Virus record (IMG/VR): IMGVR_UViG_2724679138_000003 | Source of the DNA: a virus | Taxonomy: Duplodnaviria > Heunggongvirae > Uroviricota > Caudoviricetes | DNA: 36,469 nt | Direction: 5' to 3' (one strand) | Part shown: one piece after another, positions 1 to 36,469 of the stretch | How positions within the stretch are numbered: the stretch's first letter is position 1 | Layout: each line of letters begins with the position of its first letter | Translations under genes and position numbers: made by a program | Notes under the pieces: generated by a model | Database searches by the model: none | What the model was told of the DNA's origin: nothing | What the model saw: the letters and a program-made list of their open reading frames with translations, nothing else

Positions 1-387
1 CTAGGAGAAAGTCGAAAAACGGCGGTAGTCCACAACCGACACCGCATACGCGCTGAACCATTCATTCACGCGCACAGACGGCCCCGCCATTACGCTGAAC
101 CAGCGGTTACGAACGGAATCTTCATGCCAGCTGGTATCGCTGTAATGCGTTTTTTGCTCATCTCCAGCGTTGGCATAACTGAATGACGTAATCAGCCCCA
201 GCGTGTCCGTAAACTCATAACGGTATTTCACGTTAATCCCGTTCAGATTATCGCTGCCGGGAGCGTTCGTACGGGCATGAAGATACCCTGCGCTCAGTGT
301 GGCCTGCTGCTCAGACGCCCATGCAGGCGCACCGGATACGGCCAGACAGATGGCTGCGGACAAAATGGCTGCACAAACTTTACGCAT
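1..387 (-). CDS. lom: Lom outer-membrane protein (Ail/Lom family), C-terminally truncated by window edge
   Basis: ORF starts at ATG 387 and begins MRKVCAAILSAAICLAVSGAPAWA (signal peptide), followed by ...LSAGYLHA...GINVKYRYEFTD..., matching lambda Lom as recalled. It lies just past J as in lambda. Confidence 0.85.
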   Translation of the reverse strand: MRKVCAAILSAAICLAVSGAPAWASEQQATLSAGYLHARTNAPGSDNLNGINVKYRYEFTDTLGLITSFSYANAGDEQKTHYSDTSWHEDSVRNRWFSVMAGPSVRVNEWFSAYAVSVVDYRRFSTFS

Positions 388-410
388 AATTACCTCTCGC
401 TTTTCTGCAA

Positions 411-436
411 TAAAAAAGGCGCCATTTCTGGCGCCC
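411..436 (-). terminator. Rho-independent terminator between J and lom
   Basis: Minus-strand reading GGCGCC-agaaat-GGCGCC followed by TTTTTTATT: 6-bp GC stem, 6-nt loop, U-run, 19 nt past the J stop. Confidence 0.6.
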
Positions 437-454
437 GTATATGGGTTATAAAAT

Positions 455-3400
455 TCAGCTGATACTGATGCCTGCGGTGGCTTTCTTCATCACCACAACC
501 AGCAAATCGCTGATACTTGCTGTGGGATACCAGTCATTTACCAGCCATGATGACACCGAAAACTCCAGCGTCATGTGGCCGCGACCAGCTGGCATATCAA
601 TAACACCACTGTAAATCAGCGTATTATCCAGCGCGGTACGGTTATAAATTTCAGCACCGTTTTTCCGTACTATCAGGCGGCATGACGAATAAATATCGTT
701 ATTCTCCCTCTCATGTTTAGCGCCGCTGAATGCCACCGCCGGAATAACAATCTGCCGGTCAAACGGCTGATCGTCATAAACCCTGACGGTGATGGTCCCT
801 GATGGCCACCGTTCCGGTGCACGGGAGTCCCGGGGGAAAGCTTTGCCCACTGTTTTAACGAGATCGCCTTCAATCTGGTTGGCGGACAGTTTTCCCAGAA
901 CCCGACAGTTCTCGTTAATCGTGACGTTGTTGAGCGTCCCGGAGTTCGCATTCACGTTACCGCTGATATCGGCATTTTTCGCCGTCAGCCGCCCGTCCGG
1001 TGTCAGGGAAAATACCGGAGGATTACCGCCGCTGGTAATGGTGGGAGCCGTCAGGCGTTTCAGGAACACGTCGTTCATGAATATCTGATCGCCCTGCCCA
1101 ACAAACATCGGCTTTGTGTTGCCATTCGCAGGATTAATCATCGCAATCCTGTCTGCCGCCAGCAGCACCTGACTCTGCATGCCGTCAGGGGTGTTCTCAA
1201 TACCGGCACCAATACCCGCGATATAAAGGCGTCCGTCCTGCATCTGCTGCAGCTTCACAGCCCACATGCTGTTCAGGTTATTATTTGTATCAACCTGAAC
1301 CTTCTGTATCTGCTGAATTGCCGCACTCTGGTCTTCCAGTTTCTTATTGACGGTCTGCGTGATTTCATTGCTGACATCCGTAATGGACGTCCTGATTTCA
1401 GCCAGGTCAGGCGCAAGCTGACCGTTATCAATCTGCGTCCACAGCTCCTGAGCCAGATGGGTTTTCCCTATCTCGCCTTTGAAAAAATCCAGATAGCCGG
1501 ATGCGTCATCACTCGGCTGACCAACAGCCTCCACGAATGCCGATTTGCCAACGGTGTTCACACTGCGAACGTAAAAATAATAATTATGGCCCGGCCTGAT
1601 ATTGATACTGGCGGCTATCCAGTACAGCGCCGTGCCAAGATAGCGTGCTGTGGTTTCAACCTGCCTGATATCCGCAATCCGCTTTTCCGAGAACCAGAAC
1701 TCAAACTGTACCGTCGGATCATAAACCGCAAGATGCGGCGTGGCGGTTATCTGAAAATAGCCCGGCGTCAGCTCAATCCGCGACGGCGCTGCCGGTGCGG
1801 CAATCCGGAACGATACCGACGCCGGATCGCCCTGCTGCCCCCACGCATTTACTGCCCGGACTGTCAGCCTGTAGTTCCCCAGCGCCAGTTGTGTGAAGCA
1901 GTAAGTGGTTTCCGTCGTCCGGGCCGTGCTGACCAGCCGCTCACTGCCGTCATCCGCTGCCACGGTCAGGCGAAGCAGGAAGCTCACGCCCTTCACCACC
2001 TTCGGCGTGTCCCAGCGCGCCAGCACCTGATATTCCCCGCTGTCTGCGGTGACTTCTGCGGTCAGGTGCTGCACCGCTGGCGGCGTGACACCGTTCACCG
2101 TGCCACTCTGTTCGCCGTCAAAGTGCGCCCCGTTATCCACGATGGCTTCTTTTTCCGGTACATGCTGCACGGCGGTGATGGCATACGTGCCGCCGTCGTT
2201 CTCACGGATACTCACGCAGCGGAACAGGCGCTGGCGCAGCGTCGGCAGCTTCAGCCCCCACACGCTGTATTCAGCAACACCGTCAGGAACACGGCTCACT
2301 TTCACCTTCACGCCGTCGGTGACGGACTGAACCTCCACGCTGACCGGATTGCCACTTCCGTCAACCAGGCTTATCAGCGTGGTACCGGAGGATGGCAGCG
2401 TGATTTCACGGTCGAGCGTCAGCGTCCGGGTCTGGCTGTTTACCGCCAGCACGCGCCCGCCGGTGCTGATACCGGCATAGTCATCATCGCAGATTTCAAT
2501 GACATCGCCCGGTACATGGCGAAGCCCTTCTGCGCCGACGCTGAAATCCACGGTCTGCGTTTCCAGCAGTTCTGTTTTAATCAGCCACAGCCCGGCGCGG
2601 TGCGCCTGCCCCCGGCTGGTACAGCCAAAGGCATCCATCTTCGTGACGTTACGACCGTAACGGGCAATGGCCTGCGTATCTTCAACAAGCTCTGTCGCCG
2701 TCTCCCAGCCGTTGTTCGGGTCAATCCAGTTCACCTCAACGGCATTATGGCGGTCCTTCAGGGCGCTGAAGCTGTAGCGGAACGGCGCGCCATCATCCGG
2801 CATCACCACATTACTGCGGTTATAGGTCCACACCTTATCTGATGGTCGGTCCTGCACGAACGTCAGCGTCTGCCCGTTCCATACCGGCATACAGCGCATC
2901 GCCGAGCAGAAATCACTGAGCACATCCCACGCCTTACGCTGCGTGGTCAGGTAGGCATTACAGGTGATGCGCGGCTCCGTGCCGCCAAAACCGTCCGGCA
3001 CCGACTGGTCGCAGTACTGGCCGATGACATACAGCGCCCATTTATCCACATCTGCCGCACCAAGACGTTTCCCCATGCCGTAGCGCGGATGGGTCAGCAT
3101 ATCCCACAGACACCAGGCCATGTTGTTGCTGTATGCTGGCTTAAACGTTCCGTCCCAGATACCGCTGTATTGCCGCGTCTGCGGGTTATAGTTCGACGGC
3201 ACCTGCAGAATGCGCCCGCGCAGATGATAATTACGGCTCACCTGCTGGCTGCCGAACTGCTCCGAGTCCACCTGCACGCCGACCAGTGCCGTGTTCGGGT
3301 AGCACTGTTTCACATCGATAATTTCGGTGTATGACGACCAGAGCGTTTTGTTCTGCAGCTGGTCTGTGGTGCTGTCCGGCGTCATCCTGCGCATCCGGAT

Positions 3401-3934
3401 ATTAAACGGGCGCGGCGGCAGGTTATCCACCACCACCGAGGCCAGATACTGTGAAGTGGTTTTGCCCTTAATGGTGATGTCTTTTTCTGTCACCCAGCCA
3501 CCGTTACGTTGTATCTGAACCAGCAGGCGGACTTCCGACGGATTCCTGTCCCCCTTTGAGGTGGTTTCCACCAGTGCCTGCACACCGAAGGTAAAGCGCA
3601 GACGGTCGATATTTGCAGACGTGATGGTCCGGGTGATCGGCGTGTCATATTTCACTTCCGTACCCAGCACCGTCTCGGAGCCGGAGGATTCAAATCCCTC
3701 CGGCGGAGTCTGCTCCTGCTCACCTGCCCGGAACACCACCGTGACACCGGAGATGTTGGTATTCCCCTCAGTGTCCAGCACCGGCGTACTGTTCAGCAGC
3801 ACGCTTTTTAATCCATCCACCGGACCTTCAATCGGCCCTTCACTGATGGCATCAATCACACTCAGCAACTGCGTGGATTTCAGGTTGTCCTTCGCTTCGC
3901 GCGGGGTATGCCCCTTACTGCTGCCTTTACCCAT
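455..3934 (-). CDS. J: Tail tip / host-specificity protein J
   Basis: 1159-aa ORF. N-terminus [58 protein letters not shown]... matches lambda J as recalled; fibronectin-like central region; position after I. Confidence 0.92.
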
Positions 3935-3994
3935 TCGTCATGCTCCATAAACGACAAAACCGCCCGGAGGCGGTTTCACATAAAACATTTTGCA

Positions 3995-4642
3995 TCAGCG
4001 ACCAATCACCACAACCTGACCACCGTCCCCTTCGTCTGCCGTGCTGATCTCCTGAGAAACCACCCGCGACCCCACACGCATTTCACCGTACAGAACAGGC
4101 AAAACATTGCCCTGAGCAACCATGTTATCCAGTGAGGAAAAATAGGTGTTCTGTTTGCCGTTATCTGTACTGGCTGCCGTGGACGTCCTGGCTTTCGGTG
4201 CCAGCATCTGCGCCACACCGCCCAGGATCATACTGGCCCCTGCCGCATACATGCCCGATACAGCCGCGGCACCCAGCCAGCCCACAGGGTTCCACCATGC
4301 CACCGCAATCAACGCCGCCCCCAGCACCACCTGAAACACACCGCCACTTTTAGCTCCCGCCAGACGCGGCACGATATGGATCACGGCACCATTTGCCAGC
4401 GGCTCATTAAGACGGGCAGATAATTCGGTTTCACCTGCATCACGCCCGGCAATGCGCACCTGATACCAGCCGTCATTCAGTTTCTGACGAAACGCCGGGA
4501 GCTGTGTGGCCAGCGCCCGGATGGCTTCGGCCCCCGTTTTCACACGAAGGTCGATGCGGCGGCCAAATCGTTGCAAATCCCCGTAAAGGCAGATGCGTGC
4601 CATGCCCGGTGACGCCAGAGGGAGTGTGTGCGTCGCTGCCAT
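3995..4642 (-). CDS. I: Tail assembly protein I
   Basis: 215 aa, MAATHTLPLASPGMARICLYGDLQRFGRRIDLRVKTGAEAIRALATQLPAF... matches lambda I as recalled; overlaps the 3' end of K as in lambda. Confidence 0.88.
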   Translation of the reverse strand: MAATHTLPLASPGMARICLYGDLQRFGRRIDLRVKTGAEAIRALATQLPAFRQKLNDGWYQVRIAGRDAGETELSARLNEPLANGAVIHIVPRLAGAKSGGVFQVVLGAALIAVAWWNPVGWLGAAAVSGMYAAGASMILGGVAQMLAPKARTSTAASTDNGKQNTYFSSLDNMVAQGNVLPVLYGEMRVGSRVVSQEISTADEGDGGQVVVIGR

Positions 4643-5283
4643 TTGTCGGTATACCTCTCTCGTTTGCTCAGTTGTTCAGGAATATGGTGCAGCAGCTCGC
4701 CGTCGCCGCAGTAAATAGCGGCATGATTCGGCACCGATGAACCAAAACAGCACAGCAGCACATCGCCCGGCTGCGCCGCTGACAACGGCACCTGATACAG
4801 CCCTGTGGCCTCCAGATTATCCAGATAGAGATTCTGACCGTTACGCCACCAGTCATCCCCGCGATGAAAATCCGGCATCTCAATCCCCGCCAGATGGTAA
4901 GCATCCCGGAACAGCGTGTAACAGTCCGTCACCCCGTGCTCAAAGCGCCGCCCGGTGAGATGCGGCACACAGCGGAATTTATGAATCTCACCCCGGCAGA
5001 CCAGCCACCACGGCAAATCACTCTGCACCTGCAGCCGCCGGTCAGCCTCACTCAGCCAGGGCAGACCACCGGGGTGGCTGTGGACCAGCGCCACAATCTC
5101 ACCCTGCATTTCTGCCCGCAGCCAGTCTTCCGGCGACATACGGAAATACGCCTCCGGCTCACCGGAGATATTCACGCAGGGGAAATATCTTTCCCCCTCC
5201 GGCGTGCTTACCACGAAGCCGCACGACTCCGCTGGCGCACATCGCCGGGCGTGCGCCAGAATCGCTGATTCTGTCTGTGTCAT
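4540..5283 (-). CDS. K: Tail assembly protein K (JAB/MPN plus NlpC/P60 domains)
   Basis: 247 aa, MTQTESAILAHARRCAPAESCGFVVSTPEGERYFPCVNISGEPE...; HSHPGG JAMM-like motif; lambda K-like. Confidence 0.88.
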   Translation of the reverse strand: MTQTESAILAHARRCAPAESCGFVVSTPEGERYFPCVNISGEPEAYFRMSPEDWLRAEMQGEIVALVHSHPGGLPWLSEADRRLQVQSDLPWWLVCRGEIHKFRCVPHLTGRRFEHGVTDCYTLFRDAYHLAGIEMPDFHRGDDWWRNGQNLYLDNLEATGLYQVPLSAAQPGDVLLCCFGSSVPNHAAIYCGDGELLHHIPEQLSKRERYTDKWQRRTHSLWRHRAWHASAFTGICNDLAAASTFV

Positions 5284-5288
5284 GGGAT

Positions 5289-5987
5289 TTACTGCGAAAG
5301 TTTGTTAATGGAAAGGAAGCCGCCAAAGTTGCCGACATTATTGCGAAACTTACAGCCACTCAGGCATTTGCTGCATTTATCCTTCGTGATATCGGACGTC
5401 GGCTGGTCATATTCATCCGCGACCGCCGGACCGTTATAACCGCACTCATCACCGCGATAGGTCCAGGTGCAGGTATTAGCCAGCATGATGCGCCCCGGAA
5501 AAACGGCACCATCCGTTTCAGTCGGCGTGGACAGTACAAAGGAGGCACTGACCGCGCTCAATTCGCTGCACTGCTCGATGCGCCAGCGGCTAATCACCTC
5601 CTGCTCCGGATCGGCGTCGCTGTTTCCGTTGACGAAGTTCACCGCATCCAGAAAACGGGCGTAAACCTTACGCCGGACCACCGTTCCGCCGACCAGACTC
5701 TGCAGATCTTCCGCCATCCCGGTGACCATACCGTGCAGGTTAGAAACCGTCAGTGTCGGACGGGCAGCACTGCCCTTGCCGTTCAGTTCAAATCCTGTCC
5801 CCTGAATGGGGTATGCCTGATACTGCCGCCCCTGCCAGGTAACCGGCTCACCTTTTTCGTTCTGCTCATTACAGAAAAAATAACGTTCACCACCGACCTC
5901 TGTCAGATCGATTTCCCAGAGCACCACCTGGGCTGACTGAGTGAGGCGTGTCGTCTCATGATGTGTTTCCTGTGGAATATCCTGCAT
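5289..5987 (-). CDS. L: Minor tail protein L
   Basis: 232 aa, ...VVLWEIDLTEVGGERYFFCNEQNEKGEPVTWQGRQYQ... lambda L-like; C-terminal Cys cluster CSKCLSGCKF. Confidence 0.88.
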   Translation of the reverse strand: MQDIPQETHHETTRLTQSAQVVLWEIDLTEVGGERYFFCNEQNEKGEPVTWQGRQYQAYPIQGTGFELNGKGSAARPTLTVSNLHGMVTGMAEDLQSLVGGTVVRRKVYARFLDAVNFVNGNSDADPEQEVISRWRIEQCSELSAVSASFVLSTPTETDGAVFPGRIMLANTCTWTYRGDECGYNGPAVADEYDQPTSDITKDKCSKCLSGCKFRNNVGNFGGFLSINKLSQ

Positions 5988-5996
5988 CAGAGCCTC

Positions 5997-6326
5997 CTAT
6001 GCCACGACCTGTTCAAAATCTGCCGTTATGGTTACCCACAGCGCCCCCACGCTTGCCGACCATTTACGACAAACCACCCTGATCGGTTTCCAGTCATAAG
6101 GTGGCGTCCACTGAAATGCACGGACGCCACCGTGCCGTTCCAGAAAGGCTTTTAAAGATGGGTGTTCACATTTACGAACACGTATCGTCACGCTGTAAGT
6201 CGACAACTGGTTATTCAGTCCCGCCGCACGACGCTGTTCATAACCATCGCCCAGCTTCACTGTCACCACTTTCGGCTCTGATACCACATTCATATCCGGG
6301 CGCACTTTCCAGTGAAACGTCTCCAT
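5997..6326 (-). CDS. M: Minor tail protein M
   Basis: 109 aa lambda M-like (..KVRPDMNVVSEPKVVTVKLGDGYEQRRAAGLN..); start codon shares a base with the H stop. Confidence 0.85.
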   Translation of the reverse strand: METFHWKVRPDMNVVSEPKVVTVKLGDGYEQRRAAGLNNQLSTYSVTIRVRKCEHPSLKAFLERHGGVRAFQWTPPYDWKPIRVVCRKWSASVGALWVTITADFEQVVA

Positions 6327-9300
6327 TACCGATATGCTCCACTTAACCGACCACCATCACGGGCCTGCTGTTGCATAAAGTCCGCTGCCGCTTTTTTCCC
6401 GAGGTCATAAACCGCCTTCAGGGCAGCCGGACCTATCTGCCCGTTCGTGCCATCGTTATTGATCTCGATGTTGTACTGCGGGGAAAACATCGCCATACCT
6501 GAACCCCCAATATCCGCCACAACCCCCAGCTTACCGTCAGCACCACGACGCAATGGCAGAATGGCTTCAGGTCCCGCTTCCCCCATCACACCCGCGCCTT
6601 TTGCAAAAGCAAAAAACGTCGGACGGTTAACCACCGTGCCACTGTAACGACTCAAATCAGCAGACTGATAAATCCCCCCATTGGCATTCAGGGAAAGGCT
6701 GCTGAGATCAAATCCCAGTACACTGCCAATCCCTTTTATCGATTTCATCATGGTTGCCTGCGCCAGGATTTTCGCCATATCTGACAGCACAGAAGAGGTG
6801 AAGGATTTGAAATTGAGTTTGCCGGTAGTGACAAAAGTTGCCAGGCCATTTCCCATGTTGCTGAAGGCTGACGAGAACACCTGTTCTGCTGTTTCTGCCG
6901 TATTATCTGCATCCACGGTAAAATCCTGAAATGCACGCAGGACTCCGTTTTTCCAGTTACCCTGCACAACTTCAAGCTGTTGCCAGTAACGGCGATTCTC
7001 ATTCAGTTGTCGGTTCAGGCTCTCCGTCAGCGCCTGCTCGGCCTTTCTGTAGTCATCCGTGTTATATGTCCCTTTCTGCTCACTATCCCGCCTCAACTGC
7101 TCCAGCTGTTGCTGGTATTTCTGGCGAAGACTCAGTTGTACCTGATATCGCTGTCGCTGCTGATCACCCATACCCACCGTGGCGATATCCAGGTCATGTT
7201 GCTGACGCTGAGCGCGCTCTTCTTCAGCCAGTTGACTGGTCAGCTGAATTGTTTTTTTCTTCAGCTCGTTGAGTGCCGTCTGTTTCTGAAGCTCCTGCTG
7301 TTTTACATCCAGCAGCGTCAGTGCCTGAATCAGTTCATCTTTACGGGCCAGCACACTCTTTTCATCTGCCGTCAGTTTTTTCCCGTCCAGGTCGCTGATG
7401 CGCTGCTGCAGAGCCAGAAGCTGTTTATGCGCTTCTGTCATCCTTTCCGTGGCAATGCCTGCTGACTGTCTGGCAGCAGCAATCTGTCCTTCCACCTGTG
7501 CCTGTTGCTGACTGTACTGCAGCAATAACCGGGTGGCCTCATCATTACGGGTTTCGCGTGTTTTTTTCTTACCGGATGCCAGGGCTTTCTCGTAACGTTC
7601 ATTTTCACGTTGTATCGCCGCATCCCTGACAGCCTGATCGGCGTACTGCATGGCATTAATACGCGCAATTTCACGCTGATGTCGTGCAGCTTCCGTTTCA
7701 TTCATCCGGTTCAGTGCAGCATTTTCAGCATTACGGCGTTTCTGTTGCTCCTGATAATTCCGCTCTGCCTGCTCTTTTGCATCCTGCAAATCCTTCTGGC
7801 GTTTTTTCTCCTGAAGATCGTTAAGACGCTGCTGATCGTATTCAACCTGAGAAGATGATGCCGTCCAGGGGAGTCTTTTCGCCCGCGACACTTTCTCCTG
7901 TAAAGCGGCAATCTGTTCATCCAGCGAGTCTTCACGACCAATATTCATGGCCGCATCCCAGAAACGACTCCATAAATCAGACAGATACTTCAGCGTACTG
8001 CCCAGCGCATTGAGGTTATTATCAATATCCGCAGTACGCCGACCGGTTTCCTCTGCCAGTGCAGACATGGCTATCCGTGCAGCATCACTGGACCGCCCCT
8101 GATCCCCAAGGACGCGTATCTGCTCAAGCTGAGTGGCAGTAAGAAAATGCAGCTCATTGTCCAGAGCCTTCGCGGCATTTACAGGATCATCCTTCAGCCG
8201 CTTAAACTGATTTATGGTATCGCTGACCGACTGGCCAACCGATCGCTCCATCTGTGCGGCAGCTCTCGCCACCATACCGATATCGTTTCCACGAAATGCA
8301 CCACTCCCCACCACCTGAGCCAGCGCACCGGCTGCAGCATGTTGCGTAATACCATTCCCGGAAATAGCACGACTGAGCGTCCACAGCTGCCCGGCAGTGA
8401 CTCCGGCATAATGCCCCGTCAGCGACAACTGGCGGTTAAATTCTTCCCCCTCCTTCTGACCATCATACCAGGCTTTACCCAGACCATAGACGGCCGCGGC
8501 AATACCGCCAATAACCCCGCCCAGCATCATGCCTTTCGGTGACATCAGTGTGTCTATCCATCCGGCACGGTTAGCCAGCGTTATCCCGGATCCCCTCAGC
8601 GCACCTAAATTGCCGCGGGCCAGTTCACCTATCAGAACGCCTATCTCCTGGCGGGCCGCTGCACTTTTCAGACCCAGCGAATGCGTGGCTTTTCCTGCCT
8701 GCTCCATTTTGCGGATATACACTTCTGCAGCACTGCTTACCCCCAGCTGGGCAGCCTTAGCACGAAGCAACTCAGAAGAAGAAAGATTCTGGCGGGTTGC
8801 CTGCTCTTTAAGCTGACGGATAAACGCCACTTTCTGTCGGGTAGCCTCTTCCTCAGCCTGCGTAAGAACACGGGTTTTCGCCGTAACCTCAGAAATCAGC
8901 GCCAGATAATCCTGCTGACCAATCCCGCCACTGTTTCTGGCCTGTCGGATCTGCTGCTGAATACGCTGTAATTCCTGCAGCCCCGCACTGGCCTGTTTCA
9001 CACTGTCAATCTGACGATAAAACGCGGCAGCCGCTTTATCCTGAGCCTCCGCCAGAGCCATGGCCTGCGCCTGTTCCTCGCGCATTTTCTGGCTCAGTGC
9101 CTCCATACGCTGGCGGGTTTGCTCCACCTCGCGGGCCATGCGTTCATGAGCCTGTGCGCTCTTCTCCACCGTCTGCGCATGGACGGATGCGGCTGTTGCA
9201 GCCGAAGAAGCCGCCTGCATTGTCTGCCGGGCGGCCTGAGTCTGACGCTCCATAAAACGCTGCATACGGGCAGAAGACCGTTCTGCATCGCTGGCTGCAC

Positions 9301-9391
9301 CATTCAGAAGGTTTTTGATACGGGGAATTTCATTTTTAAACTCTGCCGCATCAATCCCCAAATCAATGACCAGGTTGGCTATCTGGTCCAT
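6326..9391 (-). CDS. H: Tail tape measure protein H
   Basis: First ATG at 9391, preceded by GGAGG. N-terminus MDQIANLVIDLGIDAAEFKN and C-terminus INNDGTNGQIGPAALKAVYD... resemble lambda H as recalled; long Q/R/E-rich coiled-coil centre; about 1021 aa. Confidence 0.85.
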   Translation of the reverse strand: MDQIANLVIDLGIDAAEFKNEIPRIKNLLNGAASDAERSSARMQRFMERQTQAARQTMQAASSAATAASVHAQTVEKSAQAHERMAREVEQTRQRMEALSQKMREEQAQAMALAEAQDKAAAAFYRQIDSVKQASAGLQELQRIQQQIRQARNSGGIGQQDYLALISEVTAKTRVLTQAEEEATRQKVAFIRQLKEQATRQNLSSSELLRAKAAQLGVSSAAEVYIRKMEQAGKATHSLGLKSAAARQEIGVLIGELARGNLGALRGSGITLANRAGWIDTLMSPKGMMLGGVIGGIAAAVYGLGKAWYDGQKEGEEFNRQLSLTGHYAGVTAGQLWTLSRAISGNGITQHAAAGALAQVVGSGAFRGNDIGMVARAAAQMERSVGQSVSDTINQFKRLKDDPVNAAKALDNELHFLTATQLEQIRVLGDQGRSSDAARIAMSALAEETGRRTADIDNNLNALGSTLKYLSDLWSRFWDAAMNIGREDSLDEQIAALQEKVSRAKRLPWTASSSQVEYDQQRLNDLQEKKRQKDLQDAKEQAERNYQEQQKRRNAENAALNRMNETEAARHQREIARINAMQYADQAVRDAAIQRENERYEKALASGKKKTRETRNDEATRLLLQYSQQQAQVEGQIAAARQSAGIATERMTEAHKQLLALQQRISDLDGKKLTADEKSVLARKDELIQALTLLDVKQQELQKQTALNELKKKTIQLTSQLAEEERAQRQQHDLDIATVGMGDQQRQRYQVQLSLRQKYQQQLEQLRRDSEQKGTYNTDDYRKAEQALTESLNRQLNENRRYWQQLEVVQGNWKNGVLRAFQDFTVDADNTAETAEQVFSSAFSNMGNGLATFVTTGKLNFKSFTSSVLSDMAKILAQATMMKSIKGIGSVLGFDLSSLSLNANGGIYQSADLSRYSGTVVNRPTFFAFAKGAGVMGEAGPEAILPLRRGADGKLGVVADIGGSGMAMFSPQYNIEINNDGTNGQIGPAALKAVYDLGKKAAADFMQQQARDGGRLSGAYR

Positions 9392-9725
9392 AACGCACAC
9401 CTCCGGAAATACCTTCCCCAAGATGCATCAGTTCTTCGTCCGTTCGCTCCGGTATCCCGTTCTCTTCCGGTAAAAGGCTGAAATCAGCCACCGCAGCATC
9501 ACTGCTACCGGACACCATTCTCACGATCAATGCCTTCAGCGAGGCAAACTGCGCATCCATCCACACATCACTGAAGCTCTGCATCCGGAAATAATCGCCC
9601 CACTCACCAAGCTCAGTGGCCGACATTTCCGACAGCATCCGCCGCCAGTCTGCCCGCCGGAACTCCCGGGCAAGCCGCATGACAAACTGCATTTCCCGCG
9701 TCAGGACTTTTCCGGCGTCAGCACC
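9363..9725 (-). CDS. T: Tail assembly chaperone GT, T segment reached by -1 frameshift from G
   Basis: ORF 9363-9692 sits in the -1 frame relative to G. The -1 frame is open upstream to a TGA at 9726-9728, giving a 25-nt overlap with the G 3' end that contains CCGGAAAAG. Confidence 0.7.
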   Translation of the reverse strand, partial: GADAGKVLTREMQFVMRLAREFRRADWRRMLSEMSATELGEWGDYFRMQSFSDVWMDAQFASLKALIVRMVSGSSDAAVADFSLLPEENGIPERTDEELMHLGEGISGGVRYGPDSQPGH

Positions 9726-10087
9726 TCATGCTCCAAATCCCCGGCATTCTCAATGACTCCCATACCGCTCAGCGACAGAACCATCTCCGCCCCCGCTCCC
9801 AGGGCATCATACGACCATGTTGTAATAACGGATGCGCAAAGCGTCTCAACATCCTGAGACTGTTCCGCATTCCACAGTGAGCGGGAAACCAGCCAGGCAT
9901 TGATATCCATCCCCATCCGCAGAAAAGCAATCTGTCGTTCAGCCTCCGGCAGTTCTCCCTCTTCGGCATCAAACTTTGCCGTTCGCTGCTGAACAAACGC
10001 CAGATATTCAATTCTCTGCAGCCCGGACAGCTCACTGAGCACCACGGACTGCTTTTCATAATTAAACGTGCCCTGTTTCAGAAACAT
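9701..10087 (-). CDS. G: Tail assembly chaperone G
   Basis: Start MFLKQGTFNYEKQ... at ATG 10087 with GGAG 6 nt upstream; ends ...LTPEKS; lambda G-like position between V and T/H. Confidence 0.8.
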   Translation of the reverse strand: MFLKQGTFNYEKQSVVLSELSGLQRIEYLAFVQQRTAKFDAEEGELPEAERQIAFLRMGMDINAWLVSRSLWNAEQSQDVETLCASVITTWSYDALGAGAEMVLSLSGMGVIENAGDLEHEVLTPEKS

Positions 10088-10103
10088 CATGTTCTCCACC
10101 TGC

Positions 10104-10127
10104 AAAAAAGCCCCGGATAACCGGGGC
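10104..10127 (-). terminator. Hairpin plus U-run between V and G (attenuator/terminator)
   Basis: Minus-strand GCCCCGG-ttat-CCGGGGC followed by TTTTTT, immediately after the V stop and before the G SD. Confidence 0.55.
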
Positions 10128-10147
10128 AAATGATGAGTATCGTCCTG

Positions 10148-10891
10148 TTAACCTGCGGCGCTGACAGCCACCGCAGCCACTGCCACAAAATCGCCGTCAG
10201 AAGTCATGCCCACAATGCTGACACTGCCCTGCTTCACGCCTTTCACCGTGGCCACAAGCCCGTTCAGGGTCACCGTGGCAGTCTGTGGATCTGTCGAATG
10301 CACACTGATCGCTTTGTCACTGGCTCCGTCAGGTTTTACTGTAAAGGTCAGCGTGGTGGTTGCTCCCACTTTTACACTGGCAGATGCCGGTGCCACCGTC
10401 AGCCCGGTAACGCTCACTGTTTCAGTGCCTTCCTCTGCCAGATACGGACGCCCCACACCGCTGATTTTCACTGTGCGGGTCATCACGTCTTTTGAGGCAA
10501 TGGTTTTACCCAGTGAGCTCAGCCAGCCACGGAAAACATCAACAGTGCCGTTGGGATATTTGATACGAAACGCGCAGACTTCACCGGAGTCGAACAACTG
10601 AACCAGTTTTTTCTGCCCGCTGTCACCCGGACGCCAGGCCAGCGTCGCCGAAGTATCACCGACGGATTTCTGCCCCTGGGTTGTCGTTTTCCAGTCTGCA
10701 TCTTCATCATCGAGATAAGTGTCATCTTCTGCATCAGCGGTCATTTCGCCAGGTTGCAGATCCTTCACCATCGCAAGACGCAGCCAGTCAGTGTCCGATA
10801 AAGGGTTCGCAAACGCATCGCCCTTGCCGGTGTACATCCAGAACGTCGTTCCCGCACCTTTCGTTTTTGCCAGTGGATTTGGTGTGGTCAT
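10148..10891 (-). CDS. V: Major tail protein V with C-terminal Ig-like domain
   Basis: ATG 10891 preceded by AGGAGG. MTTPNPLAKTKGAGTTFWMYTGKGDAFANPLSD... resembles lambda V as recalled; C-terminal TVxP/Ig-like repeats. Confidence 0.88.
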   Translation of the reverse strand: MTTPNPLAKTKGAGTTFWMYTGKGDAFANPLSDTDWLRLAMVKDLQPGEMTADAEDDTYLDDEDADWKTTTQGQKSVGDTSATLAWRPGDSGQKKLVQLFDSGEVCAFRIKYPNGTVDVFRGWLSSLGKTIASKDVMTRTVKISGVGRPYLAEEGTETVSVTGLTVAPASASVKVGATTTLTFTVKPDGASDKAISVHSTDPQTATVTLNGLVATVKGVKQGSVSIVGMTSDGDFVAVAAVAVSAAG

Positions 10892-10902
10892 TGCCACCTC
10901 CT

Positions 10903-11316
10903 TTAATTCGTGTACGTGATCTGGTACGTGATTTCCGCCATCGCCCAGGTGGCCATCTCATTATCACGTTGATAGTTAAAACCGAGAGGGATCAGGGTGT
11001 CGATGAGTCCGGAAAGTGCCGGTATATCATTCAGGGCCGGGAAAATGGTGCTCTCCATCCACATATCCAGCTCTGAATCCGGTGCCTGTGCCCGGATGAA
11101 GACAGCAATATGCAGAACAGCTTGCCAGTCATCTTCATCCGTCATTTTTCCGGTGTACTGAGCATCACTCAGCCACACCGCCACGGCAGGCAGTTCCTGC
11201 GCATCAATAAATGCCGGAAGCCCGTCAAAAAACGTGGCGCTGTCTCCACACTGTTCCCGAAGGCGTGCCAGTACGGCCTGGCGGATTTGTGTATGTCGGT
11301 TCATCGGGTCAGCCAT
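10903..11316 (-). CDS. U: Tail terminator protein U
   Basis: 137 aa; ...ATFFDGLPAFIDAQELPAVAVWLSDAQYTG... resembles lambda U as recalled. Confidence 0.85.
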   Translation of the reverse strand: MADPMNRHTQIRQAVLARLREQCGDSATFFDGLPAFIDAQELPAVAVWLSDAQYTGKMTDEDDWQAVLHIAVFIRAQAPDSELDMWMESTIFPALNDIPALSGLIDTLIPLGFNYQRDNEMATWAMAEITYQITYTN

Positions 11317-11879
11317 AACCTCAGTTGTTGTTTCAGTGCATACCCCAGCTCTTTCGGCATTTCCGCAGCAATAATGCGGTCGCGGGCATCTTCAAATGCC
11401 TGTGTCAGCGGTCCGGACAGCGGGACTTTCACCACATCAATGGGGTAACGATTTTTGCCATCAATACGCCGCATCACATGCCAGCGACCATTCGCCAGTT
11501 GCTGAATAAACGCATCCCGGAAAAGATATTTACCCACCTTCAGCACACTGCCACGGTACTGCAGTTTTCCACCACGCCGGGCCAGTCTGACCCGGGCTGT
11601 CCCCAGCTTAATAGCGGGCAGATTGCCCCGGTTAACGCGGATCCTGGCCGTCATTTTTCCTGACGGACTGGCTTTAAACACCCGGACACGCTGACGTACC
11701 AGTTTCAGGGGGATCCCTTTCACCTGGTTATCTCCCGCAACGGTATTCCCGGCAACCTGCCGGGTGGCGACCGAGACCGCTTTCTGTGCCACACGGTTTA
11801 TCGCCCATGCGCTGGCCTGTGGCACCATACGGGTATCAAGGCTGTTCAGATTACGGATGGCATTCTCAAGCCCCTTCAT
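11301..11879 (-). CDS. Z: Tail completion protein Z
   Basis: 192 aa, MKGLENAIRNLNSL...NGRWHVMRRIDGKNRYPIDVVKVPL...PKELGYALKQQLR resembles lambda Z as recalled. Confidence 0.85.
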   Translation of the reverse strand: MKGLENAIRNLNSLDTRMVPQASAWAINRVAQKAVSVATRQVAGNTVAGDNQVKGIPLKLVRQRVRVFKASPSGKMTARIRVNRGNLPAIKLGTARVRLARRGGKLQYRGSVLKVGKYLFRDAFIQQLANGRWHVMRRIDGKNRYPIDVVKVPLSGPLTQAFEDARDRIIAAEMPKELGYALKQQLRLWLTR

Positions 11880-11890
11880 CCCACACCTCT

Positions 11891-12166
11891 TTACTCAATA
11901 AAGATCATTGGCTTATCGTTAAAACGTTCATGCCGTGTGACCGTCCATTGTTGTCCGTCATAAACAACGCGATCCCCGCGCCGTGGGCGGTATCCCGAAG
12001 AAAACACCACCAGAGAGACCGCAGGTCCGGACAGAGCATTCAGCTCTGCCAGTGTTTCTCCCGGGATCACAGTCATATCGACATCATTAATCGAGGCTGT
12101 CTTTCCCATCTTTCTGACCGTGATAGCATCCATACGCGCTGCCAGCCGGGAAAAGGGATCAGACAT
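11891..12166 (-). CDS. Head-tail joining protein (FII-like)
   Basis: 91 aa; position between head decoration gene and Z; ...RGDRVVYDGQQWTVTRHE... resembles the lambda FII C-terminal motif as recalled. Confidence 0.6.
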   Translation of the reverse strand: MSDPFSRLAARMDAITVRKMGKTASINDVDMTVIPGETLAELNALSGPAVSLVVFSSGYRPRRGDRVVYDGQQWTVTRHERFNDKPMIFIE

Positions 12167-12482
12167 TGAGTTTTACCGGCACTTCTTCTGCACTGGTTCC
12201 GGCATCTGCCCAGACAACCCCGACCAGCGGATCAGAGCCGCTGTTAGTCAGCTGAACTTTTCCGGACTTCAGATAAACCTTCTTACCCGTTTTCATGTCA
12301 TCCGTTTTCAGCTTAGGCAGCATAAACACACCTTCGGTCATGCCGTCGCCTGTTTCACCCTGTGGAATATCGGTCAGCGCCACCGCAAAAACATCGCCCA
12401 CCTGCACCAGATCTCCGCTGCTGATGGCTGCACTGGCAACAATCGCCACCGTTTTTCCTTCTTCTACAAAATTCTTTGCCAT
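12159..12482 (-). CDS. Head decoration / capsid-associated protein (DUF2190-like)
   Basis: ATG 12482 with GGAG upstream; 107 aa, MAKNFVEEGKTVAIVASAAISSGDLVQVGDVFAVAL...; small Gly/Val-rich protein directly after the capsid gene. Confidence 0.6.
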   Translation of the reverse strand: MAKNFVEEGKTVAIVASAAISSGDLVQVGDVFAVALTDIPQGETGDGMTEGVFMLPKLKTDDMKTGKKVYLKSGKVQLTNSGSDPLVGVVWADAGTSAEEVPVKLNV

Positions 12483-12525
12483 AACTGTCTCCGCACAGCC
12501 CCGTTCAGGGGCTGATTTCAGGTAC

Positions 12526-12548
12526 AAAAAAAGCCCTTACGGGCCATC
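12526..12548 (-). terminator. Hairpin plus U-run just past the capsid gene, followed by a second 7-bp hairpin (12496-12514)
   Basis: Minus-strand GGCCC-gtaa-GGGCT followed by TTTTTTT; then CAGCCCC-tgaac-GGGGCTG directly before the SD of the next gene. Confidence 0.5.
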
Positions 12549-12568
12549 AGAGTTGTTGTCTGCGACGT

Positions 12569-14527
12569 TTACGCCGTACATTTCACCAGACCGCGGTGAT
12601 CAACTGGCGCGACACCGGCGTCAATACGCACTTTCGTTGTCACGCCATCCACACTGAAGCCCTCCATCTGATCAATATATGGCGTATCCACACCGTTGAG
12701 ATAAGCCACTTCAATCGTATCGGAGCCTTTTGACGCAGCCAGGTAGAAGGTGGTCTGGCTGTTATCATCAAGACGAGGCTCTGCAATAACGGTCGCAAAA
12801 TCTTTCACCGGGTTAATAATACCGGCGTTAATGTCAGCCCCCTTGACACTTGAGGAGCGAATGACCTGGTTAGCAACAGATTCCATCGCCGTCGGTACCA
12901 GTACGAACGCAGGACGAATATTCAGATGACGCTCCCCCTCTTTCTGAACGCGCATCAACTGGCGGGCTTTATCCAGCGATGCCACGTCCATTGCAGCGCT
13001 CTCCAGTACGTTTGCATGTTTCGCTTTATCGAACAGGCTTACATTATCTGTGGAGATTTTCGGGTTAGACGTCAGAATGGCATAAACCAGATCGGCAATA
13101 GTGGATTTCGCCGCACGGCCCAGCTTCATCGGGACATCGGTCAGCATATTCAGATCATCATTGATAATGGCCTGACGGGTGATACTGAACAGCTCGCCAT
13201 AGGTCGCCAGTGCAATAGTGGCCTGTTTATCTCCGGTGGTGACGTATTTATATTCCGCCCCTTCACGCACCTGACGCAGAGCACTGAAGCCCCCCATACC
13301 CACACGATGGGCAATTTTAAAATCAGACAACTGGCCTTTCCGCGTCCACTGTTCATAGGTTTCAGGGGCATCTTCCCAGCCCTGCAGAATGGCTTTGTTC
13401 GCAACATCCAGCAGAATATTACCGAAGTCAGACGTACTGTGTGTGAACGCCGCACCGACCATCTGCATCGGGTTATAACTGGAAACCCCAATACCCCGTT
13501 CAGTCAGTGACATACGGGCATATTCACGCAGGGTCATCCCGTTGTAGACATTATCACGTTCGGTTTTTTCAAATCCGGCACGCGCCATCAGCGCCTGGCG
13601 GATCCCGTCCCCCACAAAATTACCGTTACCGGCATAAATATGAGCCGGGGTATTTTTATTGGATGGCGTGGACTCTCGCCCCATCTCGTTCAACAGCTTC
13701 TCGCGGGCCTGCTCCAGCGAACACTCAGGATCGGCAAGGCACTGAGCCTGCAGCGCCTGATAACGCCCGCCAAACATGGCAAACAGATCATTAATACCGT
13801 TTACACGCGCTTTTTGCTCTGCCAGTACCTGCGCACGGATGCTGTTTTCATCCACCACGGGTGCTGCTGCCTGCACTGGCGTCCGGGGGGCTGCTGGTTC
13901 ATCATCCGGTACGCGTGGAGCACTGTTGCGTGGCGGAGTAATCATGTTTCGAATAGATTCCGGCATCTTTTTAAATTCCTCTGTACGTTTTGACTGAATA
14001 CATGCCATTGCCTTAACGGCTGGCGTCACCTGGTCAGCAAATCCATGAGCCAGACATTCGGCTCCGGACATCCAGGTCTCATCCGCCAGCATGGCAGCAA
14101 TTTCATCGGTGGTTTTCCCGGTTTTCTGTGCATAAGCGGGTAAGAGAACCGCCTCAACTTTATCGAGCAGGTCGGCATAGGTGCGCATGTCCTCCGCATC
14201 ACCGCCCGTAAAGCCAAATGGTTTATGAATCATCATGAAAGTGTTTTCCGGCATAATGACCGGGTTTCCCACCATCGCAATGACCGACGCCATTGATGCC
14301 GCCACTCCGTCGACATAAACGGTAATGGACGCACCATGTGTTTTCAGTGCATTAAAAATGGCGATGCCTTCAAAGACATCGCCACCCGGTGAATTGATAT
14401 GGAGATTAATGTGGGTGATATCGCCCAGTGCATTCAGATCACTGATAAACTGCTTCGCCGTAACACCCCAGAAACCAATCTCGTCATAAATATAAATATC
14501 CGCGTCACTCTGATGACCAGCCTGCAT
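12569..14527 (-). CDS. Prohead protease (ClpP/S49-like) - scaffold - major capsid protein fusion
   Basis: ATG 14527 lies 13 nt past the portal stop. N-terminal domain DADIYIYDEIGFWGVTAKQF...INSPGGDVFEGIAIFNALK is ClpP-like; central Pro/Ala-rich linker; C-terminal ~300 aa is capsid-like. The track ORF is extended upstream by read-through into the portal gene. Confidence 0.75.
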   Translation of the reverse strand: MQAGHQSDADIYIYDEIGFWGVTAKQFISDLNALGDITHINLHINSPGGDVFEGIAIFNALKTHGASITVYVDGVAASMASVIAMVGNPVIMPENTFMMIHKPFGFTGGDAEDMRTYADLLDKVEAVLLPAYAQKTGKTTDEIAAMLADETWMSGAECLAHGFADQVTPAVKAMACIQSKRTEEFKKMPESIRNMITPPRNSAPRVPDDEPAAPRTPVQAAAPVVDENSIRAQVLAEQKARVNGINDLFAMFGGRYQALQAQCLADPECSLEQAREKLLNEMGRESTPSNKNTPAHIYAGNGNFVGDGIRQALMARAGFEKTERDNVYNGMTLREYARMSLTERGIGVSSYNPMQMVGAAFTHSTSDFGNILLDVANKAILQGWEDAPETYEQWTRKGQLSDFKIAHRVGMGGFSALRQVREGAEYKYVTTGDKQATIALATYGELFSITRQAIINDDLNMLTDVPMKLGRAAKSTIADLVYAILTSNPKISTDNVSLFDKAKHANVLESAAMDVASLDKARQLMRVQKEGERHLNIRPAFVLVPTAMESVANQVIRSSSVKGADINAGIINPVKDFATVIAEPRLDDNSQTTFYLAASKGSDTIEVAYLNGVDTPYIDQMEGFSVDGVTTKVRIDAGVAPVDHRGLVKCTA

Positions 14528-14540
14528 CCTGAACCAGGAA

Positions 14541-16049
14541 TTATTCTTCGGACTGGTTGTTGGTGTGCTGCGGCTCCTGTCGTTTCGTTGCGGCACTGCT
14601 ACCTCCTTTATCACTGGCCGGATCGGTATCAAATACCAGATCCAGCTTGCGGTTTTCATCAATTTCGGCCTTGCGCCGACGTTTGACATCATCCGGATTA
14701 CGACCACCAGCACGTACCCAGTCTGATTCTGTCGCCGCTCCACCACGAATCTGGATTTTCCAGGCCTCAGCCTCCTTAACAGGGTCAATCCACGGCATCA
14801 CCGGTCCGGAATACACCGCGGTATACAGTGAAGAACGGTCAAGATCGCGGGGTAGCCTGATAACACCGGATGCCACAGCCTGTTTCAGCCAGGCACGGTA
14901 CATCGGGCGGGTGACGGCACCAATAAACCAGTCCTGCAGGATCAGGTAGCCATCAGTGGATTCAACCAGCTCCTGACGCTGGGCGCTGTAAGTGCCGTTA
15001 TAGTTGCGCGCAGTACTGGAAAAACTCAGACGACTGCCAGCCGCCACTGCACGCAACTGACCATTACGAAAAGTTTCAAGATTAGGATTGGGGCGATCCG
15101 ACTTCACCATTCCGATTTCTTCGCCGGGTTTCAGATCGTCGTAAATAATGCCTGGCTGAATGGTAAGCTCGCGTTCCTTATCCTTGCTGCCATTACCATC
15201 CGGTTCATAGCTCTGCCCGTCGCCTTTGCGGATGTACATCCCCAGAGCAGCGGCGATCCTTGCTGCAGTCAGCTCAGAATCTTCATACTCTTTCAGGGCA
15301 CTGAGGCGGATCAACACACCGGACAACAAAGACGTCCCGCGCATCTGGTGCAGACGGCGAACAAATTTAAGATGCAGCATTCGCTCTGCATCCACTTCTT
15401 TGGTTTCCATCTGCCGTCCGGATACGGGACGGCTTTTATACACCAGATATTTTTCGGGACGCCCCCAGTCATCAACAAACACGCCCTGATTCAGCCTGTT
15501 GCTCTCATCACTGGTCATGGGAATAAAGTCCGGCTCGAGCGCCTCCAGCCAGAAATGAACACCGGCAGAAGGCGTCAGGCTGTTTATGCGCCCGGAAACC
15601 ATCTGGGCAAACACCTCACCATCGCGCAGCCAGGTACGCAGCATCAGACGTTCCAGCATCGGACGGGTAAACTGCCCGGTGACTTCCGGGCTGACAGACC
15701 ATTCACTCCATCGGGTGCGAATCTCCGCAGCCAGGTCACGGGCAATGGCTCCATTGCGTAATACCGGATGTGGCTCGACAATAATTCCGTTTTTCCCCAC
15801 CACCCGTTCTTCCAGCTTGTCAAATACACCAATAACCAGATCGTGGTTGTTATCAAGGTAACGGGCCTGCTCACGTAACGACACGGCCCCGTACTGGCTT
15901 AACTGGTCGGCAGTTCGGTTTTCCCGCCGGGCTTTGTGTGTCCGCGTCGTTTTTACGGCCTCATAAGCCTGGATCACCGCACGGGAACGCAGCCTTGCCG
16001 CTTTCCATCCTGGTGAAAAAACGCCAATCACATCATCAAGAATTGCCAT
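14541..16049 (-). CDS. Portal protein (lambda gpB-like)
   Basis: About 502 aa; ATG 16049 overlaps the W stop (TGATG); position between W and protease/capsid. Confidence 0.8.
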   Translation of the reverse strand: MAILDDVIGVFSPGWKAARLRSRAVIQAYEAVKTTRTHKARRENRTADQLSQYGAVSLREQARYLDNNHDLVIGVFDKLEERVVGKNGIIVEPHPVLRNGAIARDLAAEIRTRWSEWSVSPEVTGQFTRPMLERLMLRTWLRDGEVFAQMVSGRINSLTPSAGVHFWLEALEPDFIPMTSDESNRLNQGVFVDDWGRPEKYLVYKSRPVSGRQMETKEVDAERMLHLKFVRRLHQMRGTSLLSGVLIRLSALKEYEDSELTAARIAAALGMYIRKGDGQSYEPDGNGSKDKERELTIQPGIIYDDLKPGEEIGMVKSDRPNPNLETFRNGQLRAVAAGSRLSFSSTARNYNGTYSAQRQELVESTDGYLILQDWFIGAVTRPMYRAWLKQAVASGVIRLPRDLDRSSLYTAVYSGPVMPWIDPVKEAEAWKIQIRGGAATESDWVRAGGRNPDDVKRRRKAEIDENRKLDLVFDTDPASDKGGSSAATKRQEPQHTNNQSEE

Positions 16050-16261
16050 CAGAACCTCGCCAGCCGGTACCCGGGATGCCCCCGTCGTCGTGTAATCAGA
16101 GCCGCAAGGCGGCGCTCCCACTCCTGCCGTCCCTGCCGGATCTCAGATAAGTTTTCCATGGTCATCTGCTGACCATTAAAGGTGACGGATTTTCCGTCCA
16201 GCACCGCCATTTCAGCTTCCGTATAACGCTGAATCATGGCTTCGATATCATTCTGGTTCAT
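16049..16261 (-). CDS. W: Head-tail joining protein W
   Basis: About 70 aa, MNQNDIEAMIQRYTEAEMAVLDGKSVTFNGQQMTM...; GGAGG 6 nt upstream of ATG 16261; lambda gpW-like position and size. Confidence 0.75.
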   Translation of the reverse strand: MNQNDIEAMIQRYTEAEMAVLDGKSVTFNGQQMTMENLSEIRQGRQEWERRLAALITRRRGHPGYRLARF

Positions 16262-18360
16262 AACCATCCTCCGGAAGTCAGCCAGGGGTTAACATCGTCA
16301 GTTACTGTTTTCTTCCGTTTTTGTTTTTTAACAGGCGTGGATACCGGTTCCGGTGTGGGTGACGGTTCGGTACTGTCCGGGACACACTCCAGCCAGGTTT
16401 CCCGGCTCGCCCACTCCGGTGCATCCGGCCAGCGGATCTTTTCGTATCCATGCAGAATGACCAGAGCCTCGGCATACACCATCAGGTCAAAAGCTTCGTT
16501 GGCACCGCGACCCGGCTTACTCCATTTCCCGTCACTGCTCCGCTCTTCATACGTCAGTTCGTCGTAAAACCAGCTCCCCAGCCAGTCAGGGAAATGCACA
16601 TAGCCTGGACCTGGCGAGTCACGCCATAACGCGTTATTCACCCGGTCTTTCAGGGCATCCGTCTGAAGAAGCCAGAGCGGCACATCACCTGCGGCCTGCG
16701 CCCGGCGGCCCGTTCGTCCGGTGTTATCAGGGAATGTACGGCTGATCAGTTTTGCGCGCCGGATGCTGTCACCCTTAAACAGGTAAATACGTTTACCAAG
16801 GCCATCACGACGGCAACGACGCCAGAATTTATAGGCATTATCAGTGACCCCGTCTTCACCGCCGGAGTCCACCGCCATTGCCATCAGTCGCATTTGTTGA
16901 GAAGGATCGGAGGCCAGCGGCCAGCTTTTATGAAAAACATCCGTCAGCAGGACATCCCAGTCTTCCGGATAGCTGGCCGGATCAATTCGCTGGCTCTCCC
17001 CGTCGCTGTCACCGCGCAATGACTGCGTGATGTTGTAACGATCAATAATCCAGCGTTCGCCACGGCTGCCATAGCCCGTTACCTGAACCACAAAACGGCG
17101 ATGACGTCCCGCCTGCACATCCACTGTCGCCACAAGGAAATTAACGCCATCCGGCACACTGCGGGAAGGAACTGGCTCTGCCCGCTGCTCAAGCAGTTCA
17201 CTTTTTCGTTGCTCCATGCTGGCGCGGGGAAGATAAGGTAATCCCCAGTCGGTATTGATAACCGTCTTGAGTGTTTCTTCACTTCCGGTTGTCTCGTATT
17301 CCTGTTCTGCAGTAAGCAGTTTGTAAACGAGTTGCGAGAGTGTCTGATAAGCAGCTGCCGGACCCTCCATCCAGAATGACGCAATACGTGAACGCCGGGG
17401 ATCACCATAACGACTGCCATCTGCATTGATGGATTCACCATCCCGTAACCAGACCCCACGTCCGTTCAGCTCGCGTTTTTGTTCAGGCAAAATCCGTCCT
17501 GAACAGGAAGGACACTGAATATAAGCCGCCTCACTTGCCAGCACAGGATCGGCAATATCACGGAAACCAGCAACCACATCGCCGCAGGGCTGAAAATACT
17601 CACCACAGTGTGGACAGGGCCAGTACCAGCGACGGCGATCGCCACGGTTATAGAGCGACAGGATCCCCGTGGTTGGTGGAGCCTCATGCGGTGAAGTCCG
17701 TCGCCATTTCACATCCTTCACATCCCTGCCGGGGGAACTCTCCACCAGCGTCATACCACTGGACATAAATGTGGTGGTACGTTTTGAGGCAAGAGAGAAG
17801 GCATCCCCCTCACCATCAATATCTTCCGGAAAACGGTCATAATCCGTCAGCGCCACGCATTTATAATCTGATGAAGACATGATATTGACTGACGGCCAGC
17901 CGATTTTCAGGTAGTTGCCAGCAAGGAATGTTCTGTCATAAACGTTGTTGTCATTTTTGTTCGGACTCAGGCGACTGACCACTTCCGGGCTGACGCGAAA
18001 CGTTCTGGCGAGTCGTTTTTTGGAGTGTTCGCGGGCTTTTTCCTCCGTCATCTGAATGATCAGCATATCAGCAGGATCGCAAATCACGTTGTAAATCACC
18101 CAGCCGTCAATCAGGCCGATAGTCTTGCCGGTTCGTGCCGGGCCAACAAATATCACTGCGTCGTATTCACGCGAGGCCAGGCAGTTCATAGGCTCAATAA
18201 CATACGGTGCCACCAGCGGATCCCACGGGACTGAGTTCCCTGCCCCCATAGGCACCCGCATATACTGAGCAACGGCATCAGCAACCCGCATTCGTCTCGG
18301 TGCGCGAAGGATATAACCTGAATCGGTTCGTGCTGCCTTTGCGGTTTCCTGATTCAGCAT
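16258..18360 (-). CDS. Terminase large subunit (lambda gpA family)
   Basis: 700 aa; Walker A-like VGPARTGKT; CPHCGE motif as in lambda A (recalled); AGGAGG upstream; start overlaps the small-subunit stop (TAATG). Confidence 0.88.
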   Translation of the reverse strand: MLNQETAKAARTDSGYILRAPRRMRVADAVAQYMRVPMGAGNSVPWDPLVAPYVIEPMNCLASREYDAVIFVGPARTGKTIGLIDGWVIYNVICDPADMLIIQMTEEKAREHSKKRLARTFRVSPEVVSRLSPNKNDNNVYDRTFLAGNYLKIGWPSVNIMSSSDYKCVALTDYDRFPEDIDGEGDAFSLASKRTTTFMSSGMTLVESSPGRDVKDVKWRRTSPHEAPPTTGILSLYNRGDRRRWYWPCPHCGEYFQPCGDVVAGFRDIADPVLASEAAYIQCPSCSGRILPEQKRELNGRGVWLRDGESINADGSRYGDPRRSRIASFWMEGPAAAYQTLSQLVYKLLTAEQEYETTGSEETLKTVINTDWGLPYLPRASMEQRKSELLEQRAEPVPSRSVPDGVNFLVATVDVQAGRHRRFVVQVTGYGSRGERWIIDRYNITQSLRGDSDGESQRIDPASYPEDWDVLLTDVFHKSWPLASDPSQQMRLMAMAVDSGGEDGVTDNAYKFWRRCRRDGLGKRIYLFKGDSIRRAKLISRTFPDNTGRTGRRAQAAGDVPLWLLQTDALKDRVNNALWRDSPGPGYVHFPDWLGSWFYDELTYEERSSDGKWSKPGRGANEAFDLMVYAEALVILHGYEKIRWPDAPEWASRETWLECVPDSTEPSPTPEPVSTPVKKQKRKKTVTDDVNPWLTSGGWL

Positions 18361-18854
18361 TACTCCTCCTGCTGTAATTCCTCCTCATCATCCGCACCTG
18401 CTTCAGTCACCCGCAGGGCTATCTGATCGCGCAGATCATCAATAATGGACTGAACACGGCTCACAGCGGCAGGCTGCAGACCGCAGTCACGTTCAAGAAT
18501 ATCCGGTAATGTCTCCAGCACCTGCACGACCGCTTTTGCCCAGATGGCAAACTCCCGTCTGACATCACTGGCCGGAATGAGTTGTGCCGTTTCCTGTTCG
18601 AACTTAAGACGCTCACGTTCAGACTGATACCAGGCTTTGCGCTCATGCGCGTCCATTTCGCCTTCTGCAACCGGCGGTGGTAATGCCAGAAATGCCGACA
18701 CAATATCAACCACCCGATAAAGCTTGAGGTTGCTTTCATGCCCCCCTGCAACGGGTAGATTTTGCAGCCTTGCCGCAGCAGTCTGGCGATGTACACCTGA
18801 CAATGCCGCCAGTTGACTGATATTCAGCGTCAGATTTTTTAACTCTCGATCCAT
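18360..18854 (-). CDS. Terminase small subunit (Nu1-like, N-terminal HTH)
   Basis: 164 aa, MDRELKNLTLNISQLAALSGVHRQTAAARL... (HTH), acidic C-terminus; directly upstream of terminase large subunit and downstream of cos-like region. Confidence 0.8.
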   Translation of the reverse strand: MDRELKNLTLNISQLAALSGVHRQTAAARLQNLPVAGGHESNLKLYRVVDIVSAFLALPPPVAEGEMDAHERKAWYQSERERLKFEQETAQLIPASDVRREFAIWAKAVVQVLETLPDILERDCGLQPAAVSRVQSIIDDLRDQIALRVTEAGADDEEELQQEE

Positions 18855-18989
18855 ACCCGCTCCAGAATGTTTTAAACATGCATCTTGCGAACAACTTTAG
18901 GCAAACGGTGTTAGTGATGAACAAAAAACAATCAGAATCGACACCATAAAAATAAAACCACTGTAATATCAATCAATTACAGTGGTGGT

Positions 18990-19060
18990 GATGACGAATA
19001 AAATTTCAAAAACTAGCCTTTTTCCGCGCCGCTCCCGCCCCGTGGCAGGCCACCCCACCG
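18990..19060. other. Candidate cos site (cosN/cosB)
   Basis: Minus-strand ACGGGGCGGGAGCGGCGCGG followed by an AT-rich tract (AAAAAGGCTAGTTTTTGAAATTTTATT), about 180 nt upstream of the Nu1-like start. Resembles the lambda left-end arrangement (GGGCGGCGACCT...TTTATGAAAATTTT) as recalled. Confidence 0.4.
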
Positions 19061-19669
19061 GGAGGACCCGTCAGCCTGACAGCCATGACGAACGTCTGAT
19101 ACAGCACCCTGCATGAATGGCATCGGGATAATCCAGAAAGGAATAGCATCGTACCCACAAGAATCTGTGTGAGTGTCCTGTTTCTTCCACCCCCGCACAG
19201 GACTGGCGAGCATGAGGGACAAACCCGCGAATCATTAGCGCGGTAAAAACCCGGTGTGCATCGTTTTTGATTATTCCCGCACACTCTCGCAGAAGGAGTT
19301 CCCCGTCGGGCTACGGTCTCTGTTAATACGGGAATACGGCGACGATACAGCGCATGATGTGTCAGGCTTGAATACCTTTATCCGTTAAAAGGGATATCAG
19401 TTAAGTTATCCCGTGTAGGGTATAAACCATTATCAAAGCCACTCTGTAGGGAGTGGCTTTTGTAATGACAATAAAAAGCCCCGCGAATACGAGGCTAAAT
19501 CCTGGTATTTGTAATGACTGGCTCTTATCTCAACGCAGCCCCTTACCGCGCGCAAGATGCTCAATATCAAGCATCAGCAATGAGATATTTAATCTGCATT
19601 CACTCCAGAAGTGATCACCACCCTGTCTACAGAGCCAGATGTGAAGGATGATGAGTAAAATTATCGCTA

Positions 19670-20131
19670 TCATCGAAGGCATTGCGTCCTGATGTATTCC
19701 TGCAGATAGTTAACCTGCGCGGTTATCTTGTCGATTCCACTTCGGAGACGGTAATAATTGAGTTCAGCATCTGCTGTAAGTCCTGGGCTTTCTCCATCGC
19801 CCATGCTGCTGGCTCCGGTCGTTGACTTTGCACAGGTGGCGGCGACTTGCAGGCGCTTACGCCCAGCAGAAACATCAGCACGGAGACTTTCGATAGTCGC
19901 GTTAGCATCAGCAAGCTCCTTTGTATATCTGGCATCGAGTTCTGCTACGTCACGTTGACGCTTCTGCATATCAGAGATCGTCGCCATAGCCGAATCTAAT
20001 GCCATAGCGTTTTCGTCGCGCTGTTTTTTGTATTCAATGGCTTTATTGTGGTAATGATTAGCTGACCAGACAAGACCACCAGCGACACAAGCAATAAACG
20101 TTAAAATGAGCGCCCAATAACTCATCTTCAT
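19670..20131 (-). CDS. Spanin inner-membrane subunit (Rz-like)
   Basis: 153 aa, N-terminal TM segment (YWALILTFIACVAGGLVW) then coiled-coil; start overlaps the endolysin stop (ATGA). Confidence 0.8.
   Translation of the reverse strand: MKMSYWALILTFIACVAGGLVWSANHYHNKAIEYKKQRDENAMALDSAMATISDMQKRQRDVAELDARYTKELADANATIESLRADVSAGRKRLQVAATCAKSTTGASSMGDGESPGLTADAELNYYRLRSGIDKITAQVNYLQEYIRTQCLR
19723..19908 (-). CDS. Spanin outer-membrane lipoprotein (Rz1-like), embedded in Rz in another frame
   Basis: MLTRLSKVSVLMFLLGVSAC: signal peptide with lipobox VSAC, then Pro-rich KSPPPVQSQRPEP; lies entirely inside the Rz ORF. Confidence 0.7.
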   Translation of the reverse strand: MLTRLSKVSVLMFLLGVSACKSPPPVQSQRPEPAAWAMEKAQDLQQMLNSIITVSEVESTR

Positions 20132-20742
20132 ACCAGCAGCGCCGCCCGCGCCTTGTTGTATCGGACCTTACGATCCTCAATACCGTTCAAACCGCCGTTA
20201 ATGATGCGCGTAACACGGTTAATATCGGCACCGTAGATCATGCAACCTTTAGAGGTGTAGAACCATGCAGCTGAGCGCGCAGCCTGTAGTTCCTGTTCCA
20301 GTTGTTCAGGTGAAGTCACCAGATCTAACTTCAGCGCCGCGCCACAGATGCGATAATTATGGAGGCCAGTGATTTGAATTAATCCTCTACCACGATATTT
20401 CCAGCCATCACCTGGTGCTTTGTTACCCAGTCGGTTGCTATACACCAGATTGGCAATAGCATCCTGACGAGCTGCATGTCCGGATGTTCTGCCAAGGGCA
20501 TCAGCCTGCTGCTGTGTGATCCTCTTTCCGAACGTCGCCACAAGCGCAGATGGTGTGTAGTTAAGATTTTCAACTACGGCGCTAAACCCCATCGACTCAT
20601 GGCCTACCTGAGCGATAAACATTGCCTGATCCGCTGGTGCTGTAATGCCGAATTCCTTCATCGCCGCATCAATGTGCGGAAACCAGCGCGCAGCCAGCCC
20701 GGCGCTAATACCAGCCGCCTTTTGAAATAATTGTTGGTTCAT
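20128..20742 (-). CDS. Endolysin, glycoside hydrolase family 19 (chitinase-like lysozyme)
   Basis: 204 aa; GH19 signature KYRGRGLIQITGLHNY; HESMGF motif; located between membrane proteins and Rz. Confidence 0.85.
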   Translation of the reverse strand: MNQQLFQKAAGISAGLAARWFPHIDAAMKEFGITAPADQAMFIAQVGHESMGFSAVVENLNYTPSALVATFGKRITQQQADALGRTSGHAARQDAIANLVYSNRLGNKAPGDGWKYRGRGLIQITGLHNYRICGAALKLDLVTSPEQLEQELQAARSAAWFYTSKGCMIYGADINRVTRIINGGLNGIEDRKVRYNKARAALLV

Positions 20743-21023
20743 TAGTGCCTCAGATGATCAACCAGACGTGCAACGTTGCCTCTGACAGCCACCAGCACGG
20801 AAAGAAAAATAGTGTTCGCCACGATAATGGGCCATGAGGAATGGGGATAAATCCCACAGAGATAGGCCAACGGAACAGCACTGTATGTAACAGTAATCAG
20901 CCAGGCTAAACGTGAAACCCAAGGACGATGCCGCGAATCACCACGACGATAAAACATCAGAGTAATAACAACACAAGCACATAACAGCGCATTTATAGTT
21001 GCTGTCGGGTCATTTAGCTCCAC
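20742..21023 (-). CDS. Small 3-TM membrane protein of the lysis cassette (possible holin/antiholin partner)
   Basis: 93 aa with three hydrophobic segments; GTG start at 21023 with GGAGG 5 nt upstream; overlaps the holin 3' end by 14 nt. Confidence 0.55.
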   Translation of the reverse strand: MELNDPTATINALLCACVVITLMFYRRGDSRHRPWVSRLAWLITVTYSAVPLAYLCGIYPHSSWPIIVANTIFLSVLVAVRGNVARLVDHLRH

Positions 21024-21396
21024 CTGAACCTCCCCGGCGCGTTATGAGCGCCACCAGCGAGCCGATATCCTGATTATTCAGGAACGTCAGGATTTTAACG
21101 GCTAAAGCAGAGACGATTACGGCACCAATAGCATCCAGAGGTTTATCACTGTATCCGGTCAAGTTCGCCAGCTTGGAGCCAACCAACCCAGAGCAAAGAA
21201 TCCCGGCAATATATGACACGATAAAATATGCCAGTCGGCGCGATGCACTCAGATCTGCAGCTGTTGCTATGTAGAATACAGCCCCTGCAAATGCGCCAAA
21301 TACAACGCCGTAATCAGTTCCGGTCAGCAGTCCATAAACACTGGCACCCGTCAGGGCACCACCAGCCAGCCCAGTACCGGAAATCGGATCGGACAT
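21010..21396 (-). CDS. Putative holin (Gly-rich multi-TM protein)
   Basis: 128 aa, Gly/Ala-rich hydrophobic segments and charged C-terminus (ITRRGGSGGAK); first gene of the lysis cluster; GAGGGGG upstream. Confidence 0.65.
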   Translation of the reverse strand: MSDPISGTGLAGGALTGASVYGLLTGTDYGVVFGAFAGAVFYIATAADLSASRRLAYFIVSYIAGILCSGLVGSKLANLTGYSDKPLDAIGAVIVSALAVKILTFLNNQDIGSLVALITRRGGSGGAK

Positions 21397-21443
21397 TTAG
21401 CCCCCTCTTAATTGCTGTTGGTCCTCTCAGAACGAGGGGAAAC

Positions 21444-21469
21444 AAAAAAGGCCGCATTAAGGCGGCCTT
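21444..21469 (-). terminator. Rho-independent terminator after the moron ORF
   Basis: Minus-strand AAGGCCGC-cttaat-GCGGCCTT followed by TTTTTTG. Confidence 0.65.
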
Positions 21470-21486
21470 GGTAAGGTATAGTTTTT

Positions 21487-22083
21487 TTAAGATAAACTTT
21501 GATTGATATACTCATGACACCCAAAAATAAAGGCGTTTTGTGCATCAATAAATGACTTTTTTTCTTCCGGAGTAAAATACCCTTTTGTAAAACATACTTT
21601 TAGCGCTTTTTGAAGATCTGCCGTCAGGGTTATCAACTTACAACCTTCCTCATCAGGCCTTATTAATAGAAGTAATTTATTTTTACTTATTTCAGCGGCC
21701 TTTATTGGAACTTGAATCTCCTCAGGGAAAACACCCTTAGCCAATATATCCATATTCTTATTTCCGACCAGATGCCATTGCTCAAATGTGCTGGCCAACA
21801 TAATTACGTCTGTCACATGCTCAGCGCCAGCAAAACGTATTTGTTGCGCCAATTCTTTATTAGTATTCAAGTGAGCCTGTAATGTGGCTAAGGCAAAATT
21901 TTCTTTGATTGCCCTGTATGCAACCCAACCAGTTATTCCTGCGGCAATAACGCCTGCAAGAGCAGTAATGAGTGTTTCAAAAGGAAAGGAAGAACTGATT
22001 TCAATTGGCGGTAATTTTTCTATTACCAAGGTCAACTCGCCAGTAGTTTTTTCGAAAGCGTACGGTACGTTTTGCCAAGTCAT
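21487..22083 (-). CDS. Moron: membrane-anchored protein of unknown function between Q and holin
   Basis: 198 aa; one predicted TM helix (TLITALAGVIAAGITGWVAY) near residue 36-57; strong SD (GGAGG); AT-rich relative to neighbours; flanked by hairpin terminators on both sides. Confidence 0.65.
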   Translation of the reverse strand: MTWQNVPYAFEKTTGELTLVIEKLPPIEISSSFPFETLITALAGVIAAGITGWVAYRAIKENFALATLQAHLNTNKELAQQIRFAGAEHVTDVIMLASTFEQWHLVGNKNMDILAKGVFPEEIQVPIKAAEISKNKLLLLIRPDEEGCKLITLTADLQKALKVCFTKGYFTPEEKKSFIDAQNAFIFGCHEYINQSLS

Positions 22084-22113
22084 GAAGCCTCCTGAGTTTC
22101 AGAGGAATCATAA

Positions 22114-22138
22114 CAAAAAAACCCGCTCAATGGCGGGC
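22114..22138 (-). terminator. tR'-like Rho-independent terminator downstream of Q
   Basis: Minus-strand CCCGC-cattga-GCGGG followed by TTTTTTTG, about 50 nt past the Q-like stop. Confidence 0.6.
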
Positions 22139-22189
22139 TCTTAATGTTGTGTTGCTCAGTTCGCTTTAACGTCCCGAGCCTACCACAAT

Positions 22190-22768
22190 TTAAGCACTTT
22201 CTTGCTCACTCTGCAACTTAAATCTGTCGCTATTTGTGCCGAATGCGTCACAAACTGGAGCGTACAGGATCGATTCTGCAAGACTTAGCCAAGTGTCAAT
22301 GCGTCGACGACAGGTGATCAGCGGCCAGTCAGGATGTTTAGCCTGCAGTTCATTGGCCATCTGCAACTTGCTCTTACGAAGACGATACCGGTCAACAATC
22401 ACGCTATAGAGCGATCGGTAGTCATCATTCATCAGTACTGAAGCAATGACACCGTCCACTAACAACCCTTCTTCATCTGAACAGAACGCCAGGCCGCTTT
22501 TATTTTTGCTGTTGAGAATTTCACGCAGGTACGCTTCAAGTTCAGGCTTGGTGATACCCGCTATCTTCATCCGGCGTAGCGCTTCATTGATAGCTGTCTT
22601 GGTGATTTTCCCGGATGCCAGAAGCTGGTTAAACATGTTTCCACCACTACCACCGCCGATATAAGACCAGCGGCCCCACATGCGCAACTTGCCTTGTATC
22701 CAGATACTTTCCAGAGTACGAAGGCGAACCATTTCACCTGATTTGCCAACTTCAGAAGGATTAATCAT
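22190..22768 (-). CDS. Putative late-gene antiterminator (Q-like)
   Basis: 192 aa; position between YdfU and the terminator/lysis genes; motif LRMWGRWS resembles the W-G-x-W motif recalled for phage antitermination Q family. No zinc finger, so not lambda-type Q. Confidence 0.5.
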   Translation of the reverse strand: MINPSEVGKSGEMVRLRTLESIWIQGKLRMWGRWSYIGGGSGGNMFNQLLASGKITKTAINEALRRMKIAGITKPELEAYLREILNSKNKSGLAFCSDEEGLLVDGVIASVLMNDDYRSLYSVIVDRYRLRKSKLQMANELQAKHPDWPLITCRRRIDTWLSLAESILYAPVCDAFGTNSDRFKLQSEQESA

Positions 22769-22782
22769 TTAGCATTCTCCAC

Positions 22783-23832
22783 TTACGCCAGTACGCCTAT
22801 TGCCAGCGCACGATCGATAAAACGAAATATCAGCTCCAGCTGGGAGCCATACTTCTCTTCAAATGCCACGGTATCCGCATGCAGCTTGTCGTGATGCTTT
22901 CTGCACAAAGGCAACACAAAGAGATCATGTGCTTTGGTTCCCATTCCGCCCTGCCCGTGACCAATCAGATGATGCGGATCGTCGGCTGGCATACCGCAGC
23001 AAGCACACGGCTGTGTCTTAACCCAGCGTGTGTATTTCTCCTTAACCCAACGGTGACGTTTAGGCAGCTTCATGAAAGATTCCGGAGACTCTGGATCAAC
23101 GGTGATGCTTACCACCGTCTTTTCCTGTGATGGGTTTTGTTGCTGGTGGGCGTGAGGCAACGGTGCAAGATTTTTTGTGCGCTGTTTCAATATGCTGGTG
23201 GCGGTCTGCTCTCCCGGTACGATGTCGCTTTCGCGGTACACCGAGCAGTTTTTTTCCGCTGGTAATCCCAGCGAGCGACGTAATACCACTTCCGGTAGCG
23301 CGTCCGCCACCTGATTGCGGACCGCCCACCAGGATAATTCAGCCAGAGATAATTCACGCTCCTGCGTACCGCTTATTGCGTGACCGATGACGTCAATCAT
23401 CCATGCTGACAGGTTTTGATGAGCAAGTTGCTCGAGTGATTCGGATGTCTGGTCACGCAGCTGGTTGTCGCAGTGCCAGCACAACACCATTGCGCCGGTA
23501 CCATAACGGTGAATAACGGTTTCGCTGTGATGATAATCGCCGTGTGGCCACTGGCAGGATTTAATATGGCGCAACAGCCAGTCAGACAATGCACCAGCAC
23601 CACCAGCAGCACGAATTACCCGTGCGTTACTGAAAAACGGCAGCAATGTTTTGTCTTCCACCAGCGGCTGGCGAACGGCAGGAACGACCCCGGACGGCAG
23701 ATTACGCATGCTTTTCGGTTCCGGCTCCACCAGTACCCGGGTATTGTGGAATACCGGCATGGATTCACGGCCCGGCTTAACGACCACCAGCCCGAGTTCC
23801 GGTACCAGAACAGGTCGAAGTAATACCCGCAC
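22783..23832 (-). CDS. ydfU: YdfU-like DUF968 protein (C-terminal CxxC / HxxGxG / HH nuclease-like module)
   Basis: 349 aa; C-terminus ...QPCACCGMPADDPHHLIGHGQGG...LPLCRKHHDKLH; GTG start with GGAGG; same size and position as Qin ydfU (recalled). Confidence 0.65.
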   Translation of the reverse strand: MRVLLRPVLVPELGLVVVKPGRESMPVFHNTRVLVEPEPKSMRNLPSGVVPAVRQPLVEDKTLLPFFSNARVIRAAGGAGALSDWLLRHIKSCQWPHGDYHHSETVIHRYGTGAMVLCWHCDNQLRDQTSESLEQLAHQNLSAWMIDVIGHAISGTQERELSLAELSWWAVRNQVADALPEVVLRRSLGLPAEKNCSVYRESDIVPGEQTATSILKQRTKNLAPLPHAHQQQNPSQEKTVVSITVDPESPESFMKLPKRHRWVKEKYTRWVKTQPCACCGMPADDPHHLIGHGQGGMGTKAHDLFVLPLCRKHHDKLHADTVAFEEKYGSQLELIFRFIDRALAIGVLA

Positions 23833-23833
23833 G

Positions 23834-24112
23834 TTACCTCCAGATGCGTTGCTGGAATGTACGGGACGGACGCGGTGGGCGTTCGGAGTAAGGCAATCTG
23901 ACTGAGATTATCCAGTGACGGTAGTCGAGACTAAGAGCTTTCTTAACCTCGTATCCGCGCCTGCGGTAACACTGAATTATCCATTCAGCCTGCTCTTCAG
24001 TGCATGGAGGGTGCTGGAACCATTCAGACTTGAATGCGTGAGAATACCGCTCGTGCGTGCAGGCAAGAACGGGCGAATTATCAGAATTGTAATATTTTAC
24101 GTTGCGTGCCAT
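23834..24112 (-). CDS. Hypothetical nin-region protein (Cys/His-containing, 92 aa)
   Basis: ATG 24112 with GGAG upstream; ...LACTHERYSHAF...HPPCTEEQAEWIIQCYRRRG; tightly packed before ydfU. Confidence 0.5.
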   Translation of the reverse strand: MARNVKYYNSDNSPVLACTHERYSHAFKSEWFQHPPCTEEQAEWIIQCYRRRGYEVKKALSLDYRHWIISVRLPYSERPPRPSRTFQQRIWR

Positions 24113-24178
24113 CGGTTTTCTCCGGTGGCACGGTGTTACTCAGCGGGAGTTCAGCCCCGCGCAAGATTGTAGATGAGT

Positions 24179-24442
24179 TTATTCTTCTGCAAAAGCTGAA
24201 AAGCCTGCTTTTATTCCGATCTCTTTCAGTGCCTGTAATGAAGTGACAAACTCACCTTCGCGCAAGATAAATCCGTCTGTCACTCGACCATCCACAAAAT
24301 TAATTAACGCAGCCCCATTCTTTCGCAAACACATAATGCGGTAATGACTAACAAGATTTCCATTTTCAACGCACACAGCATAGAGGCCATCTTCACAAAA
24401 ATTTTTACGCAGTTCTTCGATGTTCATCATCATGTTCATCAT
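24179..24442 (-). CDS. Hypothetical protein (87 aa)
   Basis: ATG with GGAAGG SD; no recognizable motif. Confidence 0.45.
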   Translation of the reverse strand: MMNMMMNIEELRKNFCEDGLYAVCVENGNLVSHYRIMCLRKNGAALINFVDGRVTDGFILREGEFVTSLQALKEIGIKAGFSAFAEE

Positions 24443-24559
24443 CAGAATCCTTCCGGATAATTAGCTCTCCCCTTTAAGGGACCATCCCTCTTCTCCCTGC
24501 GCGCTACTTAAGTATTTTTGATTCTATTCCGGCACCGTCCAGAACTTCAAACGCGTTGA

Positions 24560-24590
24560 AAATAAAAACAAAAACCCGCCGAAGCGGGTT
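24560..24590 (-). terminator. Rho-independent terminator downstream of hokD
   Basis: Minus-strand AACCCGC-ttcg-GCGGGTT followed by TTTGTTTTTATTTT; a perfect 9-bp hairpin (GGCGAGGGA-tttc-TCCCTCGCC, 24630-24651) lies between it and the hokD stop. Confidence 0.7.
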
Positions 24591-24658
24591 AAGTGCGGGT
24601 GCGTTGAGGATGCCTGCCACATCAGAGGTGGCGAGGGATTTCTCCCTCGCCGGGTCTC

Positions 24659-24814
24659 TTACTCCTCAGGTTCGTAAGCTGTGAAGACAGCGACCTCCGT
24701 CTGGCCGGTTCGGATTCGTACCTCGCAAAGGTCTTTCCTCGTTACCAGTGCCGTCACTATGACGGTTAAACAGATGACGATCAGGGCGATTAACATCGCC
24801 TTTTGCTGCTTCAT
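24659..24814 (-). CDS. hokD: Hok/Gef-family type I toxin (HokD/RelF-like)
   Basis: 51 aa, MKQQKAMLIALIVICLTVIVTALVTRKDLCEVRIRTGQTEVAVFTAYEPEE: N-terminal TM helix and conserved Hok C-terminus; matches K-12 HokD as recalled. Confidence 0.85.
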   Translation of the reverse strand: MKQQKAMLIALIVICLTVIVTALVTRKDLCEVRIRTGQTEVAVFTAYEPEE

Positions 24815-25279
24815 AGCCTGCTTCTCCTTGCCTTTCGGCACGTAAGAGGCTAACCTACATGTGTCTAGCATGAAATTGGCCTCAGATTAATGTTAAGCGT
24901 CTTGCAGGACGCGTAATGTTAACTGGGGCTTTTCTCTATCTGCCGTTGGTGTTCATGCCCGAGGCAGATAGCCTCAAGCACCCGCAGTCATTCTACTTAA
25001 CTACCGTTACCTCGCCAATGTGAAATCAGTCAGAAAGGCGATCCATAAGAACAATAGCAAGACAATAAATCGCCATTACAGCCGTAATAGCCAGCGCACA
25101 TTTGAGAACCAGCACCACAACCTCCTGTATTGGACGTACACCAGTCCTGATGAATATGAGGCTGTCTCGTCAGTGATTCAATACAACTATTGGGTATAGT
25201 TTCTCTGATTTTTTCTGTGGAAATGGGGCTCAACCACTAGTCATTTAATACGCAAAGTCCGACACAAGCTAACCTTCTA

Positions 25280-25303
25280 GTCCGCTTTGAGCGAGGAGCG
25301 GAC
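25280..25303. repeat. 24-bp hairpin element, left boundary of AT-rich island
   Basis: GTCCGCTTTGAGCGAGGAGCGGAC: 7-bp stem GTCCGCT/AGCGGAC. A 22/24-identical inverted copy lies at 27769-27792. Confidence 0.6.
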
Positions 25304-25623
25304 CTTGTGTAAAAATCCCCATACCGGTTGATCGCGCTGAATGTTAGGTTCATAAACGACACAGGGTACATCGTAATGCTGCTCTATTGCTTCGTAAGTG
25401 ATTCCCAATCGCTGCATCACTCGCTGAGAAGGAGTTCGACAACAGCCACTAAATAGTTGTGCATAGAGAACGACTGGAAAAGGCCGTAGGAACTTACAAA
25501 TCTCAATTCACGGTAGAGTATGATATGGGTATTCAATATAAATACAGCCCTCAAAGGTTTAAATATGAACGGAAGTGTTAAAAACAATCTATCGTCAAAA
25601 AAGTACAAGCTAAAAGAAAAATT

Positions 25624-25911
25624 TTGAATTTGAATCGCGAGCTTTCTAATGGAAAGATCACTCAGGCTGATTATTGTCTATACAAAAAACTGTTTGAAGA
25701 CTACATTCAGGTATTAACATTTCAACACACAAGAATTTTTGTGGAAAAAGATTTAATAGAACTATCAAATCATCGAAGTGGAGTATTCATTACAACTCAG
25801 CATGATACATTAGTAAATAGACTTGACAAAATTGATTATGAAATTGACAGATTAAAAAACTGTTTAAATAAAAAAATTATCGATTACACAAAATTCACAT
25901 CCCTATATTAG
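25624..25911 (+). CDS. Questionable AT-rich ORF (95 codons, no in-frame ATG)
   Basis: Track ORF starts at TTG with no SD. A 20-codon ATG ORF with SD (25565-25627) sits upstream in another frame and ends in A-runs. May be a frameshifted gene or non-coding. Confidence 0.25.
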   Translation: MNLNRELSNGKITQADYCLYKKLFEDYIQVLTFQHTRIFVEKDLIELSNHRSGVFITTQHDTLVNRLDKIDYEIDRLKNCLNKKIIDYTKFTSLY

Positions 25912-26004
25912 GATTTTCTAAGAGTACGACACCGTCACATTTAAATATTATTTGTAGAGGTAAAATGACAGCCTGACGGCGGTATTTCATTGCGAAATGC
26001 TATT

Positions 26005-26027
26005 TAAAAGACCGCATTGAGCGGTCT
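26005..26027 (-). terminator. Hairpin terminator downstream of the island ORF pair
   Basis: Minus-strand AGACCGC-tcaat-GCGGTCT followed by TTTAAAT; about 40 nt past the TAG stop at 26064. Confidence 0.5.
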
Positions 26028-26063
26028 TATGTATCTCACAACATATTACAGAATGACTTTAAA

Positions 26064-26819
26064 CTATTGTTTTAATAACATTTCAAAATCCTCATTCCAG
26101 TGCGTGTTTTGTGAAATACGGGTATCAATTTCATCAAGCAGCATATCATGAGAAAGTATGCTTAAAGGGTCATTCCCATTTTTACCAAAACGCATCGTAG
26201 TTTCTGCTATTTCCCAATCTTCTGCGCTGATTGATGGCTGTATTGCATGGCAGTAGATAGCCTTCACATCCTTTTCATGACAGTCAAAATTATTGATGCT
26301 TTCTGCAATTTTACGAGCTCTTTCAATTTCGACAACTGGACCATGTAAAGTTTCATATGATATATGCACAATTGTAGGGGTATTATCTGGAACCTGTCGT
26401 ACCGCTTTGCTTAAGTGCGTTTTAATATCTTTTGCTTTTTTATTAATCGATTCCTCTGCTATACATTCCCAACGAGCACAGTAACCAGAGTGTATTCCAG
26501 TGCAAAAAATGTTAAGTATATCAACACCGTCGTCCGGACCTACTCGTACAAGTCCTTTTGGGGCACAAAGATGAGTGTAATTTTCGCTGCTGCTAAAACT
26601 TCCGGCCAACAACGAAACCATCTGTGGAGAGTTCCATTTAACCATGTATTTATCAAAATGCTCATTGATATTTTTCATATCTATTCTATTAATCAGTATT
26701 ATAATTTCATCATTTTCTATTCTCAGTGACTTTCTCGTCGAGATATTAGACTTTATTTCATTGAAGATTTTTGCTAAAATATATTCATCTGTATCTTTTA
26801 CTTCAACCTTGAAAAGCAC
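26064..26819 (-). CDS. Island ORF B (251 codons), unknown function; possibly the C-terminal part of a gene split by a TAA
   Basis: Same frame as ORF A with only one TAA (26886-26888) and 22 sense codons between them; no ATG or SD of its own (track start is GTG 26819); AT-rich codon usage. Confidence 0.5.
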   Translation of the reverse strand: MLFKVEVKDTDEYILAKIFNEIKSNISTRKSLRIENDEIIILINRIDMKNINEHFDKYMVKWNSPQMVSLLAGSFSSSENYTHLCAPKGLVRVGPDDGVDILNIFCTGIHSGYCARWECIAEESINKKAKDIKTHLSKAVRQVPDNTPTIVHISYETLHGPVVEIERARKIAESINNFDCHEKDVKAIYCHAIQPSISAEDWEIAETTMRFGKNGNDPLSILSHDMLLDEIDTRISQNTHWNEDFEMLLKQ

Positions 26820-26885
26820 GTCTAAAAATATGTTTTGTCTAGACTGAGTTAGAATAGGTACTAAATTGAGCCATCTTTGCCTCCA

Positions 26886-27518
26886 TTATCGACGCTCATT
26901 TTCAGAATATTCAGTCACTTTAGATAAACGCTTACATTCCACAAAAAAGCTTTCTTCACCTTTAGTAACTTTTAAATCAGGAGTTTTATTTAATGCTGTT
27001 TCTGGAATAAATTCTACTCTATAACCATTGCGCGCATACATAATCGCAACAACTAATTCAAACAATGTTGAATCAGGTTGATTTATTTTACCGTTAAGAA
27101 ATTCCGAAAGTTTTTCATCAATCCCAACAATTTTTTTTGCAAGCTCAATATGTCTTCCAACAGCCGCAAAAAAGGGAAATACTCGGGCTGATTGCGCTAA
27201 CTCGCTAACTAAAGGCCGTTCATGTAAGCATTCTACAAGAAAAAGATACCATGCAACCCAATCCTCATGAAATGCCACCCTATTTTTTGGCTCTTCCATA
27301 CTCTTCATTGCTTGGTCAAAATTCTTATAGGTGTTATCTTCCTGTTCTCTGAAGTACTTGACTACATTTTTTTTGCGAGTCTCCCAAGTATCCTTTTCCA
27401 GATAAGATAAAAACCAGTCCAATGCAATTTTCGTATGATGATGCCAGGGACTGGTATCCGTTGCTGCAAAAATCTCTTGTAGTTCTTTTGAATATTCCAA
27501 TGTCTGTGTGTTAGCCAT
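26886..27518 (-). CDS. Island ORF A (210 aa), unknown function with C-terminal PD-(D/E)xK-like motif
   Basis: ATG 27518 with GAGG 6 nt upstream; C-terminal ...LFELVVAIMYARNGYRVEFIPETALNKTPDLKVTKGEESFFVECKRL has helix-E, PD, and hydrophobic-ExK spacing typical of the restriction-endonuclease fold. Confidence 0.6.
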   Translation of the reverse strand: MANTQTLEYSKELQEIFAATDTSPWHHHTKIALDWFLSYLEKDTWETRKKNVVKYFREQEDNTYKNFDQAMKSMEEPKNRVAFHEDWVAWYLFLVECLHERPLVSELAQSARVFPFFAAVGRHIELAKKIVGIDEKLSEFLNGKINQPDSTLFELVVAIMYARNGYRVEFIPETALNKTPDLKVTKGEESFFVECKRLSKVTEYSENERR

Positions 27519-27768
27519 TTTGACCTCATCATTGTTAATTTATGAGATTTTACAACTTATAATGCATCTTCCAGATCGAGCCTCCAAGTAAGAAATCAGG
27601 CTAAATCAGACAGATATGTAATATATCCCTAGTCAATTAGGCAGTCCACCCATAAATCCTAACAGTACGAAAATGGTTGGAACGTTATCCTAGGTTACTG
27701 CTCATCGTTTCCTTATGACCTCAATATATAAATATCCCAGCTCTTGCGGTTCGATTGTATGATTGACA

Positions 27769-27792
27769 GTCCGCTCCTGGCACAAAGCGGAC
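27769..27792. repeat. 24-bp hairpin element, right boundary of AT-rich island (inverted copy)
   Basis: GTCCGCTCCTGGCACAAAGCGGAC; its reverse complement GTCCGCTTTGTGCCAGGAGCGGAC matches 25280-25303 at 22 of 24 positions. Confidence 0.6.
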
Positions 27793-27889
27793 AACCACGC
27801 CAGATCTACCCTGTGCCATGAAAAATGAGAATGTCAATTCACTCCTGAACTAATGCTTTTTAATCTAGTAACGTCTAAAATACCTAACA

Positions 27890-28291
27890 TTATCCCTGAT
27901 AAAATGCCAGTATGCGCTGCATAACTTCACTCATCCGGCACTCGCGACAGATTATGTTTAGGCGACTGTCGTAGCGACGTATTTCTCCATCAGGTAACGA
28001 CCAGATAAGGTCCGGATCAACCACAGCTGTTTTCTTCACCTTTGCCCTCGATAGTTTTTTGCGGGCGTTTTGCCAGTCCTTACGCGCCTGTTCAGACGGG
28101 AATAACCCGTAGCCGGAGTTGTATACATCGCCACTGGCTACCAGCTCTCTGGCAAGAACGCTCATCAGATATCTAGTCGCACCTGTTTTAGCTTCCAGTT
28201 GCCGTAACGTCTCACGACCACTCTGGCGCACGAGTTCCACCACCTGCCCTTTAATTTTTTCCCGCTCTTCTTGTGTAAAAACTTTTGCCAC
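27890..28291 (-). CDS. Hypothetical protein downstream of replication initiator (133 aa)
   Basis: GTG start at 28291 with GGGGG upstream; occupies the slot where lambda P (helicase loader) would sit but is far too small to be P or DnaC. Confidence 0.45.
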   Translation of the reverse strand: MAKVFTQEEREKIKGQVVELVRQSGRETLRQLEAKTGATRYLMSVLARELVASGDVYNSGYGLFPSEQARKDWQNARKKLSRAKVKKTAVVDPDLIWSLPDGEIRRYDSRLNIICRECRMSEVMQRILAFYQG

Positions 28292-28331
28292 AAGTCCCCC
28301 TTAAAATTACCTCATGACCTGAAATCAAAAC

Positions 28332-29297
28332 TTATCCTCTGAAACCAGGCGGAATTTCTGTATCCGGTTCAGAAATATGATTCACACAACGCTGTACAGG
28401 TGAACGTCCCAGGCGGATGACCAGTTCGTCCCATTTTTCGCGGAGTTTTGACGGGCTCATGATGTTTTTTACCCAGAATGGATCCCGCTGTACCCGACCA
28501 AACATTTCGCAAATTTGTCTGTGGCTTCTGCCATCCAGCATCCGCATTGTGCGCACGTCATTGGCCCAGGCTGTCCAGTTAGGCTCTTTTGGTCGCATGA
28601 TCTCTCCATCGTCGCTGGCAGCCTGTTCGTAAAGGTTCACGATCCGCCCCCAAATCCACTGCGCACACGCCAAATCCTCCCTGCTACCCCACTGGCGTTT
28701 TTTCACACTAAACACAACCGCGTCGGGGTTCCGAGTTAAAAAATCCTGTTCAGTCGTCTGCGGGTCCGGTTGCGAAGCTTCCGGACGAAAAGTGTTTTTA
28801 TTCTCTGTAGTAATCTCTGTTGTATTCTCTGTAAGATCATCAGGCCATTTTGACCCGATGACATTGGGTCGTTTTGAACCAATGGAGCGTTTCATTTTGA
28901 CCTCTTCCATCGTGTCATTTTGACCTGATGGAGCGGCGCATTTTGAACCGATGGATTCGTTCAATTTGCCACCATCTAAAAGCTCGCTCCCATAGTTGAT
29001 CGTGTAGAAATTGGTCATATCGCGCTTTGATTTATTGAGCTTTTCACAACGCAAAAGCCCCAGCGTTTTCAGACTTGCAAACGCGCGCTTTAACGTTGAC
29101 TCTGACCAGAATGGGAACTGTTCCAGCCATTGTTCCGTTGTGTTGTAAATCCAGCGAACACCATCACATTCCATGCCGGAATTGGTATCTCTCAACCAGT
29201 AATGCAACTGCTGCAACACAATGGCTTCATTTAAGCCAATCTTCATCGCAAGCTGTGTGTTTATAACCAGTGGGCGTTCAGCAAAAAGAAGGCTCAT
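28332..29297 (-). CDS. Replication initiator protein (lambda O-like) with internal origin iterons
   Basis: N-terminal helix-turn-helix-like region; six ~23-bp direct repeats inside the coding sequence, as in ori-lambda within gene O. Start is uncertain (ATG 29297 or TTG 29351). Confidence 0.7.
   Translation of the reverse strand: MSLLFAERPLVINTQLAMKIGLNEAIVLQQLHYWLRDTNSGMECDGVRWIYNTTEQWLEQFPFWSESTLKRAFASLKTLGLLRCEKLNKSKRDMTNFYTINYGSELLDGGKLNESIGSKCAAPSGQNDTMEEVKMKRSIGSKRPNVIGSKWPDDLTENTTEITTENKNTFRPEASQPDPQTTEQDFLTRNPDAVVFSVKKRQWGSREDLACAQWIWGRIVNLYEQAASDDGEIMRPKEPNWTAWANDVRTMRMLDGRSHRQICEMFGRVQRDPFWVKNIMSPSKLREKWDELVIRLGRSPVQRCVNHISEPDTEIPPGFRG
28846..28984. repeat. Origin of replication iterons: six tandem ~23-bp repeats (consensus CATTTTGACC-N-GATGGAGCG)
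   Basis: Repeat cores at 28846, 28870, 28893, 28916, 28939 and 28962 (CATTTTGACC / CGTTTTGAACC / CAATTTGCC), adjoined by TTCTCTGT repeats at 28801-28835. Confidence 0.65.
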
Positions 29298-29799
29298 AAT
29301 TCCATCCAGCTTTTTGTTGGTATTGCTGTCGATACGCAAGTTTGAAAGCAATTGCTTTTTCTATAAGTTCGTCAGTTTCACGATCCACTACGGCAGGATC
29401 AGCAAAAAGCAGTCCGGACTCCACCACATCGCCATATTCTTTGTTTAACCCGGCGATCATGTACGTGATGCTTTTTCCGTCACTAATTTCACGATACAAC
29501 CTGAAATCATTAATCCGGATAGCCTCCATAATTGCAGGCACTAGCGCCGTGAACTTTTCACGCTTATCCCTAGTGTCGATAGCCTTCCAGCGTTCGAATA
29601 TCTTCACTCGATTAACGCCAAGCGCTCGCTGATCAACCGCGCCACCTTCATCTGTGACACGCTGAACATCGATGTTCGGGCGCTCTTTCAAAGCCCAGAA
29701 TGCTTCAGTGATTAATATCGTCGCCTGCTCCTGTGTCATTCCTGGTCGACATATCCAGGCATCCAGAGCCTCACGAGCCTGTTCAGGAGTGATTTTCAT
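29278..29799 (-). CDS. Early-region protein between Cro-like gene and replication initiator (possible CII/YdaT-like regulator)
   Basis: 173-aa ORF overlapping the DicC-like 3' end by 17 nt; function not recognizable from sequence. Confidence 0.45.
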   Translation of the reverse strand: MKITPEQAREALDAWICRPGMTQEQATILITEAFWALKERPNIDVQRVTDEGGAVDQRALGVNRVKIFERWKAIDTRDKREKFTALVPAIMEAIRINDFRLYREISDGKSITYMIAGLNKEYGDVVESGLLFADPAVVDRETDELIEKAIAFKLAYRQQYQQKAGWNYEPSFC

Positions 29800-30010
29800 T
29801 GTTCAACCGCCCCGCCCGCTTCGTCTTACGATATTCGTCATAAACCTTGGGATCATACAGAAGCTCGCCGCCAGATGCCTCCTGTAGACGCATCGCGCGA
29901 CCTTCAGGAACCAGCTCTTGCCATTGAGAAACAGCAGATGGGTCAACGCCAGCAGCTTTCGCTACTTTGGCTTTCGTACCGTAAAAATTAATTACGTCTG
30001 ATTTAAACAT
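29783..30010 (-). CDS. dicC: Cro-like regulator (DicC-like)
   Basis: About 75 aa from ATG 30010 (GGAGG 4 nt upstream): MFKSDVINFYGTKAKVAKAAGVDPSAVSQW... (HTH); divergent from the DicA-like repressor. Confidence 0.65.
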   Translation of the reverse strand: MFKSDVINFYGTKAKVAKAAGVDPSAVSQWQELVPEGRAMRLQEASGGELLYDPKVYDEYRKTKRAGRLNNENHS

Positions 30011-30087
30011 CGCACCTCCAATATTGAGTTTTCTCAATGCTAATCACTCAAGGAATCTCAAGTCAAGGGTTATTAAGATATCTAAAT
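30011..30087. promoter_or_regulatory. Divergent promoter/operator region between dicC-like and dicA-like genes
   Basis: 77-bp intergenic spacer containing the palindrome TTGAGTTTTCTCAA (30024-30037) and CTCAAGGAATCTCAAG. Confidence 0.5.
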
Positions 30088-30495
30088 ATGAACGAGAAAA
30101 CTTTAGGTCAACGCATTAGAGAAAGACGTAAGCAGGTAGGCTTAAGTCAAAACGGTTTAAGCAAAGCTGCTGGCGTATCTGGCTCATCAATTTCATTATG
30201 GGAAAGTGACCATACAGCCCCGCGCGGGCAAAATTTGCATCGCCTCGCCGAGGTATTGCAATGTTCACCAACCTGGATACTGTTTGGCGACGAGGACAAA
30301 ACACCAGCTCCCCCTGTTTCACTCGATAGTGCCTTAGACTTATCGGAAGATGAGTTAGAGATGCTGCGTTTGTATCGCGCACTTCCTAAATCAGAGCAAC
30401 AAGCACAACTCAGCGAACTCCGCGCCCGCGTTGAGAATTTTAATCGCCTGTTCACCGAGCTATTAGAGGCTCGCAAACGCAACAAGCATCAATAA
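30088..30495 (+). CDS. dicA: Prophage repressor (DicA-like, HTH_XRE)
   Basis: 135 aa, MNEKTLGQRIRERRKQVGLSQNGLSKAAGVSGSSISLWE... (XRE HTH); gene order dicC-dicA-ydfA...dicF-dicB as in K-12 Qin. Confidence 0.75.
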   Translation: MNEKTLGQRIRERRKQVGLSQNGLSKAAGVSGSSISLWESDHTAPRGQNLHRLAEVLQCSPTWILFGDEDKTPAPPVSLDSALDLSEDELEMLRLYRALPKSEQQAQLSELRARVENFNRLFTELLEARKRNKHQ

Positions 30496-30554
30496 TCATC
30501 CCTTCACAAAATTTTAAAGCCTTACATTTCAATGTATTGGCTTTATCTTGCGCC

Positions 30555-30615
30555 AATACTTGAGTTTTCTCATCAAAAAACCTTGACGAAAAATAATGAG
30601 AAAACTAAATTACTT
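30555..30615 (+). promoter_or_regulatory. Promoter and operators of the ydfA-dicF-dicB operon
   Basis: TTGACG (30583-30588), 17-bp spacer, TAAATT (30606-30611); operator-like TGAGTTTTCTCA at 30561-30572 and inverted copy TGAGAAAACTAA at 30597-30608. Confidence 0.5.
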
Positions 30616-30687
30616 CCATCAAGACACCGCACGGTGTTCTCAGCAAACAGTTCCGCTACCCCGGCGTTAAGGGGAAATGAGGTCAGC

Positions 30688-30840
30688 ATGGATACTATCG
30701 ATCTTGGCAACAGCGAATCTCTGGTATGTGGCGTGTTCCCCAACCAGGACGGTACGTTCACCGCGATGACATATACCAAAAGCAAAACGTTTAAAACCGA
30801 ATCTGGCGCGCGTTGCTGGTTAGCCAGAAACACTGACTGA
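30688..30840 (+). CDS. ydfA: YdfA-like small protein (DUF1391)
   Basis: 50 aa, MDTIDLGNSESLVCGVFPNQDGTFTAMTYTKSKTFKTESGARCWLARNTD; GAGG SD; first gene of dicB operon. Confidence 0.65.
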   Translation: MDTIDLGNSESLVCGVFPNQDGTFTAMTYTKSKTFKTESGARCWLARNTD

Positions 30841-30851
30841 TGAGGCTGACG

Positions 30852-31217
30852 ATGGAATTTAAAGATTTACCGTCTGATGTACAGAAAACAGCAGCTCATA
30901 CATTGCATTCTGTGCTGCGAGAAATCGGGAAAGATATTGCAAGCGAGCCAGCAAAAGATCTGGCCCGGAAAATCAAGACCGCTTTCGTTGAGCTTTATAA
31001 TGTTGGCACTGACTCTGAAACTGTCGAGACCAAGACCGTAAGTTCACCAATATTCTCACTTGAGCCAGGCGTATTATCAGGTGAAATATGCACCGAGATT
31101 TCCAGCGAACTGCTTCCGGTAATACGAGAAGCAATTTGCCGTCGCGGTTTGGATGGAAGTTACGATCATGACGTCCTGCAAGTTCTCAGGACAATGGTGA
31201 CTTCACTGGGGATTTGA
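30852..31217 (+). CDS. Hypothetical protein in ydfB/ydfC position
   Basis: 121 aa from ATG 30852 (GAGG upstream), MEFKDLPSDVQKTAAHTLHSVLREIGKD... Confidence 0.55.
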   Translation: MEFKDLPSDVQKTAAHTLHSVLREIGKDIASEPAKDLARKIKTAFVELYNVGTDSETVETKTVSSPIFSLEPGVLSGEICTEISSELLPVIREAICRRGLDGSYDHDVLQVLRTMVTSLGI

Positions 31218-31386
31218 TCCCTGCGTCCTCTAACCTTTTGATATAGCGGTCCTCCAAGAAGCGGTAAATTTTGTCGAAATCATCTTTCCCCTCTGGTTTA
31301 TTCAGAGGATTACAGGACCCGTAAGTAGCGGCATACATTTCAACCGTTTTATCAAAAATATAAGAGACAAATTCTTCTTTAGTCAT
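31186..31386 (-). CDS. Small convergent ORF (66 aa), unknown function
   Basis: ATG 31386 with AAGGAA SD, MTKEEFVSYIFDKTVEMYAATYGSCNPLNKPEGKDDFDKIYRFLEDRYIKRL...; overlaps the 3' end of the preceding plus-strand gene by 32 nt. Confidence 0.45.
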   Translation of the reverse strand: MTKEEFVSYIFDKTVEMYAATYGSCNPLNKPEGKDDFDKIYRFLEDRYIKRLEDAGIKSPVKSPLS

Positions 31387-31661
31387 ATAGATTTCCTTCT
31401 TGGTTATTCTGGATAAGAAGGATACCACCTCGCCTGACGTGGTTAAAAGCAGGCACACAACACGAAAGCGCACGGCGAAGTTCGTCTCACTGTACGGTGT
31501 CGTTAAATTTAATTCGACCGTGCGCTTCCGGTTGTGGCAACCCGCGAAATGGCGCGGCGGTAAGTATGGCGGGGTTATTCCTTCCCCGTTGAGGACACCG
31601 AGTTGTCAGGTTGACCATACGCTTAAGTGACAACCCCGCTGCAACGCCCTCTGTTATCAAT

Positions 31662-31719
31662 TTTCTGGTGACGTTTGGCGGTATCAGTTTTACTCCGTGA
31701 CTGCTCTGCCGCCGTTTTT
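31662..31719 (+). ncRNA. dicF: DicF small regulatory RNA
   Basis: TTTCTGGTGACGTTTGGCGGTATCAGTTTTACTCCGTGACTGCTCTGCCGCCG followed by TTTTT; matches the K-12 DicF sequence as recalled (one mismatch at the 3' end); sits between ydfC-position gene and dicB. Confidence 0.8.
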
Positions 31720-31888
31720 AAAGTGAATTTTGTGATGCGGTGAATGCGGCTAAGCGCACGCGGAACAGTTAAAACCAAAAACAGTGTTATGGGTGGATTC
31801 TCTGTATCCGGCGTTAATTGTTAACTGGTTAACGTCACCTGGAGGCACCAGGCACTGCATCACAAAATTCATTGTTGAGGACGCGATA

Positions 31889-32077
31889 ATGAAAACGTTA
31901 TTACCAAACGTTAATACGTCTGAAGGTTGTTTTGAAATTGGTGTCACTATCAGTAACCCTGTATTTACTGAAGATGCCATTAACAAGAGAAAACAAGAAC
32001 GGGAGCTATTAAATAAAATATGCATTGTTTCAATGCTGGCTCGTTTACGTCTGATGCCAAAAGGATGTACACAATGA
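31889..32077 (+). CDS. dicB: Cell division inhibitor DicB
   Basis: 62 aa, MKTLLPNVNTSEGCFEIGVTISNPVFTEDAINKRKQERELLNKICIVSMLARLRLMPKGCTQ; GAGGA SD. Confidence 0.85.
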   Translation: MKTLLPNVNTSEGCFEIGVTISNPVFTEDAINKRKQERELLNKICIVSMLARLRLMPKGCTQ

Positions 32078-32265
32078 ATTCAGCATTTGCGCTTGTTCTG
32101 ACAGTTTTTCTTGTTTCCGGAGAGCCAGTTGATATTGCAGACAGTGTTCACAGGACAATGCAGGAGTGTATGACTGCAGCAACCGAACAGAAAATTCCCG
32201 GTAACTGTTACCCGGTCGATAAAGTTATTCACCAGGATAATATCGAAATCCCGGCAGGTCTTTAA
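32074..32265 (+). CDS. ydfD: YdfD-like small membrane protein
   Basis: 63 aa, MNSAFALVLTVFLVSGEPVDIADSVHRTMQECMTAATEQKIPGNCYPVDKVIHQDNIEIPAGL; start overlaps the dicB stop (ATGA). Confidence 0.75.
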   Translation: MNSAFALVLTVFLVSGEPVDIADSVHRTMQECMTAATEQKIPGNCYPVDKVIHQDNIEIPAGL

Positions 32266-32358
32266 AACAGTTCCGTAATAAATATCCGGTTTCATTCTTA
32301 TATGCCAGCAATGGCAGGGATTTGTTCATCCTTAAATCTGTCATGAGGTTAAAACAAA

Positions 32359-34830
32359 ATGAGTAAAGTCTTTATTTGCGCCGCTATTCCTGACGAACTG
32401 GCAACAAGGGAAGAAGGCGCTGTGGCTGTAGCCACAGCCATTGAAGCTGGCGACGAACGCCGTGCTCGAGCAAAATTTCACTGGCAGTTCCTGGAACATT
32501 ATCCGGCTGCTCAGGACTGCGCTTATAAATTTATTGTCTGCGAGGATAAACCTGGCATACCCCGCCCTGCCCTCGATTCATGGGATGCTGAATATATGCA
32601 GGAAAACCGCTGGGATGAGGAGTCAGCTTCTTTTGTCCCGGTTGAGACTGAATCCGATCCGATGAACGTCACTTTTGACAAGCTGGCCCCTGAAGTACAG
32701 AACGCTGTCATGGTTAAGTTCGACACATGTGAAAACATCACCGTTGATATGGTTATTAGCGCACAGGAATTGTTGCAGGAAGACATGGCAACATTCGACG
32801 GACATATCGTTGAAGCGTTGATGAAAATGCCAGAAGTTAACGCCATGTATCCGGAGCTTAAGTTGCACGCCATTGGGTGGGTTAAGCATAAATGTATTCC
32901 TGGTGCTAAATGGCCCGAAATTCAGGCAGAGATGCGCATCTGGAAAAAACGTCGCGAAGGTGAACGCAAGGAAACCGGAAAATACACGTCTGTTGTTGAT
33001 CTCGCCCGCGCCAGAGCCAATCAACAGTACACTGAAAATTCAACAGGAAAAATCAGCCCGGTCATTGCTGCCATTCATCGCGAATACAAGCAGACATGGA
33101 AAACACTGGATGACGAACTGGCCTACGCTCTCTGGCCTGGTGATGTGGATGCCGGAAACATTGACGGCAGCATCCATCGCTGGGCAAAAAAAGAAGTTAT
33201 CGACAACGACCGCGAAGACTGGAAGCGTATCTCGGCATCAATGCGCAAACAGCCTGATGCCCTTCGCTACGACCGCCAAACTATTTTTGGCCTTGTCCGT
33301 GAGCGTCCGATCGACATTCACAAAGATCCCGTAGCACTGAACAAATATATCTGCGAATACCTGACGACAAAGGGCGTGTTTGAGAATGAAGAAACAGACC
33401 TGGGCACTGTTGATGTTCTCCAGTCATCAGAAACACAAACTGATGCAGTGGAAACTGAGGTATCTGATATCCCAAAAAATGAAACCGCGCCGGAAGCTGA
33501 ACCATCTGTAGAGCGTGAGGGGCCGTTCTATTTCCTCTTCGCAGATAAGGACGGAGAAAAATACGGTCGCGCAAACAAACTTTCTGGTCTGGATAAGGCA
33601 CTGGCTGCTGGCGCCACTGAAATCACAAAAGAAGAATATTTTGCCCGAAAAAATGGCACATACACGGGCTTACCGCAAAATGTAGATACCGCTGAAGATT
33701 CAGAACAACCAGAGCCGATAAAAGTTACCGCTGACGAAGTAAACAAAATTATGCAGGCAGCCAATATCAGCCAGCCTGACGCCGATAAGTTGCTTGCTGC
33801 ATCACATGGTGAATTTGTTGAAGGGATTAGTGACCCGAATGATCCGAAATGGGTTAAGGGGATCCAGACCCGCGATTCTGTGAACCAGAACCAGCATGAA
33901 TCGGAACGGAACTACCAAAAAGCGGAACAAAACAGCCCAAATGCGTTACAAAACGAGCCAGAAACGAAACAGCCTGAACCAGTGGCGCAACAGGAAGTGG
34001 AAAAAGTCTGCACCGCCTGCGGTCAGACTGGCGGCGGCAACTGCCCTGATTGTGGCGCGGTGATGGGCGACGCAACATACCAAGAAACATTCGATGAAGA
34101 GTATCAGGTTGAAGTTCAGGAAGATGATCCGGAGGAAATGGAAGGCGCTGAACATCCACACAAGGAGAACACTGGCGGCAATCAGCATCACAATAGCGAT
34201 AATGAAACTGGCGAGACGGCAGATCACTCAATTAAGGTGAACGGTCATCACGAAATCACATCCACCAGCAGGACGTGTGACCATCTAATGATCGACCTTG
34301 AAACCATGGGAAAAAATCCTGATGCACCGATCATCTCAATAGGTGCAATATTTTTCGATCCGCAAACCGGAGATATAGGACCGGAATTTAGTAAGACTAT
34401 CGATCTGGAAACTGCTGGCGGAGTCATTGATCGGGACACCATTAAATGGTGGCTTAAGCAATCACGCGAAGCACAATCTGCCATTATGACCGATGAAATC
34501 CCGTTAGATGATGCACTGTTACAATTGCGGGAATTTATCGACGAAAACTCCGGTGAATTATTTGTTCAGGTTTGGGGAAATGGAGCCAACTTCGACAACA
34601 CGATTTTGCGCCGTTCATACGAACGGCAGGGGATCCCCTGCCCGTGGCGTTACTACAACGATCGCGATGTACGCACAATCGTTGAGCTGGGGAAAGCCAT
34701 AGATTTCGATGCCAGAACGGCTATTCCATTCGAAGGTGAGCGCCATAATGCACTTGATGACGCCCGTTACCAGGCAAAATACGTTTCAGTTATCTGGCAA
34801 AAACTGATCCCGAGTCAGGCTGATTCTTAA
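32359..34830 (+). CDS. Exodeoxyribonuclease VIII-like protein with C-terminal DnaQ-like (DEDDh) 3'-5' exonuclease domain
   Basis: 823 aa; C-terminal HLMIDLETMG...WGNGANFDNTIL...HNALDDARY (DEDDh motifs); central CTACGQTGGGNCPDCG zinc-ribbon; acidic linker; position next to xis-int as for prophage exoVIII genes. Confidence 0.75.
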   Translation: MSKVFICAAIPDELATREEGAVAVATAIEAGDERRARAKFHWQFLEHYPAAQDCAYKFIVCEDKPGIPRPALDSWDAEYMQENRWDEESASFVPVETESDPMNVTFDKLAPEVQNAVMVKFDTCENITVDMVISAQELLQEDMATFDGHIVEALMKMPEVNAMYPELKLHAIGWVKHKCIPGAKWPEIQAEMRIWKKRREGERKETGKYTSVVDLARARANQQYTENSTGKISPVIAAIHREYKQTWKTLDDELAYALWPGDVDAGNIDGSIHRWAKKEVIDNDREDWKRISASMRKQPDALRYDRQTIFGLVRERPIDIHKDPVALNKYICEYLTTKGVFENEETDLGTVDVLQSSETQTDAVETEVSDIPKNETAPEAEPSVEREGPFYFLFADKDGEKYGRANKLSGLDKALAAGATEITKEEYFARKNGTYTGLPQNVDTAEDSEQPEPIKVTADEVNKIMQAANISQPDADKLLAASHGEFVEGISDPNDPKWVKGIQTRDSVNQNQHESERNYQKAEQNSPNALQNEPETKQPEPVAQQEVEKVCTACGQTGGGNCPDCGAVMGDATYQETFDEEYQVEVQEDDPEEMEGAEHPHKENTGGNQHHNSDNETGETADHSIKVNGHHEITSTSRTCDHLMIDLETMGKNPDAPIISIGAIFFDPQTGDIGPEFSKTIDLETAGGVIDRDTIKWWLKQSREAQSAIMTDEIPLDDALLQLREFIDENSGELFVQVWGNGANFDNTILRRSYERQGIPCPWRYYNDRDVRTIVELGKAIDFDARTAIPFEGERHNALDDARYQAKYVSVIWQKLIPSQADS

Positions 34831-34902
34831 TGTTCAACTGTCGCCGGTTGTGACTGGTATTCTGCAACCGGCGCTCGTCTGATGTAAGAGATAAAGAAAT
34901 CG

Positions 34903-35154
34903 ATGAGCGAAGTAATCATGATTGTCTCTCCCGGCAAATGGGTATCCGAAGAGCAGTTAATTGCGCTGAAAGGAATAAAAAAAGGTACGTTAAAAAAGGC
35001 CCGGGAAAAATCGTTTATGGAAGGAAGGGAATATAAGCATGTCGCTCATGACGGTATGCCATGGGATAACAGTCCATGCTTTTACAACCTGGAAGAAATT
35101 GATCGCTGGATTGAGCGCCAGGCATCAGCGAGACCAAGACGTCATCTTACTTGA
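34903..35154 (+). CDS. xis: Excisionase (Xis-like)
   Basis: 83 aa immediately upstream of the integrase; ...MIVSPGKWVSEEQLIALKGIKKGTLKKAREKSFMEGREYKHV... Alternative start at ATG 34918. Confidence 0.7.
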   Translation: MSEVIMIVSPGKWVSEEQLIALKGIKKGTLKKAREKSFMEGREYKHVAHDGMPWDNSPCFYNLEEIDRWIERQASARPRRHLT

Positions 35155-35188
35155 CTAAAAGCCACACTAACTAATGAGAGAAGTTGAA

Positions 35189-36469
35189 ATGAAATATCCG
35201 ACAGGCGTGGAAAACCATGGAGGGAAATTACGTATCTGGTTTGTTTATAAAGGCGTAAGAGTCAGGGAAAATCTGGGGGTTCCTGACACAGCAAAAAACA
35301 GGCGCGTTGCAGGTGAACTACGCGCCTCTGTTTGTTACGCAATAAAAACTGGTGTTTTCGACTATGCAAAACAGTTTCCCTCCTCACGCAATCTGGAAAA
35401 ATTTGGTGAGGCCCGACAAGATTTAACCATAAAAGAACTGGCTGAAAAATTTCTGGCACTGAAAGAAACTGAAGTCGCCAAAACATCACTCAACACATAC
35501 CGTGCCGTCATCAAAAATATCCTGAGCATAATCGGTGAAAAAAATCTTGCCTCATCGATTAATAAAGAAAAATTACTGGAGGTTCGTAAAGAGCTACTGA
35601 CTGGATACCAGATCCCTAAAAGTAACTATATTGTTACACAACCAGGGAGATCGGCTGTAACTGTAAATAATTACATGACAAATCTTAACGCCGTGTTCCA
35701 GTTTGGTGTTGATAACGGTTACCTGGCAGATAATCCGTTTAAGGGGATCTCGCCATTAAAGGAATCAAGAACCATTCCGGATCCTCTTTCGCGGGAGGAA
35801 TTTATCCGTCTTATCGATGCGTGCAGAAATCAGCAAGCAAAAAATTTATGGTGTGTTTCTGTTTATACTGGCGTTCGCCCTGGTGAGCTGTGTGCACTTG
35901 GATGGGAGGACATAGATCTGAAAAATGGAACAATGATGATCAGGAGAAATTTAGCAAAAGACCGTTTCACGGTACCAAAAACACAGGCGGGAACCAATCG
36001 GGTCATTCATCTTATTAAGCCAGCAATCGACGCTCTCCGGAGTCAGATGACATTAACGAGACTGAGCAAAGAGCATATCATTGATGTTCACCTCAGAGAG
36101 TATGGCAGAACAGAAAAACAAAAATGCACCTTTGTTTTTCAACCTGAAGTGTCAGCGAGAGTAAAAAATTATGGTGACCATTTTACCGTTGACTCAATAA
36201 GGCAGATGTGGGACGCAGCGATAAAACGAGCCGGACTCCGCCATCGAAAATCATATCAGTCGAGACATACTTATGCCTGCTGGTCGCTGACAGCTGGTGC
36301 TAACCCGGCATTTATAGCAAACCAGATGGGCCATGCAGATGCGCAAATGGTATTTCAGGTATACGGAAAATGGATGTCTGAAAACAATAATGCACAGGTA
36401 GCTTTGTTAAATACACAGTTAAGTGAGTTTGCCCCAACCATGCCCCATAACGAAGCAATGAAAAATTAA
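35189..36469 (+). CDS. Tyrosine recombinase / phage integrase (Rac IntR-like)
   Basis: MKYPTGVENHGGKLRIWFVYKG...; catalytic-domain motifs including ...HRKSYQSRHTYACW... (R-H-R-Y family); stop codon at the window end. Confidence 0.88.
   Translation: MKYPTGVENHGGKLRIWFVYKGVRVRENLGVPDTAKNRRVAGELRASVCYAIKTGVFDYAKQFPSSRNLEKFGEARQDLTIKELAEKFLALKETEVAKTSLNTYRAVIKNILSIIGEKNLASSINKEKLLEVRKELLTGYQIPKSNYIVTQPGRSAVTVNNYMTNLNAVFQFGVDNGYLADNPFKGISPLKESRTIPDPLSREEFIRLIDACRNQQAKNLWCVSVYTGVRPGELCALGWEDIDLKNGTMMIRRNLAKDRFTVPKTQAGTNRVIHLIKPAIDALRSQMTLTRLSKEHIIDVHLREYGRTEKQKCTFVFQPEVSARVKNYGDHFTVDSIRQMWDAAIKRAGLRHRKSYQSRHTYACWSLTAGANPAFIANQMGHADAQMVFQVYGKWMSENNNAQVALLNTQLSEFAPTMPHNEAMKN

Follow-up and report, generated by a model that had tools for sequence, protein, structure and literature searches.

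A prophage-borne gene for a predicted PD-(D/E)xK nuclease, interrupted by a nonsense codon, and its possible role in defense when intact

In the window, by which we mean the whole 36,469-nt stretch of DNA analyzed here (IMG/VR record IMGVR_UViG_2724679138_000003), two adjoining open reading frames, ORF A and ORF B, are very probably the two halves of one gene for a nuclease that is broken in the window strain. Taken as a whole, the explanation that we favor, and consider likely to be right, is that of a broken PD-(D/E)xK gene carried as cargo by a lambdoid prophage, the product of which would act as a defense nuclease when intact. The intact protein of 484 aa would consist of a helical N-terminal domain, a central nuclease, and a C-terminal alpha/beta region, with Glu154 (helix 1), Asp181 (before strand 2), and Glu194-x-Lys196 (strand 3) as its putative catalytic center. 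The G-to-T change that turns Glu211 into TAA would cut the second core helix and drop the fourth strand together with the C-terminal region.

One gene with an internal stop codon

When 26064..27518 was translated in a single frame, ORF A and ORF B were found to share that frame, with TAA at 26886-26888 as the sole internal stop. The parts of the gene are as follows:

26064..27518, minus strand: whole gene, 484 codons plus stop in a single frame, with a premature TAA at codon 211 (intact allele, WP_032341362.1)
27524..27527, minus strand: GAGG, Shine-Dalgarno-like, 5 nt upstream of the ATG at 27518 (read from the sequence)
26886..27518, minus strand: ORF A, 210 aa, residues 1-210 plus TAA, holding the N-terminal helical domain, alpha1, beta1-3, and the start of alpha2
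26886..26888, minus strand: premature TAA, which is GAA (Glu211) in intact alleles; the changed base is plus-strand position 26888
26064..26885, minus strand: ORF B region, residues 212-484 plus the natural stop, holding the rest of alpha2, beta4, and the C-terminal alpha/beta region

In Escherichia coli EC93, the gene is annotated as one 1455-nt CDS (484 aa, WP_032341362.1), the translation of which equals ORF A plus ORF B with Glu at position 211. The EC93 and window genes are identical at 1454/1455 nt, and the base in the stop codon is the sole difference from EC93 between window positions 24001 and 28600 (1 mismatch in 4600 nt), corresponding to a G-to-T change that converts GAA into TAA at Glu211. 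Since the two frames are the same, EC93 has GAA, and no other difference is seen in 4.6 kb, A and B are taken to be halves of one gene. The base is also G in strains JNE21-003 and 201609, and in 41 aligned homologues the residue at the TAA site, which lies beside an invariant W212, is a sense residue.

In an exact-sequence look-up for the 210-aa product, GCA_001596855.1 was the sole source of a complete ORF, and it is the one draft assembly from which the nonsense codon is known; over 6633 nt, its contig LRAB01000031.1 matches the window at 100% identity. A 210-aa "product" also came from three short contigs of metagenome or run assemblies (L018, L019, and L020), which were considered as further nonsense alleles and rejected, as they are cut 0-2 nt from codon 210/211, and the two that reach the variable base both carry the wild-type G. 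Such contig-edge matches are probably found because an exact-sequence look-up selects genes that happen to be cut there.

The stop at codon 211 falls within core helix 203-226, before strand 230-236, which holds F236 (95% conserved), and residues 237-484 also lie downstream of it. ORF A thus retains E154, D181, E194, K196, and E208, and is left without half of the second helix and without the fourth strand. Because the predicted fold is cut in this way, the TAA allele is very unlikely to yield an active enzyme, and we regard the window allele as dead.

Two further changes at this locus were seen in other strains. The gene contains an A8 homopolymer (window 27131-27138, gene nt 381-388), which is A7 in E. 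coli O166:H15 JNE21-003, where this splits the gene into CDSs of 144 and 333 aa; the longer product of this frameshift allele is on record from three contigs and represents an independent second breakage of the gene. In strain 201609, an IS2 element sits ~75 nt upstream of the ATG (window ~27591-27596; 2289-3517 in locus L007), between the nuclease gene and the DUF977 gene, and the gene is otherwise intact. This IS2 could either block upstream transcription or supply a new promoter.

We read the split as a strain-specific nonsense mutation, a base-call error being less likely. If the stop were such an artifact, the strain would have GAA, the gene would be intact and active, and the TAA would be a consensus error of the draft assembly. 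The presence of the complete-ORF TAA allele in GCA_001596855.1 only, and the fact that its base is the one position that differs from EC93 in 4.6 kb, speak for this explanation. However, the consensus of an assembly seldom contains substitution errors, and the A7 frameshift allele (three contigs) and the upstream IS2 count against an artifact, since these independent inactivating or nearby changes in other strains make decay of the gene plausible; we consider an error unlikely.

Programmed read-through or re-initiation, in which the TAA is decoded or bypassed to give a full-length or two-piece active nuclease, would fit the arrangement of A and B in one frame with a single stop between them, but is extremely improbable. 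The stop is not conserved among homologues, as it would be in a recoded or read-through gene, the codon being GAA in the intact E. coli alleles examined and a sense codon in the 41 aligned homologues. The TAA is followed by T, and in E. coli termination is most efficient in this context. As for re-initiation, the first in-frame start codon past the TAA is the GTG at 26819, listed as the start of ORF B, which is Val234 of the intact protein and lies inside core strand 4, so a restart product would be devoid of all catalytic residues. An earlier, sequence-only reading of this DNA had held that the fold would be completed only if translation continued into ORF B. The need for ORF B stands, as beta4 is encoded there, whereas translation across the stop does not, the stop being a nonsense codon. 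With the two "island ORFs" being one dead gene, no recoding or split-enzyme story is needed.

The predicted nuclease domain and its flanking regions

The same reading had placed a PD-(D/E)xK nuclease-like motif at 26900-27010, at the C-terminus of ORF A. Conservation among homologues and the predicted fold both support the motif, which is held in the peptide DSTLFELVVAIMYARNGYRVEFIPETALNKTPDLKVTKGEESFFVECKRLSKV (residues 149-201 of ORF A; window 27074..26916, minus strand). The domains and motif residues are as follows:

27084..27518, minus strand: N-terminal all-helical domain, about residues 1-145 (model secondary structure and conservation)
26733..27083, minus strand: PD-(D/E)xK nuclease domain, about residues 146-262, the C-terminal boundary being an estimate
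27057..27059, minus strand: Glu154, core helix alpha1, conserved in 183 of 183 full-length members
26979-26981, minus strand: codon of Pro180, of the PD
26976..26978, minus strand: Asp181, of the PD, directly before strand 182-186 in the model; 181 of 183 members, the other two having Glu
26931..26939, minus strand: Glu194-Cys195-Lys196, the ExK, on strand 189-197 in the model (E194 codon, 26937-26939; K196 codon, 26931-26933); E in 182 and K in 182 of the 183 members
26067..26732, minus strand: C-terminal alpha/beta region, about residues 263-484; holds another near-invariant cluster

The PD and the ExK therefore lie within the range first given, on the minus strand, and the helix Glu lies outside it. 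Glu194 comes 13 residues after Asp181, close to the "about 14" that had been stated, and the stop of ORF A comes 14 residues after Lys196 rather than 13. Nor is the motif C-terminal: it belongs to the central domain of the 484-aa intact protein, and the end of ORF A is the premature stop.

As a pattern alone, the motif is not remarkable and constitutes weak evidence. In shuffles of ORF A, D..(D/E)xK occurred in 79%, PD..(D/E)xK in 6%, and the full E..PD..h(D/E)xK pattern in 2%; of the long six-frame ORFs that the window contains, 96 in all, two also had the full pattern. What raises the motif above chance level is the conservation of its four residues together with a confident fold and fold matches to PD-(D/E)xK nucleases. 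The sequence-only reading had named two checks, the conservation of D, E, and K among homologues and a structure prediction for a restriction-endonuclease-like fold. The residues proved to be essentially invariant and a canonical core was found around the motif, and these outcomes favor the nuclease reading.

We obtained an AlphaFold2 model from a 42-sequence alignment, with a mean pLDDT of 88.8 and a pTM of 0.89. Around the motif, the model has helix 148-163, strands 167-170, 182-186, and 189-197, helix 203-226, and strand 230-236, i.e., the alpha-beta-beta-beta-alpha-beta core of this nuclease fold, in which the Glu falls on helix 1, the Asp where strand 2 starts, and the ExK on strand 3. 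Fold matches were to PD-(D/E)xK nucleases, including Hjc; in a Foldseek search against the PDB, no match reached E <= 0.001, and Hjc entries were retrieved at probabilities of 0.4-0.77. Sequence searches of the PDB, whether started from the protein or from the family profile, returned nothing meaningful. The nearest Pfam family is Mrr_cat, matched over residues 151-200 at 14.5 bits with ORF A and 13.1-13.2 bits with the full protein, which is below the gathering cut-off of 21 and hence not a formal assignment. The Pfam families that recurred among members were Mrr_cat (10/42 of the aligned members and 14/103 of the distant ones, only at E 0.0025-0.1), Hjc (2 and 4), and NERD (1 and 1). The motif is thus predicted to be the catalytic center of an Mrr/Hjc-like PD-(D/E)xK nuclease domain.

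On the N-terminal side of the nuclease, the helical domain, which is helical throughout over about residues 10-145, has conserved positions at W45, R48, D86, W90, Y91, R112, P115, and G121. No Pfam match to this domain was obtained in the 42 + 103 members, and no solved relative was found. In the C-terminal region, for which a solved relative was likewise sought and none found, Q375 (0.99), H385 (0.99), E389 (0.96), R400 (0.92), and E439 (0.96) are near-invariant across the 183 members. A polar cluster made up of Q375, H385, E389, R400, K403, E439, and T440 is spread over residues 375-439 (window ~26202-26396), and could form a second catalytic or ligand-binding site. We also considered an internal duplication, in which the C-terminal part would be another nuclease fold that has degenerated; this was rejected when hhalign between the domain sub-alignments gave a probability below 1%. 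A domain for reading modified DNA, of the kind found in type IV (Mrr-kind) enzymes (Mrr_N winged helix, SRA, and similar), was not detected by Pfam in any of the 145 members.

A family of prophage and islet cargo

A word-indexed search returned 87 homologue clusters, 33-100% identical to the query and mostly 450-513 aa long, from many Gammaproteobacteria, one Desulfuromonadales genome, and several Bacteroidota. No Pfam domain was assigned in these 87 clusters, and nearly all are named hypothetical. A profile search of 1.84 billion representatives retrieved 1011 proteins at E <= 1e-3, 235 of them at E <= 1e-30, giving a family size of about 1000 clusters at 50% identity; among the 150 matches listed, most cover nearly the whole profile (about 430-470 aa). 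In the alignment of 42 full-length members, D149, E154, D181, E194, K196, R197, K200, and E208 are invariant. Among 103 members with 20-42% identity to the E. coli protein, E154 is the sole invariant column, and D181, E194, and K196 are conserved at >= 90%.

Within E. coli, the locus is present in 11 of 5426 complete genomes at >= 99.6% identity, and copies of >= 90% identity occur in Pectobacterium parvum and Yersinia intermedia. The protein matches PHROG 37220, a family with no named function, from end to end (E 2.1e-51; residues 29-477 aligned to positions 12-454 of the 461 in the profile). No match was found in NCBIfam, and PADLOC-DB v2.0 gave no whole-protein match to any system model, its weak local matches being to nuclease cores (PD-T7-5 at 1.4e-4 in 4 of 42 members, and ZorD at 1.2e-3). 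In the literature searched, no paper mentions WP_032341362 or phrog_37220, and the accession is absent from the DefensePredictor supplements.

The window itself is a lambdoid prophage, 99.7% identical to the one in EC93 over 97% of 25 kb. The gene lies in an insert that was delimited by blastn against mEp460_ev081 and by the GC profile:

25309..27768, no strand assigned: low-GC insert with the gene, GC 0.30-0.40 against about 0.5 in the flanks

In this mEp460-like lambdoid prophage, the insert occupies a slot between the DUF977 gene (27890..28291) and hok/sok. In the phage genomes compared, the flanks of the insert are present and the insert is absent, and the same slot is taken up in mEp460_ev081 by a different ORF, hypothetical and 449 aa long, that runs on the opposite strand, in HannyBb by a methyltransferase fragment with small ORFs, and in Evi by an acetyltransferase with a mobile-element protein. 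The stretch from DUF977 (LygF/"Ren-like") to hok/sok can be described as a variable cargo slot of mEp460-like lambdoid phages and may be a lambdoid counterpart of the P2/P4 hotspots.

Several other elements were noted in and around the insert. Its most AT-rich part (GC about 0.30) contains a 95-aa ORF with a TTG start (25624..25911, plus strand), convergent with the nuclease gene, which is not annotated in RefSeq and occurs only in near-identical E. coli copies of the insert. We considered this ORF as a partner gene and rejected it, since it is absent beside distant homologues. Promoter and terminator scans of the insert gave nothing above shuffled expectation. Between the gene and the 95-aa ORF, 36 nt downstream of the gene's natural stop, lies the inverted repeat aagaccgc-attga-gcggtctt (26008-26028), which resembles a two-way terminator hairpin and went unflagged in the consensus scan because its T run is short. 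Rfam placed the sok antitoxin RNA at 24809-24983 (minus strand), adjoining a hok-family ORF (24659..24871), and the DicF small RNA at 31663-31714 (plus strand); sok and DicF are typical of Qin/Rac-type lambdoid prophages.

The gene neighborhoods of seven homologues were as follows:

Pantoea homologue, 73% identity: in a P2-like prophage, with gpA on one side and the portal gene on the other
Cronobacter homologue: adjoining a P2/186-like integrase at a prophage edge
Vibrio fluvialis homologue: at the edge of an integrase element
Aeromonas homologue: in a small integrase islet between housekeeping genes
Enterovibrio homologue: in a prophage with DUF3800, an AAA_15/DUF2813 ATPase (OLD-like), and DUF4145
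JGI metagenome contig homologue: near AbiH, a methyltransferase, and DUF87
Olivibacter homologue: after a 1492-aa ORF

Relatives were also found on 20 IMG/VR viral contigs, many of which are about 32 kb long and carry the relative right at one end. No neighboring gene is conserved across the contexts examined. Neither in the window nor in the seven homologue contexts is a methyltransferase adjacent to the gene, as it would be in a type II restriction-modification system; the one methyltransferase seen in these contexts (locus L015) is 4.5 kb off, behind other genes. The gene is therefore an accessory, phage-borne, stand-alone piece of cargo.

Just upstream of the Pantoea homologue, in the P2 hotspot, a DUF4365 gene is paired with an overlapping gene of ~375 aa, and the element with the Vibrio homologue carries a distant version of this pair (26% identity in the DUF4365 part) ~5.5 kb away from the homologue (pair coordinates: 5198-6825 in L010, 13970-15512 in L013, and 9125-10667 in L014). 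The pair was considered as a partner and rejected, as it recurs in two contexts only; the two genes probably form a module of their own that is carried in loci of this type.

Proposed function and comparison with known systems

We propose that the intact protein would by itself be a Mg2+-dependent DNA endonuclease that guards the lysogen against other phages, with the flanking domains restraining or directing the nuclease. Since no cognate methyltransferase accompanies the gene, one of two routes of control would be expected: recognition of a feature of foreign DNA, as in type IV systems, or activation by a signal of infection, as in abortive infection. From sequence and context, the chances that the intact protein is a single-gene anti-phage nuclease are about evenly balanced. 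We put forward with somewhat more reserve the idea that it founds a new single-gene defense family in which the N- and C-terminal domains gate an Mrr/Hjc-like nuclease, and, equally tentatively, that this defense family spans Gammaproteobacteria, Bacteroidota, and others, in P2-like and lambdoid prophages and in integrase islets. The P2 gpA-gpQ slot is a hotspot of anti-phage systems (PMC9122126). The support that hotspot location lends to a defense role is circumstantial; hotspot slots also carry non-defense morons.

Two other roles for the intact protein were weighed against defense. It might serve DNA transactions of the prophage, such as recombination or junction resolution, in the manner of Hjc or of RusA of lambdoid nin regions, and this would agree with the presence of Hjc among the fold and Pfam matches and with a gene that adjoins the replication genes on the same strand. 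Yet nearly all related lambdoid prophages and phages lack the gene and carry unrelated cargo in the slot, and in small integrase islets and P2-like prophages its homologues sit at positions unrelated to this one. Moreover, Hjc is a stand-alone domain of roughly 120 aa that works as a dimer on four-way junctions, whereas about 370 extra conserved residues are present here, and we find such a role quite unlikely. We judge it very unlikely that the protein is instead a toxin that stabilizes the prophage as part of an addiction or toxin-antitoxin module, in the manner of hok/sok. A nuclease that could harm its own cell and has no adjacent methyltransferase, repeated inactivation of the gene, and the adjoining hok/sok would all suit a toxin, but no small partner is conserved, the 95-aa ORF being missing beside distant homologues, and the neighbors differ in every context examined.

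Defense by the intact protein remains the role that we prefer. The analysis flags a sizeable family with no Pfam, NCBIfam, or PADLOC assignment, a near-invariant nuclease site, two conserved flanking domains with no recognized fold relative, and a habit of occupying phage defense hotspots. If the intact allele, carried by EC93 and ten other complete genomes, restricts phages, a compact single-protein system would be added to those known, and the flanking domains would become two new candidate sensor domains; if it does not, the gene would be another prophage moron.

Compared with known systems, the protein is closest in fold and motif to the Mrr-type nucleases (PF04471; AF1548, PDB 1y88; the C-terminal nuclease of ZorD), with the Mrr_cat match staying below threshold. 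It differs from them in having no Mrr_N and in the central position of the nuclease, which is flanked by helical and alpha/beta regions of about 145 and about 220 residues, respectively. Relative to Hjc (PF01870; PDB 1gef, 1ob8, and 2wcw), the protein is four times larger and is variable prophage cargo. In Hachiman HamA, NucC, Can2/Card1, Shedu SduA, and PD-T7-5, a PD-(D/E)xK effector is likewise combined with sensor or regulatory domains, whereas here no helicase, CARF, or SAVED domain was detected and no partner gene is conserved. With the cargo of the P2 gpA-gpQ hotspot (old, tin; Rousset et al. 2022, PMC9122126), the family shares the slot itself, through the 73% identical Pantoea homologue, while the window gene resides in a lambdoid phage, in the slot from DUF977 to hok/sok. 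Together, these comparisons suggest that a known effector fold is used here in what appears, within the literature searched, to be an undescribed three-domain architecture and family.

Follow-up and report, generated by a model that had tools for sequence, protein, structure and literature searches.

A lambdoid prophage replication module without a helicase loader gene and with a DnaT-like tail on its initiator

Results

Gene arrangement of the replication module

The DNA analyzed here (36,469 nt in full, in the following called the window) extends from tail genes to an integrase gene, and a near-identical prophage is present in E. coli EC93 (99.5% over 10 kb). Read on the minus strand, the region of interest corresponds to the early-right operon of a lambdoid prophage. 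Its genes and features, including three neighboring regulator genes given for context, are the following:

30037-30495, plus strand: CI-like HTH repressor gene, divergently transcribed, context (PF01381, E 2e-15)
29783-30037, minus strand: Cro/YdaS-like regulator gene, context (PF14549 P22_Cro, E 4.5e-16)
29278-29799, minus strand: YdaT/CII-like regulator gene, 5′ of the initiator gene, context of the early-right operon (PF06254, E 1.2e-5; phrog_163, E 2e-40)
28332-29297, minus strand: replication initiator coding sequence, 321 aa plus stop codon (phrog_391 'replication initiation O-like', E 2e-92)
28998-29258, minus strand: predicted winged-helix N-domain of the initiator, residues 14-100 (AF2, local pLDDT 62-80)
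28838-28953, no strand assigned: five putative origin iterons inside the initiator gene, period 23-24 bp, core ATYGGTTCAAAAYG (repeat search)
28796-28834, no strand assigned: A/T-rich 24-bp direct repeat TACAGAGAATA..., candidate unwinding element (repeat search; local GC 0.38)
28410-28751, minus strand: predicted helical C-terminal domain of the initiator, residues 183-296 (lambda O homology; AF2 helices 206-296)
28335-28397, minus strand: DnaT-like C-terminal tail of the initiator, VQRCVNHISEPDTEIPPGFRG-COOH, residues 301-321, predicted disordered
28292-28331, no strand assigned: 40-nt spacer from the initiator stop to the DUF977 start, too short for a gene and without a loader remnant
27890-28291, minus strand: DUF977/Ren-like ORF, 133 aa, predicted winged HTH (PF06163, E 6e-27; phrog_142, E 1.9e-44)
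26064-27518, minus strand: AT-rich island gene, outside the module; a 484-aa ORF that a nonsense codon at 26886-26888 splits into parts of 210 aa and 251 aa

An earlier note on this DNA had described a 133-aa GTG-initiated ORF directly after the initiator and the lack of a recognizable helicase loader. Both observations held up. In the ORF listing, the 133-aa ORF (27890-28291, minus strand) lies directly 3′ of the initiator ORF, and the 40-nt spacer (28292-28331) bears a Shine-Dalgarno sequence, AAGGGGG, 5′ of the GTG. The AT-rich stretch, with a GC content of 0.30-0.41, reaches across about 25500-28000. A scan of 25300-30600 for promoters and terminators yielded sites no commoner than in shuffled sequence.

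To search for a loader, we compared E. coli DnaC, Rac YdaV and lambda P with all six frames of the whole 36.5-kb window by tblastn. The best E-value was 0.13, and 0.16 for lambda P alone; no P-type loader gene adjoins the initiator, and a DnaC-like AAA+ gene directly 3′ of the initiator is absent from the window. The PGAP annotation of the EC93 prophage contains no loader, helicase or primase, and the same applies to the annotation of the whole genome of phage HannyBb. Neither the tblastn search nor these two annotations placed a loader elsewhere in the prophage. The module is a variant of known layouts, corresponding to lambda O-P-ren minus P or to Rac ydaU-ydaV-ydaW minus ydaV.

Relationship of the 133-aa ORF to lambda Ren

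The 133-aa ORF had been considered to be of unknown function, which does not apply in the database sense. The protein scores 94.8 bits against PF06163 (DUF977; cut-off 22.1), with residues 1-133 aligned to profile positions 1-131 of 134, and it matches phrog_142 ('Ren-like exclusion protein') with an E-value of 1.9e-44. Lambda Ren matches this PHROG family too (1.6e-41). Ren and the ORF can be aligned in two places, at the N-terminal HTH and at a block N-I-I-x-x-E-C-R-x-S-x-x-M-x-R-x-L-A-x-Y near the C-terminus; for the C-terminal 30 residues, hhalign gave 40% identity (E 3e-5, prob 72). Because both proteins belong to the same PHROG family and ren directly follows P in the lambda annotation, the 133-aa ORF is the counterpart of lambda ren in position and in sequence. 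Some phage records name its homologs 'LygF'.

The AF2 model of the 133-aa protein, built from a shallow alignment, has a mean pLDDT of 72, exceeds 80 for residues 1-80 and displays a winged HTH. Its neighbors in the PDB according to Foldseek are domains of the GntR/MarR/IclR type with weak E-values. No loader fold appeared in the best 50 Foldseek PDB matches, which were winged-HTH regulators and winged-helix domains of methyltransferases. We also searched the protein against Pfam, PHROGs and PADLOC for the loader families DnaC/IstB AAA+, lambda P, DciA, DnaI and gp59 without a match, found no PDB sequence match below an E-value of 0.1, and obtained nothing meaningful from PADLOC for this ORF or for the island gene. 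The homology to a loader or another primosome component that the earlier note had envisaged was thus found in none of Pfam, PHROGs, PADLOC and the PDB.

The search for DUF977 homologs returned close relatives only (identity at least 92%). In viral contigs with a loader-bearing module, DUF977 is kept 3′ of the loader, in the order initiator, YdaV-like loader, long YdaW-like gene and DUF977, and the gene order in Rac is ydaU-ydaV-ydaW. Titles and abstracts in the literature on DUF977, YdaW, LygF, ydaU and ydaV offered nothing mechanistic. We suggest that the 133-aa ORF encodes a small winged-HTH accessory protein of the DUF977 family, which would have no part in helicase loading.

Domains of the initiator and a putative origin within its gene

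The initiator ORF can be read from a TTG at 29351 (339 aa, 28332-29351), and relatives are annotated from the ATG at 29297 (321 aa). The AF2 model of the initiator is of low confidence overall (mean pLDDT 54.7), and only the N-domain gave interpretable, though weak, fold matches. The best of these in the PDB were the N-domains of the staphylococcal plasmid RepA proteins 4pql, 4pt7 and 5kbj (Foldseek, E 0.012, prob 1.0). The Pfam domain Phage_rep_O (PF04492), matched by lambda O at 5.7e-36, was not matched by the window initiator. Residues 147-294 are 34% identical to lambda O 135-270 over 148 residues, with E-values from 1e-22 to 2.5e-27 in tblastn and blastp. The C-terminal part of lambda O binds P (P-DnaB).

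The five iterons fall in the predicted disordered linker of the AF2 model (residues 109-177). The iteron pattern matched four times in the whole window, always within 28838-28953. Together with the A/T-rich stretch inside the initiator gene, they form a putative origin with the layout of ori-lambda. DnaA boxes were neither enriched nor clustered (6 in the window versus 3.4 expected), and none near the iterons was canonical.

A DnaT-like tail at the C-terminus of the initiator

The tail is identical to residues 160-179 of E. coli DnaT in 14 of 20 positions (70%) and forms the extreme C-terminus in both proteins. When initiator and DnaT were compared by hhalign, only the last 21 residues aligned (prob 92.6, E 4.6e-7), and the NCBIfam DnaT equivalog matched residues 302-321 only, with 16 bits against a cut-off of 201. 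A BLASTP comparison with full-length DnaT gave no significant similarity outside the tail, so that neither the N-domain nor the acidic linker of DnaT was detectable. The three-helix bundle of DnaT (PF17948) gave no Pfam match, even with the C-terminal 142 residues searched alone at E-values up to 10. We considered an assignment of the initiator as DnaT and rejected it, as the tail is all that the two have in common and the three-helix bundle is absent. A phage copy of the initiator carries the RAST label 'Primosomal protein I' because its tail matches DnaT; this label is misleading, as it reflects the tail alone.

The homolog search with the initiator gave close relatives only (identity at least 68%), and the diversity described here comes from a scan for a DNA pattern. 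Scanning viral contigs for back-translated IPPGFRG followed by a stop codon, we obtained 120 matches, all of them in-frame C-termini, 119 of which carry P-[DE]-x-x before IPPGF although this was not in the query. After removal of the tail, the tail-bearing proteins fall into at least nine clusters, and the domains in front of the tail are of at least four kinds. These are a lambda-O-like domain (cluster 0, including the window initiator), a domain of the 'EYP..RAGANPKK' type, a domain of the YdaU type (one member with a lambda-O N-domain) and a complete DnaT C-domain with 63% identity (the viral contigs L133 and L142). Judged from these sequences, the tail is a portable motif. Among 67 distinct coding sequences, the proline at position -10 is present in all and the aspartate at position -9 in 66, with three codon variants for each residue, and neither residue was part of the search pattern. 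The first residue being invariant and the second nearly so despite the different codons, the tail is under purifying selection.

We also scanned one genome per species. Among the 120 matches listed, 51 were true tails, all in Enterobacterales and mostly DnaT, and the other 69 were chance matches. This is indicative of a restriction of the tail to Enterobacterales among the matches listed. Searched against 1.84 billion representatives, a 30-residue query from the tail gave 16 matches, mostly fragments, 14 of them at a protein C-terminus.

Association of the tail with DnaC-type loaders

We then looked at the initiators encoded directly 5′ of phage loader genes. The tail is present in 77 of 78 initiators next to YdaV-like loaders (27 distinct sequences) and in 0 of 76 next to lambda-P-like loaders (42 distinct sequences); since both samples are made up of close relatives of one query loader each (Rac YdaV or lambda P, identity at least 97%), the counts do not represent independent events. 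The sole YdaV-linked exception has the tail motif followed by three extra residues. Over their full length, the YdaV-like loaders of phages share 48-52% identity with host DnaC.

The same neighborhood is found in the hosts, where dnaC lies directly 3′ of dnaT in all 36 enterobacterial genomes that had sufficient sequence for this comparison. A DnaC-like gene also follows the five longer tail-bearing ORFs of this sample, which measure 225-350 aa and include four of prophage-initiator size. Tail-bearing proteins are thus normally encoded beside a DnaC-type loader, in a consistent pattern. The loader-less class, including the module in the window, is the exception without an adjoining loader gene.

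Loader-less modules among close relatives

Synteny comparison with relatives revealed that the loader-less junction recurs and is not peculiar to one strain. We collected 80 viral contigs whose initiator shares at least 92% identity with that of the window, and 70 of these close relatives could be classified. In 51 the initiator is directly followed by DUF977, and in 19 a YdaV-like loader intervenes. The exact 40-nt spacer is found in 48 of the 51 loader-less relatives. With a 3-kb query across the junction, 560 of 5426 complete E. coli genomes gave matches to at least 80% of the query.

Three complete phage genome records display the loader-less arrangement as well: mEp460_ev081 (initiator 99.6% identical at the DNA level), HannyBb (98.4%) and PhiR42_1. 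HannyBb is from bird faeces, and the host of PhiR42_1 is ECOR13. For mEp focus phages in general, lytic and lysogenic growth was confirmed (bioRxiv 10.1101/2022.06.30.498228); the isolate ev081 is unmentioned there. The loader-less arrangement is a frequent and apparently functional variant, and the phage loader gene is optional.

In two loader-bearing contigs (L173 and L201), whose initiators are 93% identical to that of the window, DNA homology ends at the initiator stop codon and restarts in DUF977. With its place at a gene junction, this breakpoint is a mosaic boundary of the ordinary kind. On the other side of DUF977, homology to the window ends at ~27894 in HannyBb and at ~27769 in mEp460_ev081, with different DNA beyond in each. 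The AT-rich island begins 3′ of the 133-aa ORF. Both halves of the interrupted island ORF match phrog_37220; in E. coli EC93 this ORF is intact, a single G-to-T difference at 26888 setting the two apart.

Discussion

A proposed route to helicase loading through host DnaC

We propose that the initiator would use its winged-helix N-domain to bind the five iterons in the initiator gene and would open the adjacent A/T-rich stretch. Its C-terminal end, consisting of the lambda-O-like helical domain and the DnaT-like tail, would recruit host DnaB-DnaC, and host DnaC would load DnaB, making a loader gene of the phage unneeded. As the tail would recruit host DnaB-DnaC, the phage loader would therefore be optional, and the YdaV-like DnaC paralog of sister phages would be an optional extra. 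We regard it as somewhat probable that the lambdoid replication module is complete as it stands, being of a loader-less ('initiator-only') kind, and that it recruits host DnaB-DnaC through the C-terminal end of its initiator and has its helicase loaded by host DnaC.

The earlier note had offered three readings of the missing loader: use of host DnaC, a non-canonical small adaptor, or displacement of the loader by the island. Only the use of host DnaC gained support, from the DnaT tail on the initiator and from its occurrence with DnaC-type and not P-type loaders in the samples scanned. We infer contact of the tail with DnaC, DnaB or both, and loading by host DnaC. A broader version, which we put forward tentatively as a possibility with somewhat less than even chances, is that the 20-residue tail of DnaT is a docking motif for DnaB-DnaC or for loaders of the DnaC family, grafted onto many unrelated initiators of lambdoid phages of Enterobacterales, so that a phage carrying it can drop its own DnaC paralog and plug its origin into the host loader.

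Alternative readings

Host DnaC is the loader in all alternative readings except those of a DUF977 adaptor and of a defective prophage. Mimicry of DnaT could feed the PriA pathway instead, the tail docking on PriA or PriB and the initiator replacing or recruiting restart proteins at the opened origin, so that the restart primosome together with host DnaC loads DnaB. The tail also occurs on DnaT, which is known to interact with PriA, PriB and ssDNA, and the initiators of L133 and L142 even have the whole DnaT C-domain (63% identity) and no loader gene nearby. In the structure, however, DnaT contacts PriA via its three-helix bundle, modeled from residues 84-153, and PriB via its acidic linker, both of which the window initiator lacks according to hhalign, and the tail closely tracks genes for DnaC-type loaders. 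We consider this route unlikely. In these preprimosome models of 2026, the DnaT C-domain is built from residues 84-153 and the tail is given no partner (PMC13377028). Their authors state that the recruitment of DnaB/DnaC is not understood and, by analogy with DnaA, favor the N-domain of DnaT rather than its tail as the recruiter (PMC13377028).

A role of the tail other than recruitment is suggested by DnaT lacking residues 154-179, which has an about two-fold lower affinity for ssDNA and lower cooperativity (PMC4132743). Since removal of these residues weakens ssDNA binding, the tail might by analogy be a DNA-binding aid instead, with a role limited to assistance in holding the unwound single strand. 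DnaB-DnaC would then be recruited by the lambda-O-like C-domain, which has its homolog in the P-DnaB-binding part of lambda O, or by host DnaA as in iteron plasmids. The DnaA boxes, neither enriched nor canonical at the origin, do not favor the latter. The tail is, moreover, kept on initiators with four unrelated preceding domains and absent from P-paired initiators of the lambda-O type; a partner-specific docking motif therefore fits better than a generic ssDNA aid, and we assign the single-strand reading a similarly low probability as the PriA route. A smaller chance is left for the DUF977 protein as a new small helicase adaptor or loader in place of P or DnaC. It is always located just 3′ in the replication operon, and its function is a prediction from its sequence. 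We rejected it as a loader substitute because it belongs to the PHROG family of lambda Ren, has the predicted fold of a generic GntR/MarR/IclR winged HTH with no loader among the best 50 PDB matches, and is retained beside existing loaders, 3′ of YdaV in loader-bearing modules and as ydaW in Rac; the searches of Pfam, PHROGs, PADLOC and PDB sequences gave no loader match for it either. Equally improbable is a prophage that lost its loader by insertion of the island or by deletion and no longer replicates on its own. About a quarter of the close relatives keep a YdaV-like loader, and some decay is under way, as seen from the nonsense mutation in the island gene and from frameshifted tail genes in the EC93 copy of the prophage. 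Against this, the island lies 3′ of DUF977, as the ends of homology in HannyBb (~27894) and mEp460_ev081 (~27769) illustrate; the same 40-nt junction is shared by 48 of the 51 loader-less relatives, by 560 E. coli genomes and by the three complete phage genome records, including phages with different 3′ DNA; and initiator, iterons and tail are all intact in the window. The displacement of the loader by the island, as suggested earlier, is thus contradicted by the position of the island.

Comparison with known systems

With lambda O-P-ren, the module shares the gene order of initiator, (loader) and ren-like gene, the location of the origin in the initiator gene, within the linker between two domains, the C-domain that is 34% identical to lambda O 135-270, and the PHROG family of Ren, to which the 133-aa ORF belongs. 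It differs in lacking a P gene, in an initiator N-domain that is not Pfam Phage_rep_O, and in the DnaT-like tail, lambda O ending in ...DWIYGVDL.

Likenesses to Rac ydaU-ydaV-ydaW are the Cro/YdaS-like and YdaT-like regulators, the gene of DUF977 type 3′ of the replication genes and the tail itself, since YdaU ends in the same tail (...VNTVSLPDSAIPPGFRG) and the tail in the window fits ...PD..IPPGFRG. In contrast to Rac, the window has neither the DnaC-like ydaV nor the long YdaW-like gene (phrog_630), and the N- and C-domains of its initiator are of other families (YdaU is DUF1376). With E. coli dnaT-dnaC, it has in common the last 20 residues (70% identical, C-terminal in both proteins); in hosts and phages, the rule is a tail-bearing protein encoded directly 5′ of a DnaC-type loader. 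Unlike DnaT, the window protein has no three-helix ssDNA-binding domain (PF17948) and is by prediction an origin-binding initiator, not a restart adaptor.

'Initiator-solo' phage replication modules are reportedly a category of Weigel and Seitz, FEMS Microbiol Rev 2006. In these modules and in iteron plasmids, as proposed here, one initiator and an origin are encoded by the element, and helicase and loader come from the host. Recruitment in classic iteron plasmids proceeds via DnaA and via contacts of Rep with DnaB. The candidate handle in the window is, by contrast, the DnaT-like tail, and there is no cluster of DnaA boxes.

The closest precedent for the tail is DopC of the DopC-DopE pair, a protein derived from lambda O with a 'DnaT C-ter motif' in place of the C-domain of O (Brezellec et al. 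2017, PMC5509034). A DnaT C-terminal element is grafted onto an O-like protein in both cases, and such grafting is thus already known (PMC5509034). DopC is, however, a domesticated chromosomal gene paired with the P-like DopE and without iterons, whereas the window protein is a phage initiator with iterons and an O-like C-domain and no loader partner. In the searchable literature, we found neither a link between the tail and loaders of the DnaC type nor a report of its occurrence on many phage initiators, and no description of the phage loader as optional.

Significance

As a gap in the map, the missing loader is ordinary, since loader-less lambdoid modules are frequent and no new protein is needed. 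Two annotations can be corrected: the label 'Primosomal protein I' stems from the tail alone, and the adjoining gene annotated as 'LygF' or 'hypothetical' belongs to the Ren family. The tail is the more useful result. This short motif is not resolved in the preprimosome structure, accompanies loaders of the DnaC type and is the sole sequence detectably shared by DnaT and the window initiator, which gives a simple testable hypothesis. If the tail is indeed the docking motif, phage comparative genomics would identify the element through which the restart primosome makes its handover to DnaB-DnaC.

Genes that accompany the helicase loader

Many of the modules that carry a loader, among them those of L201, L139 and L178, have an ORF of 239–273 aa between the DnaC-like gene (YdaV) and the DUF977 gene. 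It encodes a long protein that is YdaW-like, belongs to phrog_630 and contains two HTH-like repeats. The loader-less modules lack the YdaW-like gene along with the loader; therefore, the two genes seem to have been gained or lost as a pair.

Downstream of the initiator in the window, the 133-aa DUF977 ORF differs from most of its homologues at one end:
27890-27915, minus strand: 3′ end of the 133-aa ORF, encoding a C-terminus shorter than in most homologues

Most homologues are 140–141 aa long and terminate in ...FYQGNFQEVxx. The window copy ends in ...FYQG, 7–8 residues short of most homologues, as does the copy in the phage genome record mEp460_ev081. Because the homology to HannyBb, another phage record with the loader-less arrangement, breaks at ~27894, we place a mosaic junction within the last codons of this ORF.

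The AT-rich island and the EC93 prophage

Two ORFs of the AT-rich region and one region of the near-identical prophage in E. coli EC93 were considered:
26064-27518, minus strand: island gene, a single 484-aa ORF (phrog_37220; weak Mrr_cat/PD-(D/E)xK-like match)
25624-25911, plus strand: 95-aa ORF, on the strand opposite to the neighbouring genes
L004 (EC93 locus) 7705-9880: tail genes of the near-identical prophage, PGAP annotation

In the window, a TAA stop at 26886-26888, resulting from one G-to-T change, cuts the island-gene ORF into 210 aa and 251 aa; the EC93 copy is unbroken (WP_032341362). The island gene yielded no meaningful match in PADLOC. For the 95-aa ORF, located where the AT content is highest (GC 0.30), Pfam, PHROGs and PADLOC gave no significant match; the best Pfam hit, with an E-value of 0.028, fell below the cut-off.

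The EC93 prophage is next to rspB-rspA; the integrase is adjacent. Four of its tail genes are flagged by PGAP as frameshifted or incomplete, and this copy may be decaying despite its intact replication module.

Position and context of the DnaT-like motif

Only one initiator was seen with the DnaT-like motif off the very C-terminus. Encoded upstream of a YdaV-like loader among the loci retrieved with the YdaV query (L409–L488), it carries three extra residues after the motif (...IPPGFRGNRP).

The viral contigs L133 and L142 encode motif-bearing, initiator-like proteins of 271 and 275 aa, respectively, which contain the entire DnaT C-domain (63% identity to DnaT 86–157) in addition to the terminal motif. 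A RuvC-like gene comes next, and no loader was present in the downstream sequence scanned. These proteins look as if they connect the initiators of phages with dnaT of the host.

Follow-up and report, generated by a model that had tools for sequence, protein, structure and literature searches.

What do the tandem repeats do that lie inside the coding sequence of a putative phage replication initiator? The question arises from the 36,469-nt stretch of phage DNA analyzed here at its full length (the window), for which an earlier note had proposed that six repeats of about 23 bp are origin iterons embedded in an O-like gene. As judged from the sequence, the region 28764-28976 is very probably the replication origin of a lambdoid E. 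coli prophage of the Qin or DicA-DicC immunity type, placed midway along its own initiator gene in the part that encodes the linker.

Table 1. Features of the initiator gene and of the putative origin within it (positions in the window)
Feature	Position	Strand	Basis or sequence
O-like replication initiator gene, 321 aa	28332..29297	-	ATG at 29297, stop at 28332-28334
N-terminal winged-helix domain, aa 1-107, presumed iteron binder	28977..29297	-	AlphaFold2, Foldseek
Predicted recognition helix, aa 66-79	29061..29102	-	helix H66-79 in the AlphaFold2 model
Iteron 1, degenerate	28954..28976	-	sense GATGGTGGCAAATTGAACGAATC
Iteron 2	28931..28953	-	sense CATCGGTTCAAAATGCGCCGCTC
Iteron 3	28908..28930	-	sense CATCAGGTCAAAATGACACGATG
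Iteron 4	28885..28907	-	sense GAAGAGGTCAAAATGAAACGCTC
Iteron 5	28862..28884	-	sense CATTGGTTCAAAACGACCCAATG
Iteron 6, best dyad, closest to the 12-mers	28838..28860	-	sense CATCGGGTCAAAATGGCCTGATG
Three 12-mers and A-run, proposed DNA-unwinding element	28790..28834	-	Tandem Repeats Finder, duplex stability, codon use
Palindrome, 8/10 complementary	28764..28786		sequence; sense GTCCGGAAGC-TTC-GCAACCGGAC
Lambda-O-type C-terminal domain, about aa 183-296	28410..28751	-	BLASTP, helical in the model
C-terminal tail VQRCVNHISEPDTEIPPGFRG, copy of the E. coli DnaT C-terminus	28335..28397	-	phmmer, NCBIfam

The listed open reading frame extends the initiator to a TTG at 29351; the ATG was chosen as the start, the phage homologues being annotated from ATG. 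The minus-strand product matches PHROG 391 ("replication initiation O-like") with an E-value of 2e-92, which bears out the placing of the repeats in an O-like coding sequence. The gene is 99% identical to that of phage mEp460_ev081, annotated from the same ATG. In the Pfam search at E<=0.01, the protein matched neither Phage_rep_O nor RepA_N (PF06970) nor any other model, and Pfam and NCBIfam together returned no family for it except a 20-residue DnaT match in the tail. In E. coli genomes, the PGAP pipeline names the gene "hypothetical protein" or "phage O protein family".

The AlphaFold2 model of the initiator, built on 108 sequences, divides the protein into four parts. The N-domain is modeled confidently (pLDDT 73-92), with a helix-turn-helix and a beta wing after helix 66-79; Ser67 (codon 29097-29099) stands at the start of this predicted recognition helix. 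Residues 112-177 are disordered (pLDDT below 50), and they are exactly the part encoded by the iterons, the 12-mers and the palindrome. The C-domain is helical and followed by a disordered tail. In the Foldseek search of the PDB, the top matches were all winged-helix DNA binders, the best being the N-terminal domains of RepA_N initiators (4pql, 4pt7 and 5kbj), with weak statistics (E 0.046 and TM 0.54 for 4pql). The C-domain is 34% identical to lambda O over 148 aa (BLASTP, E 1e-27). Together with the N-domain model, this homology agrees with the earlier call of a DNA-binding initiator, as a prediction. The N-domain had no BLASTP similarity to the N-domain of lambda O, and the hhalign comparison of the N-domain alignment gave a probability of 0.1%; the reading as a diverged lambda O N-domain was therefore dropped. 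The full HMMER scan found 10,269 cluster representatives of the N-domain family at E<=1e-3. The domain belongs to a very large, uncurated winged-helix family other than that of lambda O, and by membership the initiator is a chimera of a non-lambda N-domain with its origin, a lambda-O-type C-domain and a DnaT tail.

The six 23-nt repeats occupy 28838-28976 (gene nt 322-460), directly 3' of the part encoding the winged helix and before the C-domain, in the stretch encoding the disordered linker. All six were found where the earlier note had placed their plus-strand cores: CATTTTGACC at 28846, 28893 and 28916, CGTTTTGAAC at 28870, CATTTTGAAC at 28939 and CAATTTGCCA at 28962, the last being the weakest of the six with 3 mismatches. 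The core-to-core spacings are 24, 23, 23, 23 and 23 nt. Each iteron is a dyad with the consensus CATCGGGTCAAAATGACCCGATG, which can be written as the 23-bp dyad CATCGGGTCA-AAA-TGACCCGATG. Tandem Repeats Finder reported arrays of period 23 at 28872-28955 and of period 12 at 28802-28833; the repeat search gave families spaced 23 nt and three 12-mers at 28799-28834, so that the neighboring second repeat set of the earlier note is present as well. The range that the note had given, 28801-28984, contains the array, while the element reaches a little further, to the palindrome; the gene is read from the minus strand, and so are the repeats in their sense orientation.

The period-23 self-match over 92 nt amounts to 57/92 at 28861, and nowhere else in the 36-kb window does period 23 score above 38. 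When blocks of the sequence were shuffled 200 times, the highest value at any period from 9 to 45 and any position was 44.2 on average (sd 1.3) and never exceeded 49. No chance match is expected to the full 23-mer dyad consensus. The bare 10-mer core is not rare, with 12 occurrences in the window against 6.9 expected, and the significance of the array rests therefore on clustering and phasing. Because 23 is not divisible by 3, the core passes through all three reading frames (IGSK, SGQND and EVKMK), which makes the iterons DNA elements and not a peptide repeat. Tandem Repeats Finder and the periodicity scan revealed no second array of similar strength in the early region of the window. A period-21 signal near 33881 lies in an exonuclease open reading frame; it resembles a protein-level low-complexity stretch and is unrelated to the iterons.

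Next to iteron 6 are the three 12-mers, TTACAGAGAATA, CAACAGAGATTA and CTACAGAGAATA (sense, 28834-28799, gene nt 464-499), followed by the A-run AAAAACAC. The repeated unit is ACAGAGAnTAC. In the nearest-neighbor profile, 28795-28835 is the least stable 40-nt duplex within 28200-29500 and lies in the 99th percentile of the 36-kb window. Codon use was compared in 29 distinct loci, with the repeat defined from the encoded peptide, tandem (T/S/P)-E-x-(T/S). The Glu codon of the repeat was GAG in 77 of 77 cases against 264 of 570 (46%) elsewhere in the genes (Fisher p = 6e-24), and the first Thr codon was ACA in all 67 cases as compared to 23% elsewhere. The unit ACAGAGA(A/T/C)TAC is the same whether the host is AT-rich or GC-rich and whichever iteron class the locus has, and the 12-mers are fixed at synonymous sites across phyla, in E. 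coli, Staphylococcus and Thermomicrobiales. A reading of the 12-mers as primase sites (CTG on the complementary strand) was considered and set aside: the trinucleotide preferences of primase differ between E. coli and Firmicutes, and the 12-mer is the same in both. That the 12-mer has been conserved in different phyla, although this limits the choice of codons, suggests sequence-specific recognition of the "AT-rich region" in origins of this class. The 12-mers are proposed to be the unwinding element of the origin. The initiator may contact them as single-stranded DNA, a contact of this kind being reported between lambda O and the AT-rich region of its origin (PMC7466680).

Beyond the 12-mers and the A-run, at gene nt 512-534, lies the palindrome. 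In about 20 enterobacterial relatives, it is complementary at 9/10 positions with the pattern GTCMGGTTGC-NNN-GCAACCMGAC, and only 2 of 290 shuffles reached this value. The compensatory changes in the relatives, G:C to C:G or T:A, are not silent in the protein (Ala/Gln, Ser/Lys, Pro/Glu). In ori-lambda, too, a palindrome lies past the AT-rich tract, and one is present at the equivalent place in the lambda O sequence.

The ori-lambda iterons lie within gene O (PMC7466680); the four of them, at O nt 349-433, just past the N-domain, are followed by the AT-rich tract, which is the stability minimum of lambda O in the nearest-neighbor profile, and last by the palindrome. The element of the window resembles this origin in its dyad iterons with an A-tract center, located inside the initiator gene between N- and C-domains, in the order of iterons, low-stability purine-rich tract and palindrome, with the tract on the promoter-distal side of the iterons, as well as in the cro-cII-O operon setting and the homologous C-domain. 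Six iterons are also found in the origin of Stx phages. Unlike lambda, the window has an N-domain without detectable similarity to that of lambda O, iterons of 23 bp instead of 18-19 bp, conserved 12-mers instead of a generic AT-rich run, and no P gene downstream, the protein ending in a DnaT-like tail. The likeness to ori-lambda that the earlier note had drawn thus extends to the order of the elements and the C-domain, but not to the N-domain. Its claim of an intact replication module needs to be qualified, since a P- or DnaC-type loader gene is missing, the module being apparently of a loader-less type with a DnaT-like tail. Because of the other DNA-binding domain, the conserved 12-mer tract and the missing loader, apparently replaced by the tail, the module should not be classed with those of the lambda O/P type. 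The "replication protein O" of Stx2_14040-type Stx2 phages (L003) has the 12-mer array at the same place after intragenic repeats, 97.5% identical at the DNA level over 40 nt; it differs in its divergent N-domain, other iterons, a tail ending in DYGSTNFNW, and helicase and loader genes downstream.

Plasmid iterons act in negative control too. Cloned lambda ori regions inhibit incoming phage, according to two reports (PMC3349717, PMC4488673). Both observations would suit iterons that bind the encoded protein for regulation only, be it autorepression, copy control or handcuffing, or exclusion of related phages, with the origin located elsewhere. This is improbable given that the iterons invariably come with a low-stability tract and a palindrome, arranged as in the functional ori-lambda, and that the early region of the window has no comparable array which could serve instead.

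The preferred reading as an origin gains from the relatives. Homologous loci were collected by scanning genome contigs, one genome per species, and aligned; the scan of viral contigs had given identical N-domains only and was uninformative for covariation. N-domain homologues were found in Enterobacterales, Pseudomonas, Acinetobacter, Comamonas, Hydrogenimonas, Staphylococcus, lactobacilli, Bacillus, Thermomicrobiales and others. The homologous initiators do have repeats, one of the two points on which the earlier note had staked its call: of the 84 loci, which range from Enterobacterales to Staphylococcus and Thermomicrobiales, about 57 have 3-7 dyad repeats spaced 22-24 nt, which begin at gene nt of about 320-350, i.e., at the equivalent position, and co-evolve with the protein. 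In most loci, the periodicity immediately 3' of the N-domain peaks at 23 nt, and in Firmicutes at 22-24 nt. A Bacillus/Neobacillus subgroup showed no clear array at the corresponding gene position, and the arrangement is hence not universal. The half-site across the loci is (C/G)AT-n3-G-N-CAA around an A/T center, with lineage cores GGTCAAAATGACC in E. coli and Staphylococcus, GGGCAAATTGCCC in Pantoea and Pseudomonas, GGTGCAAATTGCACC in Comamonas, Acinetobacter and Hydrogenimonas, GGACAATTTGTCC in Mixta and GGATCAAAATGATCC in Limosilactobacillus.

For 54 loci, classed by the base directly 5' of the invariant CAA (half-site position -4), the most informative alignment column of the N-domain was that of Ser67, in the motif FPFWSE-S-TLKR. 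The residue is Ser or Ala in 23 of the 25 loci with T at this position (Met and Pro in the remaining two), Asp in all 18 with G, Lys or Arg in all seven with A, and Asn or His in all four with C. On a neighbor-joining tree made from the rest of the N-domain, the base class has switched 11 times or more. The joint character of base and residue takes 13 steps on the same tree, the same as the residue alone, so that each base change coincides with a residue change. Nearly identical Pantoea proteins illustrate the switch, SSDTVKR occurring with GGGCAA and SEKTVKR with GGACAA. This covariation is the strongest available support for the N-domain as the predicted reader of the iterons. The rule could be used to predict replication incompatibility or cross-activation between co-resident prophages.

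In the proposed mechanism, dimers of the winged-helix N-domain would bind the six dyad iterons, and in each half-site residue 67, at the start of the recognition helix, would read the base that directly precedes the invariant CAA on its 5' side. The nucleoprotein complex would then destabilize the adjoining purine-rich tract of three 12-mers, with the palindrome as a boundary, and the host DnaB helicase would be brought in via the C-terminal part of the initiator. The literature search found no report of binding, unwinding, origin activity or mechanism for this initiator family or for the 12-mer.

In RepA_N plasmids of the pSK41 type, a winged-helix N-terminal domain binds repeats located centrally in its own gene, and the C-terminal domain is host-specific (PMC5703833). 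The window shares with these replicons the central position of the origin repeats in the initiator gene, and their N-terminal domain structures are among the best fold matches. The resemblance is at the fold level only and weak (E 0.05, TM 0.54), with no Pfam RepA_N match; moreover, the window is of phage origin, and its C-terminal domain is lambda-O-like, unlike the DnaD-like, DnaG-binding domain of RepA_N proteins. The RepA_N origin repeats encode a dispensable linker; the linker of the window is predicted to be disordered and is shortened by 31 aa in frame in natural variants. By analogy, the element may function like both ori-lambda and the RepA_N plasmid origins.

These variants are 290 aa long (P0016-P0021) and have an exact 93-nt deletion between iteron 2 and iteron 6, the type of product expected from recombination between repeats. 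Among 40 close gene variants, the share of variable sites was 6.5% in the iterons and 4.2% in the 12-mers, as compared to 33% over the remaining linker and 23% for the C-domain. Such low variability fits constraint at the DNA level, inheritance of the N-domain and the origin as one specificity module, or both; for the iteron region, linkage to the N-domain may account for part of it, since the 40 variants were chosen for identical N-domains.

The initiator gene was found in 1748 of 5426 complete E. coli genomes, i.e., in about a third, and is 97-99% identical in the isolated phages mEp460_ev081, HannyBb and PhiR42_1. It belongs to an operon of cro-like, cII(YdaT)-like and O-like genes with the repressor gene opposite. 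The immunity genes of the prophage are of the Qin-like DicA/DicC type, with the DicF RNA and a hok/sok system nearby; Rfam gave no RNA family within the origin region. Identifying the origin and the initiator helps to annotate prophages better and to predict which of them are able to replicate. The element might instead be an inactive relic of the right architecture in a defective prophage, many E. coli lambdoid prophages being cryptic. A near-identical prophage in strain SCU-115 has a frameshifted integrase, the 93-nt deletions occur naturally, and the loader gene is absent. The relic is nonetheless quite improbable, considering the intact open reading frame with its close counterparts in isolated phages, the presence of all origin elements and the recurrence of loader-less modules with a DnaT-like tail in many phages. 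An alternative in which the repeats matter in the protein alone, as a repetitive or low-complexity linker peptide, and do nothing as DNA can be set aside as extremely improbable: the region does encode a disordered linker and the in-frame 12-mers do give a TENT/TEIT/TENK peptide repeat, but the period is 23 nt with the core read in three frames, the 12-mers keep the same Glu and Thr codons from phylum to phylum regardless of how GC-rich the host is, the palindrome has been maintained by compensatory substitutions that change amino acids, and the iteron base covaries with a residue of another domain.

For the origin as proposed, the loading of the helicase has to be considered. The initiator ends in the 21 residues VQRCVNHISEPDTEIPPGFRG, which correspond to the C-terminal end of E. 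coli DnaT, RDVNTVSEPDSQIPPGFRG, and the last 20 are nearly identical (SEPDTEIPPGFRG vs SEPDSQIPPGFRG). The phmmer search of the tail against the PDB found the DnaT chains 2ru8, 6aep and 9zbt. The NCBIfam DnaT equivalog was matched at model positions 160-179 only, with 16.3 bits against a cut-off of 201, the full-length match having failed. The initiator has only the tail in common with DnaT and lacks its N-terminal domain and its ssDNA-binding C-terminal domain. No P-like or DnaC-like loader gene was revealed downstream by open reading frames, Pfam or PHROG, the next gene being DUF977. With no phage loader, the helicase would probably be loaded via the DnaT-like tail and the host, in a DnaT-dependent or DnaC-dependent way.

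Among the homologous loci, the ending D-x-x-(I/V)-P-x-G-F-(R/K) is confined to Enterobacterales. Initiators with a different C-domain or a different N-domain carry it as well (L002, L005, L006 and L007). All ten tail-bearing loci sampled have just a small winged-helix, PerC or DUF977 protein downstream and no loader, and all ten tail-less loci sampled are followed directly by a gene for a lambda-P-type loader, an IstB/DnaC-type loader or a DnaB-type helicase. Other endings are associated with particular loaders: tails in HWNSPEAWENTL pair with lambda-P-type loaders, and those in SGFSEQDYGxTDCNW with DnaC-like loaders. The distribution suggests that the DnaT-like tail replaces the phage loader by plugging into a host partner of DnaT. 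The publications on DnaT that were consulted give no binding partner or settled role for its residues 154-179, and the way in which DnaT recruits DnaB/DnaC is stated to be unknown (PMC13377028). As a mimic that is mutually exclusive with phage loader genes, the tail offers a short peptide as a handle on this recruitment.

A far-reaching generalization, possible but doubtful at present, is that the whole family (more than 10,000 clusters at 50% identity, no Pfam model) follows one universal origin grammar. Its specificity would be set by a code of one residue and one base (Ser/Ala-T, Asp-G, Lys/Arg-A, Asn/His-C), the 12-mer would be a sequence-specific element for unwinding or helicase entry and not generic AT-rich DNA, and the enterobacterial members would have replaced the loader with a copy of the DnaT tail, starting replication via the host restart primosome or the DnaC machinery.

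The type of C-terminal tail carried by the initiator tracks the type of partner gene found downstream of it, as seen in the loci L088-L167, in the Stx2-phage O-type locus L003 and in L007 (phage Evi). Tails ending in ...HWNSPEAWENTL are paired with a lambda-P-type loader and those ending in ...SGFSEQDYGxTDCNW with an IstB/DnaC-like loader. A loader gene was absent beside the PxGFRG-tailed initiators in all of the sampled loci (10/10). In the remaining tail-less loci, the partner gene encodes a DnaB-type helicase. The tail of the window's own initiator, SEPDTEIPPGFRG, is near-identical to the C-terminus of the host primosomal protein DnaT, SEPDSQIPPGFRG. In RAST-annotated phage records, the whole gene is named 'Primosomal protein I' because of this DnaT-like tail. 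Phage Evi also has such a tail, in an initiator whose N-domain is unrelated.

The E. coli proteins P0016-P0021 are natural 290-aa initiator variants showing an exact in-frame deletion of 31 aa (93 nt) from iteron 2 to iteron 6, with two iterons remaining; recombination between iterons was presumably the source of this deletion. In the Bacillus/Neobacillus homolog subgroup (L128-L138, L145, L147, L152, L158-L160), a clear 22-24-nt array was not found after the N-domain. Their origin may lie elsewhere, or it may be so degenerate that the method used misses it. The neighboring ACAGAGAnTAC 12-mer was present in 2-5 copies per locus among the many loci compared. Conservation of its DNA sequence reaches from E. 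coli to Staphylococcus, Limosilactobacillus and Thermomicrobiales, and Stx-phage O genes whose iterons differ have it as well (2501-2540 in L003).

No Pfam model covers the initiator N-domain, although its family numbers over 10,000 clusters at 50% identity. In RefSeq E. coli genomes, the gene (28332-29297 in the window) is labelled 'hypothetical protein' or 'phage O protein family'. Two tandem copies of the N-domain occur in many of the family's distant members, which are 400-880 aa long (P0245, P0248, P0249, P0251 and others).

Features of the initiator gene and of other parts of the window
Feature	Position	Strand	Remark
sok antitoxin RNA	24809-24983	(-)	Rfam, 115 bits
210-aa ORF downstream of the DUF977 gene	26886-27518	(-)	sole match PHROG 37220 (unknown function)
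DnaT-like C-terminal tail of the initiator, final 21 residues	28335-28397	(-)	near copy of the host DnaT C-terminus
12-mer repeats	28799-28834
Deletion in P0016-P0021 relative to the window	28861-28953		iteron 2 to iteron 6
DicF RNA	31663-31714	(+)	Rfam, 72 bits
Period-21 self-similar stretch, in ORF 32359-34830	33864-33990	(+)	58/92 matches

The prophage belongs to the Qin/DicA-DicC type. The period-21 stretch codes for a Q/N/E/P-rich low-complexity segment of an exonuclease-like protein of 823 aa and has no relation to the origin. Strain SCU-115 has a near-identical prophage in which an 'ABC-three component system' occupies the position of the 210-aa ORF, so this position is a variable cargo slot.

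Follow-up and report, generated by a model that had tools for sequence, protein, structure and literature searches.

The repressor gene of a Caudoviricetes element (IMG/VR record IMGVR_UViG_2724679138_000003; the whole 36,469-nucleotide stretch is called the window here) is surrounded by copies of a TGAG-N4-CTCA palindrome. The question this raises is whether these are the operators through which the repressor controls both a cro-like gene and a dicB operon, as a sequence-only reading had proposed, and to which immunity system they belong. Our comparisons make it highly probable that they serve as operators in the P22/DicA-type immunity region of an mEp460-like lambdoid prophage, a heteroimmune version of a known kind.

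Gene content of the immunity region

The genes concerned are the following.

29783–30010, minus strand: dicC-like cro gene, 75 aa, P22_Cro family (PF14549, E = 3e-16), WP_000476993.1
30088–30495, plus strand: dicA-like repressor gene, 135 aa, HTH_3 (E = 2e-15), WP_001003381.1
30688–30840, plus strand: ydfA-like gene (DUF1391; PF07151, E = 4e-27), first in the putatively controlled operon
31663–31714, plus strand: DicF small RNA, within that operon (Rfam RF00039, 72.5 bits, E = 3e-14)
31889–32077, plus strand: dicB cell-division inhibitor gene, within that operon (RefSeq annotation, locus L002)
24182–24430, minus strand: rem-like antirepressor gene (tblastn, 95% identity to K-12 Rem, 83 aa, E = 3e-50)

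The gene assignments made earlier, from the dicC-like and dicA-like genes through the ydfA-like gene to DicF RNA and dicB, hold. The dicB coordinates come from a RefSeq locus that is 100% identical to the window (L002, positions 6190–6378, offset 25699), in which ydfD is annotated alongside dicB. In the ydfA leader, the predicted hairpins are conserved, with compensatory changes almost absent.

The dicC-like and dicA-like genes are divergent, with a 77-bp spacer between their ATGs at 30010 (minus strand) and 30088 (plus strand). The dicC-like product is 70% identical to K-12 DicC and matches the P22 Cro structure 1RZS (E = 2e-12), while the dicA-like product is 57% identical to K-12 DicA; the C-terminal parts are nearly identical to those of the K-12 DicA/DicC homologues. 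The N-terminal domain of the repressor is of the P22 c2 type (PDB 1ADR and 2R1J, E about 1e-15), and its recognition helix reads SGSSISLWES. A 152-aa form starting at 30037 was dropped for the annotated 135-aa form. Helix-turn-helix families are the sole family matches for this 135-aa protein, with no S24 peptidase domain, and the repressor is therefore of the antirepressor-controlled DicA subtype rather than the classical RecA-cleaved lambda/P22 type (PMC10448788). By analogy with K-12, derepression probably goes by way of the Rem-like antirepressor.

The element in the window matches a functional temperate phage, mEp460_ev081, in contrast to the defective Qin prophage of K-12 (PMC10448788). 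At least 80% of the 1301-bp query is found in 766 of 5,426 complete E. coli genomes, and the immunity type also occurs in relatives from at least nine other enterobacterial genera.

Operator-like sites and their promoters

Five operator-like sites are recognised, of which A, D and E are strong and B and C weak, together with two promoters.

30024–30037, unstranded: site A, predicted operator (OR1-like), perfect palindrome TTGAGTTTTCTCAA
30048–30061, unstranded: site B, weak (OR2-like), TCAAGGAATCTCAA, one of its half-sites (TTGAG, read on the minus strand) fitting the consensus
30073–30086, unstranded: site C, weak (OR3-like), TTAAGATATCTAAA, with P22-like half-sites (family D2, inverted repeat I8)
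30560–30573, unstranded: site D, predicted operator (OL2-like), TTGAGTTTTCTCAT, both half-sites fitting the consensus
30596–30609, unstranded: site E, predicted operator (OL1-like), ATGAGAAAACTAAA
30037–30066, minus strand: predicted PR-like promoter of the dicC-like gene, TTGACT-18-TAGCAT (consensus scan only)
30583–30611, plus strand: predicted PL-like promoter, the dicBp equivalent, TTGACG-17-TAAATT (consensus scan)

All three palindromes originally described around the repressor gene are present. The coordinates given for the two later copies are exact (TGAGTTTTCTCA at 30561–30572 and TGAGAAAACTAA at 30597–30608), and the start given for the spacer copy, 30011, marks where the 77-bp spacer begins, TTGAGTTTTCTCAA itself being at 30024–30037. 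The weaker spacer sites B and C, and the homology to the P22 OR/OL layout, had been missed in that reading.

The consensus scan found only two sigma-70-like promoters in 29900–30800, and they are the ones under sites A and E. Transcripts are predicted to start at about 30030 on the minus strand (dicC-like), about 30088 (dicA-like, leaderless) and about 30618 (ydfA). Counted from the predicted start of the dicC-like promoter, which it covers, site A runs from about -7 to +7, in the position that Oc holds in K-12. Site B lies inside the spacer of the same promoter, 24 bp from site A, and site C follows 25 bp further on, ending 1 bp before the dicA-like ATG; sites A, B and C form a putative three-operator array with 24- and 25-bp spacing that is colinear with P22 OR1–OR3. 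Site B by itself has no statistical significance. It is colinear with P22 OR2 (ACTAAAGGAATCTTTAGT), with the block CAAGGAAnCTCA kept across genera. Site C resembles P22 OR3 and is kept even in loci L008 and L009, which have other repressor helices.

The TTGACG-17bp-TAAATT promoter reported upstream of ydfA was found at 30583–30611. Both later palindromes had been said to overlap it, which holds for site E and not for site D. Site E lies at about -22 to -9, in the promoter spacer and reaching 4 nt into the -10 hexamer, which degrades its outer half-site to TTAG; it occupies the same place as K-12 TGTTAGTCATGGCTAATC and P22 AATTAAGAAGTCTTAAAT. Site D, the homologue of P22 ATTTAAGTTTTCTTCAAA, lies at about -58 to -45, ending 10 bp upstream of the -35 and touching no hexamer. 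The two are 36 bp apart in the window and 34–36 bp apart in the loci examined, and the window, K-12 and P22 all lack the third site between them that a lambda-like OL2 would require. We also note that a spacing of 34–36 bp does not put D and E on the same helix face, with D off the promoter hexamers. Terminators or RNA hairpins were considered for the palindromes and set aside: 29900–30800 has no terminator-like site, and the stems are too short.

The recurrence of the motif in the window depends on how it is defined. The generic TGAG-N4-CTCA pattern under which the repeats were first noticed is not significant there (2 against 0.61 expected, with two or more in 12 of 100 shuffles), whereas the 14-mer with up to 2 mismatches has 3 matches in 36.5 kb against 0.35 expected. 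These matches are sites A, D and E only, and none of 100 dinucleotide shuffles reached three. With 3 mismatches allowed the count equals expectation. The signal therefore lies in the shared TTTT centre and in the placement of the sites, as the generic pattern is not significant by itself. The exact 13-mer TTGAGTTTTCTCA is found twice, 536 bp apart (family D7). A weight matrix trained solely on orthologous sites of other genera likewise ranks sites A, D and E as its top three in the window, at 27.6 (site A), 25.2 and 22.5 bits, followed by site C at 14.7 bits; the best match in each of 30 shuffles averaged 12.3, with a maximum of 19.5. This matrix and the search with up to 2 mismatches are the only discriminating searches. 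In IMG/VR the exact 14-mer has at least 120 matches, almost all in unrelated environmental contigs, and a DicA-type gene adjoins 5 of them among the matches listed. A 14-mer is expected to recur this often by chance in so large a body of DNA, and the scan is accordingly silent on specificity.

Conservation and relation to known immunity systems

Repressors 68–76% identical to that of the window are found in ten further loci from nine other genera (two in Buttiauxella, two in Klebsiella and one each in Salmonella, Scandinavium, Kluyvera, Enterobacter, Citrobacter koseri and Yokenella). A scan of genome contigs with the DicA alignment gave 16 loci, those of other genera being fetched protein by protein; the same scan of viral contigs returned 80 near-identical E. 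coli prophage copies with minor variants only. The ten loci share the helix type S[GDEN]S[ST][IV]SLWE[SG], and in all ten xTGAGTTTTCTCAA is kept at -64 from the repressor ATG (-62 in C. koseri). The 13-nt core of site A is unchanged in 12 sequences from 10 genera including E. coli. Sites D and E are kept 34–36 bp apart in nine of the ten loci, flanking the TTGAC -35, which is itself conserved at 0.92; in the remaining locus, from K. michiganensis (L105), site A is kept and the downstream region is unrelated, without D and E. Across 11 sequences, mean column conservation is 0.98 in site D and 0.96 in site E, against 0.53–0.60 in the adjacent spacers. Between site A and the dicA-like ATG the spacer is largely conserved across genera, including sites B and C and the predicted dicC-like -35 (GTCAAG on the plus strand), which is unchanged. 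In this stretch, therefore, the degree of conservation cannot tell operators and promoter elements apart.

Seven other immunity types have different palindromes at the same positions, and within each locus the OR-side and OL-side copies match. Their palindromes are as follows.

K-12 Qin and L014: GTTAGT-N4-ACTAAC
L017 and L016: GTTAGA type
L008 and L009: GTTGAG type (TTGTTGAG type)
PPompW: CTTAG-N4-CTAAG
P22: TTAAG-N4-CTTAA

Each immunity type thus has an operator sequence of its own, which varies in step with the recognition helix of the repressor.

The nearest described system is the dicA-dicC-dicBp region of the cryptic prophage Qin (Kim) of K-12, whose operators are Oc, Om and Oa together with those of dicBp (Bejar et al. 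1988, cited in PMC3441716 and PMC10448788). DicA binds Oc, which overlaps the dicC -10, in vivo, and no longer does so once a single base of Oc is changed; the site is needed for dicC repression and for dicA activation or expression, while Om and Oa gave no DicA binding in the in vivo assay (PMC3441716). The start of the K-12 dicC promoter was mapped by 5'RACE (PMC3441716), and dicBp is the DicA-repressed operon promoter, whose repression is relieved by Rem; bistability has been described for DicA/DicC (PMC10448788). The window shares with Qin the gene order ydaT-like, dicC, dicA, ydfA, dicF, dicB, the 135-aa length of DicA and the level of protein identity given above. Also shared are a strong palindrome on the dicC -10/+1, 20–25 bp from the dicC ATG, two more sites at intervals of about 25 bp, the last abutting the dicA ATG, and two sites 35–36 bp apart that flank the -35 of the leftward promoter, with nearly identical sequence downstream of the -10.

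Within this common layout the specificity differs: the operator core is TGAGTTTTCTCA in the window and TTGTTAGTCATAACTAACAA in K-12 Oc, the half-site is (T)TGAG rather than TGTTAGT, and the recognition helix is SGSSISLWES where K-12 DicA has SHVSVSQWER. As both half-sites and helices differ, the window element and K-12 Qin are predicted to be heteroimmune. The window has the features of a Qin-type DicA/DicC/dicBF module except the operator sequence and immunity of K-12 Oc.

The closest solved structures, those of the c2 N-terminal domain and Cro, belong to P22 immC (c2, Cro, OR1–3, OL1–3). P22 OR is colinear with the window spacer: OR2 ACTAAAGGAATCTTTAGTCAAG corresponds to ACTCAAGGAATCTCAAGTCAAG, and OR3 abuts the ATG in both. 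P22 PL has the same layout as the leftward promoter of the window, with TTGACC/TAAATT, an operator on the -10 and another 35 bp upstream with a TTTT centre. Within an 18-bp site, P22 repressor contacts positions 2–7 and 12–17, and it senses the central 4 bp by indirect readout with a preference for A/T-rich centres (PMC4267663); its sites are dyads with a 4-bp uncontacted centre (PMC4267663), as predicted for those of the window. The half-sites differ: P22 has TTAAG or TAAAG where the strong sites of the window have TTGAG. So do the proteins, since P22 c2 has 216 aa and a RecA-cleavable C-terminal domain, whereas the C-terminal half of the 135-aa window repressor is unrelated (PMC10448788). 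Downstream of the promoter the window has ydfA and neither an N gene nor nutL, while a boxB is visible in P22. Judged by sequence, the locus has what characterises P22-type immunity operators, namely a divergent gene pair, the protein families, repeated dyads, promoter overlap and an operator sequence that tracks the helix.

The CI/Cro switch of lambda is built on tripartite OR and OL operators. The window resembles it in the divergent repressor/cro pair, three spacer sites 23–25 bp apart and operators on both early promoters. Neither its protein families nor its operator sequences are related to those of lambda, its repressor lacks an S24 domain, and at its leftward promoter a pair of sites 36 bp apart takes the place of three close together. 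Gifsy-type repressors controlled by antirepressors (GfoR and GfhR, with GfoA and related proteins) are likewise short and uncleavable, with an antirepressor on the same prophage (PMC10448788), as the Rem-like protein is in the window; the repressor family and the operators are different.

A predicted switch and its alternatives

Repressor control of both the cro-like gene and the dicB operon, as first proposed, is supported by the position of the palindromes on the only two sigma-70-like promoters, and by footprints that are kept in nine other genera and change with the repressor helix in heteroimmune relatives. It is further supported by K-12, where DicA binds the equivalent Oc and represses dicBp (PMC3441716, PMC10448788). 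The TGAG-TTTT-CTCA palindromes are almost certainly repressor sites, predicted to shut off the cro-like gene and the dicF/dicB operon. The 135-aa DicA-like protein would bind as a dimer, reading (T)TGAG half-sites on either side of a TTTT centre that it does not contact. Occupation of site A, at the start and -10 of the rightward early promoter, would block dicC and the ydaT and replication genes behind it, and by analogy with K-12 Oc would probably also stimulate the weak dicA promoter. Occupation of site E would cover the spacer and -10 of the leftward early promoter, perhaps with help from site D 36 bp upstream, and the two together would shut off ydfA-dicF-dicB along with the genes for exonuclease, excisionase and integrase further downstream. 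Sites B and C would be weaker P22-like sites that complete an OR1-OR2-OR3-type array, site C, abutting the dicA start codon, being the likely place where the Cro-like DicC turns dicA off. As the repressor has no RecA-cleavable domain, induction would presumably depend on the Rem-like antirepressor, whose gene lies 5.6 kb away.

Because Oc alone was bound in the K-12 assay (PMC3441716), it may be that the repressor does not use B and C at all. A related possibility, which we hold only tentatively, is that the five sites form two sequence classes rather than one lambda-like graded series for two proteins. The repressor class, with TGAG half-sites, might then take in all of A and D and one half each of B and E. 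The other class, P22-like and with TAAG or TTAG half-sites, could consist of C and the remaining halves of B and E, that of E being the one by the -10, and might be read mainly by the Cro-like DicC. This arrangement is suggested by the DicC helix PSAVSQW, which is close to AAVSQW of P22 Cro, by the retention of site C, with its resemblance to P22 OR3, in L008 and L009 despite their other helices and operators, and by the binding of K-12 DicA to Oc and not to Om or Oa. If it is true, the repressor lineage would have altered its specificity by a single base in each half-site, from TAAG to TGAG, with Cro retaining the ancestral one, and repressor and Cro would have largely separate operators in one switch.

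Three other explanations depart further from repressor control. The strong palindromes could be targets of the Cro-like DicC only, or of some other phage regulator, with the DicA-like repressor acting elsewhere; sequence alone cannot assign sites between two divergently encoded helix-turn-helix proteins, the N-terminal helix-turn-helix of DicC also differs between the window and K-12, and DPSAVSQW is kept in all loci with TGAG sites, so that this helix tracks the operators no less closely than the repressor helix does. Yet in L008 and L009 the Cro helix is almost unchanged, [DE]RSAVSQW, and the strong palindromes are different (TTGTTGAG type) and track the repressor helices of those loci, which differ too. 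Since repressor and Cro share operators in P22 and lambda, and K-12 DicA binds the equivalent Oc and represses dicC as well as dicBp (PMC3441716, PMC10448788), we consider this explanation quite unlikely.

That the palindromes are small RNA hairpins or sites for a host nucleoid protein (IHF, Fis, H-NS) seems highly improbable. The region is AT-rich with an IHF-like core nearby (30527–30539), H-NS/Cnu affect dicA control in K-12, and silencing involving Fis and Hfq has been reported (PMC3441716, PMC10448788), but a stem would have only 4–5 bp around its 4-nt loop, transcripts from dicBp would not include D and E, which precede the predicted start, and host-factor sites would not vary with a phage repressor helix. 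We give almost no credence to the repeats being a by-product of shared OL/OR ancestry or duplication, or an AT-rich chance, with no present regulatory role. The lack of enrichment of the generic pattern, the 3-mismatch count at expectation and the common chance occurrence of the exact 14-mer in unrelated viral contigs would fit such an origin. Against it stand the shuffles, none of which gave three matches at up to 2 mismatches, the 12–13-nt cores that are invariant or nearly so in 10 genera while neighbouring bases vary, and the location of the sites on promoter elements, with each heteroimmune type having its own palindrome at the same positions.

Searches of the literature with the exact operator motif returned irrelevant primer matches only, and a description of the operator is absent from the mEp460 papers found. 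The locus is almost certainly an ordinary lambdoid immunity switch whose operator sequence has not yet been described, and it reveals no new mechanism. What it provides is a predicted operator, xTGAG-TTTT-CTCAx, and a site map for a widespread immunity type that would control the cell-division inhibitors DicF and DicB. The map may be used in annotating such prophages, in predicting heteroimmunity against Qin-type elements and in designing reporter and derepression experiments. The natural pairs of helix and operator (TGAG, TTAGT, TTGAG with a TTGT arm, CTTAG and TTAAG) also form a small ready data set that bears on how specificity changes within the P22 c2 fold.

Operator-like sites of the immunity region

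Between 29.7 and 31.0 kb, the window shows 100% identity to Escherichia phage mEp460_ev081, a functional temperate phage with dicB, dicF, dicAC and rem (PMC10448788), and to prophages of many E. coli genomes; 766 of 5,426 complete E. coli genomes carry at least 80% of the 1301-bp immunity-region query. The two divergent regulators are assigned by Pfam to P22_Cro (minus strand) and HTH_3 (plus strand). They are 70% identical to DicC and 57% identical to DicA of the K-12 prophage Qin, with the differences clustered in the helix-turn-helix parts, and among solved structures the nearest are P22 Cro (1RZS) for the former and, for the latter, the P22 c2 N-terminal domain (1ADR, 2R1J, 3JXB).

Features of the immunity region (genes from the annotation of identical records, converted to window numbering)
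29783-30010, minus, Cro/CI-family gene (dicC-like)
30024-30037, site A, TTGAGTTTTCTCAA, in the 77-bp dicC-like/dicA-like spacer
30066-30037, minus, promoter-like TTGACT-18-TAGCAT (consensus scan)
30048-30061, site B, TCAAGGAATCTCAA (centre-free search)
30073-30086, site C, TTAAGATATCTAAA (centre-free search; repeat family D2, palindrome I8)
30088-30495, plus, helix-turn-helix gene, 135 aa (dicA-like)
30560-30573, site D, TTGAGTTTTCTCAT
30583-30611, plus, promoter-like TTGACG-17-TAAATT (consensus scan)
30596-30609, site E, ATGAGAAAACTAAA
30688-30840, DUF1391 gene (ydfA-like)
31663-31714, DicF RNA (Rfam, 72.5 bits)
31889-32077, dicB

Allowing at most two mismatches to the 14-mer, sites A, D and E are the sole matches in 36,469 bp (0.35 expected), and none of 100 dinucleotide shuffles reaches three. 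The generic TGAG-N4-CTCA pattern by itself is not enriched in the window; the signal therefore lies in the identical 13-mer, including its TTTT centre, and in the placement of the copies. A weight matrix trained solely on orthologous sites from other genera also ranks A, D and E as the top three in the window (27.6, 25.2 and 22.5 bits; next match 14.7), and its best score in 30 shuffles is at most 19.5 bits.

The consensus scan of 29900-30800 returns exactly two promoter-like sites. Site A spans roughly -7 to +7 of the predicted minus-strand promoter and site E about -22 to -9 of the predicted plus-strand promoter, with site D at about -58 to -45 of the latter. The sequence-only reading had placed one copy in the divergent spacer, where site A indeed lies, and two copies over TTGACG-17-TAAATT; this holds for E, whereas D ends 10 bp ahead of the -35. 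Its interpretation of these copies as repressor control, the textbook one, is supported.

Covariation of the palindromes with the recognition helix

A protein search returned many relatives (133-135 aa) of the dicA-like repressor, and those with helix type S[GDEN]S[ST][IV]SLWE[SG] were traced to their contigs for comparison. The ten loci come from Buttiauxella ferragutiae, B. gaviniae, Salmonella, Scandinavium, Kluyvera, Enterobacter, Citrobacter koseri, Klebsiella michiganensis, K. pneumoniae and Yokenella, with repressors 68-76% identical to the dicA-like one. All ten keep xTGAGTTTTCTCAA at -64 from the repressor ATG (-62 in C. koseri). Nine retain xTGAGTTTTCT[CA]A directly 5' of a TTGAC -35 and, 34-36 bp downstream of this palindrome, xTGAG[A/T]4CTAA over the -10; in the K. 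michiganensis locus the downstream region is unrelated. In the spacer alignment, 13 columns (TGAGTTTTCTCAA) are invariant, and the 20 nt cro-ward and the A-B stretch are variable. Mean column conservation in the downstream alignment is 0.98 in the D core, 0.96 in the E core and 0.92 in the -35, versus 0.60 and 0.53 in the two intervening stretches.

Where the recognition helix differs, the corresponding positions hold a different palindrome, and within each locus the cro-side copy matches those at the leftward promoter.

Recognition helices and strong palindromes of other immunity types
K-12 Qin and Citrobacter sp., SHVSVSQWER, GTTAGT-N4-ACTAAC
Rosenbergiella and Yersinia, SHVTISQWE[TS], GTTAGA-type
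C. braakii and Superficieibacter, SHATISLWES and SYASISLWES, TTGTTGAG-N4-CTxAACAA
PPompW phages, AHVTISQWER, CCTTAG-ATTTTC-CTAAGG type
P22, SNVAISQWER, TTAAG or TAAAG-N4-CTTAA

Colinearity with the window extends to the P22 region, taken from a phage with identical c2: OR1 is ATTAAAGAACACTTAAAT, OR2 is ACTAAAGGAATCTTTAGT with the window's CAAG after it, and OR3 (ATTTAAGATGACTTAACT) adjoins the ATG. On its leftward side, a TTGACC...TAAATT promoter carries AATTAAGAAGTCTTAAAT over the -10 and, 35 bp upstream, ATTTAAGTTTTCTTCAAA. K-12 likewise has two sites 35 bp apart, around TTGACC-17-TAATCT, and is almost identical to the window from just past the -10, which marks the immunity module as a mosaic cassette whose flanks are conserved. 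The PPompW immunity type, as read from phage PPompW_132418 (positions 911-1600 of locus L231; helix AHVTISQWER), shares this layout: CCTTAGATTTTCCTAAGG stands beside dicC, the leftward promoter has CTTAGGTTTTTCTACA and CTTAGGCTATTCTAAA, and the centre is again T-rich.

In vivo, K-12 DicA binds Oc (TTGTTAGTCATAACTAACAA), an interaction destroyed by one A-to-C change; the dicC promoter, which has a mapped start, overlaps Oc with its -10, dicA expression needs Oc-bound DicA, and Om and Oa showed no DicA binding in the assay that detected Oc binding (PMC3441716). The P22 repressor, which has six operators, makes contacts at positions 2-7 and 12-17; it reads the middle four base pairs indirectly and favours A/T-rich centres, whose minor groove is narrow (PMC4267663). 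By analogy, such indirect recognition would suit the TTTT centre that is invariant in the strong sites.

Chance similarity or inert duplication of the sites is excluded by the shuffles, the 13 spacer columns invariant across genera, the contrast between the D and E cores and the sequence between them, and the ranking by the other-genera matrix. Binding of the strong palindromes by the Cro-like protein only is disfavoured, because two relatives with GTTGAG-type palindromes (L008 and L009) differ little in the Cro helix yet have different strong palindromes, which track the repressor helices, and because the K-12 data count against it. RNA hairpins or host-protein sites would leave the change with the phage repressor helix unexplained, and the consensus scan found no terminator-like structure. 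The comparison shows where the sites lie, that they are conserved and that they change with the helix; repressor binding, the match of proteins to sites and the transcription starts are inferred.

Weak sites and the proposed switch

Sites B and C were found by leaving the palindrome centre free. The centres of A, B and C (30030.5, 30054.5 and 30079.5) are spaced 24 and 25 bp apart, and C ends one base ahead of the repressor ATG. Neither is significant individually: C, with TAAG and TTAG in place of consensus half-sites, is fourth-best in the window by weight matrix, and B, with a single consensus half-site (TTGAG, minus strand), falls outside the top 15. Their regular spacing and homology to P22 nevertheless make them credible weak operators. 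That weak sites track Cro type rather than repressor type, possibly a new point, is a doubtful reading based on few independent lineages and the binding of K-12 DicA to Oc only.

Repressor dimers on A would occlude the rightward early (PR-like) promoter of the dicC-like gene, and those on E the leftward early (PL-like) promoter of ydfA. Site D, with two consensus half-sites, probably boosts occupancy of E or blocks upstream RNA polymerase contacts, and B and C would complete an OR-like array. Site C, which covers the probable dicA -10 and transcription start, would be a natural place for dicA shut-off by the Cro-like protein. No dicA promoter passes the consensus scan, as also reported for K-12. 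The dicA-like ATG (30088) lacks a Shine-Dalgarno sequence. TAAGAT (30075-30080), inside site C, would put the transcription start at or next to this ATG, suggesting a PRM-like transcript without a leader; the TAAGAT...ATG arrangement recurs in P22. The frame 5' of the ATG is open back to an ATG at 30037, likewise in several other genera, so gene callers give 150-153-aa forms (P0003, P0004, P0018, P0037); this extension is probably a by-product of conserved operator DNA and not genuine.

Derepression would probably proceed via the Rem-like protein (24182-24430). In K-12, DicA represses dicBp and the Rem antirepressor relieves this repression; DicA lacks a RecA cleavage site, and the DicA-DicC pair acts as a bistable switch (PMC10448788).

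Flanking elements and natural operator variants

Features around rem
24182-24430, minus, rem-like antirepressor gene, product 95% identical to K-12 Rem
24659-24871, minus, hok/mok-type toxin ORF, product including MKQQKAMLIALIVICLTVIVTALVTRKDLCEVRIRTGQTEVAVFTAYEPEE
24809-24983, sok antitoxin match (Rfam RF01794, 115 bits), adjoining rem

The hok-rem order equals the hokD-rem order of Qin. The high identity of Rem, despite a strongly diverged repressor DNA-binding domain, suggests from sequence comparison that Rem may target the conserved C-terminal half of DicA-type repressors, not the helix-turn-helix domain.

Directly 3' of the dicA stop codon, palindrome TTACATTTCAATGTAT could be a weak terminator. 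It includes TTTCAATGTATTG (30527-30539), which is close to the IHF core consensus WATCAANNNNTTR; this stretch, about 85 bp 5' of the start predicted for dicBp, shows conservation across genera, and the Kluyvera and Enterobacter loci have exactly ATCAAnnnnTTG. The ydfA leader (30620-30680) contains two conserved hairpins, ACACC-GCAC-GGTGT (30624-30637; AATCAC...GTGATT in other genera) and CCCC-GGCGTTAA-GGGG (about 30661-30677; GCC...GGC in some loci). RNAalifold recovers both, almost without compensatory changes, and neither matches an Rfam family.

Descriptions of the operator layout in Qin and P22 go back decades. For this TGAG-TTTT-CTCA immunity type, the operator sequence itself appears to be new; a search of the available literature, which omits much older work, did not return it. 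Four IMG/VR E. coli prophage variants of this type (L093, L094, L096 and L098) carry single changes within operators, with TTGAGCTTTCTCAT or TTGAGTTTTATCAT at site D and ATGATAAAACTAAA at site E. Such variants could supply operator mutants ready for use, or may be signs of prophage decay.

Follow-up and report, generated by a model that had tools for sequence, protein, structure and literature searches.

Early-left operons of the lambda pL type place a division inhibitor ahead of the recombination, xis and int genes. The lambda pL operon with kil and the Rac prophage with kilR are described examples of repressor-controlled early-left operons with a division inhibitor (PMC3961180). In the Qin prophage of Escherichia coli K-12 (ydfABC-dicF-dicB-ydfDE), a 1608-nt transcript covers ydfABC, dicFB and ydfD (PMC10448788). 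The small RNA DicF is excised from the transcript made at the promoter dicBp, with a 190-nt species that starts at an RNase III cut and a 53-nt species that starts at an RNase E cut, and transcripts ending at DicF and after ydfD have both been seen (PMC10448788). The 190-nt DicF species is stable in K-12 (PMC10448788). DicF represses the ftsZ, xylR and pykA mRNAs in an Hfq-dependent manner (PMC5069750), and DicB blocks FtsZ-ring formation in a MinC-dependent manner (PMC10448788). The promoter dicBp is derepressed by Rem, an antirepressor of DicA, and DicA and the Gifsy repressors are both antirepressor-controlled (PMC10448788). A search of phage genome databases published in 2016 found no dicF or dicB in phages (PMC5069750). 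As for RNA elements in early phage operons, the putL and putR sites of phage HK022 are made of two stem-loops (PMC9378689).

Here we describe the dicF-dicB operon in a 36,469-nt stretch of DNA from a Caudoviricetes virus (IMG/VR record IMGVR_UViG_2724679138_000003), referred to as the window. This operon is a known system in a common form and is ordinary. We consider it highly probable that a lambdoid prophage of the Qin family is represented here by its early-left (pL-type) operon in an undecayed state, and that the operon would work as in K-12. Over its right 8.7 kb, the window shares 99.8% identity with a prophage that E. coli STEC2017-197 carries next to rspA/rspB, the Qin site of K-12, and whose int and xis are annotated as intact. 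Besides the rspB site, as seen in this near-identical prophage, the window shares with Qin the gene order and the strand of the operon. The genes are arranged as a Cro/DicC-like gene, a DicA-like gene, ydfA, a 121-aa ORF, a 66-aa ORF, dicF, dicB, ydfD, an exonuclease gene, xis and int. Unlike in K-12, where ydfE, xis and int are disrupted by IS2, these genes are intact in the window, and late genes are present.

The terminase, portal, head and tail genes of the window show 97.9% identity to the annotated STEC2017-197 prophage. The window also encodes an O-like replication protein, a DUF977/Ren-like protein and a CII-like YdaT protein, and its lysis region contains Q, two holins, an endolysin and Rz. 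There is also hokD with sok RNA, and the window gives two Rfam matches at curated thresholds in total, one of them DicF. The earlier note took this DNA for an apparently complete prophage. The gene content speaks for this description, as int, xis, immunity, replication, Q, lysis, terminase, head and tail genes are all found, and a complete prophage is plausible on this basis; the window itself ends in the tail region, stopping just past the J tail gene, and the tail fibres and the far attachment site lie outside it. The window is a mosaic that departs from STEC2017-197 at the Q/lysis region and at an island of 2.5 kb, and the best single phage genome covers just 46% of its right 25 kb. ORFs of a low-GC island gave no defence-system or Pfam matches.

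DicF occupies positions 31662-31714 on the plus strand, as placed by alignment to dicF of K-12 MG1655 (b1574), and 52 of its 53 nucleotides are identical to K-12. The single mismatch to K-12 given in the earlier note is borne out by this alignment. It is a C to G change at 31714, the last nucleotide, which is an unpaired base in the Rfam consensus, and bases 1-52 are identical. A scan of the whole window at Rfam gathering thresholds, the check proposed for dicF in the earlier note, returned exactly one DicF match, to RF00039 at 31663-31714 (+), with 72.5 bits against a threshold of 48 (E = 2.8e-14) and covering the full model (positions 1-52 of 52). The predicted fold is the same as that of K-12 DicF (-16.6 versus -15.9 kcal/mol), with a 3' stem-loop followed by UUUUU at 31715-31719 and a single-stranded 5' seed that is identical to that of the characterised K-12 RNA. 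The stem-loop and the U run at 31715-31719 are predicted to double as an intrinsic terminator. Given its sequence identity to K-12, DicF in the window would be predicted to repress its targets in an Hfq-dependent manner. The 5' leader of dicB (31726-31866, +) is 98% identical to K-12 and resembles the Salmonella small RNA family STnc100 (RF02076) below threshold, with 34.5 bits against a threshold of 47 bits and E = 7e-6 in a local Rfam search. Apart from DicF and this sub-threshold match, no Rfam family was found in 31380-31900 at E values up to 10.

The sequences needed for DicF processing in K-12 are kept as well. Over the 200 nt located 5' of DicF, a stretch that holds both the RNase III hairpin and the RNase E site, the window and K-12 are nearly identical. 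The K-12 RNase III site falls in a long hairpin (31456-31537, +) that is predicted for K-12 and the window alike, and counting 190 nt back from 31714 leads to approximately 31525, in the 3' arm of this hairpin. One stem position differs between the window and K-12, C-G versus U-G, and the pairing is kept. The RNase E context, AUCAAU with UUUCUGG directly after the cut, is identical to K-12. Both processing elements of K-12 are thus retained in the window, and cleavage at both is predicted. In folds of both the window and K-12, the linker ahead of DicF is predicted as a small hairpin (GUUAUCA with UGGUGAC) with the RNase E site in its loop, and this model hints that the DicF seed may be masked until cleavage.

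Directly downstream, dicB (31889-32077, +) encodes a cell-division inhibitor of 62 aa with a full-length DicB domain (PF05358, residues 1-62, 136 bits against a cut-off of 27). Its sequence matches K-12 DicB (b1575) at 61 of 62 residues, with A61T as the sole change. The following gene, ydfD (32074-32265, +), encodes a lysis protein of 63 aa that matches DUF1482 over its full length (87 bits against a Pfam cut-off of 25) and its K-12 counterpart, b1576, at 61 of 63 residues. The start of ydfD overlaps the stop of dicB in the sequence ATGA at 32074-32077, an arrangement that fits translational coupling of the two genes. Both ORFs are intact, with one and two amino-acid changes relative to K-12, which agrees with the earlier description of dicB and ydfD as complete. 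We note that the span originally marked, 31662-32077, runs from the first base of DicF to the stop of dicB, and that ydfD falls just outside it. Disrupting mutations in dicF, in its processing context or in dicB, sought by alignment to K-12, were not found.

A weak terminator-like hairpin lies 3' of ydfD (32303-32326, +), and by analogy with K-12 its position would roughly correspond to the end of the 1608-nt transcript. Further downstream, an exonuclease of 823 aa (32359-34830, +) is the full-length form of the protein whose gene survives in K-12 as the pseudogene ydfE, as determined by alignment and Pfam. The N-terminal 255 aa of the exonuclease match what is left of ydfE in K-12 with 100% identity, and its C-terminus matches the Pfam Rv2179c-like 3'-5' exonuclease family with 227 bits.

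The control region of the operon differs from that of K-12. The gene at 30088-30495 (+) encodes a DicA-type prophage repressor of 135 aa (Pfam HTH_3, 56.9 bits; a RefSeq ORF in an identical genome). The earlier note had placed the operon downstream of an intact repressor. The ORF is indeed intact; the protein is not the K-12 DicA allele, to which it is 57% identical at equal length, and its sequence identifies it as a DicA homologue of different immunity. The repressor fits the short DicA/Gifsy type, which is characterized by a length of approximately 135 aa, an N-terminal helix-turn-helix and a divergent Cro-like partner. The Pfam search of the repressor returned helix-turn-helix families only, and no peptidase or LexA-like autocleavage domain. 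The divergent partner (29783-30010, -; Pfam P22_Cro, 59 bits) is a Cro/DicC-like regulator with 70% identity to K-12 DicC, in which the N-terminal DNA-binding half has diverged and the C-terminal part is conserved. A specificity other than that of K-12 extends over the N-terminal half of DicC, the control region between the two genes, dicA itself and the promoter of the operon.

The divergent promoter region (30011-30087) contains an operator-like palindrome of 14 nt, TTGAGTTTTCTCAA, at 30024-30037 (assigned to neither strand). This palindrome recurs with one or two mismatches at 30560-30573 and 30596-30609, and these two copies flank and overlap the hexamers of a dicBp-like (pL-like) promoter with operator-like sites (30560-30611, +), which was found by a consensus promoter scan. 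The promoter hexamers, TTGACG and TAAATT separated by a 17-nt spacer, span 30583-30611. At up to three mismatches, the only further match to TTGAGTTTTCTCAA in the 36 kb is at 13559. We note that the promoter and terminator scans used here are simple consensus matches. The copies of the palindrome are putative operators of the resident repressor and would have been swapped in along with it. Because the 14-mer is common to the immunity region and to the dicBp-like promoter, the repressor appears to be matched to the promoter of the operon. Swapping of the operators together with the repressor would keep the operon under local immunity control. A rem homologue is found at 24179-24442 (-) and is 95% identical to K-12 Rem over 83 aa. 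With only 57% identity between the repressor and K-12 DicA, control by this Rem copy is a candidate relationship. There is no LexA box upstream of rem or elsewhere in the window.

Between this control region and DicF, the operon is mosaic. Near-identity to K-12 restarts at approximately 30617, directly 3' of the promoter-like site, and runs through the leader and through the first operon gene, a ydfA homologue (30688-30840, +) that matches DUF1391 (Pfam, 94 bits) and aligns with K-12 ydfA. Near-identity restarts again at approximately 31460, at the base of the long hairpin, and holds through dicF, dicB, ydfD and ydfE. The segment 30852-31217 has no similarity to K-12. It corresponds to a 121-aa ORF on the plus strand (PHROG 33007, full length, E = 1e-82), which sits at the position of K-12 ydfB/ydfC and is unrelated to these genes. 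The 66-aa ORF (31186-31386, -; PHROG 34441, full length, E = 1.5e-50; RefSeq WP_000159335.1) is convergent with the operon, overlaps the 121-aa ORF by 32 nt and has AAGGAA located 7 nt ahead of its ATG. A convergent gene between the promoter and DicF could interfere with transcription. In the terminator scan, no terminator-like sites were found on the plus strand from the promoter to DicF.

These features suggest how the operon would work. In a lysogen, the short DicA-type repressor would bind the operators overlapping the dicBp-like promoter and keep the operon off. Once repression is lifted, in K-12 by Rem and here possibly by the 95%-identical copy, transcription would start at approximately 30617, and the transcript would pass through ydfA, the 121-aa ORF, the long hairpin, a structured domain described below, and DicF. 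RNase III is predicted from the K-12 precedent to cut the long hairpin, leaving an RNA of ~190 nt that comprises the domain and DicF, and RNase E would cut just 5' of UUUCUGG to release the 53-nt DicF, while the hairpin and U run of DicF would serve as a terminator too. DicF would pair with ftsZ and other mRNAs and block their translation. Read-through would allow production of DicB, which would recruit MinC to the septum and dismantle FtsZ rings, and of the lysis protein YdfD. Further read-through would reach the exonuclease gene, xis and int. The comparison shows how closely each element agrees in sequence with its K-12 counterpart; expression, processing and phenotype in the strain carrying the window are in this model all predicted from the DNA. 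The division inhibitors of lambda and Rac, Kil and KilR, are unrelated to those of the window, where DicB would act through MinC and DicF as an antisense RNA.

The same arrangement is found in sequenced phages. The 2.7-kb module from the immunity region to ydfD is 98.9% identical to the window in phages mEp460_ev081 (100% of the query) and HannyBb (78%). The lambdoid phages Tritos and PPompW also have dicF-dicB, and the Tritos record explicitly annotates DicF. The other modules of these four phages are unlike the window, as expected of lambdoid mosaics. Among 5426 complete E. coli genomes, dicF was found in 3947 with a 76-nt DicF-centred query, in up to seven copies per genome. For 872 records of complete E. 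coli genomes, the best match was the exact DicF allele with the terminal G. When species-representative genomes were scanned for an exact pattern, only eight DicF loci were found, in Escherichia, Shigella, Salmonella and probably contaminated metagenome-assembled genomes, a number too small for cross-species statistics.

It could be argued that what resembles DicF is the remnant of a decayed gene or a hairpin that arose by chance. A DicF match of such strength is not a chance match. The score of 72.5 bits over the full model, the 52/53 identity to K-12 dicF and the kept synteny with dicB and ydfD all speak against this explanation, and we regard its probability as practically negligible. A more serious alternative is that the genes are intact and the operon has been uncoupled by the swapped immunity and promoter module and by the convergent gene, so that dicF and dicB are carried as silent passengers. 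The replacement of ydfB/ydfC would be compatible with this scenario, as would the 66-aa ORF on the opposite strand, which has a good ribosome-binding site and overlaps the 121-aa ORF, and the exact 2.7-kb mosaic occurs in only 177 of the 5426 complete E. coli genomes. However, the arrangement is maintained almost unchanged in mEp460_ev081 and HannyBb; the exonuclease gene, xis and int, which follow on the same strand, depend on transcription that comes from upstream; the plus strand carries no detected terminator-like site between promoter and DicF; and the operator-like sites tie the promoter to the resident repressor. We consider uncoupling improbable. The preferred reading is a working early-left operon as in Qin. 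The earlier note had called the operon likely functional; the intact, near-K-12 products support this proposal, and the function itself is deduced from the sequence.

Comparison with other phages drew attention to the region immediately 5' of DicF. A conserved structured RNA domain (31527-31649, +), which makes up the 5' part of the 190-nt precursor, is recognized by a covariance model built in this analysis, R1, with 148 bits. The domain is predicted to fold into a four-way junction, in which helix P1 closes the junction with hairpins P2, P3 and P4, and it further contains a pseudoknot. P1 is formed by GUUGUGGC with GCYRCAAC, P2 by CCGCG with CGCGG and P4 by GUUGUCA with UGACAAC, while P3 is variable. 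The pseudoknot pairs GUAUGG, located after P2, with CCAUAC in the loop of P4. The P3 sequence occurs in 31 different forms. Their stems include several that are unrelated, and nearly all of the forms can be folded as hairpins. The domain is absent from Rfam 15. R1 finds exactly one copy in the window and none in the rightward operon, and one copy in each of the 85 loci searched.

The fold is supported by comparisons among its copies. In an independent MAFFT alignment, 95% of the cells can pair, versus 30-57% when the partners are slid by one to three columns. In 65 distinct sequences aligned to the model, 97.2% of the cells are paired versus 30-59% in the slid controls; because this alignment (A7) was made to fit the model, its pair counts are biased toward the structure. 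In the same 65-sequence alignment, eight pairs of the domain change on both sides, and the observed values were reached by 0 of 500 shuffles. The domain has a narrow range, being limited to enterobacterial phages, and the covariation rests on few independent events. The closely related phages P1 and P7 show a compensatory change in the pseudoknot, GCAUGG/CCAUGC versus GUAUGG/CCAUAC. Many G-U pairs in helix P1 fit an RNA of the plus strand only. A protein-coding origin of the conserved region was ruled out, as the length steps in P3 are not multiples of three and the G-U pairs are compatible with the plus strand only. The cloverleaf-like shape of the domain resembles a tRNA or tmRNA, and ARAGORN found neither in the window.

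A sensitive BLAST search of phage genomes with 31440-31890 found the domain alone, at 78-89% identity, in phages without DicF, including Ayreon, cdtI, 2H10, Stx2c phages, Salmonella phage F1055 and P1. Approximately 120 more domain loci came from viral contigs, which were scanned for an exact pattern. In Ayreon, the domain lies a few hundred nucleotides downstream of cI and an annotated promoter, and its position with respect to cI is equivalent in cdtI. The C1-controlled ban promoters of P1 and P7 lie ~30 nt ahead of the domain. The domain is on the sense strand in all loci examined, and an intrinsic terminator is found 11-36 nt downstream of it in 43 of 43 distinct variants (~130 loci). These terminators have at least nine unrelated hairpin sequences, one of which is the DicF hairpin. 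In E. coli genomes, the domain is found at 8924 places and DicF at 6301. In the window type and in the Ayreon type, a long hairpin abuts the 5' edge of the domain. The domain is missing from a Salmonella locus in which an RNase III-like hairpin, with compensatory differences in its stem, and a DicF-like hairpin are both present, which implies that the hairpin, the domain and DicF are separable pieces.

The ~120 nt located 5' of DicF may possibly have a function of their own beyond being part of a precursor RNA, a suggestion that we put forward tentatively. The domain may represent an uncatalogued family of structured RNA of enterobacterial temperate phages, of which DicF may be one derived terminator variant. 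Two roles can be considered for it. The domain may be a discrete, stable early RNA of ~150-190 nt, with its 3' end made by the terminator and its 5' end made by RNase III or by the promoter itself. This reading fits because the 190-nt species is stable in K-12 and because a hairpin is found at the 5' edge of the domain. Alternatively, the domain may be a cis element that sets the read-through of the first early-left terminator in phages without N. This reading fits because of the position of the domain and because no N-like protein was found in the homologous early-left operon of Ayreon, where the early ORFs after pL have matches only to functionally unassigned PHROGs. The annotation of the dicB operon of the window includes no N gene. 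A riboswitch-type antiterminator was judged unlikely, since no alternative pairing with the terminator was consistent when the variants were compared by eye. Pairing between the 3' strand of the domain and the 5' arm of the terminator is possible in some variants (CCCGC with GCGGG) and is absent in the Ayreon and P1 types.

A parallel to such a cis element is put of HK022. Like put, the domain is a folded nascent RNA of the sense strand that follows an early promoter and precedes a terminator, in phages in which no N-like protein was found. Unlike put, which consists of two stem-loops of ~70 nt, the domain of the window is a four-way junction with a pseudoknot and is present in one copy. Homology between the two was rejected, as R1 found no significant match in positions 24000-38000 of HK022 with filters off; a functional analogy is possible. 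The single copy of the domain and its lack of homology to put are observations that go against the read-through reading. The P1 records AF234172 and AF234173 annotate a 'dicF-like region' (misc_feature), which overlaps the 3' half of the domain and its terminator in the leader of the ban operon. The domain copy of P1 scores 84 bits with R1. Unlike the window, P1 has no DicF seed or DicF hairpin sequence, and its terminator is an unrelated hairpin, GCCCA...UGGGC.

These comparisons raise a different view of the locus, in which a folded domain of ~120 nt and the intrinsic terminator to which it is coupled form the primary unit, placed where early operons begin, and DicF is the linker plus terminator of one lineage that was turned into an antisense RNA. 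The coupling of the domain to at least nine unrelated terminators at 11-36 nt in the 43 variants is in line with this view, and so are its placement after cI and the annotated promoter in Ayreon, at a like place in cdtI and after the ban promoters of P1 and P7, the covariation including the compensatory change between P1 and P7, its larger number relative to DicF, the long hairpin at the 5' edge in two types and the stability of the 190-nt species in K-12 (PMC10448788). However, the Salmonella DicF-like hairpin without the domain implies that RNAs of the DicF type do not need it, the phylogenetic range is narrow with few independent covariation events, the pair counts of the model-fitted A7 alignment are biased toward structure, and the likeness at the sequence level was noticed before, as the 'dicF-like region' annotation in P1 illustrates. 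We regard this view as possible and rather doubtful. The reading of the locus as the undecayed early-left operon of a Qin-family prophage remains the preferred one.

For the window, the operon matters as annotation only, as it marks an undecayed member of the Qin family and represents the cryptic prophage of K-12 before its decay. The genes dicF and dicB travel in sequenced lambdoid phage genomes. On derepression, the host cells would be predicted to form filaments and to exclude ManYZ-dependent phages through DicB. If the view of a domain coupled to a terminator is true, DicF would become one variant of a widespread unit of folded domain plus terminator in phage early operons, and the domain would be a candidate for an RNA element that controls early transcription in the P1 ban operon and in lambdoid phages that have no N.

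Directly 5′ of DicF lies a conserved RNA domain of ~120 nt, which contains a four-way junction and a pseudoknot (window 31527-31649, plus strand). Further copies are located in three of the compared loci (L014, 2497-2619; L013, 2489-2605; L138, 1505-1624). The domain is also found in lambdoid phages that do not contain DicF, and P1 and P7 likewise carry it in their ban leader. An intrinsic terminator is located 3′ of the domain in every case. This pseudoknotted domain is absent from Rfam 15.

A DicF-like hairpin was also found in the Salmonella enterica locus L007 (3640-3800, minus strand), which, unlike the window, does not contain the 120-nt domain. Immediately 5′ of this hairpin there is a long hairpin of the RNase III type, and the differences between its stem and the Escherichia coli one are compensating changes. 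A small opposite-strand gene is located just upstream in L007, and the same arrangement is observed in the window.

In the early-left operon of the window, the 5′ untranslated leader of ydfA (30617-30687, plus strand) is nearly identical to that of K-12 from the presumed transcription start, and the promoter and operators preceding it are unrelated to the K-12 ones. We note that two sequences within this leader, ACACC-GCAC-GGUGU and CCCC-GGCGUUAA-GGGG, form small hairpins. Where K-12 has ydfB and ydfC, the window (30852-31386) contains a 121-aa ORF (PHROG 33007) and, on the minus strand, a 66-aa ORF (PHROG 34441), both matching families with no assigned function. The two ORFs are convergent and overlap, and the 66-aa gene, which lies inside the operon, is antisense to the operon transcript. 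The dicB leader, which is the spacer between dicF and dicB (31726-31866, plus strand), shows a sub-threshold resemblance to STnc100, an sRNA family from Salmonella (34.5 bits, with the threshold at 47), and portions of it match the phages P7, D6, and Rac-SA53 independently of DicF.

The prophage of STEC2017-197 is otherwise near-identical to the window but differs in the Q/lysis region (window 19231-22812), where the window encodes Rz together with two holins and an endolysin of 204 aa. The STEC2017-197 prophage carries tRNA-Ile and tRNA-Arg after Q, whereas the window has neither; no tRNA gene was found in the whole window. The window shares with Qin a hok/sok type I toxin-antitoxin locus (24809-24983 and 24659-24871, minus strand), whose sok RNA matches Rfam RF01794 with 115 bits and is accompanied by a HokD-like ORF. 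Between the replication module and hok/rem there is a low-GC island (25500-27800; 30-37% GC, compared with about 45-54% in the flanks), which contains on the minus strand two ORFs (251 and 210 aa) that gave no match in Pfam and no convincing match in PADLOC. At the same position, the related STEC prophage has a different gene, encoding a 449-aa hypothetical protein. The island may represent a hotspot for cargo or defence genes.
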